The notes under the pieces: generated by a model | What the model saw: the letters and a program-made list of their open reading frames with translations, nothing else | The model's database searches: none | Told to the model about the DNA's origin: nothing | Program-made: the position numbers and the translations under genes | Assembly: GCA_043798985.1 (NCBI GenBank) | Contig: JAZDOE010000008.1 | Coordinates: forward strand, 2,332 to 66,331 | Direction of reading: 5' to 3' | Origin: Candidatus Falkowbacteria bacterium | Lineage (GTDB): Bacteria; Patescibacteriota; Patescibacteriia; UBA11705; JACRDX01 | DNA length: 64,000 bases | In this document: piece by piece, positions 1 to 64,000 of the stretch | Numbering within the stretch: position 1 is the stretch's first letter | Layout of the letters: each line of letters starts with the position of its first letter

Positions 1-1002
1 GCCGCGCACGCGAGTCAAACCAGAAAGCTCGCCTGACTTTTCGTATCTATAAACTGTACCACACTCTGCCCAGCGTAATGGTAAATCCCGATATGACCAC
101 ATTTGAGATTTGTAAGTGCGAACATGAAATGGGCAGTTCATTGGCTTTAACAAATATTCTTCTTTGGGTTTATCAACAATTTCGCCTGTTTGCGCTTCTT
201 TCAACGACAGCCCGACCTCTAATGTCGGGTACATGTTTTCATTGAAAAAATTCCAATGACCAGACGTTTCCCAAAGCTGGCGACTGCCAATATGCGGAGA
301 ACGGACAAGCGCATAACCATTTTTCAAATGTTCCTTGTACCAAAAATCTTCAATCACGCGCCAAAGCATGGCTCCTTTTGGTTTCCACATTGCTAAACCA
401 AGCCCGACAATTGGATCCAATATAAATAAATCTTTTCCAATAATTCGATGATCGCGTTTTTCTGCCTCTTCCAACATTTTCAAATAATTTGCCAGATCTT
501 CTTTTGTTTCAAACGCCAAACCATAAATACGTTGCAACATCGGTCGTTTTTCACTGCCTCGCCAATACGCGCCTGCTAATTTTTGCAATTTAAACGCTCC
601 AACATCTTTCGTTGTCTCAACATGCGGGCCGCGGCACATATCTTCAAAAACAACTTCGCCATTTTTATTCAAATTTTTATAAAAACTGATTTGTGTCTCA
701 CCTGCCGCGGCCAACTCTTCTATCATTTCTTTTTTGTATTCATTGCTATCAACTTTTTTAACCGCATCTTCAACTGACAAAAAATATTGTTCAAACATTT
801 GTTTTTCTTTAACAATATCTTTCATTAATTTTTCCAGCTTGGCCAAATCGTCTGGCGAAAAAGTTTTTCCATTTAAATCAAAATCATAATAAAAACCATT
901 GTCAATCGCAGGTCCAATCGCCAATTTTGCGTCAGGATATAATTTTAACACTGCCTGCGCGAGAACATGCGACAAAGAATGCCGTATTGTTTCGATATTC
1001 AT
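1..1002 (-). CDS. thrS: Threonyl-tRNA synthetase, N-terminal part only; the 3' end of the gene runs off the window. It begins at the editing/second-additional domain with no TGS domain.
   Basis: Reverse translation from the ATG at 1002..1000 gives MNIETIRHSLSHVLAQAVLKLYPDAKLAIGPAIDNGFYYDFD..., then RDHRIIGKDLFILD and the class II motifs NCPFHVRTY / YRYEKSGELSGLTRVRG. The frame stays open to position 1. Confidence 0.8.
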   Translation of the reverse strand, partial: MNIETIRHSLSHVLAQAVLKLYPDAKLAIGPAIDNGFYYDFDLNGKTFSPDDLAKLEKLMKDIVKEKQMFEQYFLSVEDAVKKVDSNEYKKEMIEELAAAGETQISFYKNLNKNGEVVFEDMCRGPHVETTKDVGAFKLQKLAGAYWRGSEKRPMLQRIYGLAFETKEDLANYLKMLEEAEKRDHRIIGKDLFILDPIVGLGLAMWKPKGAMLWRVIEDFWYKEHLKNGYALVRSPHIGSRQLWETSGHWNFFNENMYPTLEVGLSLKEAQTGEIVDKPKEEYLLKPMNCPFHVRTYKSQMWSYRDLPLRWAECGTVYRYEKSGELSGLTRVRG

Positions 1003-1008
1003 AAAGTT

Positions 1009-2139
1009 TTATTTTACTTGAACAAAAATTTTGTTCAGGTTGTTTGGAGTCTTCTTGACCCAAAACGGAGAAAGCTGAACATCAACATTTTCTATTTCAT
1101 CAAAATTCAATAAATATAATTGTACGCCTTTTGGCGTTAATCCAACCAACTTTGATTTGTCTAAAATGGAATTCGTTTCTTTTATAACAGTCTTCGCTTC
1201 CGCGTGAATTTTAATTTCAGCGCTTTTTGTTTTTGCGTCATATTTGCTGGTAGTATATGACAAAGAGTCTGAATCAATATCCAAAACATTGCGGTCTTCA
1301 CTCACAATTGTTTTAACCTTTGTGTTAGCAAGCGCTATGATTTGTTGTTTTTCAACCGCGATTAAACTTACTTTTTGCTTAACGCTCACGTCAAAAGAAG
1401 AAACCGCGTCGCCAATTTTGGCGCCAACAGATTCATCAATGCTCTCACGGTTCACAACGGCAATGAGAAAATTCTGACTGGCTGGCAAATTATTTGAAAA
1501 CTCCTGAATGGCCTTTGCGTCAACATCTTTGGCAATATTTTCTTTAGCTTTCACAATGTCAGCCGCCTTAACAACTTTAATTTCAGATGGCTTGTTTTTT
1601 ATCACATCTTTGCTTTCAGCGTAAATCTTATCCTGCAAACCCTGCCACAATCCCGGAATCAAGAACATTGTCGCTGGAATTTCTTTAAACGCGTCCTGAT
1701 CGTCCGCGTAAACTTGCGCTGTAATTTTTCCGCCGGCAGGAATTGTCACCTTATCTTTTAACCGCAACAAAACTTTATCAGGAGAAAGCAATCTTGTAGT
1801 CGCGACCAATGTCTGCTCCTTTGTATAATTGTTTATCAACGTGACAACGCCGACAATGTTCGTGTCTTTTGGAACTTCTGTGCCAGTTGCTTCGCCTTTG
1901 CCGCTCGTTGACACCGTTGTTTCAAAAAGCGTGCCCGAAAGCGCGTCTTTGCTGCTGCCGTCTGTGGCTATCTGACTGGAAAAATCAGTGGCAACGTTTG
2001 AAACGCGTGGTGTCACAATAATTACAGCCTTGCCCATAGAAAAAACCCCGATCAAACCAATGATGCCCGCCACAATGATTACAACCGCAACCACAGTTGA
2101 ATAATTTACTGAAAAATTTCCAAAATTGCGTTGATACAT
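1009..2139 (-). CDS. Hypothetical membrane-anchored protein: N-terminal TM helix followed by an extracytoplasmic Thr/Val/Lys-rich domain.
   Basis: 376-aa ORF with hydrophobic N-terminus VVAVVIIVAGIIGLIGVF. No family recognised. Confidence 0.4.
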   Translation of the reverse strand: MYQRNFGNFSVNYSTVVAVVIIVAGIIGLIGVFSMGKAVIIVTPRVSNVATDFSSQIATDGSSKDALSGTLFETTVSTSGKGEATGTEVPKDTNIVGVVTLINNYTKEQTLVATTRLLSPDKVLLRLKDKVTIPAGGKITAQVYADDQDAFKEIPATMFLIPGLWQGLQDKIYAESKDVIKNKPSEIKVVKAADIVKAKENIAKDVDAKAIQEFSNNLPASQNFLIAVVNRESIDESVGAKIGDAVSSFDVSVKQKVSLIAVEKQQIIALANTKVKTIVSEDRNVLDIDSDSLSYTTSKYDAKTKSAEIKIHAEAKTVIKETNSILDKSKLVGLTPKGVQLYLLNFDEIENVDVQLSPFWVKKTPNNLNKIFVQVK

Positions 2140-2204
2140 ACATTTTATATTACTTACCCCCTATCCTTTTAATTCTATCATCAACTTCAACGCGTGGCAA
2201 TATT

Positions 2205-5200
2205 CTAAAACGCGTTGGCGCCCAGAACCGCGATTATTCCTTTTTTAAGCGGTTCTGCCATTGAAACCTTAAAATTCGTCTTAACAAACTTTTCGCCAAC
2301 GCGCAAATATACGATGAAATCTCCGGGGTTAGCTAAAAATAGCTCCTTAACTTTCGCCGCAAGCTCTGGCGTGGCATTCGCAGGATAATTTATTACCACG
2401 TGTTTATCTTCATTTTTTTCCTTGTTTCGCCAAAAATTATTGGTCTTAAAATTTCCCTCATCTGCCAAAATTTTCTTTATATCCGCACGGCTTTCCTGCA
2501 AAATTTCCCAAACTTTATTGGCAATTATTCTTGGACTTTCATCCTTGTCTGTAATTTCGCCGAATACAGCAATCATTTTCCCTTCAACAAGCAACGTTGA
2601 CTTATCTTTATACAACCTAGGAAAAATGATTACCTCAACGTTTCCACTAAAATCTTCCAGCTTCAAAAAAAGCATTGGCTCGCCTTTTTTCGTAATAATC
2701 TTTTTTGTCACGCCAACGACGCCTGCAATTTTAACATGACCATCGGTAATTGTTTTTTTGATAATACTATCAATCGGCCGAACCAGCCCGCGCAATTCCT
2801 CGCCCACGCCATTAAACGGATGGTCAGAAATATACAATCCAAGAAATTCTTTTTCCCAATCCATTTTTTGCCACTTGGTCACCTCCTCTTTGATTTCCAT
2901 ATTTAGCGGCATGTATTTGATATTTGTTTTTCCTGTATTGTCGCCAAATAAACTTACCTGCGGATTATTTTGCTGTTCATCAACAAGTTTTGCATAACTT
3001 AAAATTTTATCAACATTATGAAGCAACGTATTTCTATTTGAAAAAGCATCAAACGCTCCGCTTTTAGTCAGTCCTTCAATGGACTTTTTGTTCAAATCCT
3101 TTGACTTCACGCGATTTAAAAAATCCTCCATACCAACAAATTTGCCGTGCTCTTTGCGCTCTTCTGTAATCGCCCTTACCACATTTTCGCCAACATTACG
3201 AATAGCGTTCATCCCAAAACGGATTGCTGGTTTTCCCTGCGACAAACTTTCAGCAACAACGCCAAAATTACTAAAACTTTCATTAATATCCGGCGGTAAA
3301 ATTTTTATGCCCATTTTCTTACATTCATCAATTTCACTCGCCACCCGCTCCATGTCTCCCTGATCAGAAGTCAAAAGAGCCGCCATAAATTCAGCCGGAT
3401 AATTGGATTTCAAATACGCTGTCTGGTACGCGATTAACGCGTAGCAAGCCGCGTGGCTGCGGTTAAAGCCATAACCAGCAAACGGCTCAATAAATTTGAA
3501 AACCTCTTCGGCCTGCGACTTTGAAACGCCCTTGACTATGCACCCTTTTATAAATTTCTCTTTTTGTTCTGCCAAAAGCGTGGCAATTTTTTTACCAATA
3601 GCTTTTCTTAAAATATCCGCCTCACCAAGTGAAAAGCCGGCCAAATCTCTAGACAATTGCAATAATTGTTCCTGATAAACTGCAATGCCATAAGTTTTTT
3701 CCAAAGAATTTTTCAACAATGGATGAAGATATTCAACTTTTTGCTTGCCATGCTTGCGCTTAATAAAATCTGGAATCAACTCCATCGGACCCGGACGATA
3801 CAGCGCTACCATCGCGATTAAATCTTCAAATTCGGTCGGCTTCAGCTGGCGCAAATATGAACGCATGCCATCAGATTCAAACTGAAACACGCCGGTTGTG
3901 CGGCCATCCTGAAAAAGTTTATAAGTTTTTTTGTCGGCAAGCGGAATATTATCAATGTCAACGTTGGTTTTATGAATCGCGTAAATGATTTTTGAGGCGT
4001 GTTCCAAAATCGTCAAATTTTTTAAACCCAAAAAGTCCATTTTCAAAAGCCCTAAATCTTCAATTGGATGCAAAGAATATTGGCTGATAATATTTTCGTC
4101 ATTGCCGCTGGCATATTGAAGAGGAACAAAATTATCCAGCGGTTCTGGGGCAATGACCACGCCGCAGGCGTGGACAGAAGAATGGCGCGCCGCACCTTCT
4201 ATTTTTTTTGCCAAATCAATTACGCGGCGCGCCTGCTCATCATTTTCATAAATTTCTTTGACTTCACTAATCTTAGCAACGGCCTGACTTAATGAAGTTC
4301 CGCTTGGAATTAATTTTGAAAGTTTGTCACAAAAAGAATATGGCACGTCAAGCACGCGCCCAACATCACGAATCGCGGCGCGCGCTGCCATTGTTCCAAA
4401 TGTAATAATTTGCGACACACGGTCTTTTCCATATTTTTGCTCAACATAACGCAGAACCTCATCACGCCTAATATCCGCGAAGTCAGTATCAATATCAGGC
4501 ATTGAAATTCTCTGCGGATTTAAAAACCTCTCAAAAAGCAATTCGTATTTTATCGGATCAAGATTTGTGACATTAATCAAATAAGAAACAATACTGCCTG
4601 CGGCCGATCCACGACCAGGGCCAACAACAATGCGATTATTTTTCGCCCAGTTTATAAAATCCTGAACAATCAAAAAATAACCCGCGTATCCTGTTGTTTT
4701 AATTACTGACAATTCATATTCTATCCGATCAATCACCGCCTTCTGCGCATCGGTCAACGACTTTGTCGTTGGATTAAACCCATAACGTCGCTCAACATTC
4801 GCATAACAAAGTTCTCTTAAATATTCAAATGGATCTTTCGCGCATGGAACCTCAAACGTTGGCAGTAAAATTTTTCCGAGTTCAATTTGCAAATTGCATT
4901 TGTCAGCCACCAGCATTGTGTTTTCAATAACATCCGAATGCTCACGAAAAAATCCTTCCATTTGGCTGGTCGCGAAAAAAGAAAAATCTTCTCCGAGCAT
5001 TGACAGCCTGCCCATATCGTCACGCTTTTTCTTTGTCTGCAAGCATAGCAAAACATCGTGCGCTTCAGCGTCTTCAGTATTCAAATAATGTACGTCATTT
5101 GTCGCGACAACCTTAATATTATGTTCGCGACCAAGTTCAAAAATTGTTTCATTAACCGGCTGTTGATCCGGAATGTTTGGATTATATTGAACTTCCAAAT

Positions 5201-5696
5201 AAAAATCTTCGCCAAATAAATTTTTATATTTTTCAATAATCGCAAAGACATTGCCCTTGCGCAAAATCGCGCGTGGAATTTCGCCCTGCAAACAAGCTGA
5301 CAAACACACAAGCCCCTCGCGATATTTTTCCAAAAGCGGCCAGTCTATTCTTGGCTTATAATAAAAACCCTCCAGATGCGCGAGGGTCGTCAATTTAATC
5401 AAATTTTTATAACCAACTTCATTTTTTGCCAATAAAATCACATGAAAACGCTCATTGTCAGTCATCTCTTTTCGTAAATGATCTTTGACCAAATACATTT
5501 CACAACCAATAATCGCTTTGATTCCAGCCTTTTTACATTTTTGGTAAAATTCAATCGCGCCATACATCACCCCATGGTCAGTCAACGCCATCGCTGACAT
5601 GCCATCATTTTTTGCTTTATCAACCAGCTCGCCAATTTTAGCAAGACCATCAAGCAAACTATAGTGCGAATGCACATGCAGGTGGACGAATTTCAC
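2205..5696 (-). CDS. dnaE: DNA polymerase III alpha subunit.
   Basis: 1163 aa. N-terminal PHP domain MKFVHLHVHSHYSLLDG, polymerase core and C-terminal OB-fold. Probable GTG start. Confidence 0.9.
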   Translation of the reverse strand: MKFVHLHVHSHYSLLDGLAKIGELVDKAKNDGMSAMALTDHGVMYGAIEFYQKCKKAGIKAIIGCEMYLVKDHLRKEMTDNERFHVILLAKNEVGYKNLIKLTTLAHLEGFYYKPRIDWPLLEKYREGLVCLSACLQGEIPRAILRKGNVFAIIEKYKNLFGEDFYLEVQYNPNIPDQQPVNETIFELGREHNIKVVATNDVHYLNTEDAEAHDVLLCLQTKKKRDDMGRLSMLGEDFSFFATSQMEGFFREHSDVIENTMLVADKCNLQIELGKILLPTFEVPCAKDPFEYLRELCYANVERRYGFNPTTKSLTDAQKAVIDRIEYELSVIKTTGYAGYFLIVQDFINWAKNNRIVVGPGRGSAAGSIVSYLINVTNLDPIKYELLFERFLNPQRISMPDIDTDFADIRRDEVLRYVEQKYGKDRVSQIITFGTMAARAAIRDVGRVLDVPYSFCDKLSKLIPSGTSLSQAVAKISEVKEIYENDEQARRVIDLAKKIEGAARHSSVHACGVVIAPEPLDNFVPLQYASGNDENIISQYSLHPIEDLGLLKMDFLGLKNLTILEHASKIIYAIHKTNVDIDNIPLADKKTYKLFQDGRTTGVFQFESDGMRSYLRQLKPTEFEDLIAMVALYRPGPMELIPDFIKRKHGKQKVEYLHPLLKNSLEKTYGIAVYQEQLLQLSRDLAGFSLGEADILRKAIGKKIATLLAEQKEKFIKGCIVKGVSKSQAEEVFKFIEPFAGYGFNRSHAACYALIAYQTAYLKSNYPAEFMAALLTSDQGDMERVASEIDECKKMGIKILPPDINESFSNFGVVAESLSQGKPAIRFGMNAIRNVGENVVRAITEERKEHGKFVGMEDFLNRVKSKDLNKKSIEGLTKSGAFDAFSNRNTLLHNVDKILSYAKLVDEQQNNPQVSLFGDNTGKTNIKYMPLNMEIKEEVTKWQKMDWEKEFLGLYISDHPFNGVGEELRGLVRPIDSIIKKTITDGHVKIAGVVGVTKKIITKKGEPMLFLKLEDFSGNVEVIIFPRLYKDKSTLLVEGKMIAVFGEITDKDESPRIIANKVWEILQESRADIKKILADEGNFKTNNFWRNKEKNEDKHVVINYPANATPELAAKVKELFLANPGDFIVYLRVGEKFVKTNFKVSMAEPLKKGIIAVLGANAF

Positions 5697-7648
5697 AGCC
5701 TTACATCAAAGTCGCTCTCCACAACGCCCTTGAATATTACACGATTTGGACTGATTTTCGTACCAATCGCAGGAATGCTTGGCACATTTTTTGGTAATGT
5801 TAAATCAAGCGAAACATCAATGCTCGGCAAACCAATTTGTTTTTGAATAATCAATGAATAGCCCAATTGCTTCAACTGCTCCTGCCAATTTTTTCCAAAT
5901 TTATACTTTATCATTATCACTTCACTTGTCTGCGGCTCAACATTTAAAAACAAACCAACAACCTTTTTATCCAGCTCATCGCTTACAACATAATCTGTAA
6001 TCTTTTTCCCGGAAATTTGCACATCTAAAATTTCAATATCCTTTGGCAAATAAACGCGTGTCCAGCTGCGATATCGCGTGACGAGCAAATCAAACTTTCC
6101 CTGATGATCATATTTAATTTTCAATTCAGCGCTGGGATTTTCAACATTCGCAGATAGCGTATACTGAATTGAACGTTTAACAAACGGATCTGTTTTCAAC
6201 GCTGCCAAATTCGCGTCAACCACCATTAAATAATCCCCAGCCGTCTTTTTAACTAACCCTGCCCACTCGTACTTTTTTGCCACTGCCTGCTGGATCGGAT
6301 CATTAAAATAAAAAACCATTTGTTTTTGTTCAACGCTGTTTTTCAAAGCCGTCGCCAGCTCACCGATTTTTGCCAAAGGCAATTTGAACAACCGTGTTTG
6401 CAGCTCTATGCCCAATTTACCGACAATAGACTTTCTTTCCTGAAAAGCAACGCCTTTTGTTTTATAGCCATATTCAACTTCGTATTGTAAAGTGTCAGTA
6501 AAATTGTCCGCAGTAAATTTCAAACCATCTACCTCAATCGGCCCGACAATTTTCAACAGACTGGCGATCATTGTTGGCGTCACGCCGATTACTCCGTCAA
6601 ATTTTTCCACTTCGCCTTTTTCAAGCGCGTAAAATTCCTCTACTTTTTTCGCTGATTCGCTAAAATCAGGCGACCAGTTTGCGTCGCGCATAAACCATTT
6701 TGGCTGGCTCATGTATTTTTTCATTGGTTCTGGCGATGGAATATTTAATGTCGCTTCGGATTTTTTGTCCAAATTATAAATGTTATCAGTGAAAAACTTT
6801 TCAATGTCCGCGTTTAAAACTTTGACCACGCCATAAGTCCCCAAAAATCCGCCGCCTGGCCGCATTTCGCTGTTGTTCATCAATAAAAACAAGTATGTTT
6901 TTTCACGCAAATATCCTAAAAATTCCGGCAAAAAATCGCTGGCCACTCTCAATTTTCCCGTTATATCGCCCAGCAAATAAATCTCGTTGCCAAGTTCCTC
7001 GTTCGCAAAAACGCCGCGCAACCAACTGTTCTGTTGGAAATTTTCAAATTCGTGTAGCGCGACTTGCATATTGTCGTCTGTTTTTTTCAAGTCTCCGGCG
7101 ACCGAATCCAACAATGACAAAAACTCTACCTTATTCTTTTCAGACAAATCACCAAAATTCTTAATGCCAACACCAGCAACCATCATTTTCTGTCCTATAT
7201 CTGTCAAATCAAACAACACACCAGAGACGCGCCTGATAGAATCTATTGTCGTCATCACCAAATTAATTTGCTCGCTCACCATTGGCGCTTGACTCAAAAA
7301 AGATTTTTTTAAAACATTCAGCTGCGCGTTAGCCTGTTCAAAATTCTTGCCTGCCAATTGGAATTTAACCTTTGCTGTATCCAAATTAAACTTCACGGCA
7401 TCGTTTTTGCCAGATTCAAGATATGCCTGCCCAATTTTTATTTGTCCATAGCCGGTTTTGATTGCTGAATAATATGGCGCGAAATTCAATGCGGCAATTA
7501 TTAAACAAATTATTCCAACAACTAACGCTGACAAAGCGCAGTACGCTAAAATCTTAAAAAACGCCAACAAAAAATTTCGTACGCTCACAAAAGATCCGCG
7601 GCGCGCGCGCTTTACTTCGCTTAATAAATCCACATTAAACGGCTCCAT
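5693..7648 (-). CDS. DUF4012 domain-containing membrane-anchored protein.
   Basis: 651 aa. N-terminal TM helix; the motif LLMNNSEMRPGGGFLGTYGVVKV matches the DUF4012 signature (NNAE(I/L)RPTGGFIGSYG). Confidence 0.55.
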   Translation of the reverse strand: MEPFNVDLLSEVKRARRGSFVSVRNFLLAFFKILAYCALSALVVGIICLIIAALNFAPYYSAIKTGYGQIKIGQAYLESGKNDAVKFNLDTAKVKFQLAGKNFEQANAQLNVLKKSFLSQAPMVSEQINLVMTTIDSIRRVSGVLFDLTDIGQKMMVAGVGIKNFGDLSEKNKVEFLSLLDSVAGDLKKTDDNMQVALHEFENFQQNSWLRGVFANEELGNEIYLLGDITGKLRVASDFLPEFLGYLREKTYLFLLMNNSEMRPGGGFLGTYGVVKVLNADIEKFFTDNIYNLDKKSEATLNIPSPEPMKKYMSQPKWFMRDANWSPDFSESAKKVEEFYALEKGEVEKFDGVIGVTPTMIASLLKIVGPIEVDGLKFTADNFTDTLQYEVEYGYKTKGVAFQERKSIVGKLGIELQTRLFKLPLAKIGELATALKNSVEQKQMVFYFNDPIQQAVAKKYEWAGLVKKTAGDYLMVVDANLAALKTDPFVKRSIQYTLSANVENPSAELKIKYDHQGKFDLLVTRYRSWTRVYLPKDIEILDVQISGKKITDYVVSDELDKKVVGLFLNVEPQTSEVIMIKYKFGKNWQEQLKQLGYSLIIQKQIGLPSIDVSLDLTLPKNVPSIPAIGTKISPNRVIFKGVVESDFDVRL

Positions 7649-8429
7649 GTTTTTTAATATATTTTATCCAACTTTTTATATGCTCACGAGTCAATTTATC
7701 AAATATGGCGCGCGCACCGCCCTTATCCGCCGACTGCCTGCGATGTAAGTGAATTACTTTCGCATCAGGAAAATAAACCACCCGTTTTCCCATTTGCCAA
7801 ATCCTACGACACAAGTCCGCGTCCTCAAAATACATGAAAAATTGTTCGTCAAACAACCCTGCCTCCATTAAAACATCTTTGCGCGCCAACCAGCAAGAAC
7901 CTTGCGCCCAGTCAATGTCGCGCGTGTCATTATGATCCCAATCAATCATCAAAAATCTGGCCAATTCTCGTTTACCCAATTTGGTTTTTCCCAAAATCGT
8001 TCTGCGGCAAAGCGGAGTTAATAATTTGTGTAATTTATAACAAGAATATTGCAAACTGCCATCTGGATTTAAAAGTTGTGGCGCAATAATTCCAACATCA
8101 TTGTGCGCTTTCAGATATTCCAGCATCTTATCTATGGCGCCCGGAAAAACAAAGATGTCAGGATTCATCAGCAAAATAAATTCACCTTTTGCGGCATTGA
8201 TCCCAATATTTGTGCCAGCCCCCATCCCTATGTTTTCTCCATTTTGGATATATCTGATTTCAGGATGAATCTCTTTCAAATATTCTTCCGCGCAATCTTG
8301 AGAATTATTATCAACAACAACTATTTCAAATGGCTCTGCAATTGCCGCTTCTTTAAGCCATTGAACACAATTTTTGATCAACCGCTTCATTTTGTAATTA
8401 ACTATCACGATAGAAATCATACAAACCAT
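7635..8429 (-). CDS. Glycosyltransferase family 2.
   Basis: ISIVIVNYK...VVVDNNSQD...ILLMNPD, a GT-A fold DXD-type signature. The true start may be the ATG at about 8420. Confidence 0.75.
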   Translation of the reverse strand: MVCMISIVIVNYKMKRLIKNCVQWLKEAAIAEPFEIVVVDNNSQDCAEEYLKEIHPEIRYIQNGENIGMGAGTNIGINAAKGEFILLMNPDIFVFPGAIDKMLEYLKAHNDVGIIAPQLLNPDGSLQYSCYKLHKLLTPLCRRTILGKTKLGKRELARFLMIDWDHNDTRDIDWAQGSCWLARKDVLMEAGLFDEQFFMYFEDADLCRRIWQMGKRVVYFPDAKVIHLHRRQSADKGGARAIFDKLTREHIKSWIKYIKKHGAV

Positions 8430-9418
8430 TTCAACAGATCCTCCTTGTGCACACGACTAGTATGTGCGATTCTGTGACGTTTTTTCATTAATTTAGAAAA
8501 ATTTCTAAACAATTCTCTTATAGCTCGCAAATTTTTAGTTTCAAAAATCAAAACGTAAACAAATTTTAATTTTTCATACCACAAAACATTAAGAAAAAAT
8601 CTCCATTGAACAAAATTTTTGTTCAAGAGATATAAATGATTGCGATATGAATAAAAATTTACAAGATTACTTTTGCTTCTGCGATGTTTCAGTGTTTCTA
8701 ACCATGAACGCCTCCTCTTTTCACGCGCCGTACGCGCGTGATACGCAATGGCTCTACCGACGCGCCAAATCTGCCAACCACGCATTCTCATTCGCAATGA
8801 CAAATCAATGTCTTCTTGATACGAAAAAAAGTCTTCATCAAAAAATTCTTTTTCATATCGCACATCTTCCAGCGCCTCGCGCCTTAAAATCGGACAAGCA
8901 CCGGAAAAACCAAAAACCTCTTCGTCTATTTCATATTTGCCGTTATCCAACTCCCCTTGCGCAATATCTTCAACTTTATAATTCTTAAAAATTCGCAACC
9001 CAACAGAATCAATATAATTTGTTTTCTCATCGTTTTGCAAACGCAAAAGTTTTGGTGTGGCAACGCCTGCTTCCTTATGATTTTCCATGAATTGAACCAA
9101 TTGTTCAAGACATTTTGGTTCCAAAACAATATCTTGATTCAGACACAAAACATACTCGCTCTTTGTCCAATGAATTGCCTGATTATGCGCTTTCGCAAAA
9201 CCAACGTTATCCTCATGCCGCACAACTCGTATCTGCGGATAATTTTCTTTCAAAAAATCAATGGTCTTGTCCGTTGAACCATTATCAATAATCAGCAAAG
9301 AAAAATCTTTAAACGTTTGCGCCTCAAGAGAATCTAAACAACTTTTCAAAAATCTTTCTCCATTCCAAGTTACTAAATTAACGGCTAATTTCATATCAAC
9401 TATCTTACCATATCCCAA
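8417..9418 (-). CDS. Glycosyltransferase family 2 (rhamnosyltransferase-like).
   Basis: LAVNLVTWNGERFLKSCLDSLEAQTFKDFSLLIIDNGSTD...VRHEDNVGFAKAHNQAI. Confidence 0.75.
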   Translation of the reverse strand: MGYGKIVDMKLAVNLVTWNGERFLKSCLDSLEAQTFKDFSLLIIDNGSTDKTIDFLKENYPQIRVVRHEDNVGFAKAHNQAIHWTKSEYVLCLNQDIVLEPKCLEQLVQFMENHKEAGVATPKLLRLQNDEKTNYIDSVGLRIFKNYKVEDIAQGELDNGKYEIDEEVFGFSGACPILRREALEDVRYEKEFFDEDFFSYQEDIDLSLRMRMRGWQIWRVGRAIAYHARTAREKRRRSWLETLKHRRSKSNLVNFYSYRNHLYLLNKNFVQWRFFLNVLWYEKLKFVYVLIFETKNLRAIRELFRNFSKLMKKRHRIAHTSRVHKEDLLKWFV

Positions 9419-10545
9419 ATCGCATACACAATGCCAGCCGAAAACATTATCAGCAATAAAATTTCCATTAACGCACTGCGGGACAATGCGAAAACTGGCC
9501 GCTGGTCGCCTAACTTTTTGGCTCTACGATATGCTGTCACTATCAAAATTCCGGACGCGCCAAAGCTAAAAGCGCCAACCACGCCAAGTATTGTGATAAA
9601 ATCTCTGATTCCGCTCAAAAAAAGCAAAAAAGGCACAAAAACAACCAGCAACCATGCTACTCTGTGATTTATTTTAAGGTCATATTCAAAAATCTGTTTC
9701 AAGCCAAGCCCAACACTCAAAAAACTTGTGCTCAACGTGAAAAATGCAAAAAGATTTCCCACTATTATCGCCCACCTACCAAGCGCGCTGCCCAATCCGA
9801 CCGTTGCCACTTCCGTCACATTTCCACCGCAAATCGCCAATACGGTTGCTGTAAATAAAACATAAACAACCATCGCAATCAGCCCTGCGTAGACAATTGC
9901 TTTTTTTATCAACCGCCGCTCTTCATTCAAAATTTTCTTTACTGAAAAAATCGCTCCTGTCCCGGCATACGCAAAAAGGATCACGCCATACAGCAAAAAC
10001 GTGTTGTGAAAACCAATATTCTCAAACCATGTTATTTGCGACAAAGACGACGCGCCCGCGCCAGAAATTATTAAAACAACCGAGAACACGCCAATCACCA
10101 TTATCAGCTCAATAACTTTGACCCATTTTAGGCCAAAATATAAAACAATTGATCCGGCCAACCAAAAAATAATGCTATGCCACTCTGCGTCGCCGCCCCA
10201 CATCGCGCTCAAAACCGCGCCAATAGCAATAATATATGCCAACAACGCGCCATAATTGCCAATGAAAATTGCCAAATATTCTAAATACTGCCATCCATGT
10301 CCAACATATTTTTTTACACATCCTGCGATTTGATGATCCTCCTTATTGCGCAACATCATTTCTCCTACCATCAAATGTACGAACATCACGGCAATGCCCA
10401 AAACAAAAAGAAATATCAATCCCGCGCCAAAACCAACTTTATGCACGGCAAATGGAATCCCTAAAATTCCAGCGCCGATTATGGTGCCAACAAGCGTGGC
10501 AACAGCTTCCCAAAAATTAAGCGACTTTGACATAAATATTATCAA
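9400..10545 (-). CDS. Amino-acid permease, resembling the aromatic/hydroxy amino-acid transporter family (TnaB/Mtr/TyrP/SdaC-like).
   Basis: 381-aa polytopic membrane protein. The N-terminal motif NFWEAVATLVGTIIGAGILGIPFAV is typical of this family. Confidence 0.55.
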   Translation of the reverse strand: MIIFMSKSLNFWEAVATLVGTIIGAGILGIPFAVHKVGFGAGLIFLFVLGIAVMFVHLMVGEMMLRNKEDHQIAGCVKKYVGHGWQYLEYLAIFIGNYGALLAYIIAIGAVLSAMWGGDAEWHSIIFWLAGSIVLYFGLKWVKVIELIMVIGVFSVVLIISGAGASSLSQITWFENIGFHNTFLLYGVILFAYAGTGAIFSVKKILNEERRLIKKAIVYAGLIAMVVYVLFTATVLAICGGNVTEVATVGLGSALGRWAIIVGNLFAFFTLSTSFLSVGLGLKQIFEYDLKINHRVAWLLVVFVPFLLFLSGIRDFITILGVVGAFSFGASGILIVTAYRRAKKLGDQRPVFALSRSALMEILLLIMFSAGIVYAIWDMVR

Positions 10546-11899
10546 CGCTCACAACAACAATTTTATCTTTAGTTTTTATTATTTTATTTTTTTTCAAATT
10601 GTTAATTGCGCTTACGACATTCTTGGCAATAATCGCGGCGGCTCCCCAAACGACAGAATATTGCCGCCGCCGTCTTTCATTTTCACAGATTACAACAACC
10701 AACAATTCAGGACGAAAACTTGTAATGGCGCGCGCCAAAGGTTCAGAACCTATTACTAACAATATTTTTGCTTTGATATTTTCAGCTAAGGCGCGCGCCA
10801 AACCACTCAACGCTCCGTCAGCAATTGTCGTTTGCGCTAGCCGTTTGCGAATATCCAAATCATCATACGATGACGCTTCTGTGACGTTGATTATTTTCAT
10901 CATTTCAAAGGCCGCTTGAATAGGATATTTTCCATTTGCCGTTTCGCCGGACAACATCACCGCGTCCGCGTGATCAATTACAGCATTGGCAACGTCGCTC
11001 GCTTCCGCTCGCGTTGGTATTGGATTGTTAATCATTGATTCAAGCATTTGTGTCGCGACAATTACTGGCTTTGCCGCAGCCAAACATTTTTCAATAATAT
11101 TTTTCTGAATTATTGGCACTTCTTCAGTGGACAATTCTATGCCCAAATCACCACGCGCGATCATAATCGCGTCTGCTGTTTCAATAATTTCATCTATCTT
11201 TTCAACCGCGACTCGCCGCTCAATTTTTGCGATAATCTTGATCCCGTTGATGGCGGGATCAACGATCGTCTTTTGTTTCTTTTCTATTTTATTAATTAAA
11301 TTTCTAAGTTCAACAATGTCTTTGGCTGATTGGACAAAAGACAGCGCCACAAAATCAACTTTGTTCGCCACGCCAAACATCAAATCTTGTTTATCCTTGG
11401 TCGTCAACGCTGACAATCTGACATGTGTATCTGGCAAATTCACGCCTTTATGCGAAATAATTTCGCCGCCGATTTTAACCAAACAATAAATTTTATTACC
11501 AACTATTTTTTGAATAACCAATTCAACGGCTCCGTCAGCGATTAACACGCGCTCCTTGGCTTTAACATCTTTATGCATGTTCGCGTAAGTGACAGGAATG
11601 GTTCCGCGCTCTACTTTGCCTGTTGTCAAAACAACCTTACTGCCATTTGCCAGTTTCAATTTTCCATCAAACTCACCCAACCTTATCCGCGGTCCCTGCA
11701 AATCCTGAATAATCGCAATCGGATTTTTGGTTTGTTTTTCCATTGCCCTGATTCGTTTTAATACTGCCAGATGATATGCGTGCGTATTGTGCGAAAAATT
11801 AAGCCGGCACACATTCATGCCTGCTTTTGCCAATCTTAACAAAGCTGCCGAGCTGTCAGCCGCTGGTCCGATTGTGCAAATCATTTTAGTCCTTTTCAT
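10517..11899 (-). CDS. pyk: Pyruvate kinase.
   Basis: MKRTKMICTIGPA...NVCRLNFSHN...MIARGDLGIE. Full-length, 460 aa. Confidence 0.85.
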   Translation of the reverse strand: MKRTKMICTIGPAADSSAALLRLAKAGMNVCRLNFSHNTHAYHLAVLKRIRAMEKQTKNPIAIIQDLQGPRIRLGEFDGKLKLANGSKVVLTTGKVERGTIPVTYANMHKDVKAKERVLIADGAVELVIQKIVGNKIYCLVKIGGEIISHKGVNLPDTHVRLSALTTKDKQDLMFGVANKVDFVALSFVQSAKDIVELRNLINKIEKKQKTIVDPAINGIKIIAKIERRVAVEKIDEIIETADAIMIARGDLGIELSTEEVPIIQKNIIEKCLAAAKPVIVATQMLESMINNPIPTRAEASDVANAVIDHADAVMLSGETANGKYPIQAAFEMMKIINVTEASSYDDLDIRKRLAQTTIADGALSGLARALAENIKAKILLVIGSEPLARAITSFRPELLVVVICENERRRRQYSVVWGAAAIIAKNVVSAINNLKKNKIIKTKDKIVVVSVDNIYVKVA

Positions 11900-12255
11900 A
11901 AAATGACATTTTCTTGTTGCCTAAAATTAACTTTGTCACCTTCTTTTTCAACCACTAAAATATCAAACCGACAATCAACGTCTCGTCCGATATTTTTCGC
12001 CTGAATATAATATTTAATCAGCCGTTTTATGGTGTCACGCTTTTCATAATTCACCGCGCGCTCACCCGGCAAAAAATTAGTCGATCGTGTTTTAACTTCT
12101 ATAAAAACGATTTCGTTTCCTTTCGCGCAAATCAAATCAATTTCGCCAAATCTGCGACGATAATTCCGCTCAATCACGCTATATCCTTGTTTCGCGTAAA
12201 ATTCAGTTGCCATGTCTTCGCCCCATTGGCCAAACTGTTTATTGTGAAGCGTCAT
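11896..12255 (-). CDS. yraN: YraN-family endonuclease (UPF0102).
   Basis: FGQWGEDMATEFYAKQGYSVIERNYRRRFGEIDLICAKGNEIVFIEVKTRS. Confidence 0.7.
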   Translation of the reverse strand: MTLHNKQFGQWGEDMATEFYAKQGYSVIERNYRRRFGEIDLICAKGNEIVFIEVKTRSTNFLPGERAVNYEKRDTIKRLIKYYIQAKNIGRDVDCRFDILVVEKEGDKVNFRQQENVIL

Positions 12256-12256
12256 A

Positions 12257-12508
12257 TCAGGTTGATTGCGATGGCACGATTAAACCGACCAGCCAGTTTA
12301 AAAATCCTCCGATCAGGCCTGTCATTGTCAAAACTCCCATCAAACAAACAACAATGCCAATAAGCTTATAAAGCATACGGCTGCTGCCAAACCATTTTTC
12401 GCCCCACATTGAGTAACCAATGAATTCCTGAATCCATTGCGTTCTCCAAACAAAAACAAATCCCACGCCAGCGATAATTAGTCCCAGAAAAAATTGTCCG
12501 ATTGTCAT
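12257..12508 (-). CDS. Small hypothetical membrane protein with two TM helices.
   Basis: 83-aa hydrophobic ORF in operon context. Confidence 0.35.
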   Translation of the reverse strand: MTIGQFFLGLIIAGVGFVFVWRTQWIQEFIGYSMWGEKWFGSSRMLYKLIGIVVCLMGVLTMTGLIGGFLNWLVGLIVPSQST

Positions 12509-12530
12509 ATATTATTTAAATTTTGTAATA

Positions 12531-12574
12531 TTCGCAGATTCGTAACATTCGTAAGATTTGTAGCTTCGTAGCCA
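12531..12574. repeat. Copy C1 of a 44-nt dispersed repeat (TTCGCAGATTCGTAACATTCGTAAGATTTGTAGCTTCGTAGCCA), in an intergenic position.
   Basis: About 39 of 44 positions match a second copy at 55840..55883, which lies in frame inside the U32 peptidase CDS. Confidence 0.6.
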
Positions 12575-12609
12575 TGTTATTATACCATTTCTTTCGACAC
12601 AATAAAAAA

Positions 12610-12692
12610 TGGGCGAGGAGAGATTTGAACTCTCATGACCTTGCGGTCGCTACCACCTCAAGGTAGTGCGTATGCCGTTTCGCCACTCGCCC
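12610..12692 (-). tRNA. tRNA-Leu (anticodon GAG), long variable arm; no CCA encoded.
   Basis: Cloverleaf reconstructed by hand: acceptor GGGCGAG/CTCGCCC, anticodon stem CTACC/GGTAG, loop TTGAGGT, T-arm GAGAGTTCAAATCTCTC. Confidence 0.8.
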
Positions 12693-12724
12693 AATTCACC
12701 CCGCCAAAGGCGGGGCTACAATTT

Positions 12725-12904
12725 TTACTCAACCGCAATCGCTCCAACAGGGCAACCGGCTTTTGCGTCAGCAACGCATGGCAATCCAATGTCAGCGCCC
12801 TCTTTTGCCTGCGCTTTTCCGTCAGCGCCTATCTCAAAAACATCAGCGCATGTTGCCGCGCACGCGCCGCAGCTTATACATTTTTCTTTGTCCACTGTAA
12901 TCAT
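12725..12904 (-). CDS. Small 4Fe-4S ferredoxin (59 aa). It is absent from the ORF track because it falls below the length cut-off.
   Basis: Translation MITVDKEKCISCGACAATCADVFEIGADGKAQAKEGADIGLPCVADAKAGCPVGAIAVE. The CxxCxxC...CP cysteines are typical of a single-cluster ferredoxin. The listed ORFs 12635..12958 and 12666..12917 are antisense to it. Confidence 0.6.
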   Translation of the reverse strand: MITVDKEKCISCGACAATCADVFEIGADGKAQAKEGADIGLPCVADAKAGCPVGAIAVE

Positions 12905-12908
12905 ATTT

Positions 12909-13709
12909 TTATTTTAATAATTTACTGCGATTTTTCCCAACAATTAATTTTAATTTAGCGCTGGCAATTTTTATTTTTGCCGGAGTTTTTATCACACGAT
13001 AATTGTCCAACACTAATGGCAAATACTCATAACTTTTAACCATAAACTCGTCGCGTTCAACAAATGTATCTGCCTGAACTTCTTTTTTCCCACTGAATAT
13101 CTTCAAAATTCCCTTTGTTCCAGCTATCTCGCTTCTCGCAACCAAATTCAACTTTTGATCTTGCGCGTCAATTTTATTCAGCTCTGGCAAAACATCCTCT
13201 TCTCTTTTCATTGGATAATAGAAATTGTAAACGCACACTTCTTTACAACTATTGGTCGGCATGATTTTAAAATTGCCATGCTCAATCAGCAAGCGATTCA
13301 CGCTCTTGCTCATTTTCACATTTGAAAAAAAGAACTGCCCGTTCGCGTCGCCAATATCAACTTCAACCAGTTTACGCGCGGCAATCGCCTCGCACGCTTC
13401 ATCATCCACGCCAATTCCAAGCAATGGCGCGATATTATTATTTTGCCCGACAGGAATAAAACCAAGCGTCAGTCCATTGCGAACAACCGGATCAATAACC
13501 TTCAAAAAACTGCTGTCATTACCGACAATCACCAAGGTTTTAATCCCACGCCGTGCCTCATCATCAATAATTTCCTCAATGCGTTTTAACAAAGAAAGAC
13601 GGATGTGCTTTCCGTTTATATCCAGCTCCAGCAGCTTTTCTTTGATTTTATCTATCGTGCGGTCAAACTTCTTATCATTCAGAAAAGTATCGTACAAATA
13701 ATAATACAT
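12909..13709 (-). CDS. Lipid-kinase-like protein (DAGK catalytic-domain fold); its catalytic motifs look degenerate.
   Basis: LVIVGNDSSF aligns with the GGDGT motif and LGFIPVGQNNNIAPLLG with the LGxIPxGTGNDxA motif, but the key Gly/Asp residues are substituted. Confidence 0.4.
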   Translation of the reverse strand: MYYYLYDTFLNDKKFDRTIDKIKEKLLELDINGKHIRLSLLKRIEEIIDDEARRGIKTLVIVGNDSSFLKVIDPVVRNGLTLGFIPVGQNNNIAPLLGIGVDDEACEAIAARKLVEVDIGDANGQFFFSNVKMSKSVNRLLIEHGNFKIMPTNSCKEVCVYNFYYPMKREEDVLPELNKIDAQDQKLNLVARSEIAGTKGILKIFSGKKEVQADTFVERDEFMVKSYEYLPLVLDNYRVIKTPAKIKIASAKLKLIVGKNRSKLLK

Positions 13710-13712
13710 AGC

Positions 13713-14096
13713 CTATTCAACGACTTCGCTTGTCTTTTTATCCATCTTGCACGCGCCGTTAAATGTCGCGCCTTCAGCAATACTCAAACTGCTCGCTTGA
13801 ATGTCACCATCAACGCGCGCGGCATTCATCAATTCCAACCGACCCTTAACGATAATATTTCCCTCAACTGTCCCGGAAACAACAGCTGCCTCTGCCTCAA
13901 CATTTGCCGTCACTTTGGCATGATCACCGACCTTTAAAAACTTGCCTGTCTTTATACTGCCCTTTACCTCGCCCTCAATCACAATGTTTCCGTCACTGCT
14001 CAAATCTCCTTCAATTTTGATCGCGCGACCAATGATTGTGTCTTCGCTACTGTCCCCTTTAAAAAATTCCTGCTCCGTTTGATTGGTTTTAAACAT
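13713..14096 (-). CDS. Bactofilin-family cytoskeletal protein.
   Basis: Repetitive beta-helix sequence IIGRAIKIEGDLSSDGNIVIEGEVKGSIKTGKFLKVGDHAKVTANVEAEAAVVSGTVEGNIIVKG. Confidence 0.7.
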   Translation of the reverse strand: MFKTNQTEQEFFKGDSSEDTIIGRAIKIEGDLSSDGNIVIEGEVKGSIKTGKFLKVGDHAKVTANVEAEAAVVSGTVEGNIIVKGRLELMNAARVDGDIQASSLSIAEGATFNGACKMDKKTSEVVE

Positions 14097-14110
14097 ATTT
14101 ATTCGCCCCC

Positions 14111-15847
14111 CTACATCATTTGTACTTCCTTTATATTTAATAATCGCAAACCTTTTGTCAATACGTCTTTAACGTTGTTGGATAAAAATAATCGCGCAGC
14201 CGCCAGCTCTGGGTTTTCGCCAATGACACGGCATTTTTGATAAAAATTGTTAAACAATTGTGACAAATCCAACAAATATTTGCACAAACCGCTTGGGTCT
14301 AACTCTATTTCGGCCTTTTTAACCGCGTCGTTAAACATTCCAATTTTCAAAGCCAATTCGCGCTCAATATTCTCAACCAGCAAATCCAATTTGCAATTCT
14401 TCTGCTTTAATTTAGCGGCAGATGCCTTTTCAAAAAGAGAGTTTATGCGCGCGATTGTATAAAGCACGTATGGGCCAGTATCGCCATCAAACGCAGTCGC
14501 CTTATCAATGTCAAAAACAATCACACTGTTATTTTCATATTTTAAAATCCAAAACTTTATTGCAGCCAACGCGAGTTTCGTTGAAACATCTTCAACTTGC
14601 CGCGTTGACCAATCTACATGCCGCGCGTTTGTTTCTGCTTTTGCTTTTTCCAAAACAGCGTTAAACAACGAATCAAATGAAACAACATTACCCTTTCGCG
14701 ACGCCATGGCGCCCTCTGGCAAAGTGACAAAATCATAGCTAACGTGCGCTTTTTCCTTTTTATCATAGCCTAGCAAGTCCAGCAACTTGAAAATTTGTTT
14801 TAAATACAATGACTGGCGGACATCAACTACGTAAATTGACTTGTCAATTTTATATTTTTCAAACTTTTTAATTCCCAATGGCAAATCTTTGGCGCCATAA
14901 AGAACATTACCGTCAGATTTTATCAAAACCAAAACATCCAAACCATATTCCTGCAAATCAGCTATTAACGCGCCTTCGCTCATTTTTACTTCTTTAATTT
15001 TTCCTTCCTTAACAATACGTGCTAACAATTTTCGCCCCTCTTTTTCCTCTGCGCTTTCCCAAAACCATTCGTCAAATTTATTGCCCAATATTCCATAAAT
15101 CTTATGAAAATCATCCATGCTCCATTTTTTTGTTTTTTTCCAAAGCGCTGTTGCTTTGCGCTCGCCAGCTTCCAAACGCTTTTGTACTTCAGCAATCTCA
15201 ACCATCAACTCTGGTTTTTCCGCCAACAAGTTAACAGCTTCAGAATAAACTTTTCCCAAATACTCCGCCTTATTTTTACCTTTTTCAATAATCAGCTTAG
15301 GATTATTTTTCTCCAAATACCATATACATTTTGCAACATGAACGCCTGTGTCGCCAATATAATTCGCAACAATCACCTTCTTTCCGGCTTCGCGCAAAAT
15401 ATTAACCACTGCCGCGCCAAGGCAGGCATTTCGCAAATGGCCGACATGAAATTCTTTGTGCGTGTTCGGCTGCGAATATTCAACCATAACCCTTTTACCA
15501 CCCGTAGAGACGAGATATATCTCGTCTCTACATTGCCTTGAACACAAAATTTGTTCAAGCAGCCATTTTCGCTTGAAAGTAAAATTCACATACGGCCCCA
15601 CAATCTTCAATTCCTCAATAAAATCTCCGCGCTTGTCATTTCGACCTCGCTTTAGCGAGGGAGAAATCCCTCGTAAAATTTCCGCCCCAACATCCATCGG
15701 AGACTTCTTCATCTTCTTCGCCAAATTAAAACACGGCAAAGCCAAATCACCCATTTTAATATCCGGCGGTGCGACAAAATCGCTTGCGCTGACATCAAAT
15801 CCCGCTTGTTGCAACAATTTTGCCAACTGTTCTTTAATTTTCTGCAT
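14111..15847 (-). CDS. argS: Arginyl-tRNA synthetase; the sequence carries two in-frame repeat insertions.
   Basis: HIGH-type motif EFHVGHLRNACLG and the DALR anticodon-binding C-terminus. Probable ATG start at 15847 (MQKIKEQ); the track ORF begins at a TTG at 15856. Confidence 0.9.
   Translation of the reverse strand: MQKIKEQLAKLLQQAGFDVSASDFVAPPDIKMGDLALPCFNLAKKMKKSPMDVGAEILRGISPSLKRGRNDKRGDFIEELKIVGPYVNFTFKRKWLLEQILCSRQCRDEIYLVSTGGKRVMVEYSQPNTHKEFHVGHLRNACLGAAVVNILREAGKKVIVANYIGDTGVHVAKCIWYLEKNNPKLIIEKGKNKAEYLGKVYSEAVNLLAEKPELMVEIAEVQKRLEAGERKATALWKKTKKWSMDDFHKIYGILGNKFDEWFWESAEEKEGRKLLARIVKEGKIKEVKMSEGALIADLQEYGLDVLVLIKSDGNVLYGAKDLPLGIKKFEKYKIDKSIYVVDVRQSLYLKQIFKLLDLLGYDKKEKAHVSYDFVTLPEGAMASRKGNVVSFDSLFNAVLEKAKAETNARHVDWSTRQVEDVSTKLALAAIKFWILKYENNSVIVFDIDKATAFDGDTGPYVLYTIARINSLFEKASAAKLKQKNCKLDLLVENIERELALKIGMFNDAVKKAEIELDPSGLCKYLLDLSQLFNNFYQKCRVIGENPELAAARLFLSNNVKDVLTKGLRLLNIKEVQMM
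15504..15531. repeat. Family B palindrome, copy B1 (GTAGAGACGAGATATATCTCGTCTCTAC), inside the argS CDS.
   Basis: Perfect 28-nt palindrome translated in frame as CRDEIYLVST. Related copies lie at 54489..54516 and 56058..56083. Confidence 0.65.
15645..15673. repeat. GC-rich double-hairpin segment (CCTCGCTTTAGCGAGG / CGAGGGAGAAATCCCTCG) inside the argS N-terminal region; probably another in-frame insertion.
   Basis: It encodes RGISPSLKRGRNDKRGD between the conserved ArgRS N-terminal blocks. Its GC content is far above the surrounding sequence. Confidence 0.35.
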
Positions 15848-15848
15848 A

Positions 15849-17171
15849 TTAAACAACTTTAACGAAAAACCGCTTGCCCTTTTGGATCACACTGCCCCTT
15901 TTAACAACAATTTCCAATGTTTCAATAACCTTGCCGTCAATTTTGACGCCTCCTTGTTCAATCGCGCGGCGCGCTTCTCCTTTTGATTTAACAAGCCCGG
16001 CCACCAGCAACGCGTCAGTAATATTCATACCTGCGACTTTCGCGTCAGGCATTTCATCTGGTGTTTCTTTTTTTGAAAAAGTTTTAATAAAATTTTCGCG
16101 CCCTGACACTGCTTCTTTTTCTCCATGATAAATTTTTACAATGGCTTCTGCCAATTCCAGTTTCAAATCACGCGGATTTTCCCCTCCTTTTAGTCTCTTT
16201 TCAACCGCGCCAACGCTTTCGGCCGGTTCTAACTTGCAAAGTTCAAACCCCGGAACAATCATTCCGTCAGTCCAGCTCATAACTTTTCCAAACATTTGTT
16301 CAGCCATATCATCTAACGTAATCATATTGCCCTCGCTCTTTCCCATTTTCTTTCCTGTTGTGTCAGTCAGCAATTTGTTCGCCAAAACGAATTTTTCTTT
16401 TCCTTTCATTGATTTCATCAAATCGCGGCCAACCAACATGTTGAACGTCTGATCATTCCCACCGATTTCACCATCAACATCCATCGCCACCGAATCATAC
16501 CCCTGCATCAACGGATATAAAAACTCATGCAACCCAATCGGGGATGGGCTAATTAAATCTTCAATCTTATCACAAGCCACGGCATGCAAACATTTTTTAC
16601 AAACACCACCGACTGGCGGAACAGTTGTTTGCCCCAACAAAATCAACTCCCCGCAATGTTCGCAAATCTTTTTCCAATGCATTCTTTTTCTGAACATATC
16701 ACGAGAAAGCATTTGTTGCACAGTAAAATGGCTCGCCAGATCAATAATTTCTTTAAACGTCAATTTATCCAACCAGTCGCCGTTGAATTTGATTTCAGCC
16801 GGATTTGCGCCGTCAAATTTAATCAAAGCGCTTGCTTGCTTTTTATAATTCTCACAATTTTTCAAAACCTGTTCGCGCGTCAATGGTTTACGCATTGCCA
16901 ATTTGTCAGTCGGGTCGCCAATCATTGCCGTAAAACTGCCAATCAACATTATTATTTTGTGACCCAACTCTTGAAACTGGCGCAACTTCATTAAACTAAT
17001 CGCATGACCAAGATGCAAACTCGGGCCAGTTGGATCAATGCCCAAATATATACGCAACTGTTTTCCTGATTTTAATTTTTCTTCTAAAAATTCTCGCGCC
17101 GGAAAAATATTTTCCACGCCACGAGTCAAAAGTTCCTCTATCTTTTTTGCATCTACGTTTATTTTGGGCAT
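15849..17171 (-). CDS. tyrS: Tyrosyl-tRNA synthetase carrying a zinc-ribbon insertion of about 45 aa.
   Basis: GIDPTGPSLHLGHAISL (HIGH motif), KMGKS motif and the C-terminal S4 domain are all present. The insertion HWKKICEHCGELILLGQTTVPPVGGVCKKCLHAVAC has a CxxC-x18-CxxC pattern. Confidence 0.9.
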   Translation of the reverse strand: MPKINVDAKKIEELLTRGVENIFPAREFLEEKLKSGKQLRIYLGIDPTGPSLHLGHAISLMKLRQFQELGHKIIMLIGSFTAMIGDPTDKLAMRKPLTREQVLKNCENYKKQASALIKFDGANPAEIKFNGDWLDKLTFKEIIDLASHFTVQQMLSRDMFRKRMHWKKICEHCGELILLGQTTVPPVGGVCKKCLHAVACDKIEDLISPSPIGLHEFLYPLMQGYDSVAMDVDGEIGGNDQTFNMLVGRDLMKSMKGKEKFVLANKLLTDTTGKKMGKSEGNMITLDDMAEQMFGKVMSWTDGMIVPGFELCKLEPAESVGAVEKRLKGGENPRDLKLELAEAIVKIYHGEKEAVSGRENFIKTFSKKETPDEMPDAKVAGMNITDALLVAGLVKSKGEARRAIEQGGVKIDGKVIETLEIVVKRGSVIQKGKRFFVKVV

Positions 17172-17177
17172 AAATTT

Positions 17178-20100
17178 TTACATTAAACCTTTTGTTTGTT
17201 CAAGAATCTTTTTTAATTTTTCTTTTGCCTCTGCCAATCTTGTTTTCTCCGCGGCGACAACTTTTTCCGGCGCGTTTTTTATAAATTCAACATTGCTTAA
17301 CTTTCTTTCCAGCCCGCCAATATAATTTTCCAAATTATCTTTTTCCTTTTCCAACCGTTGCTTTTCTTTTCCAGAATCAATCAATCCAGCAAGCGGCATA
17401 TAAATTTCAATTTTTCCAATAATTGCACAGGCCGCTTGCTCTGGCTTTCTTGAAACAAAATTCAAATTCTCAACTTTAGCTAACGCCTTTATTATGTTTG
17501 CCGCGTCTGCCAACGCCTTGCCACCAATAATTTCAATGTCGATTTTTTTTGCCAAATCAACTTTATGTTCAGCTCGCAAATTTCTTATTTTCGTCACAAC
17601 TTCAACAATCGCGGAAAATTCTTTATCAACTTTTTCGTTAATCAACTTCTTATCAACTTTTGGCCATTCCGCAACTATTAAATTCTCGCGAATGCCCCCG
17701 CTTGTCATCCTGAGGCTCTCGAAGGATGACCATATTGCCTCCGTCACAAACGGCGCGAATGGATGCCACAACTTCAACAAATCTTTCAATATACTCAACA
17801 AAATCGCGTCTTTGTTTTTTTCAACTTTGCTGATTTCCAAATACCAATCAGCAAAATCATTCCATGTAAATTCGCGCAACAATTCGCCTGCCGCAGAAAA
17901 ATTATATTCATCTAAAAACTTCGTGACATCTCGTTTTAAACAATTCAACCGCGACAAAATCCATCGATCTGCTAACGTCGCGCCTGTCATTTCGAACCCG
18001 CCCACGGCGGGTGAGAAATCCCTTGTAGTCGTCAGCACGAACCTAGAAATATTCCACAATTTATTAACCAAATTTCTGCATCCCTCAACTTTTTCTTCAA
18101 AAAATCTAATGTCATTGCCCGGCGTTGTGCCAATTAACAATGCCAACCGCGACGCATCTGCTCCATATTTTTCAATCATGTCCAACGGATCAATTCCATT
18201 GCCGCGCGACTTGCTCATCTTTTTGCCATTTTTATCAAGCACCATTCCGTGCAAATAAACTTTTTCAAAAGGAATTTCGCCAAGTGCAAAAAAACTCATC
18301 ATCACCATTCGCGACACCCACAAAGTAATAATTTCATAACCAGTTTCCAACATTTGCGTCGGATGAAACCTTGCAAGATCGCCGGTTTTATTCAGCGTTG
18401 AAAAAGTCCACATTCCGGACGAAAACCAAGTGTCCAAAGAATCTTCATCTTGCTTCAAATTGAACGAACCGCACGAGCAAACTGCCGGCGGTAATTTTAT
18501 ACGCACATCTTTCGCGTTGTCCGGATATGTTAATTTATAAATCTCCAAATCGCTCAAATTTGTATTAAATCCTTTTACCACACGGGCAACATCGCCATGC
18601 GCCACCGCCAAAATTTTCTTGCCTGGATATTTTTTCGCGACTTCATCAAAAAAGGAAAAAACTCGTGATTTTAAACTATCAAATGACTCAATGCCTCGCG
18701 GAGAGTCATGATGCCACGCTTCAAAATCTTTTTTGCGAAACGCGCCCAATTCTTTGTCAGATTTTCCCTCAAACTCACCCATACCAACCTCGCGCAACCG
18801 TTTATCAAAAATTATTTTCTTGATTCCCAATTTGCCTGCCACGATTTTGGCGGTTTCCTGCGCTCTCTTAAAATCCGATGAAAAAATAATGTCTATTTTT
18901 TCTGCAAGCAACTCTTCCGCGACGGAAACAGATTGCGCTTTTCCTTTTTCTGTCAAACCATTTTCTTGATTTTTTATGTCAGAATTTAATTTGTCTTCAA
19001 CGTTGCTGCGCGATTCGCCATGCCGCAAAACGATAATTTCCGTATTTAATTTTTCAGTCACTTTAACTTCATTGCATTTTTCGCAATACCAAACAGGAAT
19101 TCTATGACCAAACCAAATCTGTCGGCTGATGCACCAATCCTGCATATTTTTCATCCAATCCAAATATCTCTTTTCAAATCTCTCCGGAATAAACTCAATC
19201 GCATGTTTTTCAGCGGCTTCAATCGCTTTTTCTTTCAAAGATTTGTTGCCTAATTTTTTAATCTTTTTATCAACCGCGACAAACCATTGTTTGCTTGGCA
19301 ATGGCTCAATCGCTGTGCCACAACGATAACAAATGGATAAATTATTATCTATTTCTTCTTCTTTTTCCAACAAATTCTGCGCGCGCAACCTTTCAACAAC
19401 CATTTGGCGCGCGCCCAAAACATCTTTTCCAGAATATTCTCCAAAATTTTCTTTAATTTTTCCATTCTCATCAATTACTTTTACAACTTCCAAATTGTTC
19501 GCCCGCGCCATTTGCCAATCAACAATGGAATGCGCGGGCGTTACGCCGAGCGCTCCGGTGCCGAAATTCATATCAACCTGCCAATCACCAATGATTTTAA
19601 TTTTAAGCGGCACACCGACAAAATCAACGCTAAATTCTTTGCCAATATATTTTTTATAGCGCTCGTCTTTCGGATTTACCGCGACAGCAGTGTCGCCAAG
19701 TTTTGTTTCCGGCCGAGTCGTGGCAATTGTAATCGGAAAATTTTTATTGTATTTAAAAGTATAAAGTTTTGCTTTTTGCTCCTGATATTCCACTTCGTCA
19801 TCGGCCAAAGTTGACTGGCATCGCGGGCACCAATTTACCACTCGTTCGCCACGATAAATCACACCTGAATCATACATATCCGCGAACATTTTTGCCACAG
19901 CCTTTATCCGCGGCTCATCTAATGTAAAAGCCTGCCGCGACCAATCCAAAGACGCGCCCATTTTCTTTATTTGATGCAAAATGGTTGTTTGCGTTTCTCT
20001 CAAAAACTCCCAAACTTTTTCCAAAAATTTTTCGCGCCCCAAATCATGCCGCGTCTTTTTTTCTTCTTTCCATAATTGCTTTTCCACAACATTTTGCGTG

Positions 20101-20369
20101 GCAATTGCCGCGTGATCAGTTCCGGGTAACCACAGCGCCCTAAATCCATTCATCCGTTTGTATCGAATTATCAAATCTTCAATCGCCAAAGTCAACGCTT
20201 GGCCCATGTGTAATTTTGCGGTAATATTCGGCGGCGGCAAAATAATTGTGTATGGTTTTGCCTTTTTCGGCAAATTCAAATTGTCTGGATTAAAAAATCC
20301 ACTTTCTTCCCAATCCTTGTAAATTTTATCTTCAAAATCTTTGGGAATGTACGCCTTTGGAATCTCCAT
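17178..20369 (-). CDS. valS: Valyl-tRNA synthetase with an inserted histidine-phosphatase (PGAM-like) domain of about 200 aa.
   Basis: PNITAKLHMGQALT (HIGH), the editing domain and the KMSKS region are present. Between the two zinc-knuckle Cys pairs (WYCEKC ... CSCG) lies a full His-phosphatase fold with VLRHGESRSN and AVAHGDVARV. Confidence 0.9.
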   Translation of the reverse strand: MEIPKAYIPKDFEDKIYKDWEESGFFNPDNLNLPKKAKPYTIILPPPNITAKLHMGQALTLAIEDLIIRYKRMNGFRALWLPGTDHAAIATQNVVEKQLWKEEKKTRHDLGREKFLEKVWEFLRETQTTILHQIKKMGASLDWSRQAFTLDEPRIKAVAKMFADMYDSGVIYRGERVVNWCPRCQSTLADDEVEYQEQKAKLYTFKYNKNFPITIATTRPETKLGDTAVAVNPKDERYKKYIGKEFSVDFVGVPLKIKIIGDWQVDMNFGTGALGVTPAHSIVDWQMARANNLEVVKVIDENGKIKENFGEYSGKDVLGARQMVVERLRAQNLLEKEEEIDNNLSICYRCGTAIEPLPSKQWFVAVDKKIKKLGNKSLKEKAIEAAEKHAIEFIPERFEKRYLDWMKNMQDWCISRQIWFGHRIPVWYCEKCNEVKVTEKLNTEIIVLRHGESRSNVEDKLNSDIKNQENGLTEKGKAQSVSVAEELLAEKIDIIFSSDFKRAQETAKIVAGKLGIKKIIFDKRLREVGMGEFEGKSDKELGAFRKKDFEAWHHDSPRGIESFDSLKSRVFSFFDEVAKKYPGKKILAVAHGDVARVVKGFNTNLSDLEIYKLTYPDNAKDVRIKLPPAVCSCGSFNLKQDEDSLDTWFSSGMWTFSTLNKTGDLARFHPTQMLETGYEIITLWVSRMVMMSFFALGEIPFEKVYLHGMVLDKNGKKMSKSRGNGIDPLDMIEKYGADASRLALLIGTTPGNDIRFFEEKVEGCRNLVNKLWNISRFVLTTTRDFSPAVGGFEMTGATLADRWILSRLNCLKRDVTKFLDEYNFSAAGELLREFTWNDFADWYLEISKVEKNKDAILLSILKDLLKLWHPFAPFVTEAIWSSFESLRMTSGGIRENLIVAEWPKVDKKLINEKVDKEFSAIVEVVTKIRNLRAEHKVDLAKKIDIEIIGGKALADAANIIKALAKVENLNFVSRKPEQAACAIIGKIEIYMPLAGLIDSGKEKQRLEKEKDNLENYIGGLERKLSNVEFIKNAPEKVVAAEKTRLAEAKEKLKKILEQTKGLM
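17704..17730. repeat. Family A palindromic element, copy A1 (GTCATCCTGAGGCTCTCGAAGGATGAC), inside the valS CDS.
   Basis: Hairpin with stem GTCATCC/GGATGAC, translated in frame as ESLRMTSG. Related copies lie at 52292, 55329 and 56273. Confidence 0.65.
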
Positions 20370-20427
20370 ATAACTCTGACTCTTTATCTATAAATTTTAT
20401 CAAAATACAGCGATTTAGGCAACAACC

Positions 20428-21468
20428 TTGCTCTTTTTTTCCAAATCAGCTATCCTGAATGGATTTATGCTATCTCAAACCGCGAAGTTATTTATGTCAT
20501 CTCTTGCCAATGCGCAAGATATTTTAATTGCTTATCCGAATAATTTTGACGCAGACGCCGTTGCGGCGAGCATCACATTAGGGCGCGTTGCCGAAAAATT
20601 AAATAAACGTTTTAAAATCACGGGCAACGCGCCATTTATTCCGGATATAATTAAAACTTTGCCGCTTGGTGAAACTCTTTTTTTGCGACCAGATTCTTGG
20701 GTTGAACCACGCGATTTAACAAACAGCCACGACCTTTTGATCACAATCAACGCGCCAACAATATCCAGTCTTGAAACATTTTTTTACACCAAGCCCGGGC
20801 TAATCTATCAAACCCCTTTAGTCAACATTAACCATGGCAATGGCAATGAAAAATTTGGAACATTAAACATCATTCAGGAAGCAGCATCGTCTGTCTCCGA
20901 GATCATCTACGATATTTTAAAAGCCAGCGACAACACTTTTATGGACGAGAACATTGCCACATGTCTGCTTGCTGGCATGCTTTATAAAACAAAACGCTTC
21001 AAGTCAACCAGCATCGCAGGGCAGACACTTTCAACATTCAAACAAATCGTAGAAAGTGGCGCGCAAAAAAATGAAGTTTTCAAACATCTGTATCGCACAA
21101 AAACAATAAGTTCCATAAAACTTTGGAGTCGAATTTTGTTAAAATTAAAAATGAATCTCGCGGAAACAGTCGGCTGGGTGACGATTCAACAAAGAGACAT
21201 CGCGGAAACAGGAGCTTTCTCATGTGAATTTATTAATATAACCAATGAGCTTTTACACCTTACCCCAACGTTGCAATTTGTTATTTTCTACTATCAGGAA
21301 AACGATACGCCAACCGCGCTCGTAATCAACCGCTCGCAACACAATCTTCTGCGCGAACTAAAAACGTTCAACCCTATTGGGTCAAAAGACATTGTCAAAA
21401 TCTCTATACCCGACATGCCGATGCTTTTGACAGCAATGAACAAAACCGCATCCTTATCAATTTTGTAA
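20428..21468 (+). CDS. DHH-family phosphoesterase-like protein (NrnA-like); catalytic motifs partly non-canonical.
   Basis: ILIAYPNNFDADAVAASITLGRVAEKL resembles DHH motifs I and II. A DHHA1-like block NINHGNGNEKF stands where the GGGH motif would be. 346 aa. Confidence 0.35.
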   Translation: MLFFSKSAILNGFMLSQTAKLFMSSLANAQDILIAYPNNFDADAVAASITLGRVAEKLNKRFKITGNAPFIPDIIKTLPLGETLFLRPDSWVEPRDLTNSHDLLITINAPTISSLETFFYTKPGLIYQTPLVNINHGNGNEKFGTLNIIQEAASSVSEIIYDILKASDNTFMDENIATCLLAGMLYKTKRFKSTSIAGQTLSTFKQIVESGAQKNEVFKHLYRTKTISSIKLWSRILLKLKMNLAETVGWVTIQQRDIAETGAFSCEFINITNELLHLTPTLQFVIFYYQENDTPTALVINRSQHNLLRELKTFNPIGSKDIVKISIPDMPMLLTAMNKTASLSIL

Positions 21469-21502
21469 AAACAAAAACCGGCGTTCGCCGGAAAATTGGA
21501 AA

Positions 21503-21576
21503 TGGGTGCTATAGGAGTCGAACCTATGACCTTCTCGACGTCAACGAGACGCTCTAGCCAGCTGAGCTAAGCACCC
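21503..21576 (-). tRNA. tRNA-Val (anticodon GAC).
   Basis: Reverse complement GGGTGCTTAGCTCAGCTGGCTAGAGCGTCTCGTTGACGTCGAGAAGGTCATAGGTTCGACTCCTATAGCACCCA; anticodon loop TTGACGT. Confidence 0.8.
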
Positions 21577-21596
21577 ATGGTACTAAGTACCAATGG

Positions 21597-21680
21597 TGGG
21601 CATGGTGGGAGTTGAACCCACATGGCCAAAGGCCACACGATTTTGAGTCGTGCGCGTATGCCAATTCCGCCACATGCCCA
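21597..21680 (-). tRNA. tRNA-Leu (anticodon CAA), long variable arm.
   Basis: Reverse complement GGGCATGTGGCGGAATTGGCATACGCGCACGACTCAAAATCGTGTGGCCTTTGGCCATGTGGGTTCAACTCCCACCATGCCCA; anticodon loop CTCAAAA. Confidence 0.75.
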
Positions 21681-21729
21681 AACAATACTACGCATTATAC
21701 CAGATTTTTTTATAAAATAAAGAGCCATC

Positions 21730-21806
21730 TGGTGGTCGCACCTGGGCTCGAACCAGGGACCTTTCGGATGTGAACCGAACGCTCTAACCAGCTGAGCTAT
21801 GCGACC
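21730..21806 (-). tRNA. tRNA-Val (anticodon CAC), with CCA encoded.
   Basis: Reverse complement GGTCGCATAGCTCAGCTGGTTAGAGCGTTCGGTTCACATCCGAAAGGTCCCTGGTTCGAGCCCAGGTGCGACCACCA. Confidence 0.8.
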
Positions 21807-22038
21807 TTTGTAAATATTTTTCTACTCGTTTCCTTAAATATCCTCGGCCAAAACCCGTTTTTAATTGTCGCTCCCTTTTCATTGCATCGTCCTTCACTAA
21901 ACATACCTCGTAATACGCCATCTCTATGCTCCCCATCCTGATCGTAGTGTGCGTTTTGCCCGAGAGATGCTCTGCCAATCTCCTTTCTAAGTTCCCTGTA
22001 CATCCAACATAAAACCTATCTAAATCTTTGCTATACAT
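21784..22038 (-). CDS. Small GIY-YIG nuclease-domain protein (UPF0213 / YhbQ-like, about 84 aa). Its reading frame runs into the 5' part of tRNA-Val(CAC).
   Basis: From the internal ATG at 22038: MYSKDLDRFYVGCTGNLERRLAEHLSGKTHTTIRMGSIEMAYYEVCLVKDDAMKRERQLKTGFGRGYLRKRV, which shows the GIY..YIG..R..H..E fold hallmarks. The stop codon is the TAG in the tRNA D-loop (GGTTAG). Confidence 0.6.
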   Translation of the reverse strand: MYSKDLDRFYVGCTGNLERRLAEHLSGKTHTTIRMGSIEMAYYEVCLVKDDAMKRERQLKTGFGRGYLRKRVEKYLQRSHSSAG

Positions 22039-22045
22039 ACCACAT

Positions 22046-22162
22046 ATCTTTTGCGCTCCCCGCCCAAAGCCCGAAGGGCATTGTGGCGGGCCCGCCAGAC
22101 TGCGAAGCTGTCGGCGGGTAACCAGCCCCAAGGGGGCCCCTTCGGGGCTGAGCTATGCGACC
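22046..22162. mobile_element. GC-rich structured element followed by a 16-nt duplicate of the tRNA-Val(CAC) 5' end. It forms the terminal portion of a tRNA-linked insertion.
   Basis: CCCCGCCCAAAGCCCGAAGGGCATTGTGGCGGGCCCGCC...CCCCAAGGGGGCCCCTTCGGGGC, then GCTGAGCTATGCGACC, the reverse complement of tRNA nucleotides 1-16. The motif is homologous to 44692..44897 and 46596..46672. Confidence 0.45.
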
Positions 22163-22779
22163 TTTTTACCAACTAATTTTTCAATTTTCAAAACCAGTGT
22201 ATCAACCTCCTGCGGCCTACCACGAAAATCAGTTCCTTCAATCGGCACAACTAAAATTGGCGCGCGCTCAAAATTTTTCGCCCAATCATTATATTTATCA
22301 TTCAAACACGCAATATATTCTTTATTTTTTTGGATTTCCTGTTCCATCATTCTACCGCGTCGCCGTATCCTATCAAGCAATGTTTCAACCTCACCCTTTA
22401 AATAAATTATCACATCCGGCGACGGCAACAAATCGGCCGCGCTTTCATAAATATCCGAATAAACACGCCATTCGTCATCACTCATAAAACCATCTGCCCT
22501 CAAAAGCTTCGCAAAAACCTCGGCGTTTTCATAAATACTGCGATCTTGAATCACTGAATTTTTTGCCTCGGCAATATCATGATGATTCTTTATGCTCTGC
22601 GCGAGAAAGAACAATTGAGAATGAAACGCCCACGTTTTTTTATCCTGATAAAATCTTTCAAGATAAGGATTTTCAGCAAAAAAATCTTCCAGACAAGTTT
22701 TAAAATTTAATCTTGCTGCCAATGTTTTTGTCAGATTGGTTTTTCCAGACCCAATATTTCCGGCAATCGCGATAAACAT
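22153..22779 (-). CDS. Deoxynucleoside kinase (dAK/dGK/dCK family).
   Basis: MFIAIAGNIGSGKTNLTKTLA (P-loop) ...ENPYLERFYQD... ; 208 aa. Confidence 0.8.
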   Translation of the reverse strand: MFIAIAGNIGSGKTNLTKTLAARLNFKTCLEDFFAENPYLERFYQDKKTWAFHSQLFFLAQSIKNHHDIAEAKNSVIQDRSIYENAEVFAKLLRADGFMSDDEWRVYSDIYESAADLLPSPDVIIYLKGEVETLLDRIRRRGRMMEQEIQKNKEYIACLNDKYNDWAKNFERAPILVVPIEGTDFRGRPQEVDTLVLKIEKLVGKKVA

Positions 22780-22782
22780 ATT

Positions 22783-22960
22783 TTGGTGGGCACAGATGGA
22801 CTTGAACCATCGACCCCCGCCTTACCCGCCTGCCAGAGTCTGTGGGCGCAACTGGACTCGAACCAGTGACCCCCGCCTTATAAGGGCGATGCTCTAACCA
22901 GCTGAGCTATGCGCCCACAGACGGCGGGCAGGTAAGGGCGGTGCGGCTATGTGCCCATTA
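22783..22960 (-). other. Composite tRNA locus: a complete tRNA is embedded between the two halves of a tRNA-like sequence. The outer 5' acceptor strand GGGCACA and the outer 3' half with T-arm and CCA are complementary, and the flanks are imperfect inverted repeats.
   Basis: The reverse complement of 22783..22846 is ...GGCGGGGGTCGATGGTTCAAGTCCATCTGTGCCCACCA, a perfect T-arm plus acceptor plus CCA. The reverse complement of 22948..22954 is GGGCACA. Flanks CCGCCTTACCCGCCTGCC and GGCGGGCAGGTAAGGGCGG are near inverted repeats. Confidence 0.3.
22843..22916 (-). tRNA. tRNA with anticodon TAT, Ile-type and unusual in bacteria. It is the inner gene of the composite locus.
   Basis: Reverse complement GGGCGCATAGCTCAGCTGGTTAGAGCATCGCCCTTATAAGGCGGGGGTCACTGGTTCGAGTCCAGTTGCGCCCA. 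Anticodon stem TCGCC/GGCGG, loop CTTATAA. Confidence 0.55.
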
Positions 22961-23003
22961 GATGCTCAAACGATATCACAAAAAAAGTAAATATTCAACC
23001 TTA

Positions 23004-23630
23004 TTATATCCAAATTCTCATTTCTCTTTCAAATAACCTCTCAACATTATCCTTTAACGCCGCGCCTAAAGAACCCAGCTCATCACGAGATATAGCCAAC
23101 TCGCTCTGTGGTTTTAGCAGCGCTTGAACAATTTTCTTGTTCAACGCAGTACTAATATCCAATTCAAGTGATTTGCGCGAGATATATCCAAAATGAATCA
23201 CCGCGCGAATTGCCCAAATATAACAAAAAAGCCGCACCTGTTCAAATTTTTTGTTCAAAAAAACTGTAAGCAAAAACTGTTCCAATAAATCCCAAAACCC
23301 CACGTCCCGTTCTTCGCCTGCGGCAACCTGCGAAACAAATCCGCGAATAAAATCGCGCACAAGTATCCATTCAGCAATGTCTTCTCCCATGCGATGCAAT
23401 AGCGCTGCGCCAATTAATTGCTTAATATCTTTTGCCCCTGCGATATTGAATTCAACAATACCAAAGCTCGCCAAATGACCGGCAAGTTTGCTATTCATTT
23501 TTTTTATACCACGACCAGCAACAACGACCTTTCCGAGCTCACGTGTATAAACCAAAAAAAGAGCATCCGCTCCGTTTTTTGCCTCATACTGATTCAGCAC
23601 TATTCCTTTTGTTTTTATTATAGAGAACAT
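23004..23630 (-). CDS. recO: DNA repair protein RecO.
   Basis: The N-terminal OB fold (KGIVLNQYEAKNGADALFLVYTRELGKVVVAGRGIKKMNSKLAG) fits RecO, and the gene sits next to ruvX. Confidence 0.65.
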   Translation of the reverse strand: MFSIIKTKGIVLNQYEAKNGADALFLVYTRELGKVVVAGRGIKKMNSKLAGHLASFGIVEFNIAGAKDIKQLIGAALLHRMGEDIAEWILVRDFIRGFVSQVAAGEERDVGFWDLLEQFLLTVFLNKKFEQVRLFCYIWAIRAVIHFGYISRKSLELDISTALNKKIVQALLKPQSELAISRDELGSLGAALKDNVERLFEREMRIWI

Positions 23631-24007
23631 ATCTGCTTACTGTCCAAAAAATTCTGCAAAATAATCATAGCTGCCACGCTATCCTCGTCCTTTTTGCTTT
23701 TACCAAGCATCCCTCCAGCTAACCTTGTCGTCATGCGTTCGTCAACAATGTGCAATGGCAAAGCGAGCTCTTTCTTTAAAGATTCAATAAATATATCCAA
23801 TAATCTCGTTGGCACTTTTGTTTTCGTCGGGACACCTATAACCAGCTCGCTAATATTATTCTCTAATGCAATTTTTTTAAGTCGTAAAACCGCGGCATTA
23901 ACGTCTTGAAGCCGAATAATTTCAAATGGCACGGCAATCATTGTTTCATCGCTACCGATTGCCACACCAATTTTGCTTTTCCCCCAATCTAGTCCTAAAA
24001 AATTCAT
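23618..24007 (-). CDS. ruvX: Holliday junction resolvase-like protein RuvX/YqgF.
   Basis: MNFLGLDWGKSKIGVAIGSD... ; 129 aa. Confidence 0.8.
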   Translation of the reverse strand: MNFLGLDWGKSKIGVAIGSDETMIAVPFEIIRLQDVNAAVLRLKKIALENNISELVIGVPTKTKVPTRLLDIFIESLKKELALPLHIVDERMTTRLAGGMLGKSKKDEDSVAAMIILQNFLDSKQICSL

Positions 24008-24011
24008 AAAT

Positions 24012-24770
24012 TTACTTTGTAATTACTATTGCCCCACGTTCAGTCACTGCCACAGTATGTTCAAAATGCGCGGAGCATGACCCATCTTTTGTGACCACTG
24101 TCCATCCGTCTTTTTTGGTTTCCACCTCCCATTCACCAGCATTAATCATCGGCTCAAATGCCAAAACCATTCCGGGCGTCAAAACAAAATGAAAATTATT
24201 AATTACATAATTTGGAATTTGCGGCTCTTCATGCACATCATGCCCAACGCCATGGCCAACCAGTTGCCGCACAACAGAAAACCCCTCTGTCTCAACCGTC
24301 TTTTGAATAGCGCGCGAAACATCTTGCAAATCAACATTTGGCCGCGTCTTTTTAATCGCCACGAGTAGAGCCTTTTCCGCGGTTTTTATCAACCGCTTAT
24401 TCTTAGTTGTCATCTTTCCAACGCCAACGGTCATTGCTGTATCCGTATACAAACCCTTATATTCCATCCCAAGATCCAACCCAACAATGTCGCCATCTTT
24501 TAACACCTTCGTTGCCAACGGAATCCCATGAACCACTTCGTTATTTATTGAAACACAAAGCGCCGCTGGAAACGGGTTCCTATTCCCGCCAAAATCTTTA
24601 AAAGACGGCTGGCCGCCGGCCTTTTTAATTAAATTCTCTGCGAGCGCATTCAGATCAGACGCGCGCACATTAACCTTTGCCGCACGTGCCACTGTACGCA
24701 AAATTCGCCCAAGCTTTTTCCCGCCTTCGCGCAAAATGACTAAATCTTCCTTACTTTTTATCAAACTCAT
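24012..24770 (-). CDS. map: Methionine aminopeptidase type I.
   Basis: VHGIPLATKVLKDGDIVGLDLGMEYKGLYTDTAMTVGVG ... HGVGHDVHEEP. Confidence 0.9.
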   Translation of the reverse strand: MSLIKSKEDLVILREGGKKLGRILRTVARAAKVNVRASDLNALAENLIKKAGGQPSFKDFGGNRNPFPAALCVSINNEVVHGIPLATKVLKDGDIVGLDLGMEYKGLYTDTAMTVGVGKMTTKNKRLIKTAEKALLVAIKKTRPNVDLQDVSRAIQKTVETEGFSVVRQLVGHGVGHDVHEEPQIPNYVINNFHFVLTPGMVLAFEPMINAGEWEVETKKDGWTVVTKDGSCSAHFEHTVAVTERGAIVITK

Positions 24771-24847
24771 ATAAACTGATCATACCAAAAATTATCAAAA
24801 ATGCCCATTAAACGGGCAAGTTGATGTTCAACGTTTGTAATTTATCT

Positions 24848-26119
24848 TTATAGCCCCTCGTAATCTCTCATAACCAACTGTGATTCTATTTGTTTGATCG
24901 TTTCAATAACGACGCTGACTACGATCAACAAGCTCGTACCGCCAATCACCATAGATTGCAAACCTGTCGCCTGCCTCATAACTAATGGTAGCACCGCTAT
25001 AATACTCAAAAATAATGCCCCGGCCAATGTAATTCTGCTAATTATATTCTGTAAATAACCAGACGTTTGCGTACCCGGTCTAATCCCGGGAATAAAGCCG
25101 CCGTGTTTCTGCAAATTATCAGCAATTTGCGTCGGATGAAAAATGACCGCCGTATAAAAATAAGTAAACCCGAAAACCAACACAAAATAAGCAATCCCGT
25201 AAAATATCTGATTCTGAAAAGCATCAATGATCCATTGCGCCGCATTCGCGATGAATGCGGTTTTCGCACGCAACATAAATTGTGCGATCATTGGCGGGAA
25301 TAAAATTACCGAAATAGCAAAGATAATTGGAATAACACCCGCCTGATTTATCCGTAGCGGCAAATGCGTGCTCGTACCGCCATACATGCGCGCGCCGCGG
25401 ACACGTTTAGCGTAAACAACAGGAATGTTTCTTTGCGCCTCGTTGATAATGACTACGCCGGCGATCGTAATAATCGCAATTGCTATAAATACCAATGCAT
25501 TAATCAACTGCGCCTTATTAAAATTAATTGCAATTTCCTGTATTGTGGACGGCAATTGCGCCACGATTCCAGCAAAAATCAACAACGATATTCCGTTTCC
25601 AATCTTCCTTTCGGTGATCAGTTCGCCAAGCCACATTAAAAATACGGTGCCAGCGGTAATAACAATCATTGTTCCTGCCAAATTCCAAAAAGACATGTTC
25701 TCTAAAATCGGACGAGAAGACTGGCTCAACAAATTAATCATGCCAAACGCCTGCAATAATGCTAACGGCACCGTCGCAATTCGCGTATACATGTTTATTT
25801 TTTGTCTGCCGCCTTCTTCTTTGCTCATCTCTTCCAGCTTAGGAATAATCATTGCCAACAATTGAAATATAATTGAGGCCGTGATATACGGCGCAACTCC
25901 AAGCATGACAATAGAAAAATTGCTCATTCCTCCGCCGGCAAAAATATTCATCAAGCCCAAAAGCTGATTGCCAGAAAAAAATGAGCGCAGATTTTCTACG
26001 TTAACGCCAGGCACAGGAATGTGCGCCAATAACCTGAAAATCACCAACGCGCCCAAAACAAATAATATATTTTTTCTCAAATCTTTTGCCTTCCAGATTT
26101 GCAAAAGTTTTTCAAACAT
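24848..26119 (-). CDS. secY: Preprotein translocase subunit SecY.
   Basis: 423 aa, ten TM helices, conserved SecY N-terminus. Confidence 0.9.
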   Translation of the reverse strand: MFEKLLQIWKAKDLRKNILFVLGALVIFRLLAHIPVPGVNVENLRSFFSGNQLLGLMNIFAGGGMSNFSIVMLGVAPYITASIIFQLLAMIIPKLEEMSKEEGGRQKINMYTRIATVPLALLQAFGMINLLSQSSRPILENMSFWNLAGTMIVITAGTVFLMWLGELITERKIGNGISLLIFAGIVAQLPSTIQEIAINFNKAQLINALVFIAIAIITIAGVVIINEAQRNIPVVYAKRVRGARMYGGTSTHLPLRINQAGVIPIIFAISVILFPPMIAQFMLRAKTAFIANAAQWIIDAFQNQIFYGIAYFVLVFGFTYFYTAVIFHPTQIADNLQKHGGFIPGIRPGTQTSGYLQNIISRITLAGALFLSIIAVLPLVMRQATGLQSMVIGGTSLLIVVSVVIETIKQIESQLVMRDYEGL

Positions 26120-26132
26120 ATTTTTAAAACGG

Positions 26133-26573
26133 CTACTCTATTTTTCCACCGGCTGCCTCTATTTTCTTTTTAGCTGACTCAGCAACAAAACAATTACTTA
26201 TTGTCACTTTTTTTGTTATTTGCCCAATACCCAAAATCTTTACTGGCAAATCAGTTCTCTTAATCAAATTCTTTTCCTTCAGAATTACTGGAGAAATGAT
26301 TGCATCTACGGCAAATTTCTTTTCTATATCGCACAAATTAACCGCTTGATTTTCAGGCTTTATGCTTTTTATCCCTTTAAACTTAGGCAAACGCAATAGA
26401 GTAAAACGCAATCCACGCAATTTCAAACCTCTCTTTCCACCAGATCTAGCGCGCTGTCCTTTTGAACCGCGGGTACTAAAAGTGCCATGCCCAGAAGCAT
26501 TGCCGCGGCCAACGATTTTGCGTTTCTTTATTCCACGCCCTTTATTCGTTAATGTATTTAATTGCATCGTCAT
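26133..26573 (-). CDS. rplO: 50S ribosomal protein L15.
   Basis: Gly/Arg-rich N-terminus GRGNASGHGTFSTRGSKGQRARSGG. Confidence 0.9.
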   Translation of the reverse strand: MTMQLNTLTNKGRGIKKRKIVGRGNASGHGTFSTRGSKGQRARSGGKRGLKLRGLRFTLLRLPKFKGIKSIKPENQAVNLCDIEKKFAVDAIISPVILKEKNLIKRTDLPVKILGIGQITKKVTISNCFVAESAKKKIEAAGGKIE

Positions 26574-26588
26574 AACTCAAAATTTATT

Positions 26589-27104
26589 TTATTCCTTCAC
26601 ATTCTGGCTCGCAGGAACAACTTGCTCTTTTTTCTTTTTAGCCACCATCGAGCTAGGCTTAAAACTCTTTAACGCCACCAATACCGCGCGTACATTATTA
26701 ATCTTATTTCTTGAACCAAAAATCTTACTGACAACATTCGGAACTCCCGCTAATTTCAAAACCACACGAACAGCTCCTCCTGCTTTCACGCCGGTTCCTC
26801 TTGGCGCTGGTTTCAAAAACAATCTAGCCGCTCCTTCTTTAACAATAATCGCATGTGGAATTGTTTCATTAACCAACGTCACATTAATTACGCTTTTCTC
26901 TGCTTTGCGCGACGCTTTTTCTACAGCCAATGCCACGTCTGCGCCCTTAGCCAATCCAATTCCAATTCTGCCTTTTCCATCACCAACCGCCACGCAAGCC
27001 CGAAAACGCAAACGTTTGCCACCAGCGGTGACACGCGTTACTCTCGCCAAATCTATAATTTTCTGAGCAAATTCTTTTTTTTCTTGTGGTCGTCTATATG
27101 CCAT
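26589..27104 (-). CDS. rpsE: 30S ribosomal protein S5. L15 follows it directly with no L30 gene between them.
   Basis: RFRACVAVGDGKGRIGIGLAKGADVALAVEKA. Confidence 0.9.
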   Translation of the reverse strand: MAYRRPQEKKEFAQKIIDLARVTRVTAGGKRLRFRACVAVGDGKGRIGIGLAKGADVALAVEKASRKAEKSVINVTLVNETIPHAIIVKEGAARLFLKPAPRGTGVKAGGAVRVVLKLAGVPNVVSKIFGSRNKINNVRAVLVALKSFKPSSMVAKKKKEQVVPASQNVKE

Positions 27105-27118
27105 ACGATATTTTAAAA

Positions 27119-27478
27119 TTAAAATTTCAAACCAGCCTCTCTCGCACCTTCAGCCGCAGCCTTAATTCGTCCATGATATTTAGCGCTACCACGATCAAAA
27201 ACTACAACCTTAACGCCTTTTTCTATAGATTTTTTGGCCACTAACGTTCCAACTTCCTTGGCAACCTCAACTGGCTTTTTCTTTTTCACATCAACTTCTC
27301 CATCCCACGCGGCGGCAACAGTGCTTTGTTTAGCGTCATCAATAATCTGCGCATAAATATGTTTCAACGTTCTTCGCACGCACAACCGCGGTTTGCCGCC
27401 TTGACTTACGCGCTTAAAAACACGCTCTTTGCGCAATGTCCTTTTAAATCTTTTTGCTTTTATCGTCTTTGTGTCCAT
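27119..27478 (-). CDS. rplR: 50S ribosomal protein L18.
   Basis: Sequence and position between L6 and S5. Confidence 0.85.
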   Translation of the reverse strand: MDTKTIKAKRFKRTLRKERVFKRVSQGGKPRLCVRRTLKHIYAQIIDDAKQSTVAAAWDGEVDVKKKKPVEVAKEVGTLVAKKSIEKGVKVVVFDRGSAKYHGRIKAAAEGAREAGLKF

Positions 27479-27489
27479 ATACCTAAAAT

Positions 27490-28044
27490 TTAACTAGAAG
27501 CTTTACCAGCGCTCTTGCCTTCTTTCAATTTTATTTCTTCACCAAAATAGCGAATTCCTTTGCCTTTGTATGGCTCGGGCTTCCTTATTTTACGGATAAC
27601 GGCCGCTGTCTCACCAACCAACTGCTTATCAATTCCTTGCAATGTGATTACATTTTTTGTCACGCTTGCAGTTATCCCTATTGGTACAAAAAACTCAACT
27701 GGATGAGAAAATCCAACATGTAAGACAAGCGTTGTTCCTTTCATTTCTGCCTTAAAACCAATGCCGCGCATTTCTAATTTTTTCTCAAACCCTATTGACA
27801 CACCAACAACCATGTTCTGTATCAAGCTTCTATACAACCCCCAAAAAGCATTAACTCGCTTATCTTCTTTTTCGGTCTTCGTTGGAATAACAAGAAGCTG
27901 ATTATCTTTTTGCTCAACCTTAACGAGCGAATGTATCACTTGTTTAAGCGTTCCTTTCGCGCCAGACACAATCAAAACAGAGTCTTCCACCTTAATAGTG
28001 ACGCCAGCTGGGATTTCAATTGGTTTCTTTCCTATGCGTGACAT
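27490..28044 (-). CDS. rplF: 50S ribosomal protein L6.
   Basis: MSRIGKKPIEIPAGVTIKVED... Confidence 0.9.
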   Translation of the reverse strand: MSRIGKKPIEIPAGVTIKVEDSVLIVSGAKGTLKQVIHSLVKVEQKDNQLLVIPTKTEKEDKRVNAFWGLYRSLIQNMVVGVSIGFEKKLEMRGIGFKAEMKGTTLVLHVGFSHPVEFFVPIGITASVTKNVITLQGIDKQLVGETAAVIRKIRKPEPYKGKGIRYFGEEIKLKEGKSAGKASS

Positions 28045-28049
28045 ATAAT

Positions 28050-28436
28050 TTAATAAATTTCGCAGACAAACTCTCCTCCGACATTCAATCGTTTTGCCTC
28101 TTTGCTGGTCATCACGCCCCTTGACGTAGAAACAATAGCAACGCCATGCCCACCTAAAACACGCGGAACATTCCCTGCTCCTACATACAATCTACGCCCC
28201 GGCGTACTAATTCGTTTAATACTCATAATGGCCGGCTGTCTATGTTTATCATACAACAATTTAACGCTAAAGTTACGCCCATCTTCTTCCGAAATATTGC
28301 CGAGATATCCTTCTTTTTCCAGAATCTTTGCTATCACAAGTTTCATCTTTGAAAAAGGAATTAAAACATCTGGCTTTCGTACGGCCGAAGCATTTCGAAT
28401 TCTTGTAAGCATGTCAGCGATTGGATCAATAATCAT
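28050..28436 (-). CDS. rpsH: 30S ribosomal protein S8.
   Basis: MIIDPIADMLTRIRNA... Confidence 0.9.
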   Translation of the reverse strand: MIIDPIADMLTRIRNASAVRKPDVLIPFSKMKLVIAKILEKEGYLGNISEEDGRNFSVKLLYDKHRQPAIMSIKRISTPGRRLYVGAGNVPRVLGGHGVAIVSTSRGVMTSKEAKRLNVGGEFVCEIY

Positions 28437-28466
28437 ATTTTACAAAAAATTTTATTTATCAAATAT

Positions 28467-28661
28467 CTACCAGCTACTTCTTCGAACTCCGGGAATATCG
28501 CCCTTTTCCGCCAATTCACGAAAACAAATTCTGCACAAACCAAAATCACGCATATAACCATGTCTGCGCCCACATTTCCAACAACGGTTCAATCTGCGCG
28601 TTGAAAATTTCGGAGCTATATTGGCTTGTTTTGTTTTTTCAATTTGTCCTTGTGTTGCCAT
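28467..28661 (-). CDS. rpsN: 30S ribosomal protein S14, zinc-binding type Z.
   Basis: 61-64 aa with [23 protein letters not shown]. Confidence 0.9.
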
Positions 28662-28666
28662 ATATT

Positions 28667-29227
28667 CTATTTCTTTTCTTTTTTATCGTCTTCTTTAAAC
28701 GGAAAACCCAAAAGTTTTAACAACGTAAATCCTTTTTCCCTGTCTTTAGCCGTTGTCTGAATTGTTATCTGCAATCCATGAACGCGCTCAACCTCATCTG
28801 GCCTGATCTCTGGAAACGGTAAATATTCCTTAAAACCAATAGAACAACTGCCAGCTTTATCAAGACATTTTGATGTAATGCCACGAAAATCTTTTACTCG
28901 CGGCAATGTCACATCAATAAGTTTATTCAAAAAATCCCACATTCGTTGTTTGCGCAACGTCACCTTCGCGCCGATCACCATCCCTTTTCTTATCTTAAAA
29001 TTAGAAATAGACAACCGCGATTTTGTGAACACTGGTTTCTGTCCTGTGATACGCGACAAAACTTTTTCAACAATTTCTTTAAGGTCAGCTTCTTTAGAGC
29101 TGGCATTCATGCCAACATTAACAGAAATCTTCTCTATTGTAGGAACTGACAAATTATTTTTGTAACCAAAAAGCTTCTTCATTTCAGCAACAACCTTTTT
29201 ATTGTATTTTTCTTTCAATGCGTTCAT
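28667..29227 (-). CDS. rplE: 50S ribosomal protein L5.
   Basis: Position and sequence. Confidence 0.9.
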
Positions 29228-29235
29228 ATTATTTT

Positions 29236-29571
29236 TTATTCAAGCGCCTCTTTACATTTTTTACAAATTCTAATTTTTGTCTCGCCTTGCGCGCCTTTTT
29301 CAATGGTCTGAAAGCCCACTCTGGTCACTTGATGACAATGCGAACAAACCAATCCGACTTTTGCCACTGTGACTGGCGCTGGCACACGAATCTGCTGCCC
29401 TTTTTCACCAGCTTTCTTTGGTCTCACATTCTTTGTCCTCAAATTCAACCCTTCAACAACCACCCGTCCATCAACAGGAAAAACTCTTAGCACTTTTCCA
29501 TCCTTTCCTTTATCTTTTCCCGCGAGCATTTTTACCTTATCGCCCTTTTTAATTTTTTTATAAATTGCCAT
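29236..29571 (-). CDS. rplX: 50S ribosomal protein L24 with a C-terminal CxxC...CxxC extension.
   Basis: KOW motif KKGDKVKMLAGKDKGKDGKV. The tail VCSHCHQ...RICKKCKE suggests a zinc ribbon. Confidence 0.85.
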   Translation of the reverse strand: MAIYKKIKKGDKVKMLAGKDKGKDGKVLRVFPVDGRVVVEGLNLRTKNVRPKKAGEKGQQIRVPAPVTVAKVGLVCSHCHQVTRVGFQTIEKGAQGETKIRICKKCKEALE

Positions 29572-29578
29572 ATACTTT

Positions 29579-29950
29579 TTACAAAACTTCTGGCGCTAAA
29601 GATATAATTTTGGTAAATCCCTTTGCGCGCAATTCTCTTGCCACTGGGCCCAATACACGCGTACCCTTTGGCTCTTTATTTTTCTTATCAATAATAATGG
29701 CAGCATTATCATCAAACCTAATATATGTTCCATCTGAACGGCGTATTTCTTTTCTTGTTCTAACAACTACCGCTGGCAAAATGTCGCTCTTCTTTACCAT
29801 GGAATGTGGCCGCGCCTCCTTCACAACAACCATAATAATATCGCCAATAGTAGCGTATCCCTTTCTATAGCCGCCATAAACCCTAATGCATTCCAGTCGT
29901 TTTGCGCCTGTATTGTCAGCTGATTTCAATATTGTTCTATGCTGGACCAT
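29579..29950 (-). CDS. rplN: 50S ribosomal protein L14.
   Basis: [17 protein letters not shown]... Confidence 0.9.
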
Positions 29951-29981
29951 ATGTGTGAAATATCAAATATCAAATTTCCAA

Positions 29982-30239
29982 TTATTGATTAATCTTTTTA
30001 ATTATCCGCCATCTTTTTGTCTTGCTCAATGGCCGACATTCAACAAACTCAACCAAATCGCCTTCTCTATATTTATTAGCCTGATTATCAACTGCGAATC
30101 TATTGGAAACACGAATCCTCTTTTTATATAATGGATGAATGATCGTCGTTTCAACCTTAACAATGGCGGTGTTTTGCATTTTCGTGCTCACCACTCTACC
30201 TTGAAACTTGCGCAATATTTTGCTTTTTTTATCTTCCAT
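29982..30239 (-). CDS. rpsQ: 30S ribosomal protein S17.
   Basis: RKFQGRVVSTKMQNTAIVKVE... Confidence 0.85.
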   Translation of the reverse strand: MEDKKSKILRKFQGRVVSTKMQNTAIVKVETTIIHPLYKKRIRVSNRFAVDNQANKYREGDLVEFVECRPLSKTKRWRIIKKINQ

Positions 30240-30250
30240 ATTATAATAAT

Positions 30251-30451
30251 TTAACTTTTCACCACGCCCTCTTTTTCCTGCAATATCGTCTGAATTTTAG
30301 CAATGTTCTTTTTCAAATCACGAACCTCGCGAATATTTTTTAATTGCTTATTAGCAACTTTAAAGTTCAAATCCAAACGTTTATCGCTATATTCCAAAAG
30401 TAGCTTTTTCAATTCTTCAACAGATTTATCTCTAATTTCTCTGATATTCAT
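30251..30451 (-). CDS. rpmC: 50S ribosomal protein L29.
   Basis: 66 aa, MNIREIRDKSVEELKKLLLE. Confidence 0.8.
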   Translation of the reverse strand: MNIREIRDKSVEELKKLLLEYSDKRLDLNFKVANKQLKNIREVRDLKKNIAKIQTILQEKEGVVKS

Positions 30452-30454
30452 ATC

Positions 30455-30871
30455 TTATTGCTTAGTTACAAATTTCGTCTTTACCGGTAACTTATGCGCG
30501 GCCAATCTAAATGCTTCACGCGCTGTTTCTTCGCTAACTCCAGCCATTTCAAAAACCATCATTCCAGGATCAACCACGGCCACATGCTTTTCAGGACCAC
30601 CTTTTCCACCACCCATAGTCGTCTGACTTCCTTTTGACGTCACCGGCTTATGCGGAAATATGCGAATCCAGACCTTTCCGCCACGTTTAACATATCTTGT
30701 AATAGCGCGGCGCGCCGCTTCAATCTGCCTAGAGTCAACCCACGCGCCAGTCATTGCCTTTAAACCGAAATCGCCAAAATCAATATTTGTTCTGTTTGTT
30801 GCCAAATTCTCACGGTTTCTTCCGCGTCCTTTGTGCCACTTTCTATGCTGTTCTTTTTTCGGCATCAACAT
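30455..30871 (-). CDS. rplP: 50S ribosomal protein L16.
   Basis: [19 protein letters not shown]... Confidence 0.9.
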
Positions 30872-30887
30872 AACCTTAAAAACAAAT

Positions 30888-31562
30888 TTATTTGCTATCC
30901 TTTAATTCTTTATTTTTTATATCCTTAAAAACCTCACCCGTATAAAGCCAAACCTTCACGCCAATCGTTCCGTAAAGTGTGTATGCTATTTCATAAGCAT
31001 ATTCAATGTTCGCGCGGATGGTTGACAATGGCAAATTACCAAAAACAAATTTTTCCGTTCTGGCAATTTCAACACCATTCAACCGACCAGACAATCTGAT
31101 CTTCATGCCTTTTGCGCCAGCCTTGTTTGCTTTTGCCATTACCTGTTTTGCCGCTTTACGAAAAGGCACGCGTTTTTCAATCGCAAAGACAACATCCAAC
31201 GCCAACAATCTCGCGCTTAAACTTGGGTTTGCAACTTCCTTGATATCTATCTGAACCTCCGTATTCTTGCCTTGCAAAAATTTGCTCTTGATTTCCTTTT
31301 TCAAATCTTCTACGCCAGTACCTCCGCGACCGATAATAACACCGGGACGCGCCGAATGCAACGTAATGTTAAGCGCCTTTGATCGTCTATCAAAAACAAT
31401 CGCGCTAACAAAAGATTCTCTTAGCCGCTTTAACAAAAACTCCTTAACGCGCACGTCGTCACGCAAAAGAGAAGGCACCTGTTTTCTGTCAGCGTACCAT
31501 CTTGACCCCCACTCTTTGTTGGTCAACATTCTGAAAATTATTGGATGTATTTTCTTTCCCAT
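30888..31562 (-). CDS. rpsC: 30S ribosomal protein S3.
   Basis: [12 protein letters not shown]... with KH domain. Confidence 0.9.
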
Positions 31563-31565
31563 ATT

Positions 31566-32162
31566 TTACATTCCTGATTTGCGATTAAAAAGTTTTTGCA
31601 AAAATTTTTTATCTGCTCTTTTTGAGACATCCTGATGCTGTTTATTTCTATGCTTTCCTTTCATTCTTATATCCATAATTTCTGGCTTTACGCCATCCGC
31701 TTTACCAACCTTGAATCTTGCTTCAGTATCTGAACTTCCGTCTTTTCTGTTATCCGCGACTTTTTCGACTGTCGCGCCCATAGCAACCTTTTTAGTCGCT
31801 TTTGTTTTTACAACTTTTTTCTGAGACTCAACAATTTCTTCCAAAACTAAATTTATATGTGAAGTTCTCTTTCTAATAACCGTCGCGCGGCCATGCGCTT
31901 TAGGCATGTATCTCTTGAATTTAGGACCTTCATCAACTGTAATTGATTTTATTCTTAAATTGCTTTTTTCAATGTTCAAATTGTGGTGCGCGTTAGCAAT
32001 CGCAGAAAGCAAAACTTTCTTTACTGGAATAGCTGCCAACTTATTCAAAAACTCCAAACACGACAAAGCATTGTCCACGTTTTTGCCGCGTATGACATTA
32101 ACAACCAATCGCACTTTTCTTGGCGACATCCTTAAAAATCTTGCTTTTGCCGTTATTTCCAT
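31566..32162 (-). CDS. rplV: 50S ribosomal protein L22 with a C-terminal basic extension of about 88 aa.
   Basis: The L22 core ends at about aa 110 and is followed by a Lys-rich tail. Confidence 0.85.
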   Translation of the reverse strand: MEITAKARFLRMSPRKVRLVVNVIRGKNVDNALSCLEFLNKLAAIPVKKVLLSAIANAHHNLNIEKSNLRIKSITVDEGPKFKRYMPKAHGRATVIRKRTSHINLVLEEIVESQKKVVKTKATKKVAMGATVEKVADNRKDGSSDTEARFKVGKADGVKPEIMDIRMKGKHRNKQHQDVSKRADKKFLQKLFNRKSGM

Positions 32163-32163
32163 A

Positions 32164-32463
32164 TTATTTTGCTTTTACTTGCGCTGACTTGGCCTGCTCT
32201 TTTGCCATCTTACCACCATGGACAACAAATTTACGCGTTGGAGCAAACTCGCCTAAACGATGCCCAACCATATCTTCAACAACCGTGACGTCAATAAATG
32301 TTTTACCATTATGGACAGCAAATTTAAAGCCGACCATCTCTGGCGTAATTACTGAATCTCTTGCCCAAGTTTTAATTGCGGTTGCATCGCCAATGCGCAG
32401 CTTGGAAACTTTTTCCATCAACCGCGCGTTAACAAATGCCCCCTTTTTTAAACTTCTTGCCAT
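32164..32463 (-). CDS. rpsS: 30S ribosomal protein S19.
   Basis: [11 protein letters not shown]... Confidence 0.9.
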
Positions 32464-32466
32464 ATT

Positions 32467-33303
32467 TTATTTCTGGTTTCTCCTCTTTAAAATTAAACGA
32501 CTGGATGCTTTTTTCGGATTTCTCGTCTTTCCGCCAATAGCTATCCTGCCCCACGGAGTTTTTGGATGTTTCAATCCAATCGGTTGCGCGCCTTCACCAC
32601 CACCATGCGGATGATCAACCGGATTCATTGCCTTTCCGCGAACGGTCGGCCTGATTCCCATGTGTCGCGTTCTGCCCGCCTTGCCAATCTTAATATGCAT
32701 AAACTCTGGGTTATTCACTTCTCCAACCGTTGCCAAAGCTTCTTTTGGAATCATGCGAAATTCTCCAGATGGCATTTTTAATTGAGCATACTTACCTTCA
32801 ACAGCCATTAATTTTACCTTTGTGCCGGCTGACCGCGCAATTTTGCCACCTTGCCCTGGCGTCAATTCAACATTATAAACCAATGAACCAACAGGAATAT
32901 TTTCCAACGTTGTCGCATTGCCAGGCTTGTACTCAACCTGCCCCTTTGATGAAACCAACATTTCTCCAACGCCAACGCCAACCGGTAAAATTGTATATCG
33001 TTTTTCACCATCTTTATAAAACAATAAACCAATTCTCGCGTTTCTACCAGGATCATATTCTATTGTCGCGACTCTTGCGGGAATATCAAACTTATCACGC
33101 TTAAAATCAATTATTCTACAATATCTTTTATGCTCGCCGCCGCGATGTCTGACGGTAATTCTACCAGTAGCATTACGGCCGGATGTCTTTTTCTTTATAA
33201 AAATCAAAGACTTTTCCGGCGTTTTTGTCGTAAGATCGCGAAAATCGCTTACGCTCATTTGGCGTCTCGCATTGCTTGTTGGTTTGTAAACCTTAATAGC
33301 CAT
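32467..33303 (-). CDS. rplB: 50S ribosomal protein L2.
   Basis: MAIKVYKPTSNARR... GGEGAQPIG. Confidence 0.9.
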   Translation of the reverse strand: MAIKVYKPTSNARRQMSVSDFRDLTTKTPEKSLIFIKKKTSGRNATGRITVRHRGGEHKRYCRIIDFKRDKFDIPARVATIEYDPGRNARIGLLFYKDGEKRYTILPVGVGVGEMLVSSKGQVEYKPGNATTLENIPVGSLVYNVELTPGQGGKIARSAGTKVKLMAVEGKYAQLKMPSGEFRMIPKEALATVGEVNNPEFMHIKIGKAGRTRHMGIRPTVRGKAMNPVDHPHGGGEGAQPIGLKHPKTPWGRIAIGGKTRNPKKASSRLILKRRNQK

Positions 33304-33309
33304 ATTTCT

Positions 33310-33732
33310 TTAAACTCCTTCGTAAATTTCAATTTTATCGCCGGCATTCAACGTCACAATTGCTTTTTTCTTATCTTTCGTTGCGCCAAACTTTCTGCCA
33401 TGTCGCACCTTTTTTCCAAGCGTTCGCACAATATTAACCTTTGCCGGAGAAACGCCATAAATTTTTTCAACCATTTCAGCAATCTGCGACCGAGTCGCGT
33501 CGCGACTTACCAAAAATTCATATTTACTCAATTCCACAGCTTCCGTCGCCTTTTCTGTAATAAGAGGCTTCAATAAAACTTTAAAAGCATTCAAATCTTT
33601 CTTTTTATCAAGCTTTTTTTTGGCAATCTTTTTTTCAACCTTTTCAACTACTACTTTTGTTTCAATATTAACATCCGCCTTCTTTTCATCAGCCTTTTTC
33701 TTAGAAAAAATTTTTTTAAATAAAGCTGCCAT
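33310..33732 (-). CDS. rplW: 50S ribosomal protein L23 with a Lys-rich N-terminal extension.
   Basis: The L23 core (LLKPLITEKATEAVELSKYEFLV) is preceded by about 45 basic residues. Confidence 0.8.
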   Translation of the reverse strand: MAALFKKIFSKKKADEKKADVNIETKVVVEKVEKKIAKKKLDKKKDLNAFKVLLKPLITEKATEAVELSKYEFLVSRDATRSQIAEMVEKIYGVSPAKVNIVRTLGKKVRHGRKFGATKDKKKAIVTLNAGDKIEIYEGV

Positions 33733-33735
33733 ATT

Positions 33736-34377
33736 TTATTTACTGACCTTTTTCTTAAAAATCTTTTCAATAATCTCAACCGCAGGTTCTGTCATTAACA
33801 AATTTTTATATTTCAAAATTACCTGCGCATTCAAACTGTCCGCACAAATCGCTTCAACCTTTGGCAAATTATTCAAAGATTTAACTATTGCCGCATTGAA
33901 TTTATCAAAAACCACCAAGATGCTGGATTTTAATTTAAGACTATTCAAAATATTTTTAAATTCCTTTGTTTTTGCGTCTTTCATCTCAAACGTATCAACA
34001 ACTGTAATAAGCTCATTTCTAAAACGATCGCTCAATGCCATCAACATTGCCTTTTGGCGCATCTTTTTATTTATCTTTTGTTTAAAATTGCGTATGTTTC
34101 TTGGGCCAAAAGTTATTCCACCACCAATCCAAATCGGAGAACGGCTTGAGCCATGTCTCGCGCGGCCAGTTCCTTTTTGTCTCCATGGTTTTTTACCGCC
34201 ACCGCGCACTTCGTCTTTTGTTTTGGTATGCGCCAAAATCTCGCGCTGATTTGCCGCCATTGCAACGACAACTTGGTGTATAACCTTTGAATTTAGCTTA
34301 ACATTAAAAATAGCAGGAGAAACTTTTATTTCCTTCTTTTGCTCACCCTTTTGATTCAATACTACCATCTTTGGCAT
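33736..34377 (-). CDS. rplD: 50S ribosomal protein L4.
   Basis: Position and sequence. Confidence 0.9.
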   Translation of the reverse strand: MPKMVVLNQKGEQKKEIKVSPAIFNVKLNSKVIHQVVVAMAANQREILAHTKTKDEVRGGGKKPWRQKGTGRARHGSSRSPIWIGGGITFGPRNIRNFKQKINKKMRQKAMLMALSDRFRNELITVVDTFEMKDAKTKEFKNILNSLKLKSSILVVFDKFNAAIVKSLNNLPKVEAICADSLNAQVILKYKNLLMTEPAVEIIEKIFKKKVSK

Positions 34378-34383
34378 AATATC

Positions 34384-35034
34384 CTACTTTTTTATTTCAA
34401 ACTCGCCATTTCCGCGTAATGTCAACATGCCATGTCTAGCGCCCGGAACACCGCCCTTCACATATAAGATATTCTGTTCTGGAAAAACATCAATAATCTC
34501 TAAACCTTTAATAGTCACTTTCGCGTCACCCATATGTCCAGGCATGCGCATACCTTTAAAAACATGGTTTGGATGTGTCGCGCCGATAGACCCGGGCATC
34601 CTTACTTGGTCTTTGGTCCCGTGCGTTTTCGACGCGCCTGCAAATCCATGACGTTTAACCACGCCCTGAAATCCACGTCCCTTGGATGTCCCAGAAACAG
34701 CAACAGCGTCACCTTTTACAAACACATTAGCATCCAATTTTTGACCGACCTCTAATCTAGAAAACATTGGATCGCTTTGTTCCATTCTAAACTCTTGAAT
34801 GTGTCTAAAATATTTTGGTCCGCCAAAAATCTTTTCAAAAAATTTAGAAATCGGACGATTTGCTTTTTTAATTTCATCACAAGCAACCTGAATCGCGTTA
34901 TATCCATCCTTTTCCTTCGTCTTTTTACCAATAACAAAACAAGGCAACACCTCTATTTTTGTGACAGATATTACATCGCGTTTTTCATCCAAAACTTGCG
35001 TCATTTCAATTTTGCGTCCTATAATGAATTTCAT
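34384..35034 (-). CDS. rplC: 50S ribosomal protein L3.
   Basis: MKFIIGRKIEMTQV... Confidence 0.9.
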   Translation of the reverse strand: MKFIIGRKIEMTQVLDEKRDVISVTKIEVLPCFVIGKKTKEKDGYNAIQVACDEIKKANRPISKFFEKIFGGPKYFRHIQEFRMEQSDPMFSRLEVGQKLDANVFVKGDAVAVSGTSKGRGFQGVVKRHGFAGASKTHGTKDQVRMPGSIGATHPNHVFKGMRMPGHMGDAKVTIKGLEIIDVFPEQNILYVKGGVPGARHGMLTLRGNGEFEIKK

Positions 35035-35047
35035 AATCTACGGAAAC

Positions 35048-35072
35048 GAGAAAAACCGGACTAAATGTCCGG
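35048..35072 (-). terminator. Intrinsic-terminator-like hairpin between rpsJ and rplC: CCGGACATTTAGTCCGG followed by TTTTTCTC on the transcribed strand. It could be an attenuator.
   Basis: It lies in an unusually long, 160-nt rpsJ-rplC spacer. A second GC hairpin, GCCCCAAAGGGGC, sits upstream at about 35111..35125. Confidence 0.45.
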
Positions 35073-35194
35073 ATTTTCCGATTTAGTCACCTTTTACCTT
35101 AATGGTCTGCGCCCCTTTGGGGCTTAGATAGAAAACTTCCACGTCAATGGGTTTTTCCATCCTGACTTATATCAATTTTCATGCTTACGCTATT

Positions 35195-35533
35195 TTATAT
35201 CATCTTAATCTCTATGTCAACACCTGACGGCAAATTCAAATTGCTCAAAGTATCAACTATTTTAGGGTTCGGATTAAGAATATCAATCAAGCGCTTATGC
35301 GTACGAATTTCATATTGATCACGTGCGTCCTTATGGACAAAAGTCGATCTATTAACAGTATACTTTCTGATATCGCGCGGCAAAGGAATTGGACCGCAAA
35401 ATTCTGCGCCAATTCGTTCGGCCGCTTCTTTAATCGTTTTTGTGCATTGATCAATCACTTTGTGATCATAAGCGCGAATCTTAATCCGTAGCTTTGGAGA
35501 TTCTGCTGCCTCTGCCTGTTTTTTTGTCGTCAT
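35195..35533 (-). CDS. rpsJ: 30S ribosomal protein S10.
   Basis: [16 protein letters not shown]... Confidence 0.9.
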
Positions 35534-35557
35534 ATTAAAGAACGGGTGTTCAATGGA

Positions 35558-36751
35558 TTATTTTATAATTTTCGTTACGACGCCAGCGCCGACAGTTTTA
35601 CCTCCCTCACGAATAGCAAATTTTTGCTGCTCTTCCATGGCAACAGGAACAATCAATTTGACGGTTAAATTAACAGTATCGCCGGGCATAACCATTTCCA
35701 CGCCCTCTGGCAAAGCCACAACATCACCGGTAATGTCCGCAGTTCTAAAGAAAAACTGTGGCTTGTATCCTTTAAAGAATGGCTTATGCCGCCCACCTTC
35801 GTCCTTTGACAATACATAAATCTTACCTTCAAATTCCGCGTGTGGATTAACACTGCCAGGTTTTGCCAAAACCTGTCCGCGCTCAACATCTTCGCGCTTT
35901 ACACCGCGCAACAAAACACCGGCATTATCACCTGCTTGTCCTTCGCCTAAAGACTTATTGAACATTTCAATGCCTGTCACAACAGTTTTTTGCGTAGGTC
36001 GGATACCCACGATTTCAGCTTCCTCGCCAACCTTGACCATACCGCGCTCAATTCTGCCTGTCACAACAGTGCCGCGTCCCTCAATTGAAAAGATATCTTC
36101 AATAGGCATTAAGAATGGTTTATCAATGTCGCGTTTTGGGGTTGGAATATATGTGTCCAACGCAGCAATCAAATCCAAAATTGGTTTTGCGGCTGCCTCA
36201 TCTTTTGGATTTTCCAAAGCTTTTGTGGCTGACCCACGGATAACAGGAACAGAATCTCCGGGAAATTCATATTTCTTCAACAACTCGCGAACCTCTTCCT
36301 CAACCAAATCAATAAGTTCCTTTTCTTCAACCATGTCGCATTTATTCAAGAAAACGACCATATATGGAACGCCTACTTGGCGAGCCAACAAAATATGCTC
36401 GCGCGTTTGAGGCATTGGACCATCTGGAGCGGCCACAACCAAAATCGCGCCGTCCATTTGTGCCGCGCCGGTAATCATGTTTTTGATGTAATCAGCATGT
36501 CCAGGACAATCAATGTGCGCATAGTGTCGTGTTGCGCTTTCGTATTCAACGTGCGCGGTGTTAATCGTAATACCACGAGCCTTTTCTTCAGGCGCGCTAT
36601 CAATCTGATCAACGCTTTTGTCCTGCGCTGTAAGACCTTGCGCTTTTAACACCTGCAAAATTGCAGCGGTCAAGCTAGTCTTGCCATGGTCAATATGACC
36701 AATAGTACCCACATTAACGTGTGGCTTTGTTCTTTCAAATGTTCCTGCCAT
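35558..36751 (-). CDS. tuf: Elongation factor Tu.
   Basis: [14 protein letters not shown]... 397 aa. Confidence 0.95.
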
Positions 36752-36808
36752 AAACTATTTAATTAATTCAAAGATAATTATATCAGATATTTTTAAATTT
36801 GCAAGAGC

Positions 36809-37060
36809 CTATTCTAAAGGCTCTATATAAAACTGCTCGTCCTCTTTTGCTACAACGGCTTTATCATCCTCTGAAAGCTCCTCTGTTACTGGCTCAACAA
36901 AATCATTAATATCTGATAAATCAACAAGCTCATCTTGCGCAAGCTGTTGCTCATATTCATCAAGCGGCATCATGACATAAACTTTTTCCTTGTTTTTGTC
37001 CACAATAAAATGCCTGCCGCCAACCTGATCAATTAAAGAAAAAATCTTTTCCCAATTCAT
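36809..37060 (-). CDS. Hypothetical small acidic protein located between fusA and tuf.
   Basis: 83 aa, Glu/Asp-rich C-terminus; no family recognised. Confidence 0.35.
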   Translation of the reverse strand: MNWEKIFSLIDQVGGRHFIVDKNKEKVYVMMPLDEYEQQLAQDELVDLSDINDFVEPVTEELSEDDKAVVAKEDEQFYIEPLE

Positions 37061-37074
37061 ATTTTTAAAAAAAT

Positions 37075-39159
37075 TTATGCTGCCTTGTCTCTTTCCGCCC
37101 TAATCTTTTCAACAACATTTTTCGGAACGACCGCATAATGATTAAATTCCATTGTATAGCTCGCGCGCCCCTGCGTAAATGAACGAAGCGCTGTCGCGTA
37201 GCCAAACATTTCTGCCAGCGGCACCATCGCATCAACAACCTTAGTATTGGCGCGCTCGCCGATATTCTGTATCTGCGCGCGTCTGGAATTTAAATCACCG
37301 ACAACTTCACCCAAAAAATCTTCTGGGCAAACCACCTCAACTTTCATAATTGGTTCTAACAAAGATGGTTCGGCTCTTTTTGACGCTTCTTGAAAAGCCA
37401 TTGAACCAGCAATCTTAAACGCGGCTTCAGACGAATCAACTTCATGGTATGAACCATCAAAAACCGTCACTTTTATATCAACCATCGGGTAACCAAGCAA
37501 CACGCCTTTATCAAGCGCTTCTTTAACGCCCTTTTGAATAGCAGGCACATATTCACGTGGAATTACGCCGCCCTTAGTCGCATCCTCAAAGTCAAAACCC
37601 TTGCCCCGCTCCTGTGGCTCAACTCGCAGCCAGCAATGACCATATTGACCACGGCCGCCAGATTGACGAATATACTTACCCTCTGCTTCAGCTTCTTTTA
37701 CAATTGTTTCTTTATATGCCACTTGTGGTTTTCCTGTGTTTGCCTCAACTTTAAACTCGCGCCGCATGCGATCAACTATAATATCAAGATGCAATTCGCC
37801 CATTCCGGAAATAATAGTCTGCATTGTATCTGGATCTGTTTTAATTTTGAATGTAGGATCTTCTTCTGACAATTTTTGCAAAGCAACGCCCATTTTTTCC
37901 TGATCAACCTTAGTCTTTGGCTCAATCGCCATCGAGATTACAGGCTCTGGAAAAGTAATTGATTCCAAAATAACCGGTCGTTTTTCATCGCAGAGCGTAT
38001 GCCCGGTAAAGGTCGCTTTCAAACCAATGACCGCCGCGATTTCGCCAGAATAAACCTCGGTAATTTCTTCGCGCTTATTAGCATGCATTCTGACAACACG
38101 ACTGATTCTTTCTTTTTCTCTTGTAATCGTGTTGAAAACATAAGAGCCGGATTTTAAGACGCCAGAGTACACACGAACAAAGCATAATCTTCCAACAAAT
38201 GGATCTGTCGCAACCTTAAAGGCCAATGCAACCAATGGCTCATCATCATTCGCAATAATATCAATCATTTTTTCCGTATCTTTAAAGTCGTTCGCTTGCA
38301 ACGCCGGCACATCTAACGGAGATGGCAAATACGCTACAATCGCGTCCAAAAGCATTTGCATTCCTTTATTTTTTAACGCGCTTCCCGTCAAAATCGGCAC
38401 GATTTTGTTTGCGACAACAGCATTGCGCAAGGTTTTCTTAATTTCTTCAATCGTCACTTCTTCGCCAGCCAAAAATTTATTCATCACGGCCTCGTCATAT
38501 TCAACCACTGCCTCAACAAGTTTCGCACGATGCTCCTCAACTTGCTCTTTCATGTCTTCTGGCACTTCAATTTCCTGAATATCAACGCCCAAATCATCGC
38601 CGAAAATGTATGCCTTGCGAGCAATTATATCAACAACGCCTTTAAATGTTTCTGCCGCGCCGATTGGCAGTTGAATAGGATACGCGCTCTTTGTTAAGCG
38701 ATCATGAATAGATTTTACGTCAGCATAAAAATCCGCGCCCATTCGATCCATTTTATTGACAAACGCAATGCGCGGAACATGATATTTATCAGCTTGATGC
38801 CACACGGTTTCTGATTGAGGCTCAACCCCAGCAACTCCATCAAAAACAACTACCCCGCCATCCAACACACGCAACGAACGCTCAACTTCAGCGGTGAAAT
38901 CCACGTGCCCCGGAGTATCAATAATATTAATTTGATGCTCTAACCAAAAACAAGTCGTAGCCGCAGAAGTAATAGTAATTCCGCGCTCGCGCTCCTGCTC
39001 CATCCAATCCATTTCTGCGGCGCCCTCATGAACCTCTCCGATTTTATGTTTTTTCCCAGTATAAAACAAAATGCGCTCACTTACCGTTGTTTTACCAGCG
39101 TCAATATGAGCAATAATTCCAATGTTTCTAACTTTTTCAATTGGCATTAATCTAGACAT
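37075..39159 (-). CDS. fusA: Elongation factor G.
   Basis: Start at the internal Met [25 protein letters not shown], 4 nt after the rpsG stop. The track ORF extends spuriously upstream to 39264. Confidence 0.9.
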
Positions 39160-39163
39160 AACT

Positions 39164-39661
39164 TTAAATGGCAAAGTGCGCGAACGCGCGGTTAGCTTCT
39201 GCCATTCTGTGCACATCATTCTTTTTCTTAACCGCGGCGCCAGTATTATTAAAAGCGTCAGCAAGCTCTATTGCCAATTTTTCAGCCATTGGCTTGCCTT
39301 TTCTTGCATTGGCCGCGGCCAAAATCCAACGAAAAGTTAGCGCGACTTTGCGCTCGCCGCGGACAGGGTACGGAATCTGATAGTTCGCGCCACCGACGCG
39401 GCGGCCGCGAATTTCCAATTGTGGCGCGACATTTTTCAATGCCCCGTCAAAAACCATCAAAGCGTCTTTGGTTTCAGCGCCAAATTCTTTTTTATCAACT
39501 TTTTTTTGTAAAATATCAAAACACCCGTAAACAATTCTTTGTGCGGTGCTCTTTTTTCCGCGTTTCATCACGTAGTTTGTAAATTTTGCAACCACTACGT
39601 TGTTATAACGCAAATCTGGTTTGATTTTTCTTTTCGGTGCTTGTTTCCCACGCATATTCAA
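39164..39661 (-). CDS. rpsG: 30S ribosomal protein S7.
   Basis: Position and sequence. Confidence 0.9.
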
Positions 39662-39666
39662 TTATA

Positions 39667-40077
39667 TTATTTAGGTCTTTTAACGCCATAAGATGAGCGG
39701 CTTTTGCGCCGACCATCAACGCCTTGCGTATCAAAAACTCCTCTGACAATATGATAGCGCACGCCCGGCAAATCTTTTACCCTTCCGCCGCGCACCATTA
39801 CAACAGAGTGTTCCTGCAAATTGTGTCCTTCTCCCGGAATGTAGGCCGTCACTTCTTGCCCGTTTGACAAGCGAACACGCGCGATTTTTCGCAAAGCTGA
39901 ATTTGGTTTTTTTGGTGTCGTTGTGGTCACTTTCAAACAAACGCCGCGTCGAAACGGACCATGCAATAAACTTCTACGTCGTTTAATAGTATCAAAAATC
40001 GTCTGAAGCGCAGGCGCTTTAGACTTTTGAGTTATTCTTTTTCTTCCTTTTTTAATAAGCTGATTGATTGTTGGCAT
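39667..40077 (-). CDS. rpsL: 30S ribosomal protein S12.
   Basis: [13 protein letters not shown]... Confidence 0.9.
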
Positions 40078-40165
40078 AGTAGAAAATTAAAAACAGCTGT
40101 TTAAGCTGCTATCAGGATATCACTTCTTTTTTTTAGAGTCAAGAGCTATCCCCCATAATATCTTC

Positions 40166-40807
40166 TTAAAATAAAATCTTGGAAACTACGTTGACGAAAA
40201 ACATGAAAATGCTTTGAAAAATATTCAGATTCAGCCATGAATCAAAAATTATCAGAACAATCAACAAAATCGGGCCGCGAGTATCTAACCAAATTTTGAT
40301 GTGGTCATACTTTGGCGCGTCTAAAATGCCGAACAGCAACTTTGAACCATCGAGCGGCGGTATTGGAATTAAATTAAAAACAGCCAGCATTAAATTTATA
40401 AAAACTAAATATTGCAAAAAATAAATCAGCAAATTTGTTTCCGGCAAAACTTCCGTGGCAATAAAAATCTTCAAAAAAATTCCAGCGACAATTACCAGCA
40501 ATAAGTTGGAAACAGGACCAGCAATCGCGACCAGTGTCGCGCCCCAACGCTGATACCGCAAATTATATGGATTGTACGGCACTGGCTTGCCCCAACCAAA
40601 ACCAGCGAGCAACAACATTAATGATCCAACCAAACTCAAATGCGCCGCGGGATTTAAAGTGAGCCGACCGGCGTTTTTCGCGGTTTGATCGCCCAGCCAA
40701 GTGCTAGCAAGCGCGTGCGCAAACTCATGGATAGTAATCGCGACAACCATGCCCAGCGCGACAACCAAAAAAATCAAAGGATTTGTAAATAATAAATTAA
40801 GCAACAT
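40166..40807 (-). CDS. Site-2 protease / peptidase M50-family membrane metalloprotease.
   Basis: HEFAHAL zinc motif within a TM helix; 213 aa, polytopic. Confidence 0.7.
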   Translation of the reverse strand: MLLNLLFTNPLIFLVVALGMVVAITIHEFAHALASTWLGDQTAKNAGRLTLNPAAHLSLVGSLMLLLAGFGWGKPVPYNPYNLRYQRWGATLVAIAGPVSNLLLVIVAGIFLKIFIATEVLPETNLLIYFLQYLVFINLMLAVFNLIPIPPLDGSKLLFGILDAPKYDHIKIWLDTRGPILLIVLIIFDSWLNLNIFQSIFMFFVNVVSKILF

Positions 40808-40837
40808 AATTGTTGACTTATTATATCATGACTGCTA

Positions 40838-40965
40838 CAATCGTAAAATAATTTTGAATTTCCAATTTCGAATTTTGATTGAATTCCGAAATCTGAATTT
40901 TGAAACATTCAAACATTCATACATTCAACGTTGAATCAAAATTCAAAATTCTAATTTCAAAATTT
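40838..40965. repeat. AT-rich intergenic repeat cluster (gaattt/aaattc, ttcgaa-type short repeats) upstream of rpmB.
   Basis: Related in style to the repeats at 48291..48410, 51283..51400 and 52141..52200. Confidence 0.4.
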
Positions 40966-40974
40966 TCTACTTCT

Positions 40975-41151
40975 ATGTCTAAAACATGTGAAATATGCGG
41001 TCGCAAGGCTTTGGCCGCGCAAAATCGAAGTCACTCTAATGTCGCGACAAAACGCCGCCAATTTTTAAACTTACAGTCAAAGACAATTGATGGCAAAAAA
41101 ACAAAGATTTGCGCCAAGTGCATTAAAACCATGAGCAAGAAAAGGAAATAG
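40975..41151 (+). CDS. rpmB: 50S ribosomal protein L28.
   Basis: Internal start MSKTCEICGRKALAAQNRSHSNVATKRRQF... Confidence 0.75.
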   Translation: MSKTCEICGRKALAAQNRSHSNVATKRRQFLNLQSKTIDGKKTKICAKCIKTMSKKRK

Positions 41152-41563
41152 AATCTCCGATTGATATTTGATTCTTTTCAACAAACCCAGCATTAACTTC
41201 TAAAAGATACTTCGCCACCGCAGTTGATGCGTAGGCAGGACAATTTTCAACCAGACAAGGTTGAAAATTTTGTTTTATATCAACAATTTTCTTATCCTTT
41301 GAAATGAAAATCAAATCCAGCGGAAATTTCATATTCTTCATCCAAAAGCTGGTCGTTCCAACGTTCATAAACAACATTCCGTGTCCATCTTGCAACTTGT
41401 CTCTGAACATTAAACCTTGCTGACGTTCAACGTACGAGTCAGCGCGTTCAACTTTTACTTTAACGTTGCTGTTATCAAAAACAACTTGCTTCGGCGCCAA
41501 AATAAAAAAGCCGAAAATAACAACAAGCAACACCATGCTAAGCATTGTTAATCGCTTCAACAT
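41123..41563 (-). CDS. DUF192 domain protein (COG1430) with an N-terminal TM helix or signal peptide.
   Basis: RQQGLMFRDKLQDGHGMLFMNVGTTSFWMKNMKFPLDLIFISKDKKIV matches the DUF192 pattern. The start is uncertain (Met at 41563 or 41545). Confidence 0.6.
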   Translation of the reverse strand: MLKRLTMLSMVLLVVIFGFFILAPKQVVFDNSNVKVKVERADSYVERQQGLMFRDKLQDGHGMLFMNVGTTSFWMKNMKFPLDLIFISKDKKIVDIKQNFQPCLVENCPAYASTAVAKYLLEVNAGFVEKNQISIGDSISFSCSWF

Positions 41564-42287
41564 ATTGACAATAATCGCAATCTTTCCCGGTAGCCGGAAC
41601 GTCATCGCCATCCAAACATTCTCGCGCGGCCAACAAAGTTTTTTCTATCCAACCATCATTGCCAACATACGGAATCAATTTAACATCAAATTCTAATCTG
41701 CCATCAAATGCCGCGCGGTCTGTTTTTCCATTTACATAAACAAAATAGCCTGTTTTAGAAACCTCAAAACCATTTTGGCGCAACAGCCATTGATAAACTT
41801 CCATTTGCCGTTTATAACCAATCTGCCAATCCGCGTCCAACGAAACCTCGCCGGCCTTGCTCGTGGCCTTGTAATCTACAACAATCAACTCGCCGGCCGG
41901 ATTTACCCAAACATCATCCACGCCACCAGTCACAAAAAAATTAGTAGGCGCGTGCAAAAATTCCACGCCCTTGCGCATGGCGTCGCGCCAGTCATTCATT
42001 TTTTCATGTTGAAATGGGACAGCGTCAATTCCATACGCTTCCATGATCGGATGTTTTGTTTGGCCAGCACGATGAATATCAAATTCTTTTTTCAACAATA
42101 AATCAACCGCGCTGTTCAAAGAAAATGGGAATCCCGGCGGCCGGCCGATTCCAACGCGACGGTCCAAATAAAAACAGCGCGGGCATTCCAAAAATAAATC
42201 AATTTTTGAACGACTCAACCTGAATGGCGCCTCATCGTTTGGGTTGAACAAATATTTTGTTCGGCGCGGATTGTAATATTGCGACAT
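41538..42287 (-). CDS. PD-(D/E)XK nuclease with a Cys cluster (RecB-family / Cas4-like, COG2887-type).
   Basis: N-terminal CPRC, catalytic GVDDVWVNPAGELIVVDYKATSK (D...D/E-x-K) and C-terminal C...CDYC. No cas genes or CRISPR array nearby. Confidence 0.55.
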   Translation of the reverse strand: MSQYYNPRRTKYLFNPNDEAPFRLSRSKIDLFLECPRCFYLDRRVGIGRPPGFPFSLNSAVDLLLKKEFDIHRAGQTKHPIMEAYGIDAVPFQHEKMNDWRDAMRKGVEFLHAPTNFFVTGGVDDVWVNPAGELIVVDYKATSKAGEVSLDADWQIGYKRQMEVYQWLLRQNGFEVSKTGYFVYVNGKTDRAAFDGRLEFDVKLIPYVGNDGWIEKTLLAARECLDGDDVPATGKDCDYCQYVEAINNA

Positions 42288-42294
42288 AAATTTT

Positions 42295-43980
42295 TTAACT
42301 TGGCGCGACCGGAGTGACAGTCACGCTTCCAACCGTTGACTCGTATGAACTCCCATCAAGAAACAAAACCTTGCTGTAATATTTCAACGTACCGCCTTGA
42401 TTTGGATTTGTGCCCATCATTATATATATTTGTTTGGAATAAGAACAAGTCGCTGACATACAATTAGCCTGATTCACACCATTTACATATATCCAATGCG
42501 CAAATATCGTTTTCCCGTCTGGATCAACAACCGAATTTATCGTGCCAATCTCGGTAGCGGGAATTGCGTTGACAACCGGAGCGAACGAAGCTGAAATCTT
42601 TGGAGCTGGCGCGGTAATTGTCACGGTTTTTGCCGCACTGCTTTTGTTACGACCGTCTGTAAAGTAAGCTCGAGCGTAAAAAGTAATAGTTTTACCGGCA
42701 TAATCGGTAAAAGGCCCAAAGGAAAAAGCGCAACTGGCATAACAAACTTTTACCACCTGCGTATCAAAATAATAATTTATGTAATCAATCTTCTTGCTTC
42801 CCGGATTGACGGTGACGCTGAAAGTCGCCGAAGCGCTGTAAGCAATGGTGTCGCTGGAAGCTTTAACGGTAATAGTCGGCTCAATAATCGTCGCCGGAGC
42901 AACCGTCAAATATTTAATCGCGGTTGTCTGCCAATTTCCAGCCGCGTCAAAAGCTTCGGCTTTATATAGATACTGTTTATTTTCCAAAATTCCATAAAAC
43001 GGTCCGATTTCTTGCGAACAACTTGTCACGTTAAAACACTCTTTAATCAAAACTGAATCAAACGTCAGCGCGATTTTCGTCACGCCAACATTATCGCTGG
43101 CAACCGATTGAATCACAACGGTTTCGTCAGCTTTAATTGTGTCATTAGCAACACTTACCAAAATACTAGGAGCCTGCTTGTCCGGCGCAACCGGTGCAAC
43201 AGGGATCAAAGCCGCGGAAACGGTAAACGTTCCATTGAGCTGACTAGTTTGCCCGCCAATGGTCTTAACAATAAAAGAATAGGCGTGTCTACCGATATCT
43301 GCTGTGTTCATCGGACCAAGCACCATTTTACAACTGGTGACGCTTTTGCATGTTTTGAAAGTATAACCATCGGCGCTCGCCTGAATTTGATCAATGATAA
43401 CGGTGTCTTTAACGTACACGGTCGCGCTAAAAACTTCTCCTGTTTTAACATTATCTCCGGAAGTGACAACTGAACTGATTTCTAGCGGCGCTTCCTTTGG
43501 TTGCGTAGGCAAAGCAGGGGTGTCAATCGTAGCCAGAGGAACAATCACCGGCACAGTTGTCTGCGCGCCAACAACAACAAATGTTCCAGAATAAACCGCA
43601 GTCGCCCCATTTTTCTTAACAATTTCCACTGAATAATTATGGCTGCCAATATCTTTCTTTACAAAAGCCGCTGTCTGATACAAACACAAACCAAAATCTT
43701 TTTCGCAAGTCTTTACAACCTTGGCATCAATTTTAATAACAACCTTTGAGGTATTGTCCTCATTAACGCCACTAACATTAATCGTAAAAACTTCGCCCAA
43801 TTTTGGATTGGCGTTTGACGTCATTATCAATTTCCTAGGCTCGGGCTTATCCATTCTGCTCAAACTTTGAACAATTATTTCGTTGCCAGCCGGATTATTC
43901 ATCTTTAAAAAATAAAATGCCGCGACCCCTCCTACCGCGACAACAACCAGTAGAATAAAAAATACACTTTTTCTTGTCAT
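42295..43980 (-). CDS. Secreted or membrane-anchored repeat protein with five Ig-like beta-rich repeats, each carrying a conserved Cys pair.
   Basis: N-terminal TM helix. Repeats contain VVKTCEKDFGLC, FKTCKSVTSC, LIKECFNVTSC, VVKVCYASC and ANCMSATC. Confidence 0.45.
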   Translation of the reverse strand: MTRKSVFFILLVVVAVGGVAAFYFLKMNNPAGNEIIVQSLSRMDKPEPRKLIMTSNANPKLGEVFTINVSGVNEDNTSKVVIKIDAKVVKTCEKDFGLCLYQTAAFVKKDIGSHNYSVEIVKKNGATAVYSGTFVVVGAQTTVPVIVPLATIDTPALPTQPKEAPLEISSVVTSGDNVKTGEVFSATVYVKDTVIIDQIQASADGYTFKTCKSVTSCKMVLGPMNTADIGRHAYSFIVKTIGGQTSQLNGTFTVSAALIPVAPVAPDKQAPSILVSVANDTIKADETVVIQSVASDNVGVTKIALTFDSVLIKECFNVTSCSQEIGPFYGILENKQYLYKAEAFDAAGNWQTTAIKYLTVAPATIIEPTITVKASSDTIAYSASATFSVTVNPGSKKIDYINYYFDTQVVKVCYASCAFSFGPFTDYAGKTITFYARAYFTDGRNKSSAAKTVTITAPAPKISASFAPVVNAIPATEIGTINSVVDPDGKTIFAHWIYVNGVNQANCMSATCSYSKQIYIMMGTNPNQGGTLKYYSKVLFLDGSSYESTVGSVTVTPVAPS

Positions 43981-44087
43981 ACTAAAATTAATTTAATTTA
44001 TATTTACATTATACAACATAACACCGCGCGTCAACAAATTGTTGCAACAAAAAAATCCGGCTCTGAATTTCAGAACCGGACACAATC

Positions 44088-44447
44088 TCACTCGCCCGAT
44101 AGCTTGAAAAATATTTCCACCGGGTAAATTGTCTGCGCTGGCAGTAGCTTCGCGCAAAACATCCCATCCTTGCTGACCGCGCCCACCTTGTCCTCTTGAA
44201 CTTCAACGCGGACAGCAGAAGCATCATCGCGGATGAGCCAGCCAGTCACCTTACCGCGCGGATCAGTCTCGACCTTGTCCAGCCGCGCGGAAAAGGTTCC
44301 CTCCGGACACACCTGAACTGTCAGTGCCTGCTTCTGGTAGTAGCCGAGCACTCGCGGCCCGAAACTGACGAGCGCCGCAACCAAAACCACAATTATAACA
44401 CCAACGCTCCTCTTGATTTTCGCTGCCATGCCAGCCTCCTTTTTCAA
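44088..44447 (-). CDS. Hypothetical membrane-anchored protein in a GC-rich island.
   Basis: 119 aa with a TM helix VGVIIVVLVAALV. GC is much higher than in neighbouring genes. A terminator hairpin lies downstream at about 44056..44083. Confidence 0.4.
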   Translation of the reverse strand: MKKEAGMAAKIKRSVGVIIVVLVAALVSFGPRVLGYYQKQALTVQVCPEGTFSARLDKVETDPRGKVTGWLIRDDASAVRVEVQEDKVGAVSKDGMFCAKLLPAQTIYPVEIFFKLSGE

Positions 44448-44536
44448 TCAGTTTCCTTTATCAAATGCCATATTATAACTCTAATCACAAAATGTCAATA
44501 AAAACAAAAAATGCCCAACAATGAGCATTAACTTAA

Positions 44537-44611
44537 TCGGGCTAGGCAGATTCGAACTGCCGGCCTCACCCACCCCAAGGGTGCGCGCTAACCAAACTGC
44601 GCTATAGCCCG
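44537..44611 (-). tRNA. tRNA-Pro (anticodon GGG).
   Basis: Reverse complement CGGGCTATAGCGCAGTTTGGTTAGCGCGCACCCTTGGGGTGGGTGAGGCCGGCAGTTCGAATCTGCCTAGCCCGA. C1-G72 pair and G37. Confidence 0.75.
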
Positions 44612-44619
44612 TTCCTATA

Positions 44620-44691
44620 TCCTCTCGGAAGGAATCGAACCTTCATCGCAGGTTCCGGAAACCTGTGTTCTATCCATTGAACTACGAGAGG
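44620..44691 (-). tRNA. tRNA-Arg (anticodon CCG).
   Basis: Reverse complement CCTCTCGTAGTTCAATGGATAGAACACAGGTTTCCGGAACCTGCGATGAAGGTTCGATTCCTTCCGAGAGGA. Confidence 0.75.
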
Positions 44692-44897
44692 GTAAATTGT
44701 GTTCCCCGCCCAAAGCCCAAATGGCATTGTGGCGGGCCCGCCTGCTTGCCGCCCTTGGCGGCTGGCGGCGGGTATCCATTGAACTACGAGAGGGTAAATT
44801 GTGTTCCCCGCCCAAAGCCCAAAGGGCATTGTGGCGGGCCCGCCTGCTTGCCGCCCTTGGCGGCTGGCGGCGGGTATCCATTGAACTACGGGAGGGG
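44692..44897. repeat. Two tandem 102-bp direct repeats, each made of a GC-rich structured element plus a 22-nt copy of the tRNA-Arg 5' end (acceptor and D-arm).
   Basis: TATCCATTGAACTACGAGAGGG occurs at about 44671, 44773 and 44875. The GC segment shares CCCCGCCCAAAGCCC-AA-GGCATTGTGGCGGGCCCGCC with 22046..22085. The four overlapping ORFs in the track are artefacts of the repeat. Confidence 0.7.
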
Positions 44898-44902
44898 AAA
44901 AA

Positions 44903-44986
44903 TGCCGCGAGTGGGAGTTGAACCCACACACCCTTGCGGGCACACGGCTCTGAACCGTGCGCGTCTGCCGATTCCGCCATCGCGGC
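44903..44986 (-). tRNA. tRNA-Leu (anticodon CAG), long variable arm.
   Basis: Reverse complement GCCGCGATGGCGGAATCGGCAGACGCGCACGGTTCAGAGCCGTGTGCCCGCAAGGGTGTGTGGGTTCAACTCCCACTCGCGGCA. Confidence 0.75.
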
Positions 44987-44998
44987 TGATTTTTCCAA

Positions 44999-45069
44999 TG
45001 GACTCACCGGGAATCGAACCCGGGACTCGGCAATGCGAATGCCGCGTGATACCACTTTACTATGAGCCC
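44999..45069 (-). tRNA. tRNA-Ala (anticodon CGC) with the G3:U70 identity pair.
   Basis: Reverse complement GGGCTCATAGTAAAGTGGTATCACGCGGCATTCGCATTGCCGAGTCCCGGGTTCGATTCCCGGTGAGTCCA. Confidence 0.7.
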
Positions 45070-45070
45070 G

Positions 45071-45997
45071 TTAAATTTTATTTTTCCTTCTCGCCGCTTT
45101 GCGAACAGCATATTGAATAATCTCACCGGCAATATCGCGGCCGGTCGCTTTTGTTATTCCCTCCAACCCGGGATTGGAATTTACTTCCAAAACTTTTGGA
45201 CCACTTTTTGTCCGTATTAAATCTACACCTGCAATGTCCAAGCCACAAGCCTCAATCGCCGCGAACGCCACATCTTTTTCTTTGCGCGTCATTGTCGCCA
45301 CGCGGATTCTACCACCAAGATGGAAATTTGATCTAAACTCGCCGCGCTTGCTCGCGATTCTCTCCATTGCCCCGACAATCCGTTTTCCGACAATAAACAC
45401 GCGCACATCTTTACCTTTTGATTCTTTAACATATTCCTGCACCATGATTGGTTCAGCTTCGTTGCTGCGCACAATCATGTCAATAATAGACCGCAACCCT
45501 CGTTTGCTTTCAACAATTGAGACTCCACTGCCATGCGATCCAATCATTGATTTTATAATAACCGGAAATGGGCCAATGTCCGCAATAATATCCTCAATGT
45601 TTTGCGACTGGCTTACCATGTAAGTCTTGGGAATCGGAATATTTTTCTGGCTCAAAATCTGCAATGTTTTCAGTTTGTTTTTCGCGCGCATCACGCCAAT
45701 GCTTTTGTTGACAATCAAAACGCCGACCAATTCAAACTGACGAATCAATGATCCATTAAAATCAACGTTCGCTGTCAAAAAATTAGCTCTGGTTATTAAA
45801 ACATCAACGTCTTTTAACTTTAAATTTTTAACAATCAATCCCGGTGTCCGCGACAATTTAATCTGGCAATCGCTCGCGTAAATTATATTAAAATTATGCC
45901 CGCGTTTTTCCGCCGCTTCACGTAAAAGCGTTAAATCCATGTCCGTGATAGAGCTTGATTTTTGCGGAGTTGAAAAAGTTAAAACAGCGATATTCAT
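45071..45997 (-). CDS. rimK: RimK-family ATP-grasp ligase (alpha-L-glutamate ligase-like).
   Basis: ATP-grasp motifs PVIIKSMIGSHGSGV, VQEY, GVDLIRTKSGPKVLEVNSNPG. Confidence 0.7.
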   Translation of the reverse strand: MNIAVLTFSTPQKSSSITDMDLTLLREAAEKRGHNFNIIYASDCQIKLSRTPGLIVKNLKLKDVDVLITRANFLTANVDFNGSLIRQFELVGVLIVNKSIGVMRAKNKLKTLQILSQKNIPIPKTYMVSQSQNIEDIIADIGPFPVIIKSMIGSHGSGVSIVESKRGLRSIIDMIVRSNEAEPIMVQEYVKESKGKDVRVFIVGKRIVGAMERIASKRGEFRSNFHLGGRIRVATMTRKEKDVAFAAIEACGLDIAGVDLIRTKSGPKVLEVNSNPGLEGITKATGRDIAGEIIQYAVRKAARRKNKI

Positions 45998-46145
45998 ATT
46001 AAATACTAAACCAATATAGCACGAAAAAACCCTAAATCCAACCCTCCTATTGACTTTTTAATTCAGATGGTATACAATGTATCCAGTTTGTAAGTTATCT
46101 CAAAAAGAGAGTGGGTCGTCTTACAAGGTTATTAACACAATTACT

Positions 46146-46424
46146 ATGGCAAAAAAACTATACGTTGGTGGACTTCCATACACTACCAATGAGGAACGTT
46201 TGAAAGAATTTTTCTCACAGGCAGGTACAGTCGCATCAACAGCGGTCATCATGGACAAAATGACAGGCCGATCAAGAGGTTTTGGTTTCGTTGAAATGGC
46301 TACTGACGAAGAAGCGTTGAACGCTGTAAAGATGTTCAATGGCGCTGAAATGGACGGTAGAAAAATCATCGTGAATGAGGCAAGAGAAATGGAAGAAAGA
46401 AAACCAAGAACAAACAATTGGTAA
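46146..46424 (+). CDS. RNA-binding protein with a single RRM (RNP-1/RNP-2).
   Basis: KLYVGGLPY (RNP-2) and RGFGFVEM (RNP-1). Confidence 0.8.
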   Translation: MAKKLYVGGLPYTTNEERLKEFFSQAGTVASTAVIMDKMTGRSRGFGFVEMATDEEALNAVKMFNGAEMDGRKIIVNEAREMEERKPRTNNW

Positions 46425-46442
46425 AAATCCAATAAAAAATTT

Positions 46443-46471
46443 CCCCTGTCGAATGACGGGGGAGTTTTTTT
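46443..46471 (+). terminator. Rho-independent terminator after the RRM gene.
   Basis: Hairpin CCCCTGTCGAATGACGGGGG followed by TTTTTTT. Confidence 0.7.
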
Positions 46472-46488
46472 ATTTCAAAGGTAGAAAA

Positions 46489-46562
46489 TCGGGGTGACCC
46501 GACTTGAACGGGCGACCTCACGCACCCGAAGCGCGCGCTCTAGCCAACTGAGCTACACCCCG
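46489..46562 (-). tRNA. tRNA-Pro (anticodon CGG).
   Basis: Reverse complement CGGGGTGTAGCTCAGTTGGCTAGAGCGCGCGCTTCGGGTGCGTGAGGTCGCCCGTTCAAGTCGGGTCACCCCGA. Confidence 0.75.
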
Positions 46563-46595
46563 AGTTTCTACCCCACGAAAAAATGAGTACCTTTA

Positions 46596-46672
46596 CCCCG
46601 CCATCGGCGGGGCGAAGCGTGCGCGCTACCAACCCCAACGGGGCCCCTTCGGGGCCGCGCTAATCCCCGAAA
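46596..46672. repeat. Degenerate third copy of the tRNA-linked GC-rich element, upstream of tRNA-Pro(CGG).
   Basis: On the minus strand: CGGGGATTAGCGCGG (a degenerate tRNA-Pro 5' fragment) followed by CCCCGAAGGGGCCCCGTTGGGGTTGGTA. Compare GGTCGCATAGCTCAGC + CCCGAAGGGGCCCCCTTGGGGCTGGTTA at the tRNA-Val locus. Confidence 0.4.
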
Positions 46673-46885
46673 AAAAACTCCCCGCTGACGTCGTTCCGGC
46701 TTTGCGCCAAATGGTCGCGAATCCGCGACGCTGGTGGCCGCTCGCTAAGTCCAAAAACCCAACGAATGTAGCCTCCTATGTTGAACGATGACCCAGAATT
46801 TGCCAGCAAGGAGCTATTTTTATTATACCAAACAATCCACAAAAATAAAAAAATGCCCTTGCTAATTTTTAGCAAGAGCTGCTCT

Positions 46886-47671
46886 CTATTTCTCCGGCAC
46901 CTTTTCTCCATACACACCATTAACCGGGTGCATAGAATCAAAGCGCATCAACAGCATGCCATGCGTACTGCGCCCAAAGTCAAACCGTTCATTCCCTCCG
47001 CCAACTTTGTCGAAGCAGAGAGCGTTCCCTTGGTCAAAAAACGTCATGCCCCGCGCAAGGGAAAATCCGACCGCAGCATACACCAATGCCCGCGCAGTCG
47101 GAACAATCTCTCTTTCAACACTACCCGCTGGCAGTGTCGTCTTGCCAATCAACCGCCAGCAAGGCGCAGCCGCTTTGGCAGTAAACCCAAAGACAAATGG
47201 CTCTCGCTCAAACACGCTCGCCTGATCCACGTGATGAAACAACGATATGTTTGTTTCAAAAAGCTGCTTGATTGAGATGCCGAGATCAGCGACAAGCACA
47301 TGCGTGTGCTGGTATTTCAACAACTCTTCAAGCGAGTATGGGATCTTTTCCAACGCTGTGAAAACTTCGGGCGACGGCGCAGCTCCAAGAAAAATGATCG
47401 CCTCTTCCAACCCGAAAAAATGGCGCGCCATTGCCTGCCGCGCTGCCCAATGGCTGGCTGGTCTTTGTCGCGTCTCTGTCTTGCGAGTCGCAGGATCAGT
47501 CACCGGAATGTTTCCGTCCATGATGCGTTGCCGCAAAGCAATCTCATCCAGCGCTTCTTTAGCCGAATTAACAAACAACGCGCTCGGCTTTTCCATGACC
47601 ACCCCCCTTGTTTGCAATAGCCAATTCAAAGAACAACGCCCTATCTTAGCATTCAATTTTAAAATCGTCAA
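46886..47671 (-). CDS. Hypothetical protein in a GC-rich island; family not recognised.
   Basis: 261-aa ORF with a probable internal start MEKPSALF at 47596. GC content and codon usage differ from flanking genes. Confidence 0.35.
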   Translation of the reverse strand: MTILKLNAKIGRCSLNWLLQTRGVVMEKPSALFVNSAKEALDEIALRQRIMDGNIPVTDPATRKTETRQRPASHWAARQAMARHFFGLEEAIIFLGAAPSPEVFTALEKIPYSLEELLKYQHTHVLVADLGISIKQLFETNISLFHHVDQASVFEREPFVFGFTAKAAAPCWRLIGKTTLPAGSVEREIVPTARALVYAAVGFSLARGMTFFDQGNALCFDKVGGGNERFDFGRSTHGMLLMRFDSMHPVNGVYGEKVPEK

Positions 47672-48265
47672 CTATTCCAAAATTCCGTCCAAGTTGACAT
47701 CGTACAAAATCTGCTCCTGAACCAACCGATAATTTATAACCTCCTCTTTTGTAAACCAATGCGCAATTTCCATATTTGCCTCTTCAACCGAACCAGACGC
47801 GTGAATTAAATTGCGAACAGACCGACCATCTTTGTCTGACAATTGATAAGAATCCAAAACAAAGTCTCCGCGAATCGTGCCAACATCAGACGTTAATGGC
47901 TCTGTGCCGCCGACCAATTTGCGGACGATCTCAACCGCGTGCGCGCCGTTCCATATCATCGCGATAACTGGCCCGCTGGTCATGTAGCTTTTCAAAAAAG
48001 ACAAAGTCCGCGCCGCTGCTTCCAGCGGATTATTTGTCGGCGGCGTCAAACCTTTATCCAAATAACCTTTTATTGTTTTTTCACCATTGCGCTTTCGCCA
48101 AGTTGGATCAAGCGTATAATGTTTTTCAATAAATTCCGGCGATGACACTAACATTTTCATTGCGCAAAGTTTTAATCCCGCGCGTTCAAATCTTTTAATA
48201 ATTTCGCCAATCAATGTTCTCTGCACTGCGTCTGGCTTGATTACCACCAATGTTTTTTCAATCAT
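47672..48265 (-). CDS. ndk: Nucleoside diphosphate kinase carrying an internal insertion.
   Basis: MIEKTLVVIKPDAVQR...NLIHASGSVEEANMEIAHWF with the active-site His. An extra segment of about 50 aa lies mid-protein. Confidence 0.75.
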   Translation of the reverse strand: MIEKTLVVIKPDAVQRTLIGEIIKRFERAGLKLCAMKMLVSSPEFIEKHYTLDPTWRKRNGEKTIKGYLDKGLTPPTNNPLEAAARTLSFLKSYMTSGPVIAMIWNGAHAVEIVRKLVGGTEPLTSDVGTIRGDFVLDSYQLSDKDGRSVRNLIHASGSVEEANMEIAHWFTKEEVINYRLVQEQILYDVNLDGILE

Positions 48266-48290
48266 ACTTTTTAAAAACCCCAAACTCGAA

Positions 48291-48410
48291 ACACTAAATC
48301 CGAAACAAGCACGAAATTCGAATTTTCCAATGTTTGAAATATTCTGATTTCGTATTTTAAATTTGTTTAGGATTTCGGATTTCGTATTTATTTATTAATC
48401 CAAGTTTAAC
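48291..48410. repeat. Intergenic AT-rich repeat unit R1 (CGAAAC ... AAACAAGCACGAAATTCGAAT ... GATTTCGTATTT).
   Basis: Homologous to 51283..51400. The arms are inverted: CGAAACA... versus ...TGTTTCG-type. Confidence 0.55.
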
Positions 48411-48417
48411 AAATTTT

Positions 48418-49425
48418 TTAATAACTATCAATCATCACGTTTGCCCCATCGGAGGTTGCGACAACGCTACCATCCAAATCGGTTCTAAAAATTTCAATAC
48501 CCAAGCGCTCCAACCTGCTTACAATTTTCGGATGAGGAAAACCAAAATCATTATTTTTCGCGCAAAAAATTACCGCGTATGTTGGCGCAACAGCTTTCAA
48601 AAATTCCTGCGAACTCGCGGTTTTACTTCCATGATGCCCCAGTTTAATGACATCTGATTGCAGTTGTTGTCCACTGTTCAACAAGGCGGCTTCAACTTTT
48701 TCTCCGGCATCGCCCATAAACAAAAATTTGGTATTTCCAAAAATCAATTGACTGACAATTGAACTGTCATTCAAATCTTCAACTTTTTGTCCGACCAAAT
48801 TTGGCGCCGGCGACAAAATTTTAAATTTCGCCGCACCGGCCAGTTCAATGCCTCTGCCGGCGCCAACTATTATCAATGGAATTTTTTGTTGTTTTATCAA
48901 ATTCAAAAATTCTAAATAAACGCTGGATGTATGCAAAACGCCAGTGTAATAAATTTTATCAACTTTATATCGTTTCAAAACCTCAATAAACCCTGCCACA
49001 TGGTCGGCGTGCGGATGCGTCAAAATCGCCACATCAATTTCATTGTCAAAAAACGGCATTGCCTTGCCCAATTGTTCAATCACTTTCGCGTCAGGACCAG
49101 CGTCAATCAAAATGTCCTGCTTTTCCGGCGTGCGAATATAAATGCTATCGCCTTGTCCAACATCTAAAAAACGCACGCTCAACAAACTGGAATCGGTTTT
49201 CTGCGCCAAACTCGCGCCAAAATCTTTATAATAATCGCTAAAAACAATACCAACCAATATAATGGCCAGCAATGGAAAAAATAATCTTATAATTTTATTC
49301 TTGACCATCGCAAATAAATACGCTATTATATTAATGACCTCTGTTTGTCGCCGTGTTGGCGCCTTGCACGCTGGCATGGCAATCGCTTCCTTCCTGTTTT
49401 GCGTCCCCCGTCCTGATGTCGACAC
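48418..49425 (-). CDS. Metallo-beta-lactamase-fold protein corresponding to the ComEC C-terminal domain. ComEC is split here.
   Basis: VGQGDSIYIRT...ILTHPHADHVAGFIEVL. N-terminal TM helix; probable internal start. Confidence 0.65.
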   Translation of the reverse strand: MSTSGRGTQNRKEAIAMPACKAPTRRQTEVINIIAYLFAMVKNKIIRLFFPLLAIILVGIVFSDYYKDFGASLAQKTDSSLLSVRFLDVGQGDSIYIRTPEKQDILIDAGPDAKVIEQLGKAMPFFDNEIDVAILTHPHADHVAGFIEVLKRYKVDKIYYTGVLHTSSVYLEFLNLIKQQKIPLIIVGAGRGIELAGAAKFKILSPAPNLVGQKVEDLNDSSIVSQLIFGNTKFLFMGDAGEKVEAALLNSGQQLQSDVIKLGHHGSKTASSQEFLKAVAPTYAVIFCAKNNDFGFPHPKIVSRLERLGIEIFRTDLDGSVVATSDGANVMIDSY

Positions 49426-49450
49426 ATCGGGACGGGCCTTTTTTTATTTT

Positions 49451-50830
49451 TTACAACTGCAAAATTGACCATGAAAACGACGCATAAACACGCGCCACGC
49501 GAATTACATAATCAAGCAAAATAAAAGTTCCAACACCAACAATCTTCGCGGCTGGCAACCAAATGAACGCGAGAATCAGTTGAATAAAACCAACCAACAT
49601 GATCAGCGGAATCGTTGGCAAAACCAAAAAATTTACTGCCAAAGCCACAACTGAAAATCTGTGAAAATAATAAATCGTCACTGGCAATGTCATTACAATC
49701 GCTGAAAAACTGCTGCAAACATTCTCGCGCGTGCCCGCAAATTCAGGCACCAATGAAAAATATTTCTGAATTTTTGGAGACAAATAAATCAGTCCGATTG
49801 TTGATAAAAACGAAAGCTGAAATCCAACGTCACGCCAAACATTTGGTTCAATCAGCAACATTATAACAAGCGCGATTGTCAAAATGTTTTTAATTTTCGC
49901 AATTTGACCAAGCTGTTTTGCCAATAAAACAATGACTCCCATTATTCCGGCGCGCACCACTGACGCGGGCGCGCCGGCCAATATTACAAAGCAACAAATT
50001 CCCGCGACCGCGAACCAAAACGCTTGCTGTCTCCGCATTAGACAAAAAATCAGCAAGTTCATTGTCATGGCGCTAACAATTGTAATATTGTATCCGGACA
50101 TTGCGATTATATGCGAAATTCCGGCGCGCCGGAAATCTTCTGCCAAATTCCGCGGAATTCCGTCAGCCGCACCAACTAAAATTCCGGCAAGCAATGATGC
50201 GTGCGGTTCCCGCAACGTTAAATTAAGTTTATTGATAAACACTTTTTTCGCTTTGAACAATCCACTTTTAATAACATTGCCTTGCCCGCGAGCAATCAAT
50301 CGTATTGTTGGAAAATTACAACTCACAACAACATTGTCATTCAGATATTGATCGGACATTAATAATTCTACTTGTCTACAATCAACAAATAGTTGATCGC
50401 CGTATTCAAAATTTGGCTGCGCTTTTAATGTCAGCAAAATTTTGCCGCTTGCCACTTCCGTCATTGCGACACCGCCAGCGGCGGGGGAAGCAATCTCGCT
50501 GACATTAACAACCAGCTTCTGCGAACCATTGGAAACAATCGGCTCATCCAAAACTACGCCAACAAAAGAAACTGGTTGGTCAACGTAAAATGAAATATCA
50601 GCCAACGATACAGACGGCGAACGAATCAAAACATAAAAAATGCCGAGAGAGAATATTAAAATAATAATTGCCAAATCAGCGCGATGTCGCGACATGACAA
50701 TAATCAACGCGACAATCAACCAACAAACAACAGCCAAGAAAAAATTTATTGACGCCAAGATAATTCCAATCGCAAACCCCGCGCTTGCCAAAAATATTTT
50801 GTCAGATTTTTTCATTTTTTGAACGTTCAT
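49451..50830 (-). CDS. comEC: ComEC/Rec2 competence-channel protein (DUF4131 plus Competence domains).
   Basis: Polytopic membrane protein containing DFRRAGISHIIAMSGYNITIV. Confidence 0.7.
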   Translation of the reverse strand: MNVQKMKKSDKIFLASAGFAIGIILASINFFLAVVCWLIVALIIVMSRHRADLAIIILIFSLGIFYVLIRSPSVSLADISFYVDQPVSFVGVVLDEPIVSNGSQKLVVNVSEIASPAAGGVAMTEVASGKILLTLKAQPNFEYGDQLFVDCRQVELLMSDQYLNDNVVVSCNFPTIRLIARGQGNVIKSGLFKAKKVFINKLNLTLREPHASLLAGILVGAADGIPRNLAEDFRRAGISHIIAMSGYNITIVSAMTMNLLIFCLMRRQQAFWFAVAGICCFVILAGAPASVVRAGIMGVIVLLAKQLGQIAKIKNILTIALVIMLLIEPNVWRDVGFQLSFLSTIGLIYLSPKIQKYFSLVPEFAGTRENVCSSFSAIVMTLPVTIYYFHRFSVVALAVNFLVLPTIPLIMLVGFIQLILAFIWLPAAKIVGVGTFILLDYVIRVARVYASFSWSILQL

Positions 50831-50897
50831 AACGATTTAATAAATTGGGCGGACTCGACGTTGTCGAGTCCGCCTTGCAACATCGTTGCGCGCAACA

Positions 50898-51140
50898 TTA
50901 CCACTGCCTGCAATTCCTTGCCTTTGCAAAACCAGCAAGCTGGGCTTCGTCTTCTGTCATGAAGTATTGCTCACCGCTGTCAGAATCAACCGCGGTCAAT
51001 TTGTACGACGAGCATGTTGGCAAATGGTAAATCTTTTTTCCATCGCGTGAAACATTGCCCTTGATTGGCAAATACTGCCCTGTTGACACGCATCCAACGA
51101 CAACACACAAAACCATCAGCGCCAGCCACACCCTCTTCAT
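50898..51140 (-). CDS. Small putative lipoprotein with a conserved YHxPxC...C motif.
   Basis: MKRVWLALMVLCVVVGC signal and lipobox, then KIYHLPTCSSY...DEAQLAGFAKARNC. Confidence 0.4.
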   Translation of the reverse strand: MKRVWLALMVLCVVVGCVSTGQYLPIKGNVSRDGKKIYHLPTCSSYKLTAVDSDSGEQYFMTEDEAQLAGFAKARNCRQW

Positions 51141-51282
51141 GACAAAACCCCCATTGGGAAAGGTCAAAATCCAAAGCTCAAAATCCAGAAGACGTTGAGC
51201 AAGGATTCATATTGCCATCATAAAAAATCCTGCGCGAAAACAAAAAAAGAGGGCTGTTGATAATCAATACCCTCAATAAAAA

Positions 51283-51400
51283 ATTCGAAGCACGAAACAC
51301 GAAACCCTAAACAAGCACGAAGCACGAAATTCCAATGTTTCAATATTGGAACATTCTAATTTCTAATTTGTTTCGTATTTCGATATTCGGATTTCGAATT
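51283..51400. repeat. Intergenic AT-rich repeat unit R2.
   Basis: Shares AAACAAGCACGAAG...CGAAATTCCAATGTTTCAATATT...TTTCGTATTTCGATATTCGGATTTCGAATTT with R1. Confidence 0.55.
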
Positions 51401-52465
51401 TTAAAATATTTTCTGTAAGAACCTATATATTCCCAATTGAACCGGTTGGTAAATTTTTTCATAAGTCCCGACATATTCAACAATTTCCGCAGTCGGCGAA
51501 AATCCCATTTTGAACTTCGTGAATCCCGCCCAGTTTTCCAGTCTTCCGGTTGCATCTTGCGGCGCGACACCCCAAAAATCATAAAACCAAAATCCGTCAC
51601 GTTTCGCGTCTTTTATTGCCTGCCATTGCAACAAATATGGAGCCATGGCATTGCGAAAATCATGGTCAGACGCGCCAAATAAATATGTTGCCGTGTTATC
51701 CCAAAAAATCACAATATTTGCCGCGATAATTTTTCCTTCCAACTTTGCAACATACAATTTGACAAATGGAACTTTCAGAAGTTCCTTAAAATAATCTTGT
51801 CCGTAAAATTTTATTTTCTGTCGCGCTTCTGTTTTTTTCTCAAGTTCGTAAAATTCTTTAAACATTAAATTGTCCACCACAATTTCAACCCCGCGTTTTT
51901 TTGCCACGCCAATGTTGTATCTGGTTTTTTCGTGCATTTGTTTTAACAAATTTTCTTCGTCCCCGCGCAAATCCAACATTAACGTATGTCTCGGTAAAAT
52001 ATCTTTTTCGCATTTTACAAACCCCATTTCATCAAAAATCCCACACCAACTCTTATCTTCTGAAAACGGGTCAATCTGAAACGCCATCGCCCCTTCCTGC
52101 TTCGCAATCTTATCTATTTCCTGCATGATCATTTTTGTGATTTCGGATTTAGAATTTGTTTCGGATTTCGGATTTCGAATTTCGGACTTTATAACTGGAC
52201 CTCGTGGAGAGTAAAGAATGCTTCGTCCCAATTTCGCTTTTGATTCAAACAAAAACACGACAGCGCACCATTCTTTATCACTTTGAGCGCTGTCGCCCTG
52301 AGCTTGTCGAGGGGTCACCTCAACAATCAATCTCCAAATTTTTTCATTTTGCGTATTCAAAAAATCACCCCATTCCCATGATTGAGTAAATCCGCCGGTA
52401 TCATTTTCTTTCACAAAATCATTCCAGCGCTCTTTATCCTCAATTGTTGCGTAGCTAATCGTCAT
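51401..52465 (-). CDS. FemAB-family protein (peptidoglycan interpeptide-bridge aminoacyltransferase-like). It carries two in-frame repeat insertions.
   Basis: FemAB-type sequence SWEWGDFLNTQ...ILYSPRGP... The inserted segments encode KSEIRNPKSETNSKSEITK (the atttcgg repeat, 52141..52200) and PRQAQGDSAQ (family A, 52292..52318). Confidence 0.55.
   Translation of the reverse strand: MTISYATIEDKERWNDFVKENDTGGFTQSWEWGDFLNTQNEKIWRLIVEVTPRQAQGDSAQSDKEWCAVVFLFESKAKLGRSILYSPRGPVIKSEIRNPKSETNSKSEITKMIMQEIDKIAKQEGAMAFQIDPFSEDKSWCGIFDEMGFVKCEKDILPRHTLMLDLRGDEENLLKQMHEKTRYNIGVAKKRGVEIVVDNLMFKEFYELEKKTEARQKIKFYGQDYFKELLKVPFVKLYVAKLEGKIIAANIVIFWDNTATYLFGASDHDFRNAMAPYLLQWQAIKDAKRDGFWFYDFWGVAPQDATGRLENWAGFTKFKMGFSPTAEIVEYVGTYEKIYQPVQLGIYRFLQKIF
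52292..52318. repeat. Family A palindromic element, copy A2 (variant GTCGCCCTGAGCTTGTCGAGGGGTCAC), inside the FemAB-like CDS.
   Basis: Same architecture as 17704..17730, with compensatory stem changes. Confidence 0.5.
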
Positions 52466-52588
52466 ATACAAAAATAATACACCGCAACCAATATTTTTTC
52501 AATCTTTTTCAAAAATTAAAATAGGGGCAACTGTTTCAGTTGCCCCTGACCAAGAGACCTAGAATCCGAGAGCCCTAGTGTCTAGACA

Positions 52589-53665
52589 CTACTTGCCCGC
52601 CTCTACCGAGGCGGGCGAGAGCGCGACCAACCCACCCGCGAAACTGCCACGAGCACCATCAAGACTCTGACTGCCATAGAAGTAAGCGTCATCACCATCG
52701 GCAAAGCAAAAGAGCGACCAGCCGCGCCACGCAAGCGCTGCCATGTCATAGCACGGCGTCTTGTTGTCCCGCAGCAGTTCTGCCGCGTACATACTCATTG
52801 CTGCCAGCGTATCCAATCCGCCTGCAAGCATGAACATTTCCGGCAAGGTTTCCATCTGCTCTCTGTCTGCATTGATGGAATATCCCTGCAGCGCGGTCGG
52901 GAAGTAAATCCCCACCACCGGCTCCTTACTTGCCGCTTCCAACACTCTCTCATGTCTGCTTCCCGCCCAGATTGTCACTTCTCCGGCAAGCTGCCCCGTG
53001 ATATTGTTGTGGAAGGGACGGTTGGGAAACGCCTTCGTGTATGCTCTTGCCACTGTTGGCACAAGCACCTTGTCCAGCTTTGCCCCGTAGTTTGCCGCCG
53101 TCACGCCAAGCCCTGCCGGAATGCAGAACGGGTACCATGCGCCTTTCAGCACATTCTTAACCGTTTCATCTGCTTCAATCTTCTGCACTAAAGCGTTGAT
53201 GCGCAGTGCGAACTCTTCGGCAGACACAAACTCCAACTTCTCGTCGACAAATGCTTCTTTCGCAAGCACCAATCTTTCGGCAAAGGACAACCGCTCTATC
53301 CGCGTCGGATAGTAACCGTAATTCGCGTCGCATACCGAGCTTCTCATTCCGGTCGGTGGGATTCTGCGGCCATTCTTGTCATAGACCAGCGTTGGCGTCG
53401 GCTCTATCACCATCTCGTTTGGCCCCATGAAAATCGCGTGCATTTCACCCGACAGCAAACAATCAACCACCGATTCCCCAAGCTTGTTCTCCAACAGCTC
53501 AAGATGCCCGAGCGTTCTCTGAGGATACTTGGCAGGATCTCCGGACCGCTTCATCTGCGTGAGCGTTGCCAGCACCGCATCTGCGCCACCGTGCAAAGCC
53601 ACGTAATCCACGATATCCGCGACCGTCAACTTCTTCCACCCGTCACAACTCATAGCATCCTCCAT
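52589..53665 (-). CDS. Conserved hypothetical protein, GC-rich, paralog 1 of a duplicated gene.
   Basis: 358 aa. The C-terminal 260 aa are about 85-90% identical to 54516..55466 (for example LEAASKEPVVGIYFPTALQGYSINADREQM, AAELLRDNKTPCYDMAALAWRGWSL). No family recognised. Confidence 0.5.
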   Translation of the reverse strand: MEDAMSCDGWKKLTVADIVDYVALHGGADAVLATLTQMKRSGDPAKYPQRTLGHLELLENKLGESVVDCLLSGEMHAIFMGPNEMVIEPTPTLVYDKNGRRIPPTGMRSSVCDANYGYYPTRIERLSFAERLVLAKEAFVDEKLEFVSAEEFALRINALVQKIEADETVKNVLKGAWYPFCIPAGLGVTAANYGAKLDKVLVPTVARAYTKAFPNRPFHNNITGQLAGEVTIWAGSRHERVLEAASKEPVVGIYFPTALQGYSINADREQMETLPEMFMLAGGLDTLAAMSMYAAELLRDNKTPCYDMAALAWRGWSLFCFADGDDAYFYGSQSLDGARGSFAGGLVALSPASVEAGK

Positions 53666-53822
53666 TGGGCTCTTTGCCCAGAAAAGAACTTACTCCTCCC
53701 CGGAGCAGGGTTTCGTGTTTCGCCACGTTAACAACGAAGCGAATTATCACGAACAACTTATATTACCATACAAAAAACAAAAAAGCAACTCGCCAAAGTT
53801 GCATCGTAAATTTACAACAAAA

Positions 53823-54401
53823 TCACTCCCTAACAATTCTCAACGCTTGTTTCACCCTTTCACCAATATCCAATGTTGAATCGGTCTTTTTCAAAGCCTC
53901 ACGCGCCTTGTCGCGTGCGTATCCCAGTGCGATCAGCGCCTCAACCGCGTCTATGTCAGAATCCATTTCTTCGCGCGACCGCACCTCGCCAATACCCACG
54001 ATTCCCGCGACTTTGTTTTTCAATTCCAAAATAATCCGCTCCGCTGTTTTCGCGCCGATTCCCGAAACTTTCCGCAAAATTGACGCGTCCTGATTTATAA
54101 TCGCTGATTTTATGTCATTGATTTTTGCCACTGACAAAACGCCCAACGCGGATTTTGGCCCGATTCCTGAAATTGAAATCAGTAATTCAAACAATTTTAA
54201 TTCCTCTGCTGTCGCAAATCCGAAAAGTTGAAGCGCGTCTTCGCGGACATGCTGATGAGCAAAAAGCTCAATGTCATCGTTAATTTCAATTTTCAACAAA
54301 AATTCTTGCGGAACAAAAATTTGATAGCCGATTCCATTGTTTTCCAGCACAACAAAATTCTCTTCCTTAAATTTAATTTTTCCCTTTATATACGCGATCA
54401 T
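53823..54401 (-). CDS. ruvA: Holliday junction DNA helicase RuvA.
   Basis: MIAYIKGKIKFKEENFVVLENNGIGYQIFVP...ISISGIGPKSALGVLS. Confidence 0.85.
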   Translation of the reverse strand: MIAYIKGKIKFKEENFVVLENNGIGYQIFVPQEFLLKIEINDDIELFAHQHVREDALQLFGFATAEELKLFELLISISGIGPKSALGVLSVAKINDIKSAIINQDASILRKVSGIGAKTAERIILELKNKVAGIVGIGEVRSREEMDSDIDAVEALIALGYARDKAREALKKTDSTLDIGERVKQALRIVRE

Positions 54402-54488
54402 ACATACAAATAATACATCACAACCAATATTTTTTCAATCTTCTGAAATTAAAATAGGGAATGTTGTTTCAACATTCCCAAATTCTCC

Positions 54489-54516
54489 GTAGAGCCGAGA
54501 TATATCTCGGCTCTAC
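54489..54516. repeat. Family B palindrome, copy B2 (GTAGAGCCGAGATATATCTCGGCTCTAC), abutting the stop codon of paralog 2.
   Basis: Perfect palindrome; differs from B1 by a compensatory A/T to C/G change. Confidence 0.6.
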
Positions 54517-55466
54517 TACGCGAGGGCGACCAAACCGCCGGCGATATAGTCATAAGCACCCGCAAGACGCCGACCGTCACGGAAGAAGGCAGAAACATCA
54601 TAAGCATAGCAATCGAGCGACCAGCCGCGCCAAGCGAGCGCTGCCATGTCATAGCACGGCGTCTTGTTGTCGCGCAGCAGTTCTGCCGCGTACATACTCA
54701 TTGCGCACATGGTATCCAACCCACCTGCAAGCATGAACATTTCCGGCAAGGTTGCCATCTGCTCTCTGTCTGCATTGATGGAATATCCCTGCAGCGCGGT
54801 CGGGAAGTAAATCCCCACCACCGGCTCTTTGCTTGCCGCTTCCAGCACCCTCTCATGCCTGCTTCCCTGCCAAATCGTCACTTCTCCGGAAAGCTGACCG
54901 TTGAGATTGTTGTGGAAGGGACGATTGGGAAACGCCTTCGTGTATGCTCTTGCCACTGCCGACAAAAGCACCTTGTCCATCTTATCCCCGTAGTTTGCCG
55001 CCGTCACTCCGAGCCCTCCGGGGATGACGAACGGGTACCATGCGCCTTTCAGCACGTTCTTAATCGTTTCGTCCGCCTCAATCTTCATTACCAGCGCATT
55101 GATGCGCTCAAAAAACTGCTCAACGGACACGAACGTCAGCGACTTGTCATTGAACACCTCCTGCGCCAATTTCAGCTTCGCGCCAAACGGCAACTGCTCA
55201 AGTCGCGTCGGGCAGTAACCATAGTTCGCGTCGCACACCGAACTTTTCATCCCCTGCGGCGGGATTCTGCGCCCGTTCTTGTCATAGACCAGCGTCGGCG
55301 TCGGCTCTATCACCACCTCATGCGTCTTGTCACCCTGAGGCTCTCGAAGGGCGACCACTCTGACCGTCAGCTCGCCGTTCGCAATTTTGCGCGCAATTTC
55401 CGTGCCACCGAGACGATTCAACAATGCTTCGTCCTCATTGCGCATCCAGTCACCATACTTTCCCAT
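54516..55466 (-). CDS. Conserved hypothetical protein, GC-rich, paralog 2; its N-terminus contains a family A palindrome insertion.
   Basis: 316 aa; VVALREPQGDKTHEV is encoded by 55329..55355. Confidence 0.5.
   Translation of the reverse strand: MGKYGDWMRNEDEALLNRLGGTEIARKIANGELTVRVVALREPQGDKTHEVVIEPTPTLVYDKNGRRIPPQGMKSSVCDANYGYCPTRLEQLPFGAKLKLAQEVFNDKSLTFVSVEQFFERINALVMKIEADETIKNVLKGAWYPFVIPGGLGVTAANYGDKMDKVLLSAVARAYTKAFPNRPFHNNLNGQLSGEVTIWQGSRHERVLEAASKEPVVGIYFPTALQGYSINADREQMATLPEMFMLAGGLDTMCAMSMYAAELLRDNKTPCYDMAALAWRGWSLDCYAYDVSAFFRDGRRLAGAYDYIAGGLVALA
55329..55355. repeat. Family A palindromic element, copy A3 (GTCACCCTGAGGCTCTCGAAGGGCGAC).
   Basis: In-frame within paralog 2. Confidence 0.55.
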
Positions 55467-55624
55467 GGCATCCTCCTTGCAGGCGGTAAACCCGCAATGC
55501 TTTTGCCCCTGCCCGAGGCTCGGGTTTCTCTTTTGCGCCGATAGACAACCGGTGACCGCAAAAAAGAAATTGACGCTTGTATATTACCAAACGTCAACGA
55601 ATCTGTCAACGGCAAACGCTAATT

Positions 55625-56893
55625 TTACACAATTTTCCTGCGCAACAATGTCATTTCCGGAACATTTTTATTTATTTCCAAATAAATTTCCTGCTTTTGC
55701 CCACCATGTGCTTCTTTTATCCGTTTCATATCTTTATCAAAAATCTTTGTAATTTTTTGTTTAAAAACTTTACCCACTGGTGGTACGAACTCAATCTCAT
55801 CACCCACAAAAATCTGATTATGCACCAAAACTTTAATTATTCGCAGATTAGTAACATTCGAATGATTCGTAGCTTCGTAGCCACCAACAACTTCGCCGCA
55901 AAACTCCCATTCGCACGTTTCATGGCTCGCGTCTGTTTTTTGCCCTTGCCACGCCGAAGCTCCGCGAAGGCGGGCGCATTTTTCCTTTCCAAATAAAAAT
56001 CCTGTTGTAAATCCGCGGTTCTGATATTTTTTTAATTCTTTAATATAATATTTATCCAGAGACGAGACATGCCTCGTCTCTACAAGAGAATCAATTGCCG
56101 CGCGATAAACTTTTGTCACGCCGGCAACATAATAAATACTTTTTGACCGGCCCTCAATTTTAAACGACGAAATGCCGGCTTTTGCCAAATCTCTCAAATA
56201 TTCAACCAAACACAAATCTTTTGAATTCATAATATAACTCCCGCTATCATCCTCTTCAATCAACAACACTCTGTCATGCTGAGGCTCTCGAAGCATCTTA
56301 TAACTCCATCTGCATGGCTGCGTGCAATCACCGAGATTTGCGCTTCGTTTTGTAAAAAACTGCGACAACAAACAACGGCCAGAATATGACATGCACATTG
56401 CGCCATGGACAAAACATTCCAGCTCAACTTTTGGCGCGGCTTTGTGGATTTTTTTAATTTCTTCCAGCGTGGTCTCGCGCGCCAAAATGACGCGCGAGAC
56501 ACCTTGCCGCGCCCAAAATTTCGCAGACTCTGAATTTATACAATTTGCTTGCGTTGAAAGATGGATATTCGCTTTTGGCCAGATCTTTTTTATTAAAACC
56601 AACACACCCGGATCAGAAACAACTAAAGCATCGGGTTTTACTGTCCGCAACCATTTAATATGTTCTGCCAATTTTGCGAAATGTTTTTCACGCGGAAAAA
56701 TGTTCAAAGTTATGTAGACTTTTTTATTGCGCGAGCGCGCGAAGTCAATTCCTTGATGCAATGTTTTTAAATTAAAATCATTCACTCGCGCGCGCAAAGA
56801 AAAATCAGGGATGCCGCAGTAAACCACGTCAGCCCCAAATTCAATCGCGTATTTTAATTTTTTCAAACTCCCTGCTGGTGAAATCAGCTCCAT
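55625..56893 (-). CDS. Peptidase U32 family protein (PrtC / RlhA-like). It carries at least four in-frame repeat insertions.
   Basis: MELISPAGSLKKLKYAIEFGADVVYCGIPDFSLRARVNDFNLKTLHQGIDFARSRNKKVYITLN is canonical U32. Insertions: C2 at 55840..55883 (TNHSNVTNLRIIK), D2 at 55949..55976 (ARLRGASAWQG), B3 at 56058..56083 (ETRHVSSL) and A4 at 56273..56297 (MLREPQHD). Confidence 0.7.
   Translation of the reverse strand: MELISPAGSLKKLKYAIEFGADVVYCGIPDFSLRARVNDFNLKTLHQGIDFARSRNKKVYITLNIFPREKHFAKLAEHIKWLRTVKPDALVVSDPGVLVLIKKIWPKANIHLSTQANCINSESAKFWARQGVSRVILARETTLEEIKKIHKAAPKVELECFVHGAMCMSYSGRCLLSQFFTKRSANLGDCTQPCRWSYKMLREPQHDRVLLIEEDDSGSYIMNSKDLCLVEYLRDLAKAGISSFKIEGRSKSIYYVAGVTKVYRAAIDSLVETRHVSSLDKYYIKELKKYQNRGFTTGFLFGKEKCARLRGASAWQGQKTDASHETCEWEFCGEVVGGYEATNHSNVTNLRIIKVLVHNQIFVGDEIEFVPPVGKVFKQKITKIFDKDMKRIKEAHGGQKQEIYLEINKNVPEMTLLRRKIV
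55840..55883. repeat. Copy C2 of the 44-nt repeat, in frame inside the U32 CDS.
   Basis: TTCGCAGATTAGTAACATTCGAATGATTCGTAGCTTCGTAGCCA; compare C1 at 12531..12574. Confidence 0.6.
55949..55976. repeat. Family D GC hairpin, copy D2 (CCACGCCGAAGCTCCGCGAAGGCGGGCG).
   Basis: Shares GCCGAAGC...CGAAGGC with 58059..58086 in ileS. Confidence 0.45.
56058..56083. repeat. Family B palindrome, copy B3 (AGAGACGAGACATGCCTCGTCTCTAC variant).
   Basis: Same arms as B1 with a different central loop (ACATGC versus ATATAT). Confidence 0.5.
56273..56297. repeat. Family A palindromic element, copy A4 (GTCATGCTGAGGCTCTCGAAGCATC).
   Basis: The central CTGAGGCTCTCGAAG is conserved; the stem is changed compensatorily (ATGC/GCAT). 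Confidence 0.5.
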
Positions 56894-56897
56894 ATTT

Positions 56898-57512
56898 TTA
56901 CGCGCTCCACCACGCCGCAATGCCAGCGAAAAATTCCCGTATTTTAAATTTCCACATTCCTGAATAATCGCTCAAATCAGACGCCACGCCAACCGCGTCA
57001 ACGCCCAGTTTATTGCAAACATACAACGCTCGTCCAAGATGCGCGCTTTGTGTCACCAAAATCGCGTCATTGATTTTAAAAACATTTTTCAAACGGTTGC
57101 ACGTGTCAAAAGTTGAAAGTCCAAGCGGATCCAAAATTAAATTATCGCTTTTCAACCCATGCGTGACAGCGAAATTCACCATTGCTTTTATCTCGTCGTG
57201 CGTCAAATCTGCGCTATCTCCGCTCATTAAAATTTTTTTGACCTTGCCTTCTTTATAAAGTTCCATTGCCATTAAAATTCTGTCTCTCAAAAAATCCCCG
57301 GGCCAATCTTTAAACTTTAAGCCGGCGCCGAACACAACTGCCACTTGCTTTTTCGGCGCCGAATCAAGCGTATAAATTTTATCAGCAATCTTGCGGTTTA
57401 TTAAAAAAAGAATTCCTGCAACAATCAACGCCAATAAAAAAATCAAAAAAATAAATCGTTTTGCCCATTTTTTCCACCTTTGCGGCCTGATTGTCTGTAT
57501 TATGGGATCCAC
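56898..57512 (-). CDS. SanA/YdcF (DUF218) family membrane protein.
   Basis: N-terminal TM helix, then KQVAVVFGAGL...ILMSGDSADLTHDEIKAMVNFAV... typical of DUF218. Confidence 0.65.
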   Translation of the reverse strand: MDPIIQTIRPQRWKKWAKRFIFLIFLLALIVAGILFLINRKIADKIYTLDSAPKKQVAVVFGAGLKFKDWPGDFLRDRILMAMELYKEGKVKKILMSGDSADLTHDEIKAMVNFAVTHGLKSDNLILDPLGLSTFDTCNRLKNVFKINDAILVTQSAHLGRALYVCNKLGVDAVGVASDLSDYSGMWKFKIREFFAGIAAWWSA

Positions 57513-60436
57513 AGTTTGATTTTAACAATTTCTTCGTTGACTTTTACGTCAACATTGCCCTCGCCCTCTTTAATGTCACTCGCCAAAACCGATTCCTTAA
57601 GTTTTGCCAGCATTTGTCCGTCAGCCAACAAATCTTTCAGCGCAACGCTGTCCGTTTGGTAGCTGATGACAACGCGGTCGCTAATGGTAAGCCCCTGCTT
57701 TTTTCGCAAAGAATTAATCTGCCGAACAAACTCACGCAACAAACCTTCTTTTTGTAGCTCCGCGGAAATTTCTTGTGCCAAATTTATTGACGCTGCCGAA
57801 TCAGTTTTGAGTTTGAATCCAACTTTGTTGTTAATTTTTGCCGCGGAAACAACCTCTTTCACGTTCACCTCTTCGGCAATAATGTTTTCAATTTCCGTGT
57901 CTAACGTTTTTTTATTGGGTAAAAAATATTCCAACGTTGCCAATGGCTGCCGAACTTTTATTTTCAATTCTTCGCGGCTAGCCAAGGCCAACTCAACGAT
58001 TTTCCTCGCCAACTCCATTTGCCCCAAAATTTCATTTTGCGACTTTTCTAATGCTTGCCGGCCGAAGCCTTGGCGAAGGCTGGGCCAATCTTCAAGGTGC
58101 ACTGACTCACGCGCAGCCTCGACGTTCATTTCCAAATAAATATGCTCGCTCAAAAACGGGGTGAATGGCGCCATGACTAAACTCAATTTGTATAAAACAA
58201 ATCCCAGCGTTTTAATTGCATCATTTTTATCAACTTCATCCGTTCGTTTAAATCTGTCACGCGATCGGCGAACAAACCACGTGGAAAGTTCGTTGATAAA
58301 ATCGCCGATTGGACGTTCTGCGTCAGCAATATTATATTTTTCCATTTTTTCCGTTGTCTCGCGGATCAATAAATTCAATTTTGCCAAAATCCAACGATCC
58401 AAAATGTTTTTGCTTTTCGGAATCGCGCGTTCAACTTGAACTTCTGGTGCATACATTTTATAAAATGACAAAACATTCAACAAAATCAAAACGATCTTTC
58501 GGTAAGCTTCTTCAACGCACTTTTCCGAGAAACACAAATCTTCTGCCTTTGCTACTGGCGATGACATCAAATAATATCGCAAAGCATCTGCTCCGTACTT
58601 TTCAACAATTGCCATTGGATCTGGATAATTTCTTTTGCGTTTTGACATTTTTTGGCCATCTTCTGCCAAAACCGTACCATTCACAATGACATTTTTAAAC
58701 GCTGAACTTTTAAACAAGCCAGTACTCAAAACATGCATTACGTAAAACCACGCGCGAGTATGATCAACCCCTTCCGCGATAAATTCAGCCGGAAAATTTG
58801 CTTCAAATTTTTCTTTATTTTCAAAAGGATAATGAAATTGTCCGTATGGCATTGACGCTGACTCAACCCAACAATCCAAAACTTCCGGAACGCGTCGCGT
58901 TTTTTGTTGGCATTTGGGACACACCAACTCTATTTTATCCACAAATTGTTTGTGCAAATTTTCCACTTTTTTGCCGGACAATTTTTCCAATTCTTCTCGC
59001 GAACCAACCACAATCACCTCGCCGCACGCGCATTTCCAGACGGGCATTGGATTTCCCCAATAGCGCGAGCGAGAAATTGCCCAATCGCGAGCACCTTCCA
59101 GCCATTTGCCAAATCTACCTTCTTTAATATGTTCTGGAAACCAATAAATTTTTTTCGCCTGTTTTAATAAATCGTCTTTAATTTTCGTGACCGCGATAAA
59201 CCAAGATAATGTCGTGTAATTCAACAACGGCGTGTCGCAACGCCAGCAATGCGGGTAGCTGTGTGTATATTCTTTACTTTCAAAAACCAAACCTTGCTTT
59301 TGTAAATATTCAACGACCAATTTGTCAGTTGCCATTGGATTTTCTTTTGGCTTAACTTCAACTCCTGCAAAATCTTTGATCTCGTCAACAAATTTTCCAT
59401 TTTGCAAAACATGCTGAATAAACGGCAGATTTTTCTCTTTGCCAAGCAACATGTCATCCTCGCCAAAGGCCGGAGCAATATGAACAACGCCTGTTCCATC
59501 TTCAGTTGAAACAAAATCCGCTGTCACAACTTTGTACAAATTTTCTTTGTTCAACATGTCAACATTAACAAAATAATCAAACAACGGTTTATAACTTTTC
59601 TCGACTAACATTTTGCCTTTAAATTCAGAAACTATTTCAAATTCTTTTTCTGCAAAAACATCCGGCGCCAATACTTTGGCAACGATGTATTTAACATTTG
59701 GTTCAGACTTTTCAACAACCAACGCATAGTCAACATTAGCACCAACGGCCAAGGCAACATTGCCGGGCAATGTCCATGGAGTCGTTGTCCAAGCAAGGAC
59801 AAATGTTCCGGGTTGATCAACCAGCTCAAATTTTGCTGTCACTGACAAATCAACAATATCGCGATAACCTTCAGCAACTTCAATATTGCTCAAAGTCGTT
59901 TCGCACCGCGGACAAATATGCATGGATTTTTTGCCTTCGTAAATCAACTTTTTGTCCCAAAGAGATTTAAATACCCACCAGACAGATTCCATAAACTTCA
60001 AATCCATTGTTTTGTAATCGTTTTCCATGTCAACCCAACGCCCGATCCGCTCAATAATTTTTTTCCATTCTTCCGCGTATGTCAAAACTTTTGACTCGCA
60101 AGCTTCGTTAAATTTTGCCACTCCTAATTTCTCAATTTCTTGGCGGGAATTTAATTTTAATTCTTGTTCAACAATGTTTTCAATCGGCAAGCCATGACAA
60201 TCCCAGCCCCATTTGCGCTCAACGCGACGACCTTTCATTGTCCAAAAACGCGGCACAATATCTTTTATTGTGCTGGCAACAATGTGGCCATAATGCGGCA
60301 AACCCGTGGCAAATGGCGGGCCATCGTAAAAAACATAAGAATTTTTCGCGTCTCTTTGCTCAACCGACTTTTCAAAAATCTTATTTTCTTTCCAAAATTT
60401 CAATAATTCTTCTTCTCTTTTCTGAAATGGTGTCAT
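57500..60436 (-). CDS. ileS: Isoleucyl-tRNA synthetase, type 2 (eukaryote/archaeal-like, about 980 aa).
   Basis: PPFATGLPHYGHIVAS (HIGH), KMSKRKRN (KMSKS). Start at the internal Met MTPFQKREEELLKFW. Contains the family D insertion at 58059..58086. Confidence 0.9.
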   Translation of the reverse strand: MTPFQKREEELLKFWKENKIFEKSVEQRDAKNSYVFYDGPPFATGLPHYGHIVASTIKDIVPRFWTMKGRRVERKWGWDCHGLPIENIVEQELKLNSRQEIEKLGVAKFNEACESKVLTYAEEWKKIIERIGRWVDMENDYKTMDLKFMESVWWVFKSLWDKKLIYEGKKSMHICPRCETTLSNIEVAEGYRDIVDLSVTAKFELVDQPGTFVLAWTTTPWTLPGNVALAVGANVDYALVVEKSEPNVKYIVAKVLAPDVFAEKEFEIVSEFKGKMLVEKSYKPLFDYFVNVDMLNKENLYKVVTADFVSTEDGTGVVHIAPAFGEDDMLLGKEKNLPFIQHVLQNGKFVDEIKDFAGVEVKPKENPMATDKLVVEYLQKQGLVFESKEYTHSYPHCWRCDTPLLNYTTLSWFIAVTKIKDDLLKQAKKIYWFPEHIKEGRFGKWLEGARDWAISRSRYWGNPMPVWKCACGEVIVVGSREELEKLSGKKVENLHKQFVDKIELVCPKCQQKTRRVPEVLDCWVESASMPYGQFHYPFENKEKFEANFPAEFIAEGVDHTRAWFYVMHVLSTGLFKSSAFKNVIVNGTVLAEDGQKMSKRKRNYPDPMAIVEKYGADALRYYLMSSPVAKAEDLCFSEKCVEEAYRKIVLILLNVLSFYKMYAPEVQVERAIPKSKNILDRWILAKLNLLIRETTEKMEKYNIADAERPIGDFINELSTWFVRRSRDRFKRTDEVDKNDAIKTLGFVLYKLSLVMAPFTPFLSEHIYLEMNVEAARESVHLEDWPSLRQGFGRQALEKSQNEILGQMELARKIVELALASREELKIKVRQPLATLEYFLPNKKTLDTEIENIIAEEVNVKEVVSAAKINNKVGFKLKTDSAASINLAQEISAELQKEGLLREFVRQINSLRKKQGLTISDRVVISYQTDSVALKDLLADGQMLAKLKESVLASDIKEGEGNVDVKVNEEIVKIKLWIP
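58059..58086. repeat. Family D GC hairpin, copy D1 (CGGCCGAAGCCTTGGCGAAGGCTGGGCC), inside ileS.
   Basis: Hairpin AGCCTT-GGCG-AAGGCT, translated in frame as WPSLRQGFGRQA. Confidence 0.5.
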
Positions 60437-60544
60437 AAAAAAATGTAATTTGTAATATGAATACATAATACAAAATTTAGCGCTAAAAATCAACCTTAAA
60501 AATTTTGACATTTTTTGCGCAAAAACGGATAATAAATAAACATT

Positions 60545-61849
60545 ATGCTTCTAACAATTTCGTTAATTTTTCGCGCGATCAGTTTAATCAACATGCAGGC
60601 GGCCATTTGTGTTTTAATCGCGCTCTTACCAACATACCTGATTCGATTCAAACTTTTTGGGCTGCCGACAACATTCTTGGAAATAATGTTGATAATGGTA
60701 ATCGGCGGATGGATAGCGAAAAAATTGCTTGCGAAAAATTTTAAAAAATCAATCGCGGAAATTTTCAATAAAATTCCAAAAATCTTAAAAATCATTATCG
60801 GATTTTTTTTATTGTCCGCGACAATCAGCCTTTTCATTTCACCAAACACTTTGGATGCGCTGGGAATTTGGAAAGCGTACTTTATTGAACCAATTATCTT
60901 GTTTCTAATTTGTCTTGATGTTTTTCAAACAAAAGATGACGCGAAAAAAATCATTGGCGCGTTGGCAATCAGCGCGTTCTTTGTCAGTGCCATGGCAGTC
61001 GTACAAAAATTCAGCGGATGGTTTGTGCCTTACACTTTTTGGGGCAAAGATAACGTGTACCGCGTCACCAGTTTTTACGGGTTTCCAAACGCGATCGGCC
61101 TATACCTTGTCCCGATTTTTCCATTACTCCTTTTGAAACTAACAACCAGCTGGAAAAAATTTACAGCTGTACACAAACGAGAAAAAATAAAAAGTTTTGG
61201 CAAAATTTTTATTCTGATCTTATCAATCGCGTTCAGCGTGCTGGCCATAATTTGGTCTCATTCAACAGGAGCAATGGCCGCGATTATAGGCGGCGCTCTC
61301 ATTATTGCTTTACTAAACAAAAAAACGCGCTGGCTCGCGATTTTATTAATTATCATTGCAGGAGTTTTAATTTATTTAAACCCCGCGCCAAAAATCGTCA
61401 GTGAAATTTTATTGAAAGACTGGTCTGGCCAAGTAAGAATAAAAATGTGGCAAGAAACTTGGACAATGCTCAAAGATAATCCGATTTTTGGCGCGGGGTT
61501 ATCCGGATACCAAACAACAATCGCTCCGTATCACATCTGGCCATTCGTTGAAATATTCATGTACCCACACAATTTTATTTTAACATTTTGGTCTGAACTT
61601 GGATTGCTTGGATTGCTAAGCTGGATTGGTTTGTTAATATTTATTTTCAAACTATCAACGCGCACAGACAGAACAATCGCGCTCGCTGTAATTTGGAGCG
61701 TGTCCGCAATTATAATCCACGGACTGGTTGATGTTCCTTATTTTAAAAACGATTTATCAATTCTTTTTTGGTTATTATTCGCGCTGCTATGTTTATCTTC
61801 GCGGCAAAACGATCATGACCATCACGTCAACCTCATTCCCAAAAATTAA
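60545..61849 (+). CDS. O-antigen ligase / polymerase-like membrane protein (Wzy_C-type domain).
   Basis: 434 aa, polytopic. A periplasmic loop with SHSTGAMAAIIGGALIIALL is typical of the O-antigen ligase family. Confidence 0.55.
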   Translation: MLLTISLIFRAISLINMQAAICVLIALLPTYLIRFKLFGLPTTFLEIMLIMVIGGWIAKKLLAKNFKKSIAEIFNKIPKILKIIIGFFLLSATISLFISPNTLDALGIWKAYFIEPIILFLICLDVFQTKDDAKKIIGALAISAFFVSAMAVVQKFSGWFVPYTFWGKDNVYRVTSFYGFPNAIGLYLVPIFPLLLLKLTTSWKKFTAVHKREKIKSFGKIFILILSIAFSVLAIIWSHSTGAMAAIIGGALIIALLNKKTRWLAILLIIIAGVLIYLNPAPKIVSEILLKDWSGQVRIKMWQETWTMLKDNPIFGAGLSGYQTTIAPYHIWPFVEIFMYPHNFILTFWSELGLLGLLSWIGLLIFIFKLSTRTDRTIALAVIWSVSAIIIHGLVDVPYFKNDLSILFWLLFALLCLSSRQNDHDHHVNLIPKN

Positions 61850-61867
61850 TTTGCGAGAATGAAAAAA

Positions 61868-61940
61868 TGGACTGTAAGAGACTCGAACTCTTGACCCCCT
61901 GCTTGCAAAGCAGGTGCTCTACCAACTGAGCTAACAGCCC
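61868..61940 (-). tRNA. tRNA-Ala (anticodon TGC) with the G3:U70 pair.
   Basis: Reverse complement GGGCTGTTAGCTCAGTTGGTAGAGCACCTGCTTTGCAAGCAGGGGGTCAAGAGTTCGAGTCTCTTACAGTCCA. Confidence 0.8.
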
Positions 61941-62068
61941 AAAATTTAATTGTAATTTCATACTACACCAAAAAAAACAAAAAATCAATCCTGTTGCATG
62001 GTTTCAAACTATTTGCTGTGGACATTTATTTTATCAACGCCGAGCAAACGTGATATAATATTGTTAAT

Positions 62069-62203
62069 ATGTTCGGTTTTTTTATTGACATAATCGGATC
62101 AAGTTTAGACGACTTCCCTCTTGGCGCGCTAAAATTTGTTTTAAGCGGTATCGCGCTTTTCGGATTTGTTGGCGTTGCGATTTATTGCGCGTTCAATATT
62201 TAA
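62069..62203 (+). CDS. Possible small hydrophobic peptide (44 aa) preceded by a TATAAT-like box.
   Basis: MFGFFIDIIGSSLDDFPLGALKFVLSGIALFGFVGVAIYCAFNI; GTGATATAAT lies upstream. Speculative. Confidence 0.2.
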   Translation: MFGFFIDIIGSSLDDFPLGALKFVLSGIALFGFVGVAIYCAFNI

Positions 62204-62299
62204 TCAGTTATCCACAGATTTGAAATAAAAAATTTGTTATATCCAAAAAACATTTTATAATAGAAGAAAGGAACGAAAAAATAAAAGGGATCGAAAACT

Positions 62300-62491
62300 A
62301 TGCCAATGAAAAAACGCAAGGTGGCCAAAAGAAAGGTCGCTCGCCCGCCGCGAAGCAGGGCTAAAAAAACAAAAAAGGCAAGAAAACCAGCTTGCCGATG
62401 CAAGAAACCAGCGAAGAGAAAGGTTGCAAAAAGAAAAGTCGCGAAACGAAAGCCAGCAAAAAAACGAAAAGCCGCAAAACGACGCAAGTAA
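62300..62491 (+). CDS. Highly basic small protein (63 aa, about 60% Lys/Arg) with AKRKV/KRKPAKK repeats, resembling the histone H1-like C-terminal domains of Hc1 / AlgP / BpH-type nucleoid proteins.
   Basis: MPMKKRKVAKRKVARPPRSRAKKTKKARKPACRCKKPAKRKVAKRKVAKRKPAKKRKAAKRRK. A Shine-Dalgarno-like AAAGGGA lies upstream and a strong terminator follows immediately. Confidence 0.6.
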   Translation: MPMKKRKVAKRKVARPPRSRAKKTKKARKPACRCKKPAKRKVAKRKVAKRKPAKKRKAAKRRK

Positions 62492-62501
62492 GATATAAAA
62501 A

Positions 62502-62536
62502 TTGTCCCCCACTAAGTTAGTGGGGGACAATTTTTA
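62502..62536. terminator. Bidirectional Rho-independent terminator (TTGTCCCCCACTAAGTTAGTGGGGGACAA flanked by A/T runs).
   Basis: A perfect 12-bp stem serves both the basic-protein gene on the plus strand and the convergent EndoQ-like gene on the minus strand. Confidence 0.8.
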
Positions 62537-62545
62537 TTCAAACAT

Positions 62546-63874
62546 TTAAAACAAAACGTTTTGTCTCGGCTTCATTTCTTTCACCTCATCTTCTGAAAAA
62601 ACTTTTACGACACCATACTCGCCATCATATCCGGGTTTAATTGCAACTTTTCCATCGCGCACTTTCAAAATCGCGCCGGCTATTACGTCATTTGAAATCC
62701 TTACAAGTTCTTCTTGATTCAAATCAAGCAAAATTTCAAACTCTGTTTTTTGTTCCAACATTTTTTCATACGAACCGCGCACGCGCTTGCTCGCCGTTCC
62801 TTGTTGCAAACATTCTGCAATTATTTCTTTCAGCGGAACCAAGCTGCGAAACGGCACAACATTTTCCGGTCTAAAACCAACCTCGCGATCAGCCAAATCT
62901 TGCACGCGATGATCAACGCCAAGCGTCAATTCTTTTTTACAGACAGGACAAATATTTTTCAATTTTGCGCTATCTTTTGGCGCGCAAGAAAATTTACATT
63001 TCATGTGGCCATCCCAATGATATTTTCCCTCTTCCGGAAAAAATTCAACGGTGTATGCCAGCGATAGTCGATCGACTGATTGTGAAACAGACTGACGTCG
63101 CGCAAGAGAGCTGTTTTTTATTGCTTCAATAATATCTTCATAATCAAAATTTCCGCCAGAGGCGGATCGACCTTGGGTCGAAAAAACATTCGCTTCCCGC
63201 CCCAAATTTTCCGGACTGTGCGCGTCAGAATTTGAAATCAACGCGATCTTATCCAATTTGGAAAGCCGCCAATTCATACTCGGATCTGATGACAATCCAG
63301 TCTCTATCGCATAAATATCTGGCGTTAATTCTTCAAAACATTCTTCCAAAGAATCATAGCCGGACTTTGAACCAAAAACCGCGAACCATGGTGTCCACGC
63401 GTGCGCCGGAACCAAAAACATACGGTCATCAACCTCCAAACAAATTTTTAAAACTTCTTTTGCCGACAATCCGATTATTGGCCTGCCGTCAGATTTCAAA
63501 TTGCATCCGCGTTTTAACAATTCAGCGTTAAATTTATCAACAGCAGCAAAGCTTGGCGCGAATAACAGCAAATGCAATCTCCGCGTTTTTTCTTTGTCTT
63601 TGTAAATGCAACTTATTTCGCTGGACAGCAGAAAGCTGGTAGCTTGTAGGCTGGTAGCTGGTAGGTCGGAATTAACTAATTTCAATAAACCGCTACCATC
63701 TTCAACCAATTTTTCTTTCAGCTCTTTCAAATATTGCGGGTGCGTAAAATCTCCGGTTGCCAAAATCTGGATCCCCTTTTTGCGCGCCCATAAATCCAAA
63801 TGTTCAACATCCATTTGTTTGGATGTGGCGCGCGAATATTTTGAATGTATATGCAAATCCGCGATTACACGCAT
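62546..63874 (-). CDS. PHP-domain nuclease with a zinc ribbon, endonuclease Q-like (COG1379).
   Basis: MRVIADLHIHSKYSRATS...LISNSDAHSPENLGREANVF (PHP metal ligands) plus C...C...CPVC. An in-frame ctggtag-type repeat lies at 63612..63650. Confidence 0.5.
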   Translation of the reverse strand: MRVIADLHIHSKYSRATSKQMDVEHLDLWARKKGIQILATGDFTHPQYLKELKEKLVEDGSGLLKLVNSDLPATSLQATSFLLSSEISCIYKDKEKTRRLHLLLFAPSFAAVDKFNAELLKRGCNLKSDGRPIIGLSAKEVLKICLEVDDRMFLVPAHAWTPWFAVFGSKSGYDSLEECFEELTPDIYAIETGLSSDPSMNWRLSKLDKIALISNSDAHSPENLGREANVFSTQGRSASGGNFDYEDIIEAIKNSSLARRQSVSQSVDRLSLAYTVEFFPEEGKYHWDGHMKCKFSCAPKDSAKLKNICPVCKKELTLGVDHRVQDLADREVGFRPENVVPFRSLVPLKEIIAECLQQGTASKRVRGSYEKMLEQKTEFEILLDLNQEELVRISNDVIAGAILKVRDGKVAIKPGYDGEYGVVKVFSEDEVKEMKPRQNVLF

Positions 63875-63877
63875 ATT

Positions 63878-64000
63878 TTATTTTTTTAACAAACGCTCAA
63901 CTATTGCCAATTGCTCTGGCGTATTAACGCCAACGCACTCAATCGGATGAATTTTCAAACTATTTATTTTTATACCCTGCTCAACGGCCAGCTCAATTAA
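63878..64000 (-). CDS. C-terminal end of a gene running off the window, possibly a sugar-nucleotidyltransferase-like protein.
   Basis: ...LIELAVEQGIKINSLKIHPIECVGVNTPEQLAIVERLLKK, stopping at 63878..63880. Confidence 0.3.
   Translation of the reverse strand, partial: LIELAVEQGIKINSLKIHPIECVGVNTPEQLAIVERLLKK

Follow-up and report, generated by a model that had tools for sequence, protein, structure and literature searches.

A family of compact elements, each consisting of a GC-rich double hairpin (H) and a small GIY-YIG nuclease gene that enter the loop DNA of tRNA genes, proves to be mobile and widespread in bacteria of the candidate phyla radiation. One copy lies at tRNA-Val(CAC) in the window, by which we mean the whole 64,000-nt stretch of DNA analysed here. 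With a probability of roughly 60%, we read this locus as a copy, now in decay, of a mobile element that is driven by its nuclease, is directed at the loops of tRNA genes and in every case leaves an intact tRNA next to the split one, a reading in which what cuts which DNA, and by which pathway the element is copied, are the parts that we infer. The initial annotation had proposed a tRNA-targeting GIY-YIG element, with the partial tRNA duplication as the footprint of integration or homing, and this is supported by the existence of empty sites and by the occupation of many tRNAs in unrelated contexts. No description of the hairpin, nuclease and tRNA arrangement was found in open-access papers and bioRxiv and, as far as that search reached, the element class is undescribed, as the annotation had also supposed.

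Candidate-phyla-radiation bacteria have tiny genomes in which tRNA genes are mostly single-copy. Such genes are split by the element at one precise structural position, and it persists because an intact copy is retained or brought along. If our reading is correct, it would represent a compact (<0.5 kb), abundant and formerly unnoticed kind of selfish element in bacteria, and would supply the first biological context for stand-alone Slx1/UPF0213-type nucleases. It would also account for the tRNA pseudo-fragments of these lineages, and possibly for the replacement of tRNA alleles through horizontal transfer there, and would carry a warning for annotation, in that GC-rich blocks beside tRNAs would be element scars giving rise to spurious N-terminal extensions of gene calls. 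The combination of a nuclease with a 60-bp site, homing together to a position conserved in all tRNAs, could moreover be of practical use for targeted insertion.

The tRNA-Val(CAC) locus and related loci in the window

Read along the minus strand, the locus consists of nucleotides 1–27 of a displaced tRNA-Val(CAC) interrupted by two inserts, a GIY-YIG gene, and an intact tRNA-Val(CAC) at 21730–21806 (ARAGORN; Rfam, 68.5 bits), a mapping consistent with the order of fragment, GC-rich hairpins, ORF and intact tRNA reported initially. The sequence GGTCGCATAGCTCAGC at 22162–22147 is indeed an exact duplicate of the first 16 nt of the intact gene, but the displaced copy reaches further than this previously noted match and comprises ggtcgcatagctcag (22162–22148), ctggtta (22125–22119) and gagcg (22058–22054). 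Its first part (A1, nt 1–15; 22148–22162, minus strand) is identical to 21806–21792 and is followed in the D-loop of the fragment by a 22-nt GC-rich mini double hairpin, ccccgaaggggcccccttgggg (22126–22147, minus strand). The fragment continues with ctggtta (22119–22125, minus strand; compare 21791–21785), which carries the D-loop as far as A21, and is then interrupted by the 60-nt H (22059–22118), recognised by covariance model R1, fold z-score and covariation. It stops with B', gagcg (22054–22058, minus strand), corresponding to tRNA nucleotides 22–26 of the D-stem 3' strand; short B' pieces at other loci are tRNA-specific (Arg gaacaca, His aagc, Asp tcacg). H has thus been inserted exactly at A21|G22, the junction of D-loop and D-stem 3' strand, so that the proposed D-loop insertion holds for the end of the loop, whereas the principal point is not nucleotide 16. 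The dNK ORF terminates at a TAG within the displaced 5' fragment.

Stretches of extreme GC content (24-nt windows with ≥80% GC) occur at only eight places in the window, which has 41.5% GC overall. Because five of these eight fall in the three tRNA-adjacent loci, the clustering of GC-rich blocks there is beyond chance. The earlier suggestion that the GC motif recurs at both of the other tRNA loci applies fully to one of them, at 44692–44897, where H is found twice (44807–44874 and 44705–44772) in two tandem 102-nt units, 99% identical, that lack the ORF and precede an intact tRNA-Arg(CCG) (44620–44691, minus strand; ARAGORN, Rfam). The first unit (44773–44897, minus strand; repeat families D4, D5 and D15, and R1) is composed of A (44897–44875, one mismatch), H (44874–44807), B' gaacaca (44806–44800), a spacer and the beginning of the second unit, and that second unit (44692–44793, minus strand) of A (44793–44773), H (44772–44705), B' gaacaca (44704–44698) and the spacer attta. 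The other locus, 46596–46672 (minus strand), is a tRNA-Pro-like 5' pseudo-fragment upstream of tRNA-Pro(CGG) that we regard as related debris; it was rejected as a third H locus as it has no R1 match. It carries a mini double hairpin in the D-loop and a CCCCGCC-GAT-GGCGGGG hairpin in the anticodon loop, and has only the mini-hairpin GCCCCGAAGGGGCCCC(G/C)TTGGGG in common with the tRNA-Val(CAC) locus, the other GC hairpin being different. This mini double hairpin motif recurs at 46633–46655 and is absent from every other fetched locus. Elsewhere in the window, at 22786–22955, one tRNA is nested in another with neither H nor ORF, an arrangement also present in the relative L207.

The nuclease and the double hairpin

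The GIY-YIG (Slx1/UPF0213-type) gene occupies 21784–22045 on the minus strand and was delimited with PF01541 and a family alignment. Its remaining frame (22038–21784) encodes 84 aa and, as first described, ends at the TAG of GGTTAG inside the intact tRNA-Val(CAC), the first 22 nt of which encode the last eight codons of the ORF (seven residues and the stop). The assignment of this ORF to the GIY-YIG nucleases stands, with a PF01541 match of 48.9 bits (cut-off 22.6; E = 8e-13) and the same domain in the homologues, but the gene has decayed. Compared with its closest homologue (L001) it is missing 10 nt (ATGTGGTATGT[TTATGCATTG]TATAG), and translation from the conserved start gives MWYV*, the ancestral ATG at 22045–22043 running into a TAG at 22033–22031. 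Because this deletion and frameshift have removed the first strand and the GIY tyrosine, which the 84-aa frame lacks, the window copy is, to judge from its sequence, a pseudogene of a true GIY-YIG member.

Proteins of the family are 85–90 aa long and amount to a minimal catalytic GIY-YIG domain, with invariant residues Y6, Y17, G19, R27, H31, Y49, E51, R62 and E63 and an invariant C-terminal motif of their own, RERQLKTGFGRGYLxRRL. No other Pfam domain, including any DNA-binding module, was detected in the window ORF or its homologues. A profile search against the PDB retrieved UPF0213 proteins (1zg2, E = 4e-8; 1ywl, 4e-5) and Slx1 (2e-3) with no match to I-TevI or UvrC, and NCBIfam returned only sub-threshold matches to group I intron endonucleases or UvrC. 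The AF2 model of family member P0002 (pLDDT 92.7) contains strands at residues 3–10, 15–21 and 46–53 plus helices, and its Foldseek matches are UPF0213, Slx1, I-TevI and UvrC, with query-normalised TM-scores of 0.60–0.64 for Slx1, 0.50 for I-TevI and 0.48 for UvrC. Pfam, PDB profiles and structure prediction therefore agree on the GIY-YIG fold, and together they place the predicted nuclease, as a minimal stand-alone domain, in the Slx1/UPF0213 branch. Both 1zg2 and 1ywl belong to the Slx1 branch, whose prokaryotic members are minimal stand-alone domains (Dunin-Horkawicz et al.; PMC1564403). Slx1-Slx4 and the bacterial UPF0213 (YhbQ-type) proteins are thus the best sequence and fold matches to the element nuclease, from which they differ in that the element family has its own C-terminal motif. 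Slx1 and YhbQ are viewed as host repair proteins rather than parts of mobile elements. A partner site that can form a hairpin or cruciform fits such a nuclease, since Slx1 cleaves branched or stem-loop DNA.

In the window, H comprises two hairpins, Hp1 and Hp2, each CCCGCC..GGCGGG, around a GGGCCC centre. The copy at 22059–22118 scores 75.5 bits against covariance model R1 on the minus strand and 71.1 bits on the plus strand, and has a fold z-score of −3.3. Covariation, which had been proposed as a check on the GC-rich segment, is strong: across 50 copies 94.5% of cells are paired, and 121 double-sided changes were observed versus 31.8 ± 5 in shuffles (0/500 as high) and 9–21 in slid controls. 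This pairing is nevertheless that of strand-symmetric DNA. Both strands of every H copy score about equally, which makes H a pseudo-dyad at the level of DNA and not an RNA structure; relative to the tRNA, H occurs in either orientation (L086, L010). The further copies sought after the initial annotation are plentiful, with three in the window, approximately 60 in genome loci and approximately 85 in metagenome loci. The ORF is absent from about 40 of 57 H copies. H also occurs alone and in frame within two intact protein genes (L104, L119), and copies inserted outside tRNAs bring TA..GAGC flanks along. The genome-derived set was collected with a search pattern of fixed outer stems and TA/RA flanks, of which the protein-ascertained set described below is independent; of the 117 genome-pattern matches, about 72 had arisen by chance in high-GC actinomycetes and were removed by composition.

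Recurrence and mobility across genomes

The same hairpin, nuclease and tRNA architecture is found at more than 15 tRNA species on unrelated contigs, in Patescibacteria and, for some copies, in Elusimicrobiota; all element data derive from assemblies, mostly MAGs. Six of the seven contexts of the closest protein homologues have the order fragment, H, ORF and tRNA, at Val(GAC), His, Asp, Gly(CCC), Gly(TCC) and one further tRNA. Among 80 metagenomic loci chosen only by nuclease similarity, H lies directly upstream of the ORF (within about 100 nt) in 66, a tRNA starts between −30 and +80 nt from the nuclease stop in 72, and a second H follows just past the tRNA in 15. In L132, L134, L139 and L197 the second H has the same sequence as the first. 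At three loci (L147, L160, L197) a split outer tRNA is restored when the outer flanks are joined, and in L147 and L035 the inner tRNA is a different allele from the outer one. The insertion point is ..GGTTA|GAGC.. or its equivalent (A21|R22) in 45/49 cases spanning more than 12 tRNA species, the remaining sites being the anticodon loop (L005, L197, L199, L205) and the T-loop (L035, L106). The junction sequence between H and ORF is kept between elements at different tRNAs, and an ORF-less unit in L035 retains the 3' end of the ORF, 'aaattattt'. Three forms of the element exist, one duplicating the 5' part of the tRNA, one the 3' part, and a complete form in which tRNAs are nested; the 5'-end duplication that had seemed unusual at the window locus is therefore real, yet only one of the three.

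Site-precise polymorphism is evident among close relatives. In the Falkowbacteria L206, L207 and L208, obtained by homology search with the window dNK, the order RecO, tRNA-Ile, dNK and tRNA-Val is kept and dNK is followed directly by tRNA-Val(CAC), which is an empty site. The arrangement is thus not fixed in synteny, and the search for empty sites that had been advised was successful. Conversely, tRNA-Val(GAC), which is unoccupied in the window, carries a GIY-YIG element in L206; this GIY-YIG belongs to a different subfamily and is accompanied by a different, single hairpin. Genes for RtcB and archease adjoin the syntenic tRNA cluster in L208. ORF cores with 76–84% DNA identity occur at different tRNAs with no detectable similarity in their flanks, and two ORFs, one at a Val and one at an Ile tRNA, are 92% identical although the 5' fragment at each matches the local tRNA. 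Nearest-neighbour ORFs have a common anticodon in 20/56 cases versus 5.5 ± 2.5 expected; a strict model in which the cargo tRNA is co-inherited with the ORF is supported by this sharing but contradicted by the 92%-identical pair, and so holds only in part. The split tRNA copy is destroyed by the insertion, but an intact tRNA with the same D-loop often stands beside the element (window, L001, L003, L134, L160); in L147 the inner tRNA has a different D-loop.

Proposed mechanism, rival explanations and known systems

We posit that the active element is approximately 0.35–0.5 kb long, made up of an approximately 60-bp GC-rich pseudo-palindromic H and a nuclease gene of 85–90 aa, and that it enters tRNA-gene loop DNA; about 90% of the entry points lie precisely between A21 and the base that opens the D-stem 3' strand. 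Its complete form is outerA-[a'-H-B']-nuclease-intact tRNA-[a'-H-B']-outerB, in which a whole tRNA gene is carried or duplicated and the resident tRNA is split around the working copy. This form may then be trimmed, through recombination of the duplicated tRNA segments or through annealing at an early stage of repair synthesis, to a 'left' form, A-H-B'-nuclease-tRNA, which is the window type, or to a 'right' form, tRNA-a'-H-B. Units that lack the ORF and resemble MITEs, like the pair preceding tRNA-Arg, would arise by internal deletion, an origin suggested by the ORF 3' end kept in L035. Spread could begin when the nuclease breaks or nicks tRNA-gene DNA, or H extruded as a hairpin or cruciform, and an element-bearing template would then serve to repair the break, homology being provided by H and by the conserved halves of the tRNA.

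The site-precise presence/absence differences between close relatives are those of a homing element, but a sequence-specific DNA-binding module was not found. Classical homing is expected to destroy its target by insertion. Here, however, an intact tRNA with the same D-loop persists beside the element, leaving the avoidance of self-cleavage unexplained, and sequence-specific recognition by a nuclease with no DNA-binding domain is not obvious. Homing alone also assigns no role to H, and the repeats flanking the cargo (a' of 5–18 nt, H, and B' of 3–16 nt) would be better explained by recombination at H, or by staggered cleavage around an extruded H. A step that duplicates the local tRNA is required, because close ORFs occupy different tRNA types with locally matching 5' fragments, and it is not derivable from simple repair synthesis. 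Considered on paper, a staggered-cut target-site duplication, template-switching repair synthesis and ends-in recombination each fail to explain all three forms unless an extra assumption is made. Simple local tandem duplication was rejected in view of the empty sites, the unrelated contexts and the differing inner and outer tRNAs. A bolder version, which we hold only tentatively and think rather doubtful, is that of a new class of prokaryotic mobile element, guided by structure and not by sequence, whose minimal Slx1-like nuclease would act on folded DNA, namely an extruded tRNA cloverleaf and the cruciform of its own strand-symmetric H, and would cut at the loop/stem junction A21|G22. A replacement tRNA would be installed at the same time, so that the resident tRNA gene is split and the host comes to rely on the copy supplied by the element, amounting to addiction.

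The direct repeats of H with variable tRNA flanks in the complete form are also what a single crossover predicts, as would occur if H were an att-like recombination site at which a circle of a'-H-B'-nuclease-tRNA recombines H-by-H with an H-bearing tRNA gene. Such a Campbell-type event, by homologous or nuclease-stimulated recombination, would place two H copies around the cargo, and excision would leave a dead H-bearing tRNA and a host dependent on the element tRNA. Consistent with this, the two members of an H pair match exactly or almost exactly while unpaired copies within one genome differ from each other, the conserved 60-bp GC-rich stretch is of sufficient length for recombination, and the TA..GAGC flanks accompany H at non-tRNA insertions. 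We nonetheless consider this unlikely: it needs full tRNA targets bearing a lone H, which are almost absent (L040; L031 only with a spare tRNA) and presumably lethal where tRNAs are single-copy, GIY-YIG domains are not known to act as recombinases, circle junctions were not observed, and the first arrival of H at position 21/22 is left unexplained. An integrase/att model was rejected, as no recombinase or integrase was found in or beside any copy examined, the single ORF of 85 aa being surrounded by housekeeping genes.

That H acts as RNA, whether as a processing signal, a stabiliser or insulator of the nuclease mRNA or an intron-like tRNA insert, with the DNA arrangement as a by-product, is very improbable. 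Covariation preserves intra-strand pairing, H lies between the resident tRNA promoter and the ORF in 66/80 loci, the RtcB and archease genes are located next to the tRNA cluster in L208, and tRNA introns are known in Patescibacteria, such as group I introns at position 35/36 (PMC13011429). This reading is weakened by the equal scores of the two strands and by the occurrence of H in either orientation relative to the tRNA, strand symmetry being pointless for an RNA element, and H is also found past the tRNA and within protein-coding genes. Rfam matched only tRNAs (gathering thresholds across the whole window; E ≤ 10 on 21700–22200; six H loci), on which grounds HDV-like and hairpin ribozymes and group I introns were rejected. 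Of approximately 57 copies, only a few (L031, L040, L086) yield a tRNA once H is taken out, and L031 and L086 have an intact tRNA of the same anticodon adjacent. As the downstream 'exon' of H-bearing copies ends after 4–16 nt, in contrast to a tRNA intron, splicing into a tRNA is impossible. Nor is there likely to be a mere coincidence of parts, with H as an independent MITE, the GIY-YIG as a free-standing homing gene and the tRNA fragments as local duplications that accumulate at tRNA clusters; despite the many ORF-less copies of H, its presence outside tRNAs, the nesting of tRNAs with neither H nor ORF and the other subfamily and hairpin of L206, we judge this highly improbable. Among the 80 ORFs selected on protein similarity alone, 66 are preceded by H at a distance of up to about 100 nt and 72 abut a tRNA, and the common H-to-ORF junction at different tRNAs, the shared insertion position (45/49) and the ORF remnants in ORF-less units argue for a single element.

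The nuclease-driven element that we favour resembles several known systems in part. Phage T4 SegB is a free-standing GIY-YIG homing endonuclease in a tRNA gene cluster (PMC2330249; see also PMC13096335) that targets the conserved T-psi-C stem-loop DNA, cuts many tRNA genes and drives the co-inheritance of neighbouring tRNA genes (PMC2330249). Common to both are a GIY-YIG gene among tRNA genes and a conserved tRNA-gene motif as target, but SegB is I-TevI-like with a separate DNA-binding region (NUMOD3), whereas the element encodes only an 86-aa Slx1/UPF0213-type catalytic domain and targets D-loop position 21/22 rather than the T arm. SegB, moreover, has no hairpin repeat, tRNA-gene splitting or partial tRNA duplication. 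Work by Paquin, Laforest and Lang (1994/2000) is said to describe a mobile element in Allomyces macrogynus mitochondrial atp6 made up of the GIY-YIG ORF360 and a foreign atp6 3' part, a nuclease gene in an essential gene that reportedly brings in or duplicates part of its target so that an intact copy and a displaced fragment remain. The same mtDNA reportedly contains GC-rich double hairpins (DHEs), scattered in an AT-rich genome and suspected to be mobile. Both the essential-gene insertion that leaves an intact copy and a fragment and the GC-rich double hairpins recall the elements described here; the differences are a eukaryotic organelle, a protein-coding target and a nuclease of homing-endonuclease type, with no sequence relationship. 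To our knowledge, DHEs are not integral terminal repeats of the Allomyces nuclease element.

Rickettsia palindromic elements (RPEs) and REP/BIME sequences with their RAYT transposases are short multi-copy hairpin elements, and RPE-type elements insert in frame within intact protein genes. H is likewise short, multi-copy and conserved in its pairing, lies in frame in L104 and L119, and has non-autonomous copies that outnumber those beside a protein gene. It differs in being a double hairpin with a pseudo-dyad, strongly specific to one tRNA-gene position, and in having a GIY-YIG nuclease as partner instead of the HUH/Y1 transposase of REP/RAYT systems. As in integrative elements with tRNA att sites, a partial direct repeat of the tRNA flanks the insert and an intact tRNA is kept. 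The hairpin-nuclease element, however, has no integrase and measures <0.5 kb in whole, its crossover is inside the D-loop and not in the 3' half, either a 5' or a 3' part is duplicated, and the complete form holds an entire second tRNA. Group I introns have been reported in tRNA genes of Patescibacteria, with anticodon-loop position 35/36 highlighted (PMC13011429). The elements give no group I model match and leave an interrupted copy that is truncated and unspliced while a second, intact tRNA functions, but they occupy the same kind of host gene in the same phylum, some of them at position 35/36.

The interrupted tRNA-Val(CAC) gene and its empty sites

On the minus strand of the window (GC content 41.5%), the locus opens at position 22162 with displaced nucleotides 1–15 of tRNA-Val(CAC) (ggtcgcatagctcag), directly followed by a 22-nt mini double hairpin (ccccgaaggggcccccttgggg), the remaining D-loop to A21 (ctggtta), a 60-nt GC-rich double hairpin that we call H (22118–22059), tRNA nucleotides 22–26 (gagcg), an 8-nt spacer, a GIY-YIG reading frame, and the intact tRNA-Val(CAC) at 21806–21730 (ARAGORN; Rfam 68.5 bits). 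The initial annotation had proposed a D-loop insertion flanked by a 16-nt duplicate of the tRNA 5' end; the duplicate is real but is only the start of a 27-nt 5' copy interrupted by two GC-rich inserts, and the main insert lies precisely where the D-loop meets the D-stem 3' strand (A21/G22). The proposed nuclease identity holds (PF01541, E = 8e-13), and the frame ends, as had been stated, at the TAG of GGTTAG inside the intact tRNA-Val(CAC).

The window nuclease gene is broken and the copy a relic. The start region of the nearest homologue, locus L001 (ATGTGGTATGTTTATGCATTGTATAGT), encodes MWYVYALYS; its window counterpart (ATGTGGTATGTATAGC) is 10 nt shorter, so that the conserved start yields MWYV and a stop, and the residual 84-aa frame begins downstream of the strand bearing the GIY tyrosine. 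A 115-aa TTG-start ORF (22131–21784) is a gene-calling artefact through H, and automatic callers extend other nuclease ORFs (proteins P0001, P0011, P0013, P0016, P0025, P0027) upstream through H, creating spurious Gly/Arg/Ala-rich N-termini (e.g. ..GFGRGAQ..).

The window and its relatives share the gene order RecO, tRNA-Ile(TAT), deoxynucleoside kinase (dNK), tRNA-Val(CAC), tRNA-Leu(CAA), tRNA-Val(GAC), and the window dNK is 100% identical to an annotated Candidatus Falkowbacteria MAG protein found by homology search. Empty sites, bearing out the initial reading of an insertion, occur in the relatives L206, L207 and L208, whose dNK genes (86%, 87% and 66% identical to that of the window, respectively) lead straight into an uninterrupted tRNA-Val(CAC), the part of this tRNA before the contig end in L207 (~43 nt) being identical. 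L206 carries a hairpin and GIY-YIG gene at tRNA-Val(GAC), where the window is empty. In L208, archease and the RNA ligase RtcB lie between RecO and tRNA-Ile(TAT) in the same synteny (381–2222), adjoining the tRNA cluster that hosts elements in other genomes.

Among the wider set of loci, ORF cores are 76–84% identical in DNA between flanks without detectable similarity, and the tRNA species involved is not always the same. The proteins of L184, located at Val(CAC), and L194, located at Ile(TAT), are 92% identical; homology between these loci spans H to the ORF end, the tRNA fragment and tRNA being local. Other pairs share flanks at a divergence about equal to that of the ORF, which indicates that copies also persist vertically.

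Architecture, insertion site and forms of the element

The closest protein homologues (n = 28) belong to a family of 85–90-aa proteins whose C-terminal motif, RERQLKTGFGRGYLxRRL, is invariant. Six of seven fetched contexts show a 5' tRNA fragment, the double hairpin, a 4–10 nt tRNA continuation, the ORF and an intact tRNA, here Val(GAC), His(GTG), Asp(GTC), Gly(CCC), Gly(TCC) and a sixth tRNA truncated where its contig stops, and their neighbouring genes differ. The initial finding is confirmed and extends to the level of a family. A degenerate pattern search recovered ~57 H copies in low-GC genomes; labelled hosts among the matches listed (L009–L088) include Patescibacteria, Falkowbacteria, Saccharibacteria, Uhrbacteria, Staskawiczbacteria and some Gammaproteobacteria, and two listed hosts are Elusimicrobiota, with the element at tRNA-Glu. 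The remaining matches, in high-GC actinomycetes, were due to chance. An independent set gathered by protein only comprised 280 relatives in JGI metagenomes; in the best 80 of these 280 loci, H was directly upstream of the ORF in 66, a tRNA began within −30 to +80 nt of the ORF stop (typically a TAG at tRNA positions 8–10) in 72, and a second H immediately 3' of the tRNA was present in 15.

For 49 left-form copies (see below) the fragment could be assigned a position on the neighbouring tRNA, and in 45 of them the break separates the final D-loop base from the base that opens the D-stem 3' strand, for example GGTTA/GAGC, GGATA/GAAC, GGTTA/AAGC and TGGCG/GAGC. This position is the same for Val, Ile, Thr, Arg, Ala, His, Phe and Met tRNAs, regardless of D-loop length. 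One Gly-tRNA lineage has an anticodon-loop insertion (..CTTCC/CAAG..), and the orientation of H relative to tRNA-Gly can be inverted.

The element occurs in three forms. The left form, to which the window copy belongs, reads A-H-B'-[ORF]-tRNA, A (or a') being the tRNA piece 5' of H and B' a short tRNA continuation 3' of it; the right form reads tRNA-spacer-a'-H-B, the entire tRNA 3' part being repeated after H (L018, L055, L070, L120 and others); and the complete form combines both (L035, L106, L132, L134, L147, L160, L197 and others). The paired H copies of the complete form show little or no sequence difference, and both have the same short stretches of tRNA on either side (a' 5–18 nt, B' 3–16 nt). 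Sequence to the left of the first H and to the right of the second together make a full tRNA in L147, L160 and L197. In the complete form, therefore, a split tRNA gene encloses a second tRNA gene, which may or may not be accompanied by the nuclease gene. Outer and inner tRNAs have the same anticodon but different sequences in L147 and L035. We infer that the left and right forms are what remains of the complete form once its repeated tRNA parts have recombined; units lacking the ORF seem to have arisen by internal deletion, given that L035 retains the last ORF codons. At least 18 nt preceding H copy the adjacent tRNA exactly at 22 of 58 loci, the preceding nucleotides at the other loci either differing from the adjacent tRNA or being unplaceable by this exact-match test.

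Extra H-type double hairpins lie in the T-loop (GGTTC/../GAATC) of displaced 3' tRNA fragments in L035 (4549–4614) and L106 (308–371), so that dead tRNA copies accumulate several hairpin insertions. Serial nesting is seen in L031 (7600–8000), with an ORF, an H-bearing chimeric tRNA and then an intact tRNA. Complete forms of the tRNA-Ile(GAT) and Lys lineages (L134, L160, L144, L132) have 10–13-bp inverted repeats flanking the inner tRNA, the last ORF codons being complementary to the tRNA trailer and lengthening the acceptor stem, a feature that other lineages lack.

The hairpin, the nuclease and their probable mode of spread

Fifty aligned H copies form two adjoining hairpins, each closed by CCCGCC/GGCGGG, with 94.5% of cells paired. 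Both-sided changes, which concern the inner pairs left free by the search pattern, number 121 cells, compared with 31.8 ± 5 in shuffles (0 of 500 as high) and 9–21 in a slid-partner control. The hairpins mirror each other (a 3' bulge and A.A mismatch in the first, a 5' bulge and T.T mismatch in the second, with GGGCCC at the centre), and a one-strand covariance model therefore gives each H copy nearly the same score on either strand (75.5 and 71.1 bits at 22059–22118), whereas a tRNA model gave no score on the reverse strand of a tRNA gene. Strand symmetry combined with pairing constraint points to H acting as hairpins or a cruciform at the DNA level; a role in RNA, which paired stems alone might suggest, is at odds with this symmetry and with the absence of any Rfam family matching H, and we accord it little weight. 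H with TA..GAGC flanks also lies alone and in frame within two intact protein genes, one prepilin-peptidase-like (297 aa; L104, 4316–4384) and the other for a 241-aa protein (L119, 6588–6662), adding a translated segment of ~25 residues, as Rickettsia palindromic elements do; H thus behaves as a mobile mini-element by itself.

The nuclease family profile matches two solved bacterial UPF0213 proteins, 1zg2 (E = 4e-8) and 1ywl, as well as Slx1. An AlphaFold model of a family protein (pLDDT 92.7) superposes best on the 1zg2 and Slx1 nuclease domains (query-normalised TM-score 0.60–0.64, 25–29% identity) and less well on I-TevI (0.50) and UvrC (0.48). Eukaryotic Slx1 is a structure-specific nuclease, and a putative activity of this kind would fit a hairpin-forming partner site. 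Dunin-Horkawicz et al. assigned both 1zg2 and 1ywl to the Slx1 branch and characterised prokaryotic members as minimal stand-alone domains (PMC1564403). The L206 element (3330–3729), with a single, different GC hairpin, belongs to a second, more distant GIY-YIG subfamily (C-terminal motif YFKTAAGRRYLK) and sits at the equivalent D-loop position in tRNA-Val(GAC), which suggests that elements combining hairpin, GIY-YIG gene and tRNA form a broader superfamily.

A unit of H and nuclease gene is thus present or absent between close relatives at a defined tRNA-gene position, in unrelated contexts and always with an intact tRNA beside the split one; coincidence of H, ORF and tRNA fragments receives small weight. 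We regard the element as a nuclease-encoding selfish element targeting conserved genes. We favour, at a probability of roughly 0.6, a mobile element of H and nuclease gene driven by the nuclease and spreading by break-induced copying: the nuclease would start the process by breaking or nicking either tRNA-gene DNA or extruded H, after which repair would use a template to copy the element, homology being provided by H and the conserved tRNA halves. Simple homing is a poor fit to the intact neighbouring tRNA, which often has the same D-loop, to an enzyme without a DNA-binding domain, and to flanking repeats composed of H and variable tRNA flanks. These repeats resemble what would be left by single-crossover integration at H or by staggered cleavage around extruded H, and the former resemblance speaks for integration of a circular form by recombination between H copies, an explanation we consider unlikely overall. 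Both weights reflect that the route from a jump to a new tRNA species to a locally matching duplicate could not be derived from sequence alone.

Rickettsia palindromic elements and REP/RAYT resemble H, but use other enzymes or none known, and an element in Allomyces atp6 reportedly brings part of the host gene with it, in a genome said to hold GC-rich double-hairpin elements. Integrative elements duplicate tRNA parts in a similar manner but need integrases. T4 SegB is an example of a GIY-YIG enzyme whose target is a conserved tRNA-gene motif (PMC2330249), but it is of I-TevI type and has neither hairpin nor split tRNA; the group I introns of Patescibacteria tRNAs (PMC13011429) are a different thing. 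We found no description of the H, nuclease and tRNA arrangement in open-access full texts and preprints, in line with the initial statement that this is not a described element class, though absence is not proof; the chance that the arrangement represents a distinct class guided by structure is substantial.

Other hairpin and nested-tRNA loci in the window

The GC-rich motif had been placed at two further tRNA loci. Before tRNA-Arg(CCG), H does occur, twice, in two tandem 102-nt units (99% identical), each consisting of tRNA-Arg nucleotides 1–21, H, gaacaca (nucleotides 22–28) and a short spacer, followed by the intact tRNA. The tRNA-Pro(CGG) locus has only the mini-hairpin: a tRNA-Pro-like 5' pseudo-fragment upstream of this tRNA (46596–46672, minus strand), with the mini-hairpin in its D-loop and a different GC hairpin in its anticodon loop, is not H according to the H covariance model. 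The mini double hairpin (CCCCGAAGGGGCCCC) was found only here and at 22126–22147 among all fetched loci, and may represent either a footprint or a miniature H.

At 22786–22955 (minus strand), a degenerate outer tRNA-Ile (5' part ~22955–22930, D-arm lost; 3' part 22826–22786) encloses an intact tRNA-Ile(TAT) (22842–22916) in its anticodon loop, without H or ORF; complementary spacers (cctgcccgccgtctgt and cagactctggcaggcgg) flank the inner tRNA and extend its acceptor stem. The structure recurs in L207 (1790–1970), and a variant with GC mini-hairpins is found in L206 (2296–2378). Short hairpin repeats of the GTCATCCTGAGG..GAAGGATGAC type and a CCGTAGAGACGAGATATATCTCGTCTCTAC palindrome, unrelated to H, lie at 17701–17732, 52289–52320, 55326–55357 and 56270–56301, and also at 15502–15531, 54487–54516 and 56054–56083; similar cgctcaggatgac motifs are also present in L004 and L208. 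The window further contains several AT-rich TTCGnATTT-type repeat blocks at 48275–52182 (families D1, D2, D10, D14) and a 300-nt direct repeat (52616–52915 and 54519–54818), 86% identical and 1.9 kb apart.

Follow-up and report, generated by a model that had tools for sequence, protein, structure and literature searches.

In a 64-kb stretch of a Candidatus Falkowbacteria contig (hereafter the window), one tRNA-Ile(UAU)-like gene on the minus strand (22956-22784) is interrupted by another, a complete tRNA-Ile(UAU) gene (22916-22843) nested between its halves. We propose, as the probable explanation, that a mobile hairpin cassette has carried a replacement tRNA into a tRNA gene, that the inner gene is functional, and that the outer copy is a shell. 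A hairpin-ended cassette of ~108 nt bearing a second, complete tRNA-Ile(UAU) would have entered the anticodon loop of the resident tRNA-Ile(UAU) gene, separating position 35 from position 36, and this inner gene would now be the working AUA decoder. A preliminary description of this DNA had recognized a nested tRNA locus; the nest is genuine, and each of its elements was found. Loci designated L001 and so forth are loci of relatives or from metagenomes that were fetched for comparison.

Anatomy of the nested tRNA-Ile(UAU) locus

Read along the minus strand, the outer gene begins 47 nt downstream of a putative sigma-70-like promoter, TTGAAA-18-TATAAT (23003-23032; 11/12 in a consensus scan), which would also drive transcription of the inner gene. 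The 5' strand of the outer acceptor stem, GGGCACA (22950-22956), is the perfect complement of 22788-22794 and is the same in L001 and L003. The complementarity reported earlier stands, with the strand at 22956-22950 and not 2 nt away at 22948-22954. By chance, a 7-nt strand would find a perfect Watson-Crick partner in 300 nt with a probability of ~0.02 (an arithmetic estimate), and the outer 5' half also shares TAGC and GCA(C/T)CGCCCTTA with the inner tRNA. Outer positions 8-26 are reduced to TA GC-C-GC A (22942-22949, minus strand). Where the inner tRNA has GCTC-AGCTGGTTA-GAGC, and the outer copy of L001 has GTTC-AGCTGGTTA-GAGC, the outer D arm of the window is GC-C-GC, a loss of 12-13 nt. 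These missing D-arm nucleotides were overlooked in the preliminary description. The 5' strand of the outer anticodon stem, CCGCC, and loop positions 32-35, CTTA (together 22933-22941), match the inner tRNA, and CCGCC pairs with GGCGG at 22817-22821.

The 3' half of the outer gene resumes with loop positions 36-38 (TAA), the anticodon-stem 3' strand GGCGG and the variable loop GGGTC (22812-22824), a segment identical to its inner counterpart. It continues with the T arm GATGG-TTCAAGT-CCATC, the acceptor 3' strand TGTGCCC, the discriminator A and an encoded CCA (22784-22811). In full, and in agreement with what had been described, this half reads TAA-GGCGG-GGGTC-GATGG-TTCAAGT-CCATC-TGTGCCC-A-CCA (22824-22784). 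Its T stem, GATGG/CCATC, is also found in the un-nested Falkowbacteria tRNA-Ile(UAU) of L250. The start codon of dNK follows at 22779, 4 nt past the outer CCA, and no terminator was found before dNK. The outer copy has a 7-bp acceptor stem, a 5-bp T stem with a TTCRANT-type loop, and a 5-bp anticodon stem. ARAGORN called no tRNA in the window's outer copy after removal of the cassette in silico, and its intron and overlap options called no outer gene in the window or elsewhere.

The insert sits precisely between positions 35 and 36 (CTTA|...|TAA), and its removal regenerates CTTATAA, a 7-nt loop. It is bounded by CCTGCCCGCC (22923-22932) and GGCAGGCGGG (22825-22834; defined by the fold, by repeat analysis and by recurrence in other loci). 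These terminal inverted repeats form 8 Watson-Crick pairs, one G.T (U.G in RNA) and one C.A, and would pair into a long helix. Inside them, the leader GTCTGT (22917-22922) and its partner in the trailer, CAGAC, which is accompanied by a 3-nt bulge, TCT (22835-22842; fold and repeat analysis), lengthen the inner acceptor stem to 13 bp as a perfect inverted repeat (22838-22850 and 22910-22922). The inner gene (22843-22916) is complete and has the anticodon TAT, as the preliminary description held: ARAGORN calls it tRNA-Ile(tat), and it scores 72 bits against Rfam RF00005, the gathering score of which is 29. CCA is not encoded in the inner gene and would be added post-transcriptionally. No ORF was found inside the nested Ile locus.

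The imperfect inverted repeats and the long GC-rich stem expected of them were borne out. Segments 22820-22834 and 22923-22937 are 87% complementary, and the predicted fold of the 191-nt region has an energy of -100.5 kcal/mol (z = -6.9), which 0 of 200 shuffles reached. The predicted helix, interrupted and ~30 bp in length, would run in the transcript from the outer anticodon stem through the cassette stem into the 13-bp extended acceptor stem. The leader/trailer duplex is calculated at -46.2 kcal/mol, compared with -8.7 to -31.6 kcal/mol for the other ten tRNAs of the window, and in L003 the leader and trailer show a compensatory pair (GTCAGT/ACTGAC). The outer and inner 3' halves form a 39-nt direct repeat of 85% identity. 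We propose that RNase P and 3'-end processing free the inner tRNA, probably once an RNase III-type enzyme has made a double-strand cut, and that what surrounds it is an older copy reduced to a disabled shell, deprived here of its D arm as well, which would not be spliced into a second tRNA. Several observations count against this proposal. First, the inner/outer stem differences (one acceptor pair and two T-stem pairs) are all compensatory. Second, CCA is encoded on the outer copy and not on the inner one. Third, RtcB and Archease, the ligase pair of archaeal tRNA splicing, are common in the clade and adjoin the nest in L003.

The preliminary description also considered a genomically encoded tRNA-Ile(UAU) to be rare. 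This holds for bacteria generally, with a precedent in Mycoplasma mobile (PMC3575796), but not for this clade, in which tRNA-Ile(UAU) is a conserved gene at this locus (L001-L006, L247 and L250). AUA accounts for 52 of the 229 Ile codons in eight window genes.

Conservation and recurrence of tRNA-in-tRNA loci

The same nest is present in the window, L001, L003 and L004, and the outer copy differs among these relatives. In L001 the outer D arm is intact and two of five T-stem pairs are broken; in L003 and L004, which come from independent samples, the outer copy is intact except that a further hairpin, of 50 nt, interrupts the D loop at position 21/22. L002 has lost the outer 3' half and kept the inner gene, and its partner-less left terminus has diverged (CCTGCCCAGCG). 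With L005/L006, L247 and L250 we reach ordinary, un-nested tRNA-Ile(UAU) genes. The earlier suggestion that one tRNA gene had been disrupted by insertion of another is upheld by the precision of the 35/36 insert and by in silico removal of the cassette in relatives, which yields a callable tRNA-Ile(UAU); ARAGORN calls a tRNA of the same anticodon after such removal in L001, L003, L055, L131, L176, L086, L224, L218 and L232. The window belongs to a metagenome-assembled genome, and repeats can mis-assemble. Yet the idea that assembly or binning fused repeated tRNA sequences into an artefactual nest is scarcely credible: the nest occurs in independent NCBI, JGI and Logan assemblies (window, L001, L003 and L004), its copies carry lineage-specific compensatory changes, and nesting is found in L094 (CP174359.1), a complete Patescibacteria genome, as well as in dozens of unrelated contigs.

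What keeps the outer halves in place? Between the window and L003, the inner tRNA is identical at 72 of 74 nt and the shell plus cassette flanks at 94 of 98 nt, and this identity begins exactly at outer position +1 and stops at CCA. In dNK and RecO, the genes flanking the nest, four-fold degenerate sites are saturated (27-41% identical). Such conservation would not be expected of a dead relic and requires either selection or recent lateral spread. If selection is responsible, the shell may be kept as an RNA processing scaffold, an alternative that departs from our explanation only in what maintains the outer halves and that we hold to be possible, if somewhat unlikely. The outer acceptor/T-arm minihelix and its CCA would give RNase P and the 3'-end enzymes their cut sites and separate the tRNA from the dNK mRNA, while the long helix would prevent wrong pairing between the inner tRNA and the duplicated halves and offer a site for double-strand cleavage. 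Consistent with a scaffold, conservation is strong and bounded exactly by outer +1 and CCA, the D arm alone varies and is dispensable for minihelix substrates, the leader/trailer helix has undergone compensatory change in L003, and in L224 and L155 compensated pairs distinguish the acceptor stem of the inner copy from that of the outer one even though the tRNA bodies there are identical. However, L002 keeps its inner gene without any 3' shell, the outer T stem of L001 is mismatched, many shells elsewhere are badly damaged (L082, L116 and L126), and the conservation would be just as well accounted for if the cassette had recently spread laterally, with co-conversion.

Two pattern scans, one for double T loops and one for the cassette termini, provided the counts that follow, all of which refer to the matches listed; the fetched loci were also put through a strict screen of 306 tRNAs. 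At least ~29 further nested loci, representing at least 14 anticodons, were found, mostly in Patescibacteria, and in nested loci the inner and outer tRNAs have the same anticodon. The same layout is seen with insertion sites in the D loop and the T loop. There are also multi-layer "onions" and loci with unequal numbers of 5' and 3' units (L022 and L187). An exact 20-mer spanning the cassette/exon junction had no match in a scan of metagenome contigs; the termini-only pattern that replaced it gave matches, and the cassette termini proved to be shared with L001, L003, L055 and more than 120 metagenome loci. As far as the architecture goes, this supports the earlier idea of a tRNA embedded in a large hairpin that serves in processing or mobility, the hairpin termini being both conserved and recurrent.

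Cassettes with these termini come with and without a tRNA aboard (26 cargo-bearing and 98 cargo-less among the 124 matches listed). The flanks join into a tRNA in 17 of the 26 cargo-bearing cases versus 0 of the 98 cargo-less ones, a comparison that covers 98-128 nt cassettes with exact termini and in which about half of the cargo-less elements are probably chance matches in GC-rich DNA. Among these matches, cassettes occupy tRNA genes only with a replacement tRNA aboard, which argues against splicing. Relative to the tRNA, the termini run one way in 19 cases and the other way in 7, and the occurrence of both orientations fits recognition at the DNA level better than recognition of an RNA sequence. 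No target-site duplication was found at the insertion junctions of L245, L224, L212, L187 and L155, the first four of which have a known original sequence. The window itself contains one exact copy of the cassette and related CCCGCC...GGCGGG hairpins at seven other sites, and its interrupted copies of tRNA-Arg, tRNA-Pro and tRNA-Val each lie beside an intact copy. In L172, a cassette with the same termini is located directly upstream of a 23S_rRNA_IVP (PF05635) gene. A search of 18 cassette loci for Rfam families gave no match. As for the cassette interior, two ideas were rejected: cargo-less interiors are not structured RNAs (mean z = -0.13 for 49 elements), and the interior is not always copied from the flanks, since by eye this is untrue of cargo-less elements.

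Splicing and other known ways to interrupt a tRNA gene

Could the outer halves be joined after all? The cassette might be a genuine intron and represent a new bacterial class that depends on proteins, in which case the inner tRNA would be freed by RNase P/Z and the outer exons would be trimmed and ligated, for example by RtcB/Archease. We consider this unlikely, despite the precise insertion with its restored 7-nt loop, the outer copies of nine relatives that are intact and callable once the cassette is removed, the compensatory inner/outer differences, the wide distribution of RtcB/Archease in Patescibacteria and its position next to the L003 nest, and the preference of Patescibacteria group I introns for the same 35/36 site (PMC13011429). 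A bulge-helix-bulge, which is to say two opposed 3-nt bulges, 4 bp apart, at the exon-intron junctions, was not found in the MFE fold or in two slipped registers, CCTGCC/GGCAGG and CCCGCC/GGCGGG; each register is a perfect 6-mer, and neither positions both splice sites correctly. Instead, the would-be splice sites, A35|C and G|U36, are opposed in a continuous helix, and the sole 3-nt bulge, UCU, is not matched by a second one at a distance of 4 bp. Moreover, RNase P and RNase Z leave 3'-OH and 5'-P ends, and RtcB does not ligate such ends. The outer copy of the window is without a D arm, none of the 98 cargo-less cassettes among the matches listed lies within a tRNA gene, an intact copy is always found beside or inside the interrupted one, and the termini face both ways (19 versus 7).

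RtcB and Archease adjoin the nest in L003/L004 and, among nested loci, only there. They are common in the clade, relatives have them in synteny with RecO and an un-nested tRNA-Ile(UAU), and neither was found in the 64-kb window. We therefore rejected them as nest-specific partners and regard the adjacency in L003 as ancestral synteny. The RtcB matches by double T loops in loci outside Patescibacteria presumably reflect Y-RNA-like tRNA mimics. Were the cassette an intron, one nested locus and transcript would give two mature tRNA-Ile(UAU), the outer of which would begin with GGGCACA and join ...CCGCCCTTA to TAAGGCGG..., and the multi-insert outer copies of Patescibacteria would be functional multi-intron genes of archaeal style. 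A split or permuted tRNA, the remaining possibility raised in the preliminary description, is not supported: the outer halves follow each other in the normal order, with 166 nt between them, in one locus and one transcription unit, with no bulge-helix-bulge, no D arm and no call by ARAGORN in intron mode.

How do the nests compare with known systems? Archaeal disrupted tRNA genes (PMC4090602, PMC4033280), which have bulge-helix-bulge introns at canonical and non-canonical sites or, in Nanoarchaeum, are split, are likewise interrupted in the D, anticodon or T loop, sometimes at several sites; GC-rich complementary sequences similarly hold the two halves together, and RtcB/Archease is present in the clade of the nests. 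The nests differ in that a bulge-helix-bulge is absent, the insert is a whole tRNA of the same anticodon, and the interrupted copies, many of them visibly decayed, are always accompanied by an intact one. Bacterial group I tRNA introns (PMC13011429) occur in the same phylum, are inserted precisely and are enriched at the 35/36 site in Patescibacteria, but here the 5' exon ends in A35, not U. No Rfam intron family matched 22650-23100 at E <= 10, and an insert of ~108 nt, 74 of them tRNA, leaves no room for a ribozyme core (~200 nt or more for group I). The intervening sequences of 23S and 16S rRNA are excised by RNase III without religation. Like the cassettes, they are hairpin-ended insertions at the loop tips of structural RNAs, and the L172 cassette upstream of a 23S_rRNA_IVP gene adds to the resemblance. 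The target here is a tRNA, in which fragmentation is not tolerated; hence the replacement cargo.

Integrases often act on the anticodon or T loop of a tRNA gene, and integration leaves its 3' part in duplicate. The 39-nt direct repeat of the 3' half might accordingly be taken to mark the extra halves as att-site scars of a deleted integrative element (phage or ICE). This we judge very improbable: the 5' half is also present upstream, no core direct repeat flanks the insert, the insert is just ~108 nt with termini that are inverted rather than direct, an integrase was not found nearby, and the same layout recurs at D-loop and T-loop sites. Elements that integrate into tRNA genes with a substitute for the part they displace do resemble the cassette, in that such an invader makes good the function of its target gene. 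In contrast to them, the nests have no integrase and no att direct repeats, and a whole tRNA is supplied, nested rather than fused. A transposon with target duplication was rejected, as was the integrase/att model, because the junction sequences do not fit. REPINs and MITEs are similar as ORF-less elements of ~100 nt with conserved inverted ends and a variable interior. Unlike them, the cassettes generate no target-site duplication, occur once per contig and not as a large genomic family, share exact termini among very different contigs, and can carry a functional gene as cargo.

A candidate nuclease and the significance of the nests

We propose that the repair of double-strand breaks in tRNA genes, or homing to such genes, is the most plausible way for the nests to arise and spread. 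The two tRNA halves would serve as portable homology arms, and repair out of register would produce the extra layers or 5' units. When neighbouring genes of 44 loci were clustered, GIY-YIG was the sole standout family (7 loci); the CCA-adding enzyme and LepA, at 5 loci each, look like ordinary synteny. The window encodes a small GIY-YIG nuclease ORF (21787-22038, minus strand; 84 aa; Pfam PF01541, E = 8.5e-13) about 650-745 nt from the Ile nest, within a partial tRNA-Val duplication. It is found between a tRNA-Val(CAC) 5' fragment that comprises positions 1-26, with four GC hairpins in the D loop (22054-22162, minus strand), and an intact tRNA-Val(CAC) (21730-21806, minus strand). In L002, dNK leads straight to the intact tRNA-Val(CAC). 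The layout of a hairpin-bearing tRNA 5' fragment, a GIY-YIG ORF and an intact tRNA is shared by the window, L002, L143, L158, L078 and L067 and involves six different tRNAs.

T4 SegB is described as a free-standing GIY-YIG homing endonuclease of the phage tRNA cluster, where cleavage and repair lead to co-conversion and to segmental duplication and amplification of tRNA DNA (PMC2330249, PMC13096335). The loci with a GIY-YIG ORF are similar in having a putative nuclease gene among tRNA genes, and differ in that the setting is cellular, in Patescibacteria, and in that the candidate gene has a 5' fragment on one side and, on the other, the same tRNA in intact form. The small GIY-YIG proteins, which are ~75-85 aa in length and consist of the catalytic domain only, are candidates for the nuclease behind the nests, which may be a cellular counterpart to SegB-type homing in phage.

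Finally, disrupted tRNA genes, whether they contain introns or are split or permuted, have been treated as a speciality of archaea and eukaryotes. The disrupted bacterial tRNA genes on record involve self-splicing introns only (PMC13011429), and in the literature on nested, split or disrupted bacterial tRNA genes we found no description of such invasion and replacement. Genes nested in the anticodon, D or T loop of a tRNA gene of their own kind would constitute a fourth type of disrupted tRNA gene, and would point to a selfish element that survives by supplying a replacement for the essential gene it has broken. The nests also present a hazard for annotation, as standard tRNA finders do not see the shells, the fragments or the GC hairpins. 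If the inner gene is the functional one, the analysis tells the true AUA decoder of this organism from the other copy. More broadly, in the ultra-small Patescibacteria the nests would offer a concrete, testable system for the co-evolution of mobile DNA and tRNA genes in minimal genomes.

Anatomy and relatives of the nested tRNA-Ile locus

What is the structure of the nested locus, every feature of which lies on the minus strand of the window? The complete inner tRNA-Ile(UAU) occupies 22916-22843, where ARAGORN and Rfam agree (72 bits). Downstream of it, at 22824-22784 (minus), is the 3' half of an outer copy, TAA-GGCGG-GGGTC-GATGG-TTCAAGT-CCATC-TGTGCCC-A-CCA, which forms a 39-nt direct repeat with the inner 3' half (85% identity). 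The outer 5' acceptor strand GGGCACA is the perfect complement of the outer 3' strand, as the preliminary description had stated, and lies at 22956-22950 (minus), 2 nt from where that description had placed it. The gene calls, the repeat and the acceptor complementarity confirm that a tRNA(TAT) sits between the two halves of a second tRNA-like sequence. Chance complementarity with no supporting fold, which would have undone this reading, is contradicted by TAGC and GCACCGCCCTTA, which follow GGGCACA and also match the inner tRNA, and by a fold far more stable than shuffles (z = -6.9). The outer copy reads acceptor, GC-C-GC (to which its D region is reduced), anticodon stem CCGCC, CTTA, insert, TAA, GGCGG, variable loop, T arm, acceptor, A and CCA, and the stem differences between inner and outer copies are all compensated. 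The insert consists of CCTGCCCGCC-GTCTGT-[inner tRNA]-CAGAC-TCT-GGCAGGCGGG. Its left and right ends pair together and GTCTGT/ACAGAC adds to the inner acceptor stem, which thereby becomes a perfect 13-bp helix, so the long stem earlier proposed for the segments flanking the inner tRNA is borne out; leader-trailer pairing is much stronger here than at the other ten tRNAs of the window.

Syntenic relatives were reached through homologues of the neighboring deoxynucleoside kinase (dNK), which in the window matches a Candidatus Falkowbacteria protein at 100% identity. In locus L001 (dNK 87% identical) the nest recurs; its outer D arm is complete and two outer T-stem pairs are broken. The nest is also present in L003 and L004 (dNK 66%; independent samples), with a compensatory leader/trailer change, GTCAGT/ACTGAC, and an additional 50-nt GC hairpin at outer D-loop position 21/22. 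L002 (dNK 86%) has kept the outer 5' half and inner tRNA and lost the outer 3' half, and its left terminus, unpaired, has drifted. The tRNA-Ile(UAU) is plain in L005 and L006 (dNK 54%) as well as in L247 and L250, and that of L250 shares its GATGG/CCATC T stem with the window's outer copy. In silico removal of the insert yields a callable tRNA-Ile(UAU) in L001 and L003 and none in the window. Separately, in L001 (1968-2008) and L002 (2955-2995), 40 nt containing a small hairpin (ATTCCG-CAAATA-CGGAAT) are inserted precisely where the discriminator base meets the CCA that precedes the dNK start codon; neither the window nor L003 has this insert.

When the window is compared with L003, four-fold degenerate sites are saturated (10 of 37 identical in dNK, 16 of 39 in RecO). 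The shell, that is the two outer halves, and the cassette flanks are nevertheless identical at 94 of 98 nt, and the inner tRNA at 72 of 74; identity spans outer position +1 to CCA and differs only in the D region. Such shell identity despite saturated synonymous sites requires either that selection act on the acceptor/T-arm minihelix and the long helix, or that the cassette have recently spread laterally, with co-conversion. We also note that the window's valyl-tRNA synthetase (1063 aa; 17178-20369, minus) contains an internal histidine-phosphatase-like segment with an RHGES motif, and that its L003 orthologue has a His_Phos_1 Pfam match.

Nests and onions beyond the window

Two T loops spaced 28-58 nt apart were sought in 185,579 species genomes, which yielded at least 120 loci, and many Patescibacteria matches among those listed are nests. 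These nests come from Saccharibacteria, Kerfeldbacteria, Liptonbacteria, Portnoybacteria, Parcubacteria, further Patescibacteria and one Omnitrophota. A nest is present in the complete Patescibacteria genome CP174359.1, and a tRNA-Thr(GGT) nest (L055) has termini exactly as in the window, CCTGCCCGCC...GGCAGGCGGG. Searching metagenomes for these termini 78-108 nt apart gave at least 124 matches; among the 124 listed, 26 carry a complete tRNA as cargo (Arg, Thr, Val, Pro, Gly, Trp, Gln, Leu or Cys), with the termini in both orientations relative to it (19 vs 7). A strict screen of all 306 tRNAs in the loci retrieved, demanding an inner tRNA with an outer T arm no more than 60 nt away and an outer 5' acceptor that is perfectly complementary and precedes U8, identified at least about 29 nested loci. 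Inner and outer copies share their anticodon; they are near-identical self-copies in some nests (L212, L245) and divergent yet fully paired in others (L131, L176). Insertions are precise, with no target duplication found at them, and fall mostly at 35/36, with others at 37/38 (Val CAC), in the D loop (21-23) and in the T loop. No account of tRNA genes nested in this way in bacteria emerged from full-text literature searches.

Two loci are onions of several layers, in which the 5' and 3' units differ in number. L022 (4480-5160; GTDB MAG FK3.bin112) has at least three nested tRNA-Thr(CGT) layers, ATCG / ... / TAA, with further CCTGCC-type hairpins in the D and T loops of its shells and more 3' than 5' halves. 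In L187 (2480-3000), five tandem units of CCTGCCCGCC, leader and tRNA-Arg(1-21) precede an intact tRNA-Arg(CCT), after which come two units of tRNA(22-76), trailer and GGCAGGCGGG; this array is recursive nesting at D-loop position 21/22.

Cargo, splicing and the fate of the insert

When the flanks of the 124 matches listed were joined, a tRNA spanned the junction in 17, all cargo-bearing, and none of the 98 cargo-less matches listed lies within a tRNA gene. About 49 of these 98 share a sub-terminal frame, ANNGCC/GGCNNT. Elements with these termini and this frame (L172 at 8600-9260, L202, L164, L201, L222 and ~45 other metagenome loci) are ~100 nt long and single-copy, with a variable, unstructured, AT-rich interior without tRNA, on contigs of 40-50% GC; that of L172 immediately precedes a 23S rRNA-intervening-sequence-protein gene within a cassette flanked by inverted repeats.

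Could the insert be spliced as an intron? We consider this very improbable. RtcB and Archease, which are widespread in Patescibacteria, adjoin the nest in L003, but in relatives they are merely syntenic with RecO and a plain tRNA-Ile(UAU), and both are absent from the 64 kb of the window. No bulge-helix-bulge motif was found at the nest, where the fold places the two junctions opposite each other in a continuous helix, and no group I or II signature was found at the locus. Furthermore, a spliceable intron would be expected alone in sole-copy genes too, whereas among the matches listed tRNA junctions occur only around cargo-bearing cassettes, and the three other interrupted tRNA pieces in the window (tRNA-Arg, tRNA-Pro and tRNA-Val) each adjoin an intact copy. 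This pattern argues that a gene with the insert no longer works, and that the insert lasts only when it comes with a replacement.

The Falkowbacteria relatives L247 and L250 have an RNA-repair neighborhood around tRNA-Ile(UAU). In L247 (7048-9594), Archease-RtcB lies beside a Pnkp-ligase/methyltransferase (Hen1-like) gene; in L250 (4324-8051), the order is plain tRNA-Ile(UAU), Archease, RtcB and a PolyA_pol/HD gene, which we read from its Pfam domains and N-terminal sequence as a putative CCA-adding enzyme. Close double T-loop motifs also adjoin RtcB genes in non-Patescibacteria (L065, L109, L021, L125, L077, L092, L054, L110, L102 and L012); we take these to be, probably, Y-RNA-like (YrlA) tRNA mimics of rsr-rtcB operons.

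Candidate nucleases, origin and expression

Among the loci retrieved, one gene family alone is enriched near nests, that of a small GIY-YIG nuclease. In the window, an 84-aa GIY-YIG ORF (22038-21787, minus) is flanked on one side by a tRNA-Val(CAC) 5' fragment (22162-22054, minus), whose D loop holds four GC hairpins, and on the other by the intact tRNA-Val(CAC), the whole layout spanning 21730-22162 (minus); the dNK stop codon falls inside the fragment. The same layout is found in L002, L143, L158, L078 and L067, at tRNAs Val(GAC), Asp, Trp, Arg and Tyr. One of the tRNA-Val hairpins is the same 32-mer as in the window's tRNA-Arg fragments, two near-identical tandem units (44692-44898, minus) that immediately precede the intact tRNA-Arg(CCG) (44691-44620). 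Both are 5' fragments (positions 1-28), each with two GC hairpins at D-loop position 21/22, CCCGCCGCCAGCCGCCAAGGGCGGCAAGCAGGCGGG and CCCGCCACAATGCCNTTTGGGCTTTGGGCGGG, of CCCGCC...GGCGGG form. A tRNA-like 5' fragment (46575-46660, minus) just upstream of the intact tRNA-Pro(CGG) has D-loop mini-hairpins CCCCGAAGGGG and CCCCGTTGGGG and the anticodon loop TTCG / CCCCGCCGATGGCGGGG / TAA; the leader and trailer of the intact gene form a helix of at least 10 bp (GGGGTAGAAAC / TTTTCTACC).

The GIY-YIG ORF looks like a candidate free-standing homing endonuclease for which the tRNA gene itself would supply both homology arms; T4 SegB is a precedent for such an enzyme at tRNA genes (PMC2330249, PMC13096335). 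We propose that a cut in the innermost intact copy, followed by out-of-register repair from a nested sister or donor allele, would add one layer or the 5' unit alone. Such repair would explain the onions and 5' arrays.

The nested locus resembles archaeal disrupted tRNA genes, without their bulge-helix-bulge; Patescibacteria group I introns at 35/36, which share its insertion site, without a group I signature; and rRNA intervening sequences, SegB-type homing and REPIN-like hairpins. We judge that it fails a defining test of the archaeal genes, of the group I introns and of the REPIN-like hairpins, and we rate mobile insertions and homing at tRNA genes as the closest known kinds.

The outer 5' end is preceded, at a distance of 47 nt, by a strong promoter-like site. 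The outer CCA and the dNK start codon are 4 nt apart, and no terminator was found between them; thus a single transcript would comprise the shell, cassette, inner tRNA and probably dNK. The 13-bp extended stem within a ~30-bp helix suggests that release of the inner tRNA would begin with a double-strand-specific cut, followed by RNase P and 3' trimming and then CCA addition, a route modeled on established tRNA and rRNA processing. In eight window genes, 23% of the Ile codons are AUA, which argues that the inner gene is needed.

Follow-up and report, generated by a model that had tools for sequence, protein, structure and literature searches.

Tandem tRNA-Arg fragments split by a GC-rich hairpin element in a tRNA operon of Candidatus Falkowbacteria

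Introduction

REP/BIME/REPIN elements are extragenic, carry a conserved GTAG head, and are moved by RAYT (Y1/HUH) transposases, and the lack of a target-site duplication combined with a short flanking motif is typical of HUH-type hairpin elements. In Allomyces, atp6-ORF360 represents a free-standing endonuclease insertion that carries a replacement gene end and leaves the old fragment behind as a pseudogene. The Rickettsia palindromic elements (RPEs), which Ogata and colleagues are said to have described in 2000, are reportedly short palindromic repeats located in the protein and RNA genes of a reduced genome.

Regarding mitochondria, the GC clusters of yeast utilize an AG target that is duplicated on insertion, and they occur as single elements and in tandem arrays (PMC4478555); double-hairpin elements (DHEs) in Allomyces, GC palindromes flanking tRNA genes in Neurospora, and the yeast tandem arrays are cited in the same article (PMC4478555). 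SegB, a GIY-YIG endonuclease of T-even phages, is encoded within a tRNA cluster and recognizes a conserved tDNA motif (PMC2330249). Its 27-bp site has been mapped and is centered on the T-psi-C motif, and the enzyme spreads itself together with neighboring tRNA genes (PMC2330249; PMC13096335), and a tRNA segment is amplified in tandem, in a recombination-dependent manner driven by its nuclease activity (PMC13096335). In CPR bacteria, the known tRNA introns belong to group I and interrupt the anticodon loop (PMC13011429).

In the present study, we describe a tandem array of tRNA-Arg fragments, each split by a GC-rich double hairpin (hereafter E), in a window of 64,000 nucleotides from Candidatus Falkowbacteria, by which we mean the whole stretch of DNA that was analyzed.

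Results

Structure of the array at the tRNA-Arg locus

The array lies in an Ala-Leu-Arg-Pro tRNA operon, and its features are given below in the direction of the tRNA strand. L066 denotes the closest related genome.

44903-44986, minus strand: tRNA-Leu(CAG), the upstream neighbor in the operon (ARAGORN; Rfam, 52.3 bits; 100% identical to the L066 orthologue)
44896-44902, minus strand: Leu-Arg spacer TTTTTCC, a variant of the native TTTTTAC (comparison with L066)
44875-44895, minus strand: fragment 0, a copy of tRNA-Arg 1-21 with C at position 5 (CCTCCCG...) (repeat search, 92%; blastn, 95%)
44807-44874, no strand: element E, copy A, 68 nt (pattern match; fold of -51.3 kcal/mol, two adjacent hairpins)
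44800-44806, minus strand: stub A, GAACACA, equal to tRNA-Arg 22-28 (sequence, alignment)
44794-44799, minus strand: junction ATTTAC, in which TTTAC copies the native spacer end and A is a novel junction base (native junction in L066, TTTTTAC/CCTCTCG)
44773-44793, minus strand: fragment 1, tRNA-Arg 1-21 without a mismatch to the intact gene (blastn, 100% over 21 nt)
44705-44772, no strand: element E, copy B, 68 nt, one mismatch relative to copy A (repeat search, pattern match, fold)
44698-44704, minus strand: stub B, GAACACA, tRNA-Arg 22-28 (sequence)
44692-44697, minus strand: ATTTAC directly 5' of the intact tRNA-Arg (sequence)
44620-44691, minus strand: intact tRNA-Arg(CCG), presumed functional (ARAGORN; Rfam, 68.1 bits; perfect acceptor stem)
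44537-44611, minus strand: tRNA-Pro(GGG) (ARAGORN)
44510-44529, minus strand: terminator-like hairpin 3' of tRNA-Pro, the operon end (terminator prediction)

An earlier note on this DNA had described a 102-bp tandem repeat between tRNA-Arg(CCG) and tRNA-Leu(CAG), which was confirmed by TRF (period 102, 2.3 copies, 97% matches, 0 indels, 44671-44900), a repeat search, ARAGORN, and Rfam. The two 102-nt copies are 99% identical, the sole mismatch being T at 44722 versus G at 44824. The 5' end of tRNA-Arg recurs three times at this period, as the note had stated, and the recurring piece consists of 21 nt of the tRNA plus flank rather than 22 nt of the tRNA; the outermost of the three copies of the resulting 26-nt segment is 92% identical, differing at 2 of the 26 positions. 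The 80-nt GC-rich unit of the note does contain a GC element, and is a composite of the 68-nt E (44705-44772 and 44807-44874), GAACACA, and ATTTAC. Structure prediction gave two adjacent hairpins for E, and the 80-nt stretch containing copy B has a minimum free energy of -48.6 kcal/mol (z = -4.5).

On the minus strand, the order is (a-E-b)(a-E-b)(a-b-rest), with the number of 102-bp units being that of one assembly, a metagenome-assembled genome. Here, a is TTTAC, the 5 nt that close the native Leu-Arg spacer, followed by tRNA-Arg positions 1-21, b is positions 22-28, and E directly adjoins A21 on one side and G22 on the other, without a target-site duplication in the sequence or the alignment. 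The E-bearing copies end at position 28, while the final copy alone lacks E and runs on into the complete tRNA-Arg(CCG). Apart from E, the units are composed of local sequence only, namely, the native spacer end, tRNA 1-21, and tRNA 22-28; neither a remnant of a nuclease gene nor any other foreign sequence is visible in them. No GIY-YIG ORF is present within 44692-44902, and the ORFs in this interval are spurious: the four overlapping ones, already regarded as artefacts in the note, span three or four tRNA genes on both strands.

Since the operon ends 3' of tRNA-Pro, the Arg units are located within the transcription unit. No promoter-like site, T-run, or terminator was predicted within the array, and E was rejected as an intrinsic terminator or promoter on these grounds. 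Rfam detected the four tRNAs only, at gathering thresholds and at E <= 1, and assignment of E to a known RNA family was also rejected.

Empty sites in related genomes

An exact look-up of the RimK protein of the window had no match, and relatives were located by a RimK homology search. The operon of L066, a Falkowbacteria genome with a 91% identical RimK, reads Leu-TTTTTAC-Arg-Pro without an insert, and its Leu and Pro tRNA genes are 100% identical to those of the window; in L068 and L070 (RimK, 80% identical), the Leu-Arg spacer is 2 nt and is also insert-free. The 204-bp block is missing from the orthologous operon of two relatives, and the packed, insert-free Leu-Arg-Pro arrangement in two related genomes indicates that the array is lineage-specific. 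Fragment 0 occupies the expected start of the original gene, at the native spacing from tRNA-Leu as judged from L066. We had considered ATTTAC to be the remnant of the 3' end of a nuclease gene, such genes ending in ...TATTTACAA, and dropped this idea because the TTTTTAC spacer of L066 natively abuts tRNA-Arg.

The related element at the tRNA-Val locus

The features of the tRNA-Val locus are as follows.

22119-22162, minus strand: copy of tRNA-Val(CAC) 1-21, its D loop holding a mini double hairpin of 22 nt (22126-22147) (repeat comparison, blastn, alignment)
22059-22118, no strand: element E, 60 nt; the conserved hairpin as at the Arg locus, the variable hairpin differing (repeat search, pattern, fold, alignment)
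22052-22058, minus strand: stub GAGCGCA, of the cassette type common to loci L060, L052, and L063; the local tRNA has GAGCGT (alignment)
21784-22045, minus strand: GIY-YIG gene, frameshifted by an 11-nt deletion after ATGTGGTA (Pfam PF01541, E = 8.5e-13; alignment to L060)
21730-21806, minus strand: intact tRNA-Val(CAC) (ARAGORN, Rfam)

The likeness between the Arg and Val elements, first pointed out in the earlier note, was borne out: a 39-nt pattern matches exactly at 22058, 44704, and 44806 and was found 0 times in 100 shuffles, and a 53-nt stretch is 87-89% identical between the loci. The two GC elements belong to one family. The breakpoint, which the note had placed after the D-loop, follows tRNA position 21 exactly in the Arg locus as well as in the Val locus, where the D-loop meets the D-stem. 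The Val locus is an E/GIY-YIG/tRNA cassette with a frameshifted nuclease gene, the Pfam match supporting the GIY-YIG ORF at this position. The stop codon of this gene, TAG, is part of the D-loop GGTTAG of the intact tRNA-Val. The window contains no other member of this gene family and shows no active nuclease.

Hairpin element E as a family

E is a multi-copy hairpin family that occurs across many lineages of the CPR/Patescibacteria, with its hairpin module being present in dozens of assemblies. A search pattern for one hairpin only yielded 39 loci in approximately 25 MAGs of Saccharibacteria, WWE3, Gribaldo-, Uhr-, Falkow-, Specht-, and Moranbacteria, and others. In a metagenome search, 7 of the 20 matches were true copies, and we attributed the other approximately 13 to chance (archaeal tRNA-Lys 3' ends or high-GC genomes). 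The pattern had no match in viral contigs, and a phage origin of E was rejected on this basis.

The module may be written as CCCGCC-n-NAA-n-[variable hairpin]-n-TTN'-GGCGGG, and is usually paired head-to-head with a second one, joined at the palindrome GGCGGG/CCCGCC. Each hairpin measures 28-45 nt and each pair 56-90 nt, and both are very GC-rich in a genome of 40% GC. The partner hairpins, which fall outside both search patterns, all fold as hairpins, and their mid-stem and inner-stem sequences differ. Among modules pre-filtered for perfect pairing, the mid-stem pairs were CAA/TTG, GAA/TTC, AAA/TTT, ACA/TGT, and CAC/GTG, with C..G or T..A as the outer pair. One stem position forms a T-G wobble on the non-transcribed strand and a C-A mismatch on the transcribed strand.

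The earlier note had regarded the element as targeting tRNA genes; E proved to be a dispersed repeat that is also found within protein genes, with the frame left open and in either orientation, as in YebC (L008), L23 (L001), and the tail of S16 (L005), among others. Long open frames hold approximately 20 of 50 copies. In redundant or partial tRNA copies, E is mainly inserted at 21/22 (TA/GAGC or TA/GAAC), for which we counted at least 16 loci, including the Arg and Val loci of the window, L003, L014/L050, L030, L039, L052 (three times), L058, L060, L063, L072, L073, and L075. A stub of merely 4-9 nt is always present on one side in the partial copies, and a complete copy of the same tRNA lies beside the E-split copy wherever the contig is long enough to show one. 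The flanks take the form A/.../GAR, without a tetra- or pentanucleotide common to all and without a target-site duplication; of 70 non-redundant elements, 31 have GAR on one side, against approximately 6% expected, and many of the 31 are tRNA events. A 141-nt unit composed of E and tRNA-Arg(GCG) 22-76 occurs once in L014 and L018 and twice in L050, on contigs that are 99.6-100% identical.

GIY-YIG cassettes beyond the window

E also occurs directly 5' of a gene for a GIY-YIG protein of approximately 85 aa, the frame of which usually runs into a tRNA gene and has its stop codon there. Unrelated CPR assemblies, sampled via the GIY-YIG protein alone, repeat the layout of tRNA 1-21, E, short stub, GIY-YIG gene, and intact tRNA (L060, L063/L064, L073/L074, and L075). 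The adjacency of E and GIY-YIG genes is in part due to ascertainment because loci L021-L059 were retrieved via E.

Variants of this layout were also detected, those of L062, L065, and L072 again via the protein alone. The old tRNA-Val of L062 is split by a GIY-YIG gene with a complete new tRNA-Val, and the pattern of a displaced tRNA with a substitute tRNA is shared by L030 and by the Val and Ile loci of the window. L065 has two tRNA-Asn stubs bearing hairpins; in L072, a GIY-YIG-tRNA unit is followed by an E-split 3' copy; and in L054/L012, the 3' remnant of a nuclease gene and a tRNA-Gly stub are located 5' of a second, complete E-nuclease-tRNA cassette.

Since the proteins comprise approximately 85 aa with the catalytic domain only, and their nearest solved relatives are UPF0213 proteins, the sequence-specific cleavage of tDNA is putative. 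Hairpin-derived N-terminal extensions were found in 3 of 48 homologues using a first motif list, which was too narrow, and in approximately 10 by eye, which is a lower bound. A "two-stretch" Pfam match in NDK was checked as a candidate hairpin insertion and is not one. Gene callers were misled at such loci: they reported spurious ORFs, placed nuclease ORF starts inside the hairpin, and missed tRNA fragments.

Discussion

Origin of the array

The best explanation for the array, which we consider probable, is that one E-split tRNA-Arg stub was formed and then duplicated by out-of-register recombination. The units differ at 1 of 102 positions and the outermost fragment at 2 of 26, which favors one event followed by the duplication of the unit over the two successive insertions that the earlier note had envisaged; the alternative that it named, slippage templated by the repeat, is compatible with the array, as is unequal recombination. 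E, or a break made by an E-associated nuclease, may have struck an A/GAR site in the D arm of tRNA-Arg, and the survivors would have been products in which the intact gene was rebuilt beside the E-split stub through recombination or template switching, giving (a-E-b)(a-b-rest). The direct repeats thus created may have permitted a single out-of-register recombinational repair, by unequal sister exchange or SDSA, that doubled the 102-bp unit, and this step was possibly stimulated by a nuclease in the manner of SegB. The units would then be non-functional relics; they are probably transcribed along with the rest of the Ala-Leu-Arg-Pro operon and removed as its tRNAs are processed. The involvement of a nuclease in the formation of the Arg array is an inference. 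Several points count against the explanation as a whole: the array has neither a nuclease gene nor a remnant of one, and the family member at the Val locus is frameshifted; the GIY-YIG proteins consist of the catalytic domain only, and their adjacency to E is partly due to ascertainment; the stub and its flank are local, and a spontaneous 34-bp duplication with a neutral insertion of E fits equally well; the junction base A is not accounted for; and the copy number is that of a single assembly.

This spontaneous duplication, from -6 to +28, is the starting point of a nuclease-free scenario, in which a REP/BIME-like or IS200/IS605-PATE-like E, mobilized by a different enzyme, possibly a Y1/HUH transposase, lands harmlessly in the redundant stub and the unit is doubled by slippage or unequal crossing-over at the 26-nt repeats. 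The absence of a target-site duplication, the short flanking-motif preference, the dispersal of E inside protein genes distant from GIY-YIG genes, and the strong hairpins, which would favor replication slippage, are all consistent with this scenario. We nevertheless regard it as rather unlikely because the 21/22 loci, at least 16 in number and with stubs of 4-9 nt, are difficult to obtain through independent spontaneous duplications, and the GIY-YIG gene begins right next to E in cassettes sampled via the protein alone. The earlier note had proposed a minimal, nuclease-less version of the cassette, in other words, a self-contained unit of E, tRNA-Arg 22-28, a short spacer, and tRNA-Arg 1-21 that was inserted twice at 21/22 and regenerated its target each time. 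Membership in the same E family holds, and the structure formally matches two rounds of insertion; the remnant preceding a second complete cassette in L054/L012 looks like successive events, and the stub GAGCGCA, which does not match the local tRNA, travels with the cassette at the Val locus and in L052, L060, and L063. However, a nuclease-less version was not demonstrated: every base of the Arg unit outside E is local, including the TTTAC that ends the L066 spacer, the 1/102 difference between the units fits a copy of a copy, and an active nuclease is not visible in the window. A double insertion of this kind appears quite unlikely, and the interpretation given in the note is, as a whole, partly supported.

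That the true number of units is one or some other number, through the mis-assembly of repeats or the mixing of metagenome strains, is in keeping with the source being a metagenome-assembled genome and with the 1 versus 2 units on the nearly identical contigs of L014, L018, and L050, which reflect either collapse or true polymorphism. However, the one-base difference between the units and the two-base difference in the outermost fragment indicate at least two distinct junction contexts, and the layout of fragment, E, and intact gene holds whatever the number of units and was seen again in many independent assemblies. An artefact is very unlikely. A functional RNA, such as a processed small RNA, a processing or regulatory structure in the operon, or a decoy tRNA-Arg 5' half, seems extremely improbable. 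The units are probably transcribed, given their intra-operonic position without a predicted promoter or terminator between the tRNAs, their folds are very stable (z = -4.5 and -5.3), and the hairpin shape is kept across the family; nevertheless, the block is missing from the same operon in the closest relatives, E occurs inside protein genes in either orientation, Rfam provides no match, the outermost stub is already gathering substitutions, and the T-G wobble in the stem becomes a C-A mismatch on the very strand that is transcribed.

Possible mobile system and its relevance

Beyond the duplicated E-split stub at the Arg locus, we tentatively suggest, as a possibility that is less likely than not, that the E hairpin and the approximately 85-aa GIY-YIG protein together constitute a mobile system of CPR bacteria that has not been described. 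A domain-minimal and possibly structure-specific nuclease would cut A/GAR, which corresponds to the D-loop/D-stem junction of many tRNA genes, and the hairpin pair may mark or seal the break. Persistence in single-copy essential tRNA genes would be achieved by a rebuilt or imported replacement of the tRNA part ("gene-replacement homing"), with E-split stubs and tandem arrays as the scars, and free hairpins may spread into protein genes as non-autonomous copies.

A literature search found no description of E or of the cassette in CPR. The conserved GC-rich hairpin module across many CPR lineages, its precise hot spot at tRNA 21/22, and the recurrent cassette with a minimal GIY-YIG gene translationally fused to a tRNA gene are each without a description in the searchable literature. 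The Arg locus may be viewed as a small, clean case of a streamlined genome that tolerates an attack on a single-copy essential tRNA gene, in which the damaged piece would be retained as a stub and the intact gene rebuilt alongside. Should the hairpin and the nuclease be causally linked, they would provide a testable system for target recognition by a GIY-YIG enzyme with the catalytic domain only, for horizontal tRNA gene replacement, and for the origin of the many small insertions in CPR proteins and RNAs.

Comparison with known systems

MITEs, tRNA introns, and integrase att duplications were considered and rejected. E is not a MITE, as it lacks a target-site duplication and lies flush at A21/G22. 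Group I introns and archaeal bulge-helix-bulge tRNA introns do not apply because the E-bearing copies are truncated at position 28 and the genome is bacterial; there was also no group I or other Rfam match. The duplication of an integrase att site was rejected, the 102-bp unit having no ORF and the duplicated part being the tRNA 5' end with its native upstream flank. The IS200/IS605-type hairpin elements (PATEs) are a possible class for E. No duplication was seen at the insertion site, GAR lies on one flank in 31 of 70 elements, and no single tetra- or pentanucleotide is common to them.

Similar to RPEs, E is palindromic and occurs in a reduced genome, in either orientation, in RNA genes and in protein genes with the frame kept open. 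It differs in its CPR host, sequence, shorter length, CCCGCC/GGCGGG clamp, preference for tRNA 21/22, and link to GIY-YIG genes; the resemblance is in behavior only, without homology to an RPE family or a Rickettsia lineage. With REP/BIME/REPIN elements (overview in PMC3184786), E shares GC-rich imperfect palindromes in multiple copies, inverted doublets, the lack of a target-site duplication, and action at the level of the DNA hairpin; in contrast, it resides inside genes and tRNA copies, has A/.../GAR flanks and no GTAG, and has a GIY-YIG gene as its neighbor.

The mitochondrial GC clusters and DHEs are also GC palindromes in AT-rich compact genomes, with double hairpins and an association with tRNAs and mobile endonuclease ORFs; single elements and tandem arrays occur in both, and the yeast target, AG, is likewise of an A/G type. 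However, E is bacterial (CPR) rather than organellar and is not accompanied by the duplication seen at the yeast AG target, and common descent is unsupported. As in atp6-ORF360, part of an essential gene is displaced and a substitute supplied at L062, L030, and the Val and Ile loci of the window, whereas the target is here a tRNA gene, the replacement is tRNA-derived, and the Arg array is without an endonuclease gene. The CPR cassette resembles SegB in that a GIY-YIG gene is embedded among tRNA genes; its proteins differ in being approximately 85 aa long, chromosomal, translationally fused to the tRNA 5' end, and of putative activity, and its scars lie in the D arm rather than at a T-psi-C-centered site, with a hairpin element marking the junction.

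Structure of the tandem array at the tRNA-Arg locus

The 102-bp tandem repeat described in the earlier note was recovered by Tandem Repeats Finder at 44671-44900 (2.3 copies, 97% matches, no indels), and a repeat finder applied to the window gave two 102-nt copies with 99% identity, the units differing at 1 of 102 positions. A 26-nt segment with the tRNA-Arg 5' end occurred in three copies, the outermost of which (92%) contains fragment 0, the copy of tRNA-Arg 1-21 nearest tRNA-Leu (44875-44895), and differs at 2 of 26 positions. Every tRNA gene of the window lies on the minus strand. Read on that strand, the locus starts with tRNA-Leu and a 7-nt spacer, continues with the two units, and ends with a complete tRNA-Arg, tRNA-Pro, and a terminator-like hairpin.

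Features of the Arg locus in tRNA-strand order (E, GC-rich double hairpin)
44903-44986, minus: tRNA-Leu(CAG)
Unit 1: tRNA-Arg 1-21 (C5 variant), E (68 nt), GAACACA, ATTTAC
Unit 2: tRNA-Arg 1-21, E (68 nt), GAACACA, ATTTAC
44620-44691, minus: tRNA-Arg(CCG)

The GAACACA stub represents tRNA-Arg positions 22-28 and matches the local tRNA at 7 of 7 bases. Since the Leu-Arg spacer of the closest relative, L066, is TTTTTAC and abuts CCTCTCG directly, the TTTAC preceding each repeated copy is native flank; taken together with the identity of the stub, the array therefore reads (a-E-b)(a-E-b)(a-b-rest), in which a-b stands for the 34 nt of the locus between -6 and +28. E lies flush between A21 and G22 in two truncated tRNA-Arg copies, with no bases duplicated at its ends, and all bases of the units outside E are local sequence. 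E folds as two adjacent hairpins, with a minimum free energy of -48.6 kcal/mol for an 80-nt stretch (z = -4.5) and of -48.5 and -51.3 kcal/mol for the two 68-nt copies. The claim that the Val locus carries the same element was substantiated by a 39-nt pattern with exactly three matches in the window (22058, 44704, and 44806) and none in 100 shuffles. The four overlapping ORFs were artefacts as supposed; their spans also cover adjacent tRNA genes, on both strands. Our confidence is high in the anatomy of the array and also in the membership of the Arg-locus E in a hairpin family.

Orthologous loci and rejected identities

The RimK protein encoded beside the array was 100% identical to a protein of a Candidatus Falkowbacteria MAG. 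In L066 (Falkowbacteria, RimK 91% identical), the orthologous operon reads Leu-TTTTTAC-Arg-Pro, and its Leu and Pro tRNA genes are 100% identical to those of the window; in L068 and L070, from a more distant relative (RimK 80% identical), the order is Ala-Leu-Arg-Pro with a Leu-Arg spacer of 2 nt. The 204-bp block is absent from the orthologous operon in L066 and in L068/L070 and is thus a recent gain specific to the lineage. Fragment 0 has C5, which would pair with G68 of L066, and the intact gene of the window has T5-A68; fragment 0 may be an older allele or a decaying copy, either of which is compatible with this 5/68 pattern.

The Arg units were ruled out as an intron (the copies are truncated, a ribozyme is absent, and the genome is bacterial), and the array as an att duplication of an integrated island. 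E was ruled out as a MITE, having no target-site duplication, and as a terminator or promoter. An RNA function of the Arg units appears unlikely because close relatives lack the block and E occurs either way round inside protein genes. The two units at the Arg locus are non-functional scars.

Distribution and design of the element

An exact 20-mer from E returned 20 metagenome hits, 7 of which were true copies; the remainder were rejected as ends of archaeal tRNA-Lys or as chance matches in high-GC sequence. A one-hairpin pattern matched 39 loci in approximately 25 MAGs labelled as Saccharibacteria, WWE3, Gribaldobacteria, Uhrbacteria, Falkowbacteria, Spechtbacteria, Moranbacteria, and others, with at least 8 copies in a single MAG. 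This pattern had no copies in the viral contigs searched, and no Rfam family matched E. The module comprises CCCGCC, one base, a 3-bp stem NAA/TTN', T, a variable inner hairpin, T, and GGCGGG. Mid-stem variants (CAA/TTG, GAA/TTC, AAA/TTT, ACA/TGT, and CAC/GTG) and outer pairs (C..G or T..A) were tallied from modules pre-filtered for perfect pairing; the partner hairpins, which lie outside both search patterns, all fold and provide unbiased evidence for the design. Inner stems vary freely in sequence with complementarity kept. Paired hairpins join head to head at the palindrome GGCGGG/CCCGCC, and the whole element is therefore architecturally symmetric; it was found in both orientations.

Long open frames hold approximately 20 of 50 E copies, and E lies within protein genes in either orientation with the frame open in YebC (L008), the N-terminus of ribosomal protein L23 (L001), and the tail of S16 (L005). 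A further site is immediately 5' of a small GIY-YIG gene. In tRNA gene copies, E was found at exactly 21/22, in the context TA/GAGC or TA/GAAC (slash, junction).

Loci with E at tRNA junction 21/22 (L numbers, loci of other CPR/Patescibacteria assemblies)
Arg: window Arg locus; L003 (TCG); L014, L018, L050 (GCG)
Val: window Val locus; L030 (GAC); L039 (UAC); L052 (UAC, two); L073 (CAC)
Ile: L052 (GAU, one); L063 (UAU); L072 (GAU)
His: L075
Further loci: L058; L060

Other loop sites were the D loop of tRNA-Gly in L028, L035, and L054 and the anticodon loop (35/36) in L062. The E-bearing tRNA copy is mostly partial, with a stub of 4-9 nt on one side of E, and that of L030 is a full-length hybrid with mismatched acceptor halves. 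On every contig that reached far enough, the E-bearing copy had a complete copy of the same tRNA next to it (the contig of L060 stops 28 nt into the downstream copy). GAR was present on one flank of 31 of 70 non-redundant elements versus approximately 6% expected by chance, many of the 31 being tRNA events themselves, and this preference gives a sequence reason for the 21/22 hot spot.

GIY-YIG-tRNA cassettes

The Val-locus ORF carries a GIY-YIG domain, its homologues are 84-103 aa long, and its nearest solved relatives are UPF0213 proteins. A profile search for the family collected 2,085 cluster representatives (E-value <= 1e-10), mainly single-domain. The contexts of L060, L062-L065, and L072-L075 were sampled via the protein alone.

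Cassette contexts
L060 (71% identical to window ORF), L063/L064 (Ile-UAU), L073/L074 (Val-CAC), L075 (His): tRNA 1-21, E, stub, GIY-YIG, tRNA
L062, 2980-3520: old tRNA-Val(CAC) with matching acceptor halves, D loop split by GIY-YIG plus a complete different tRNA-Val(CAC)
L065: nuclease gene flanked by two hairpin-bearing tRNA-Asn stubs
L072: GIY-YIG-tRNA-Ile, then GGTA, E, 22-76

The clearest example of the replacement of a tRNA gene is L062, where the halves of the old tRNA-Val are GGACGCA... and ...TGCGTCCACCA and the old 3' part also holds an 86-nt double hairpin at its anticodon-loop site. The nuclease stop codon falls inside the tRNA in 8 of 10 cassettes (TAG at 8-10, or a D-loop TAG/TAA), the exceptions being L065 and L075. 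The ORF start is often called within the hairpin, P0001 being an example (MPILGFGRGAQEY followed by MWYVY), and GIY-YIG database sequences are often too long because gene callers use an ATG within the element. The predicted N-terminal extensions of many homologues are translated upstream hairpin (MPILGFGRGAQEY..., MRSFWRG..., AVRRARQNAKLSAG...), namely in P0001, P0018, P0168, P0170, P0171, P0183, P0186, and P0227.

Compared with its closest relative, L060/P0001, the GIY-YIG gene of the window (21784-22045, minus) lacks 11 nt immediately after ATGTGGTA; the first beta-strand motif is therefore lost and the frame shifted, and this nuclease is probably dead. E is followed by the stub GAGCGCA at the window Val locus, L052, L060, and L063, and this stub travels with the cassette in the window and L052 because it mismatches the local tRNA there.

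Other features of the window

At 22784-22956 (minus), a degenerate outer tRNA-Ile-like gene harbours an intact tRNA-Ile(UAU) (22842-22916) in its anticodon loop. The 5' part of the outer gene (22931-22956) lacks a D arm, and its 3' part (22784-22824) ends in CCA; the junctions bear GC arms TGCCCGCCGTCTGT and CAGACTCTGGCAGGCGGG. This arrangement has the appearance of a tRNA gene that was replaced from inside, with no nuclease gene.

The intact tRNA-Pro(CGG) (46488-46563) is preceded upstream by a pseudo 5' half of tRNA-Pro at 46596-46669 (minus), whose D loop holds a 22-nt mini double hairpin, CCCCGAAGGGGCCCCGTTGGGG, and whose anticodon loop holds a hairpin, CCCCGCCGATGGCGGGG, at position 35/36. 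The only other copy of the mini hairpin is that of the Val fragment (22126-22147), where its D-loop position is identical; it was found in none of the 75 fetched loci. Directly upstream of the pseudo-fragment, a 261-aa ORF in a GC-rich stretch (46886-47671, minus; 0.46-0.49) had no Pfam match and is possibly mobile-element cargo. A 300-nt direct repeat with 86% identity (52616-52915 and 54519-54818) lies within two paralogous ORFs (52589-53665 and 54516-55466) with no Pfam hit, in a stretch of raised GC content (0.46-0.52). The short palindromic repeat families CTTGTCATCCTGAGGCTCTCGAAGGATGACCA (four copies) and CCGTAGAGACGAGATATATCTCGTCTCTAC (three copies) also occur.

Origin of the array

In what is inferred as the most likely history of the Arg locus, a break or the insertion of E at the A/GAR site of the single-copy tRNA-Arg gene was followed by a rescue in which recombination or template switching rebuilt an intact gene beside the E-split stub; a single repair event, out of register between the 26-nt repeats, would then have doubled the unit. 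The core description in the earlier note was right, while its interpretation, namely, two successive insertions of a nuclease-less tRNA-targeting element or slippage templated by it, stood only in part. An independent lineage has one (L014, L018) or two (L050, 3850-4400) copies of an analogous 141-nt unit on contigs that are 99.6-100% identical, which represents either a copy-number polymorphism or an assembly collapse; this unit (spacer, GGATA, E, tRNA-Arg(GCG) 22-76) lies on the downstream side of the intact gene, mirroring the window array.

A spontaneous duplication followed by the neutral insertion of E is a serious rival to this break-and-rescue history. We hold the duplication history with moderate confidence and causation by a nuclease with low to moderate confidence. 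A precedent for the proposed history is SegB, a GIY-YIG endonuclease in the tRNA cluster of T-even phages that recognises a conserved tDNA motif (PMC2330249); the tandem amplification of a tRNA-containing segment requires its catalytic activity together with phage uvsX and uvsY (PMC13096335).

Comparison with known systems

CPR tRNA genes contain group I introns (PMC13011429). Literature searches returned no description of E or of the GIY-YIG-tRNA cassette, and the CPR-wide hairpin element, the tRNA 21/22 hot spot, and the GIY-YIG genes fused to tRNA genes appear to be undescribed; this CPR-wide pattern is open to experiment. E was assigned to none of three known groups because it fails defining features of each. 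It resembles Rickettsia palindromic elements in its behaviour, lying within genes and keeping the frame open, but differs in taxon and homology. REP/BIME doublets similarly consist of paired GC hairpins without target-site duplication; however, their defining extragenic position and GTAG head are lacking in E. Although the organellar setting and AG duplication that define mitochondrial GC clusters and double-hairpin elements are also lacking, E shares with them GC palindromes in AT-rich genomes, proximity to tRNA genes and endonuclease ORFs, and tandem arrays (PMC4478555).
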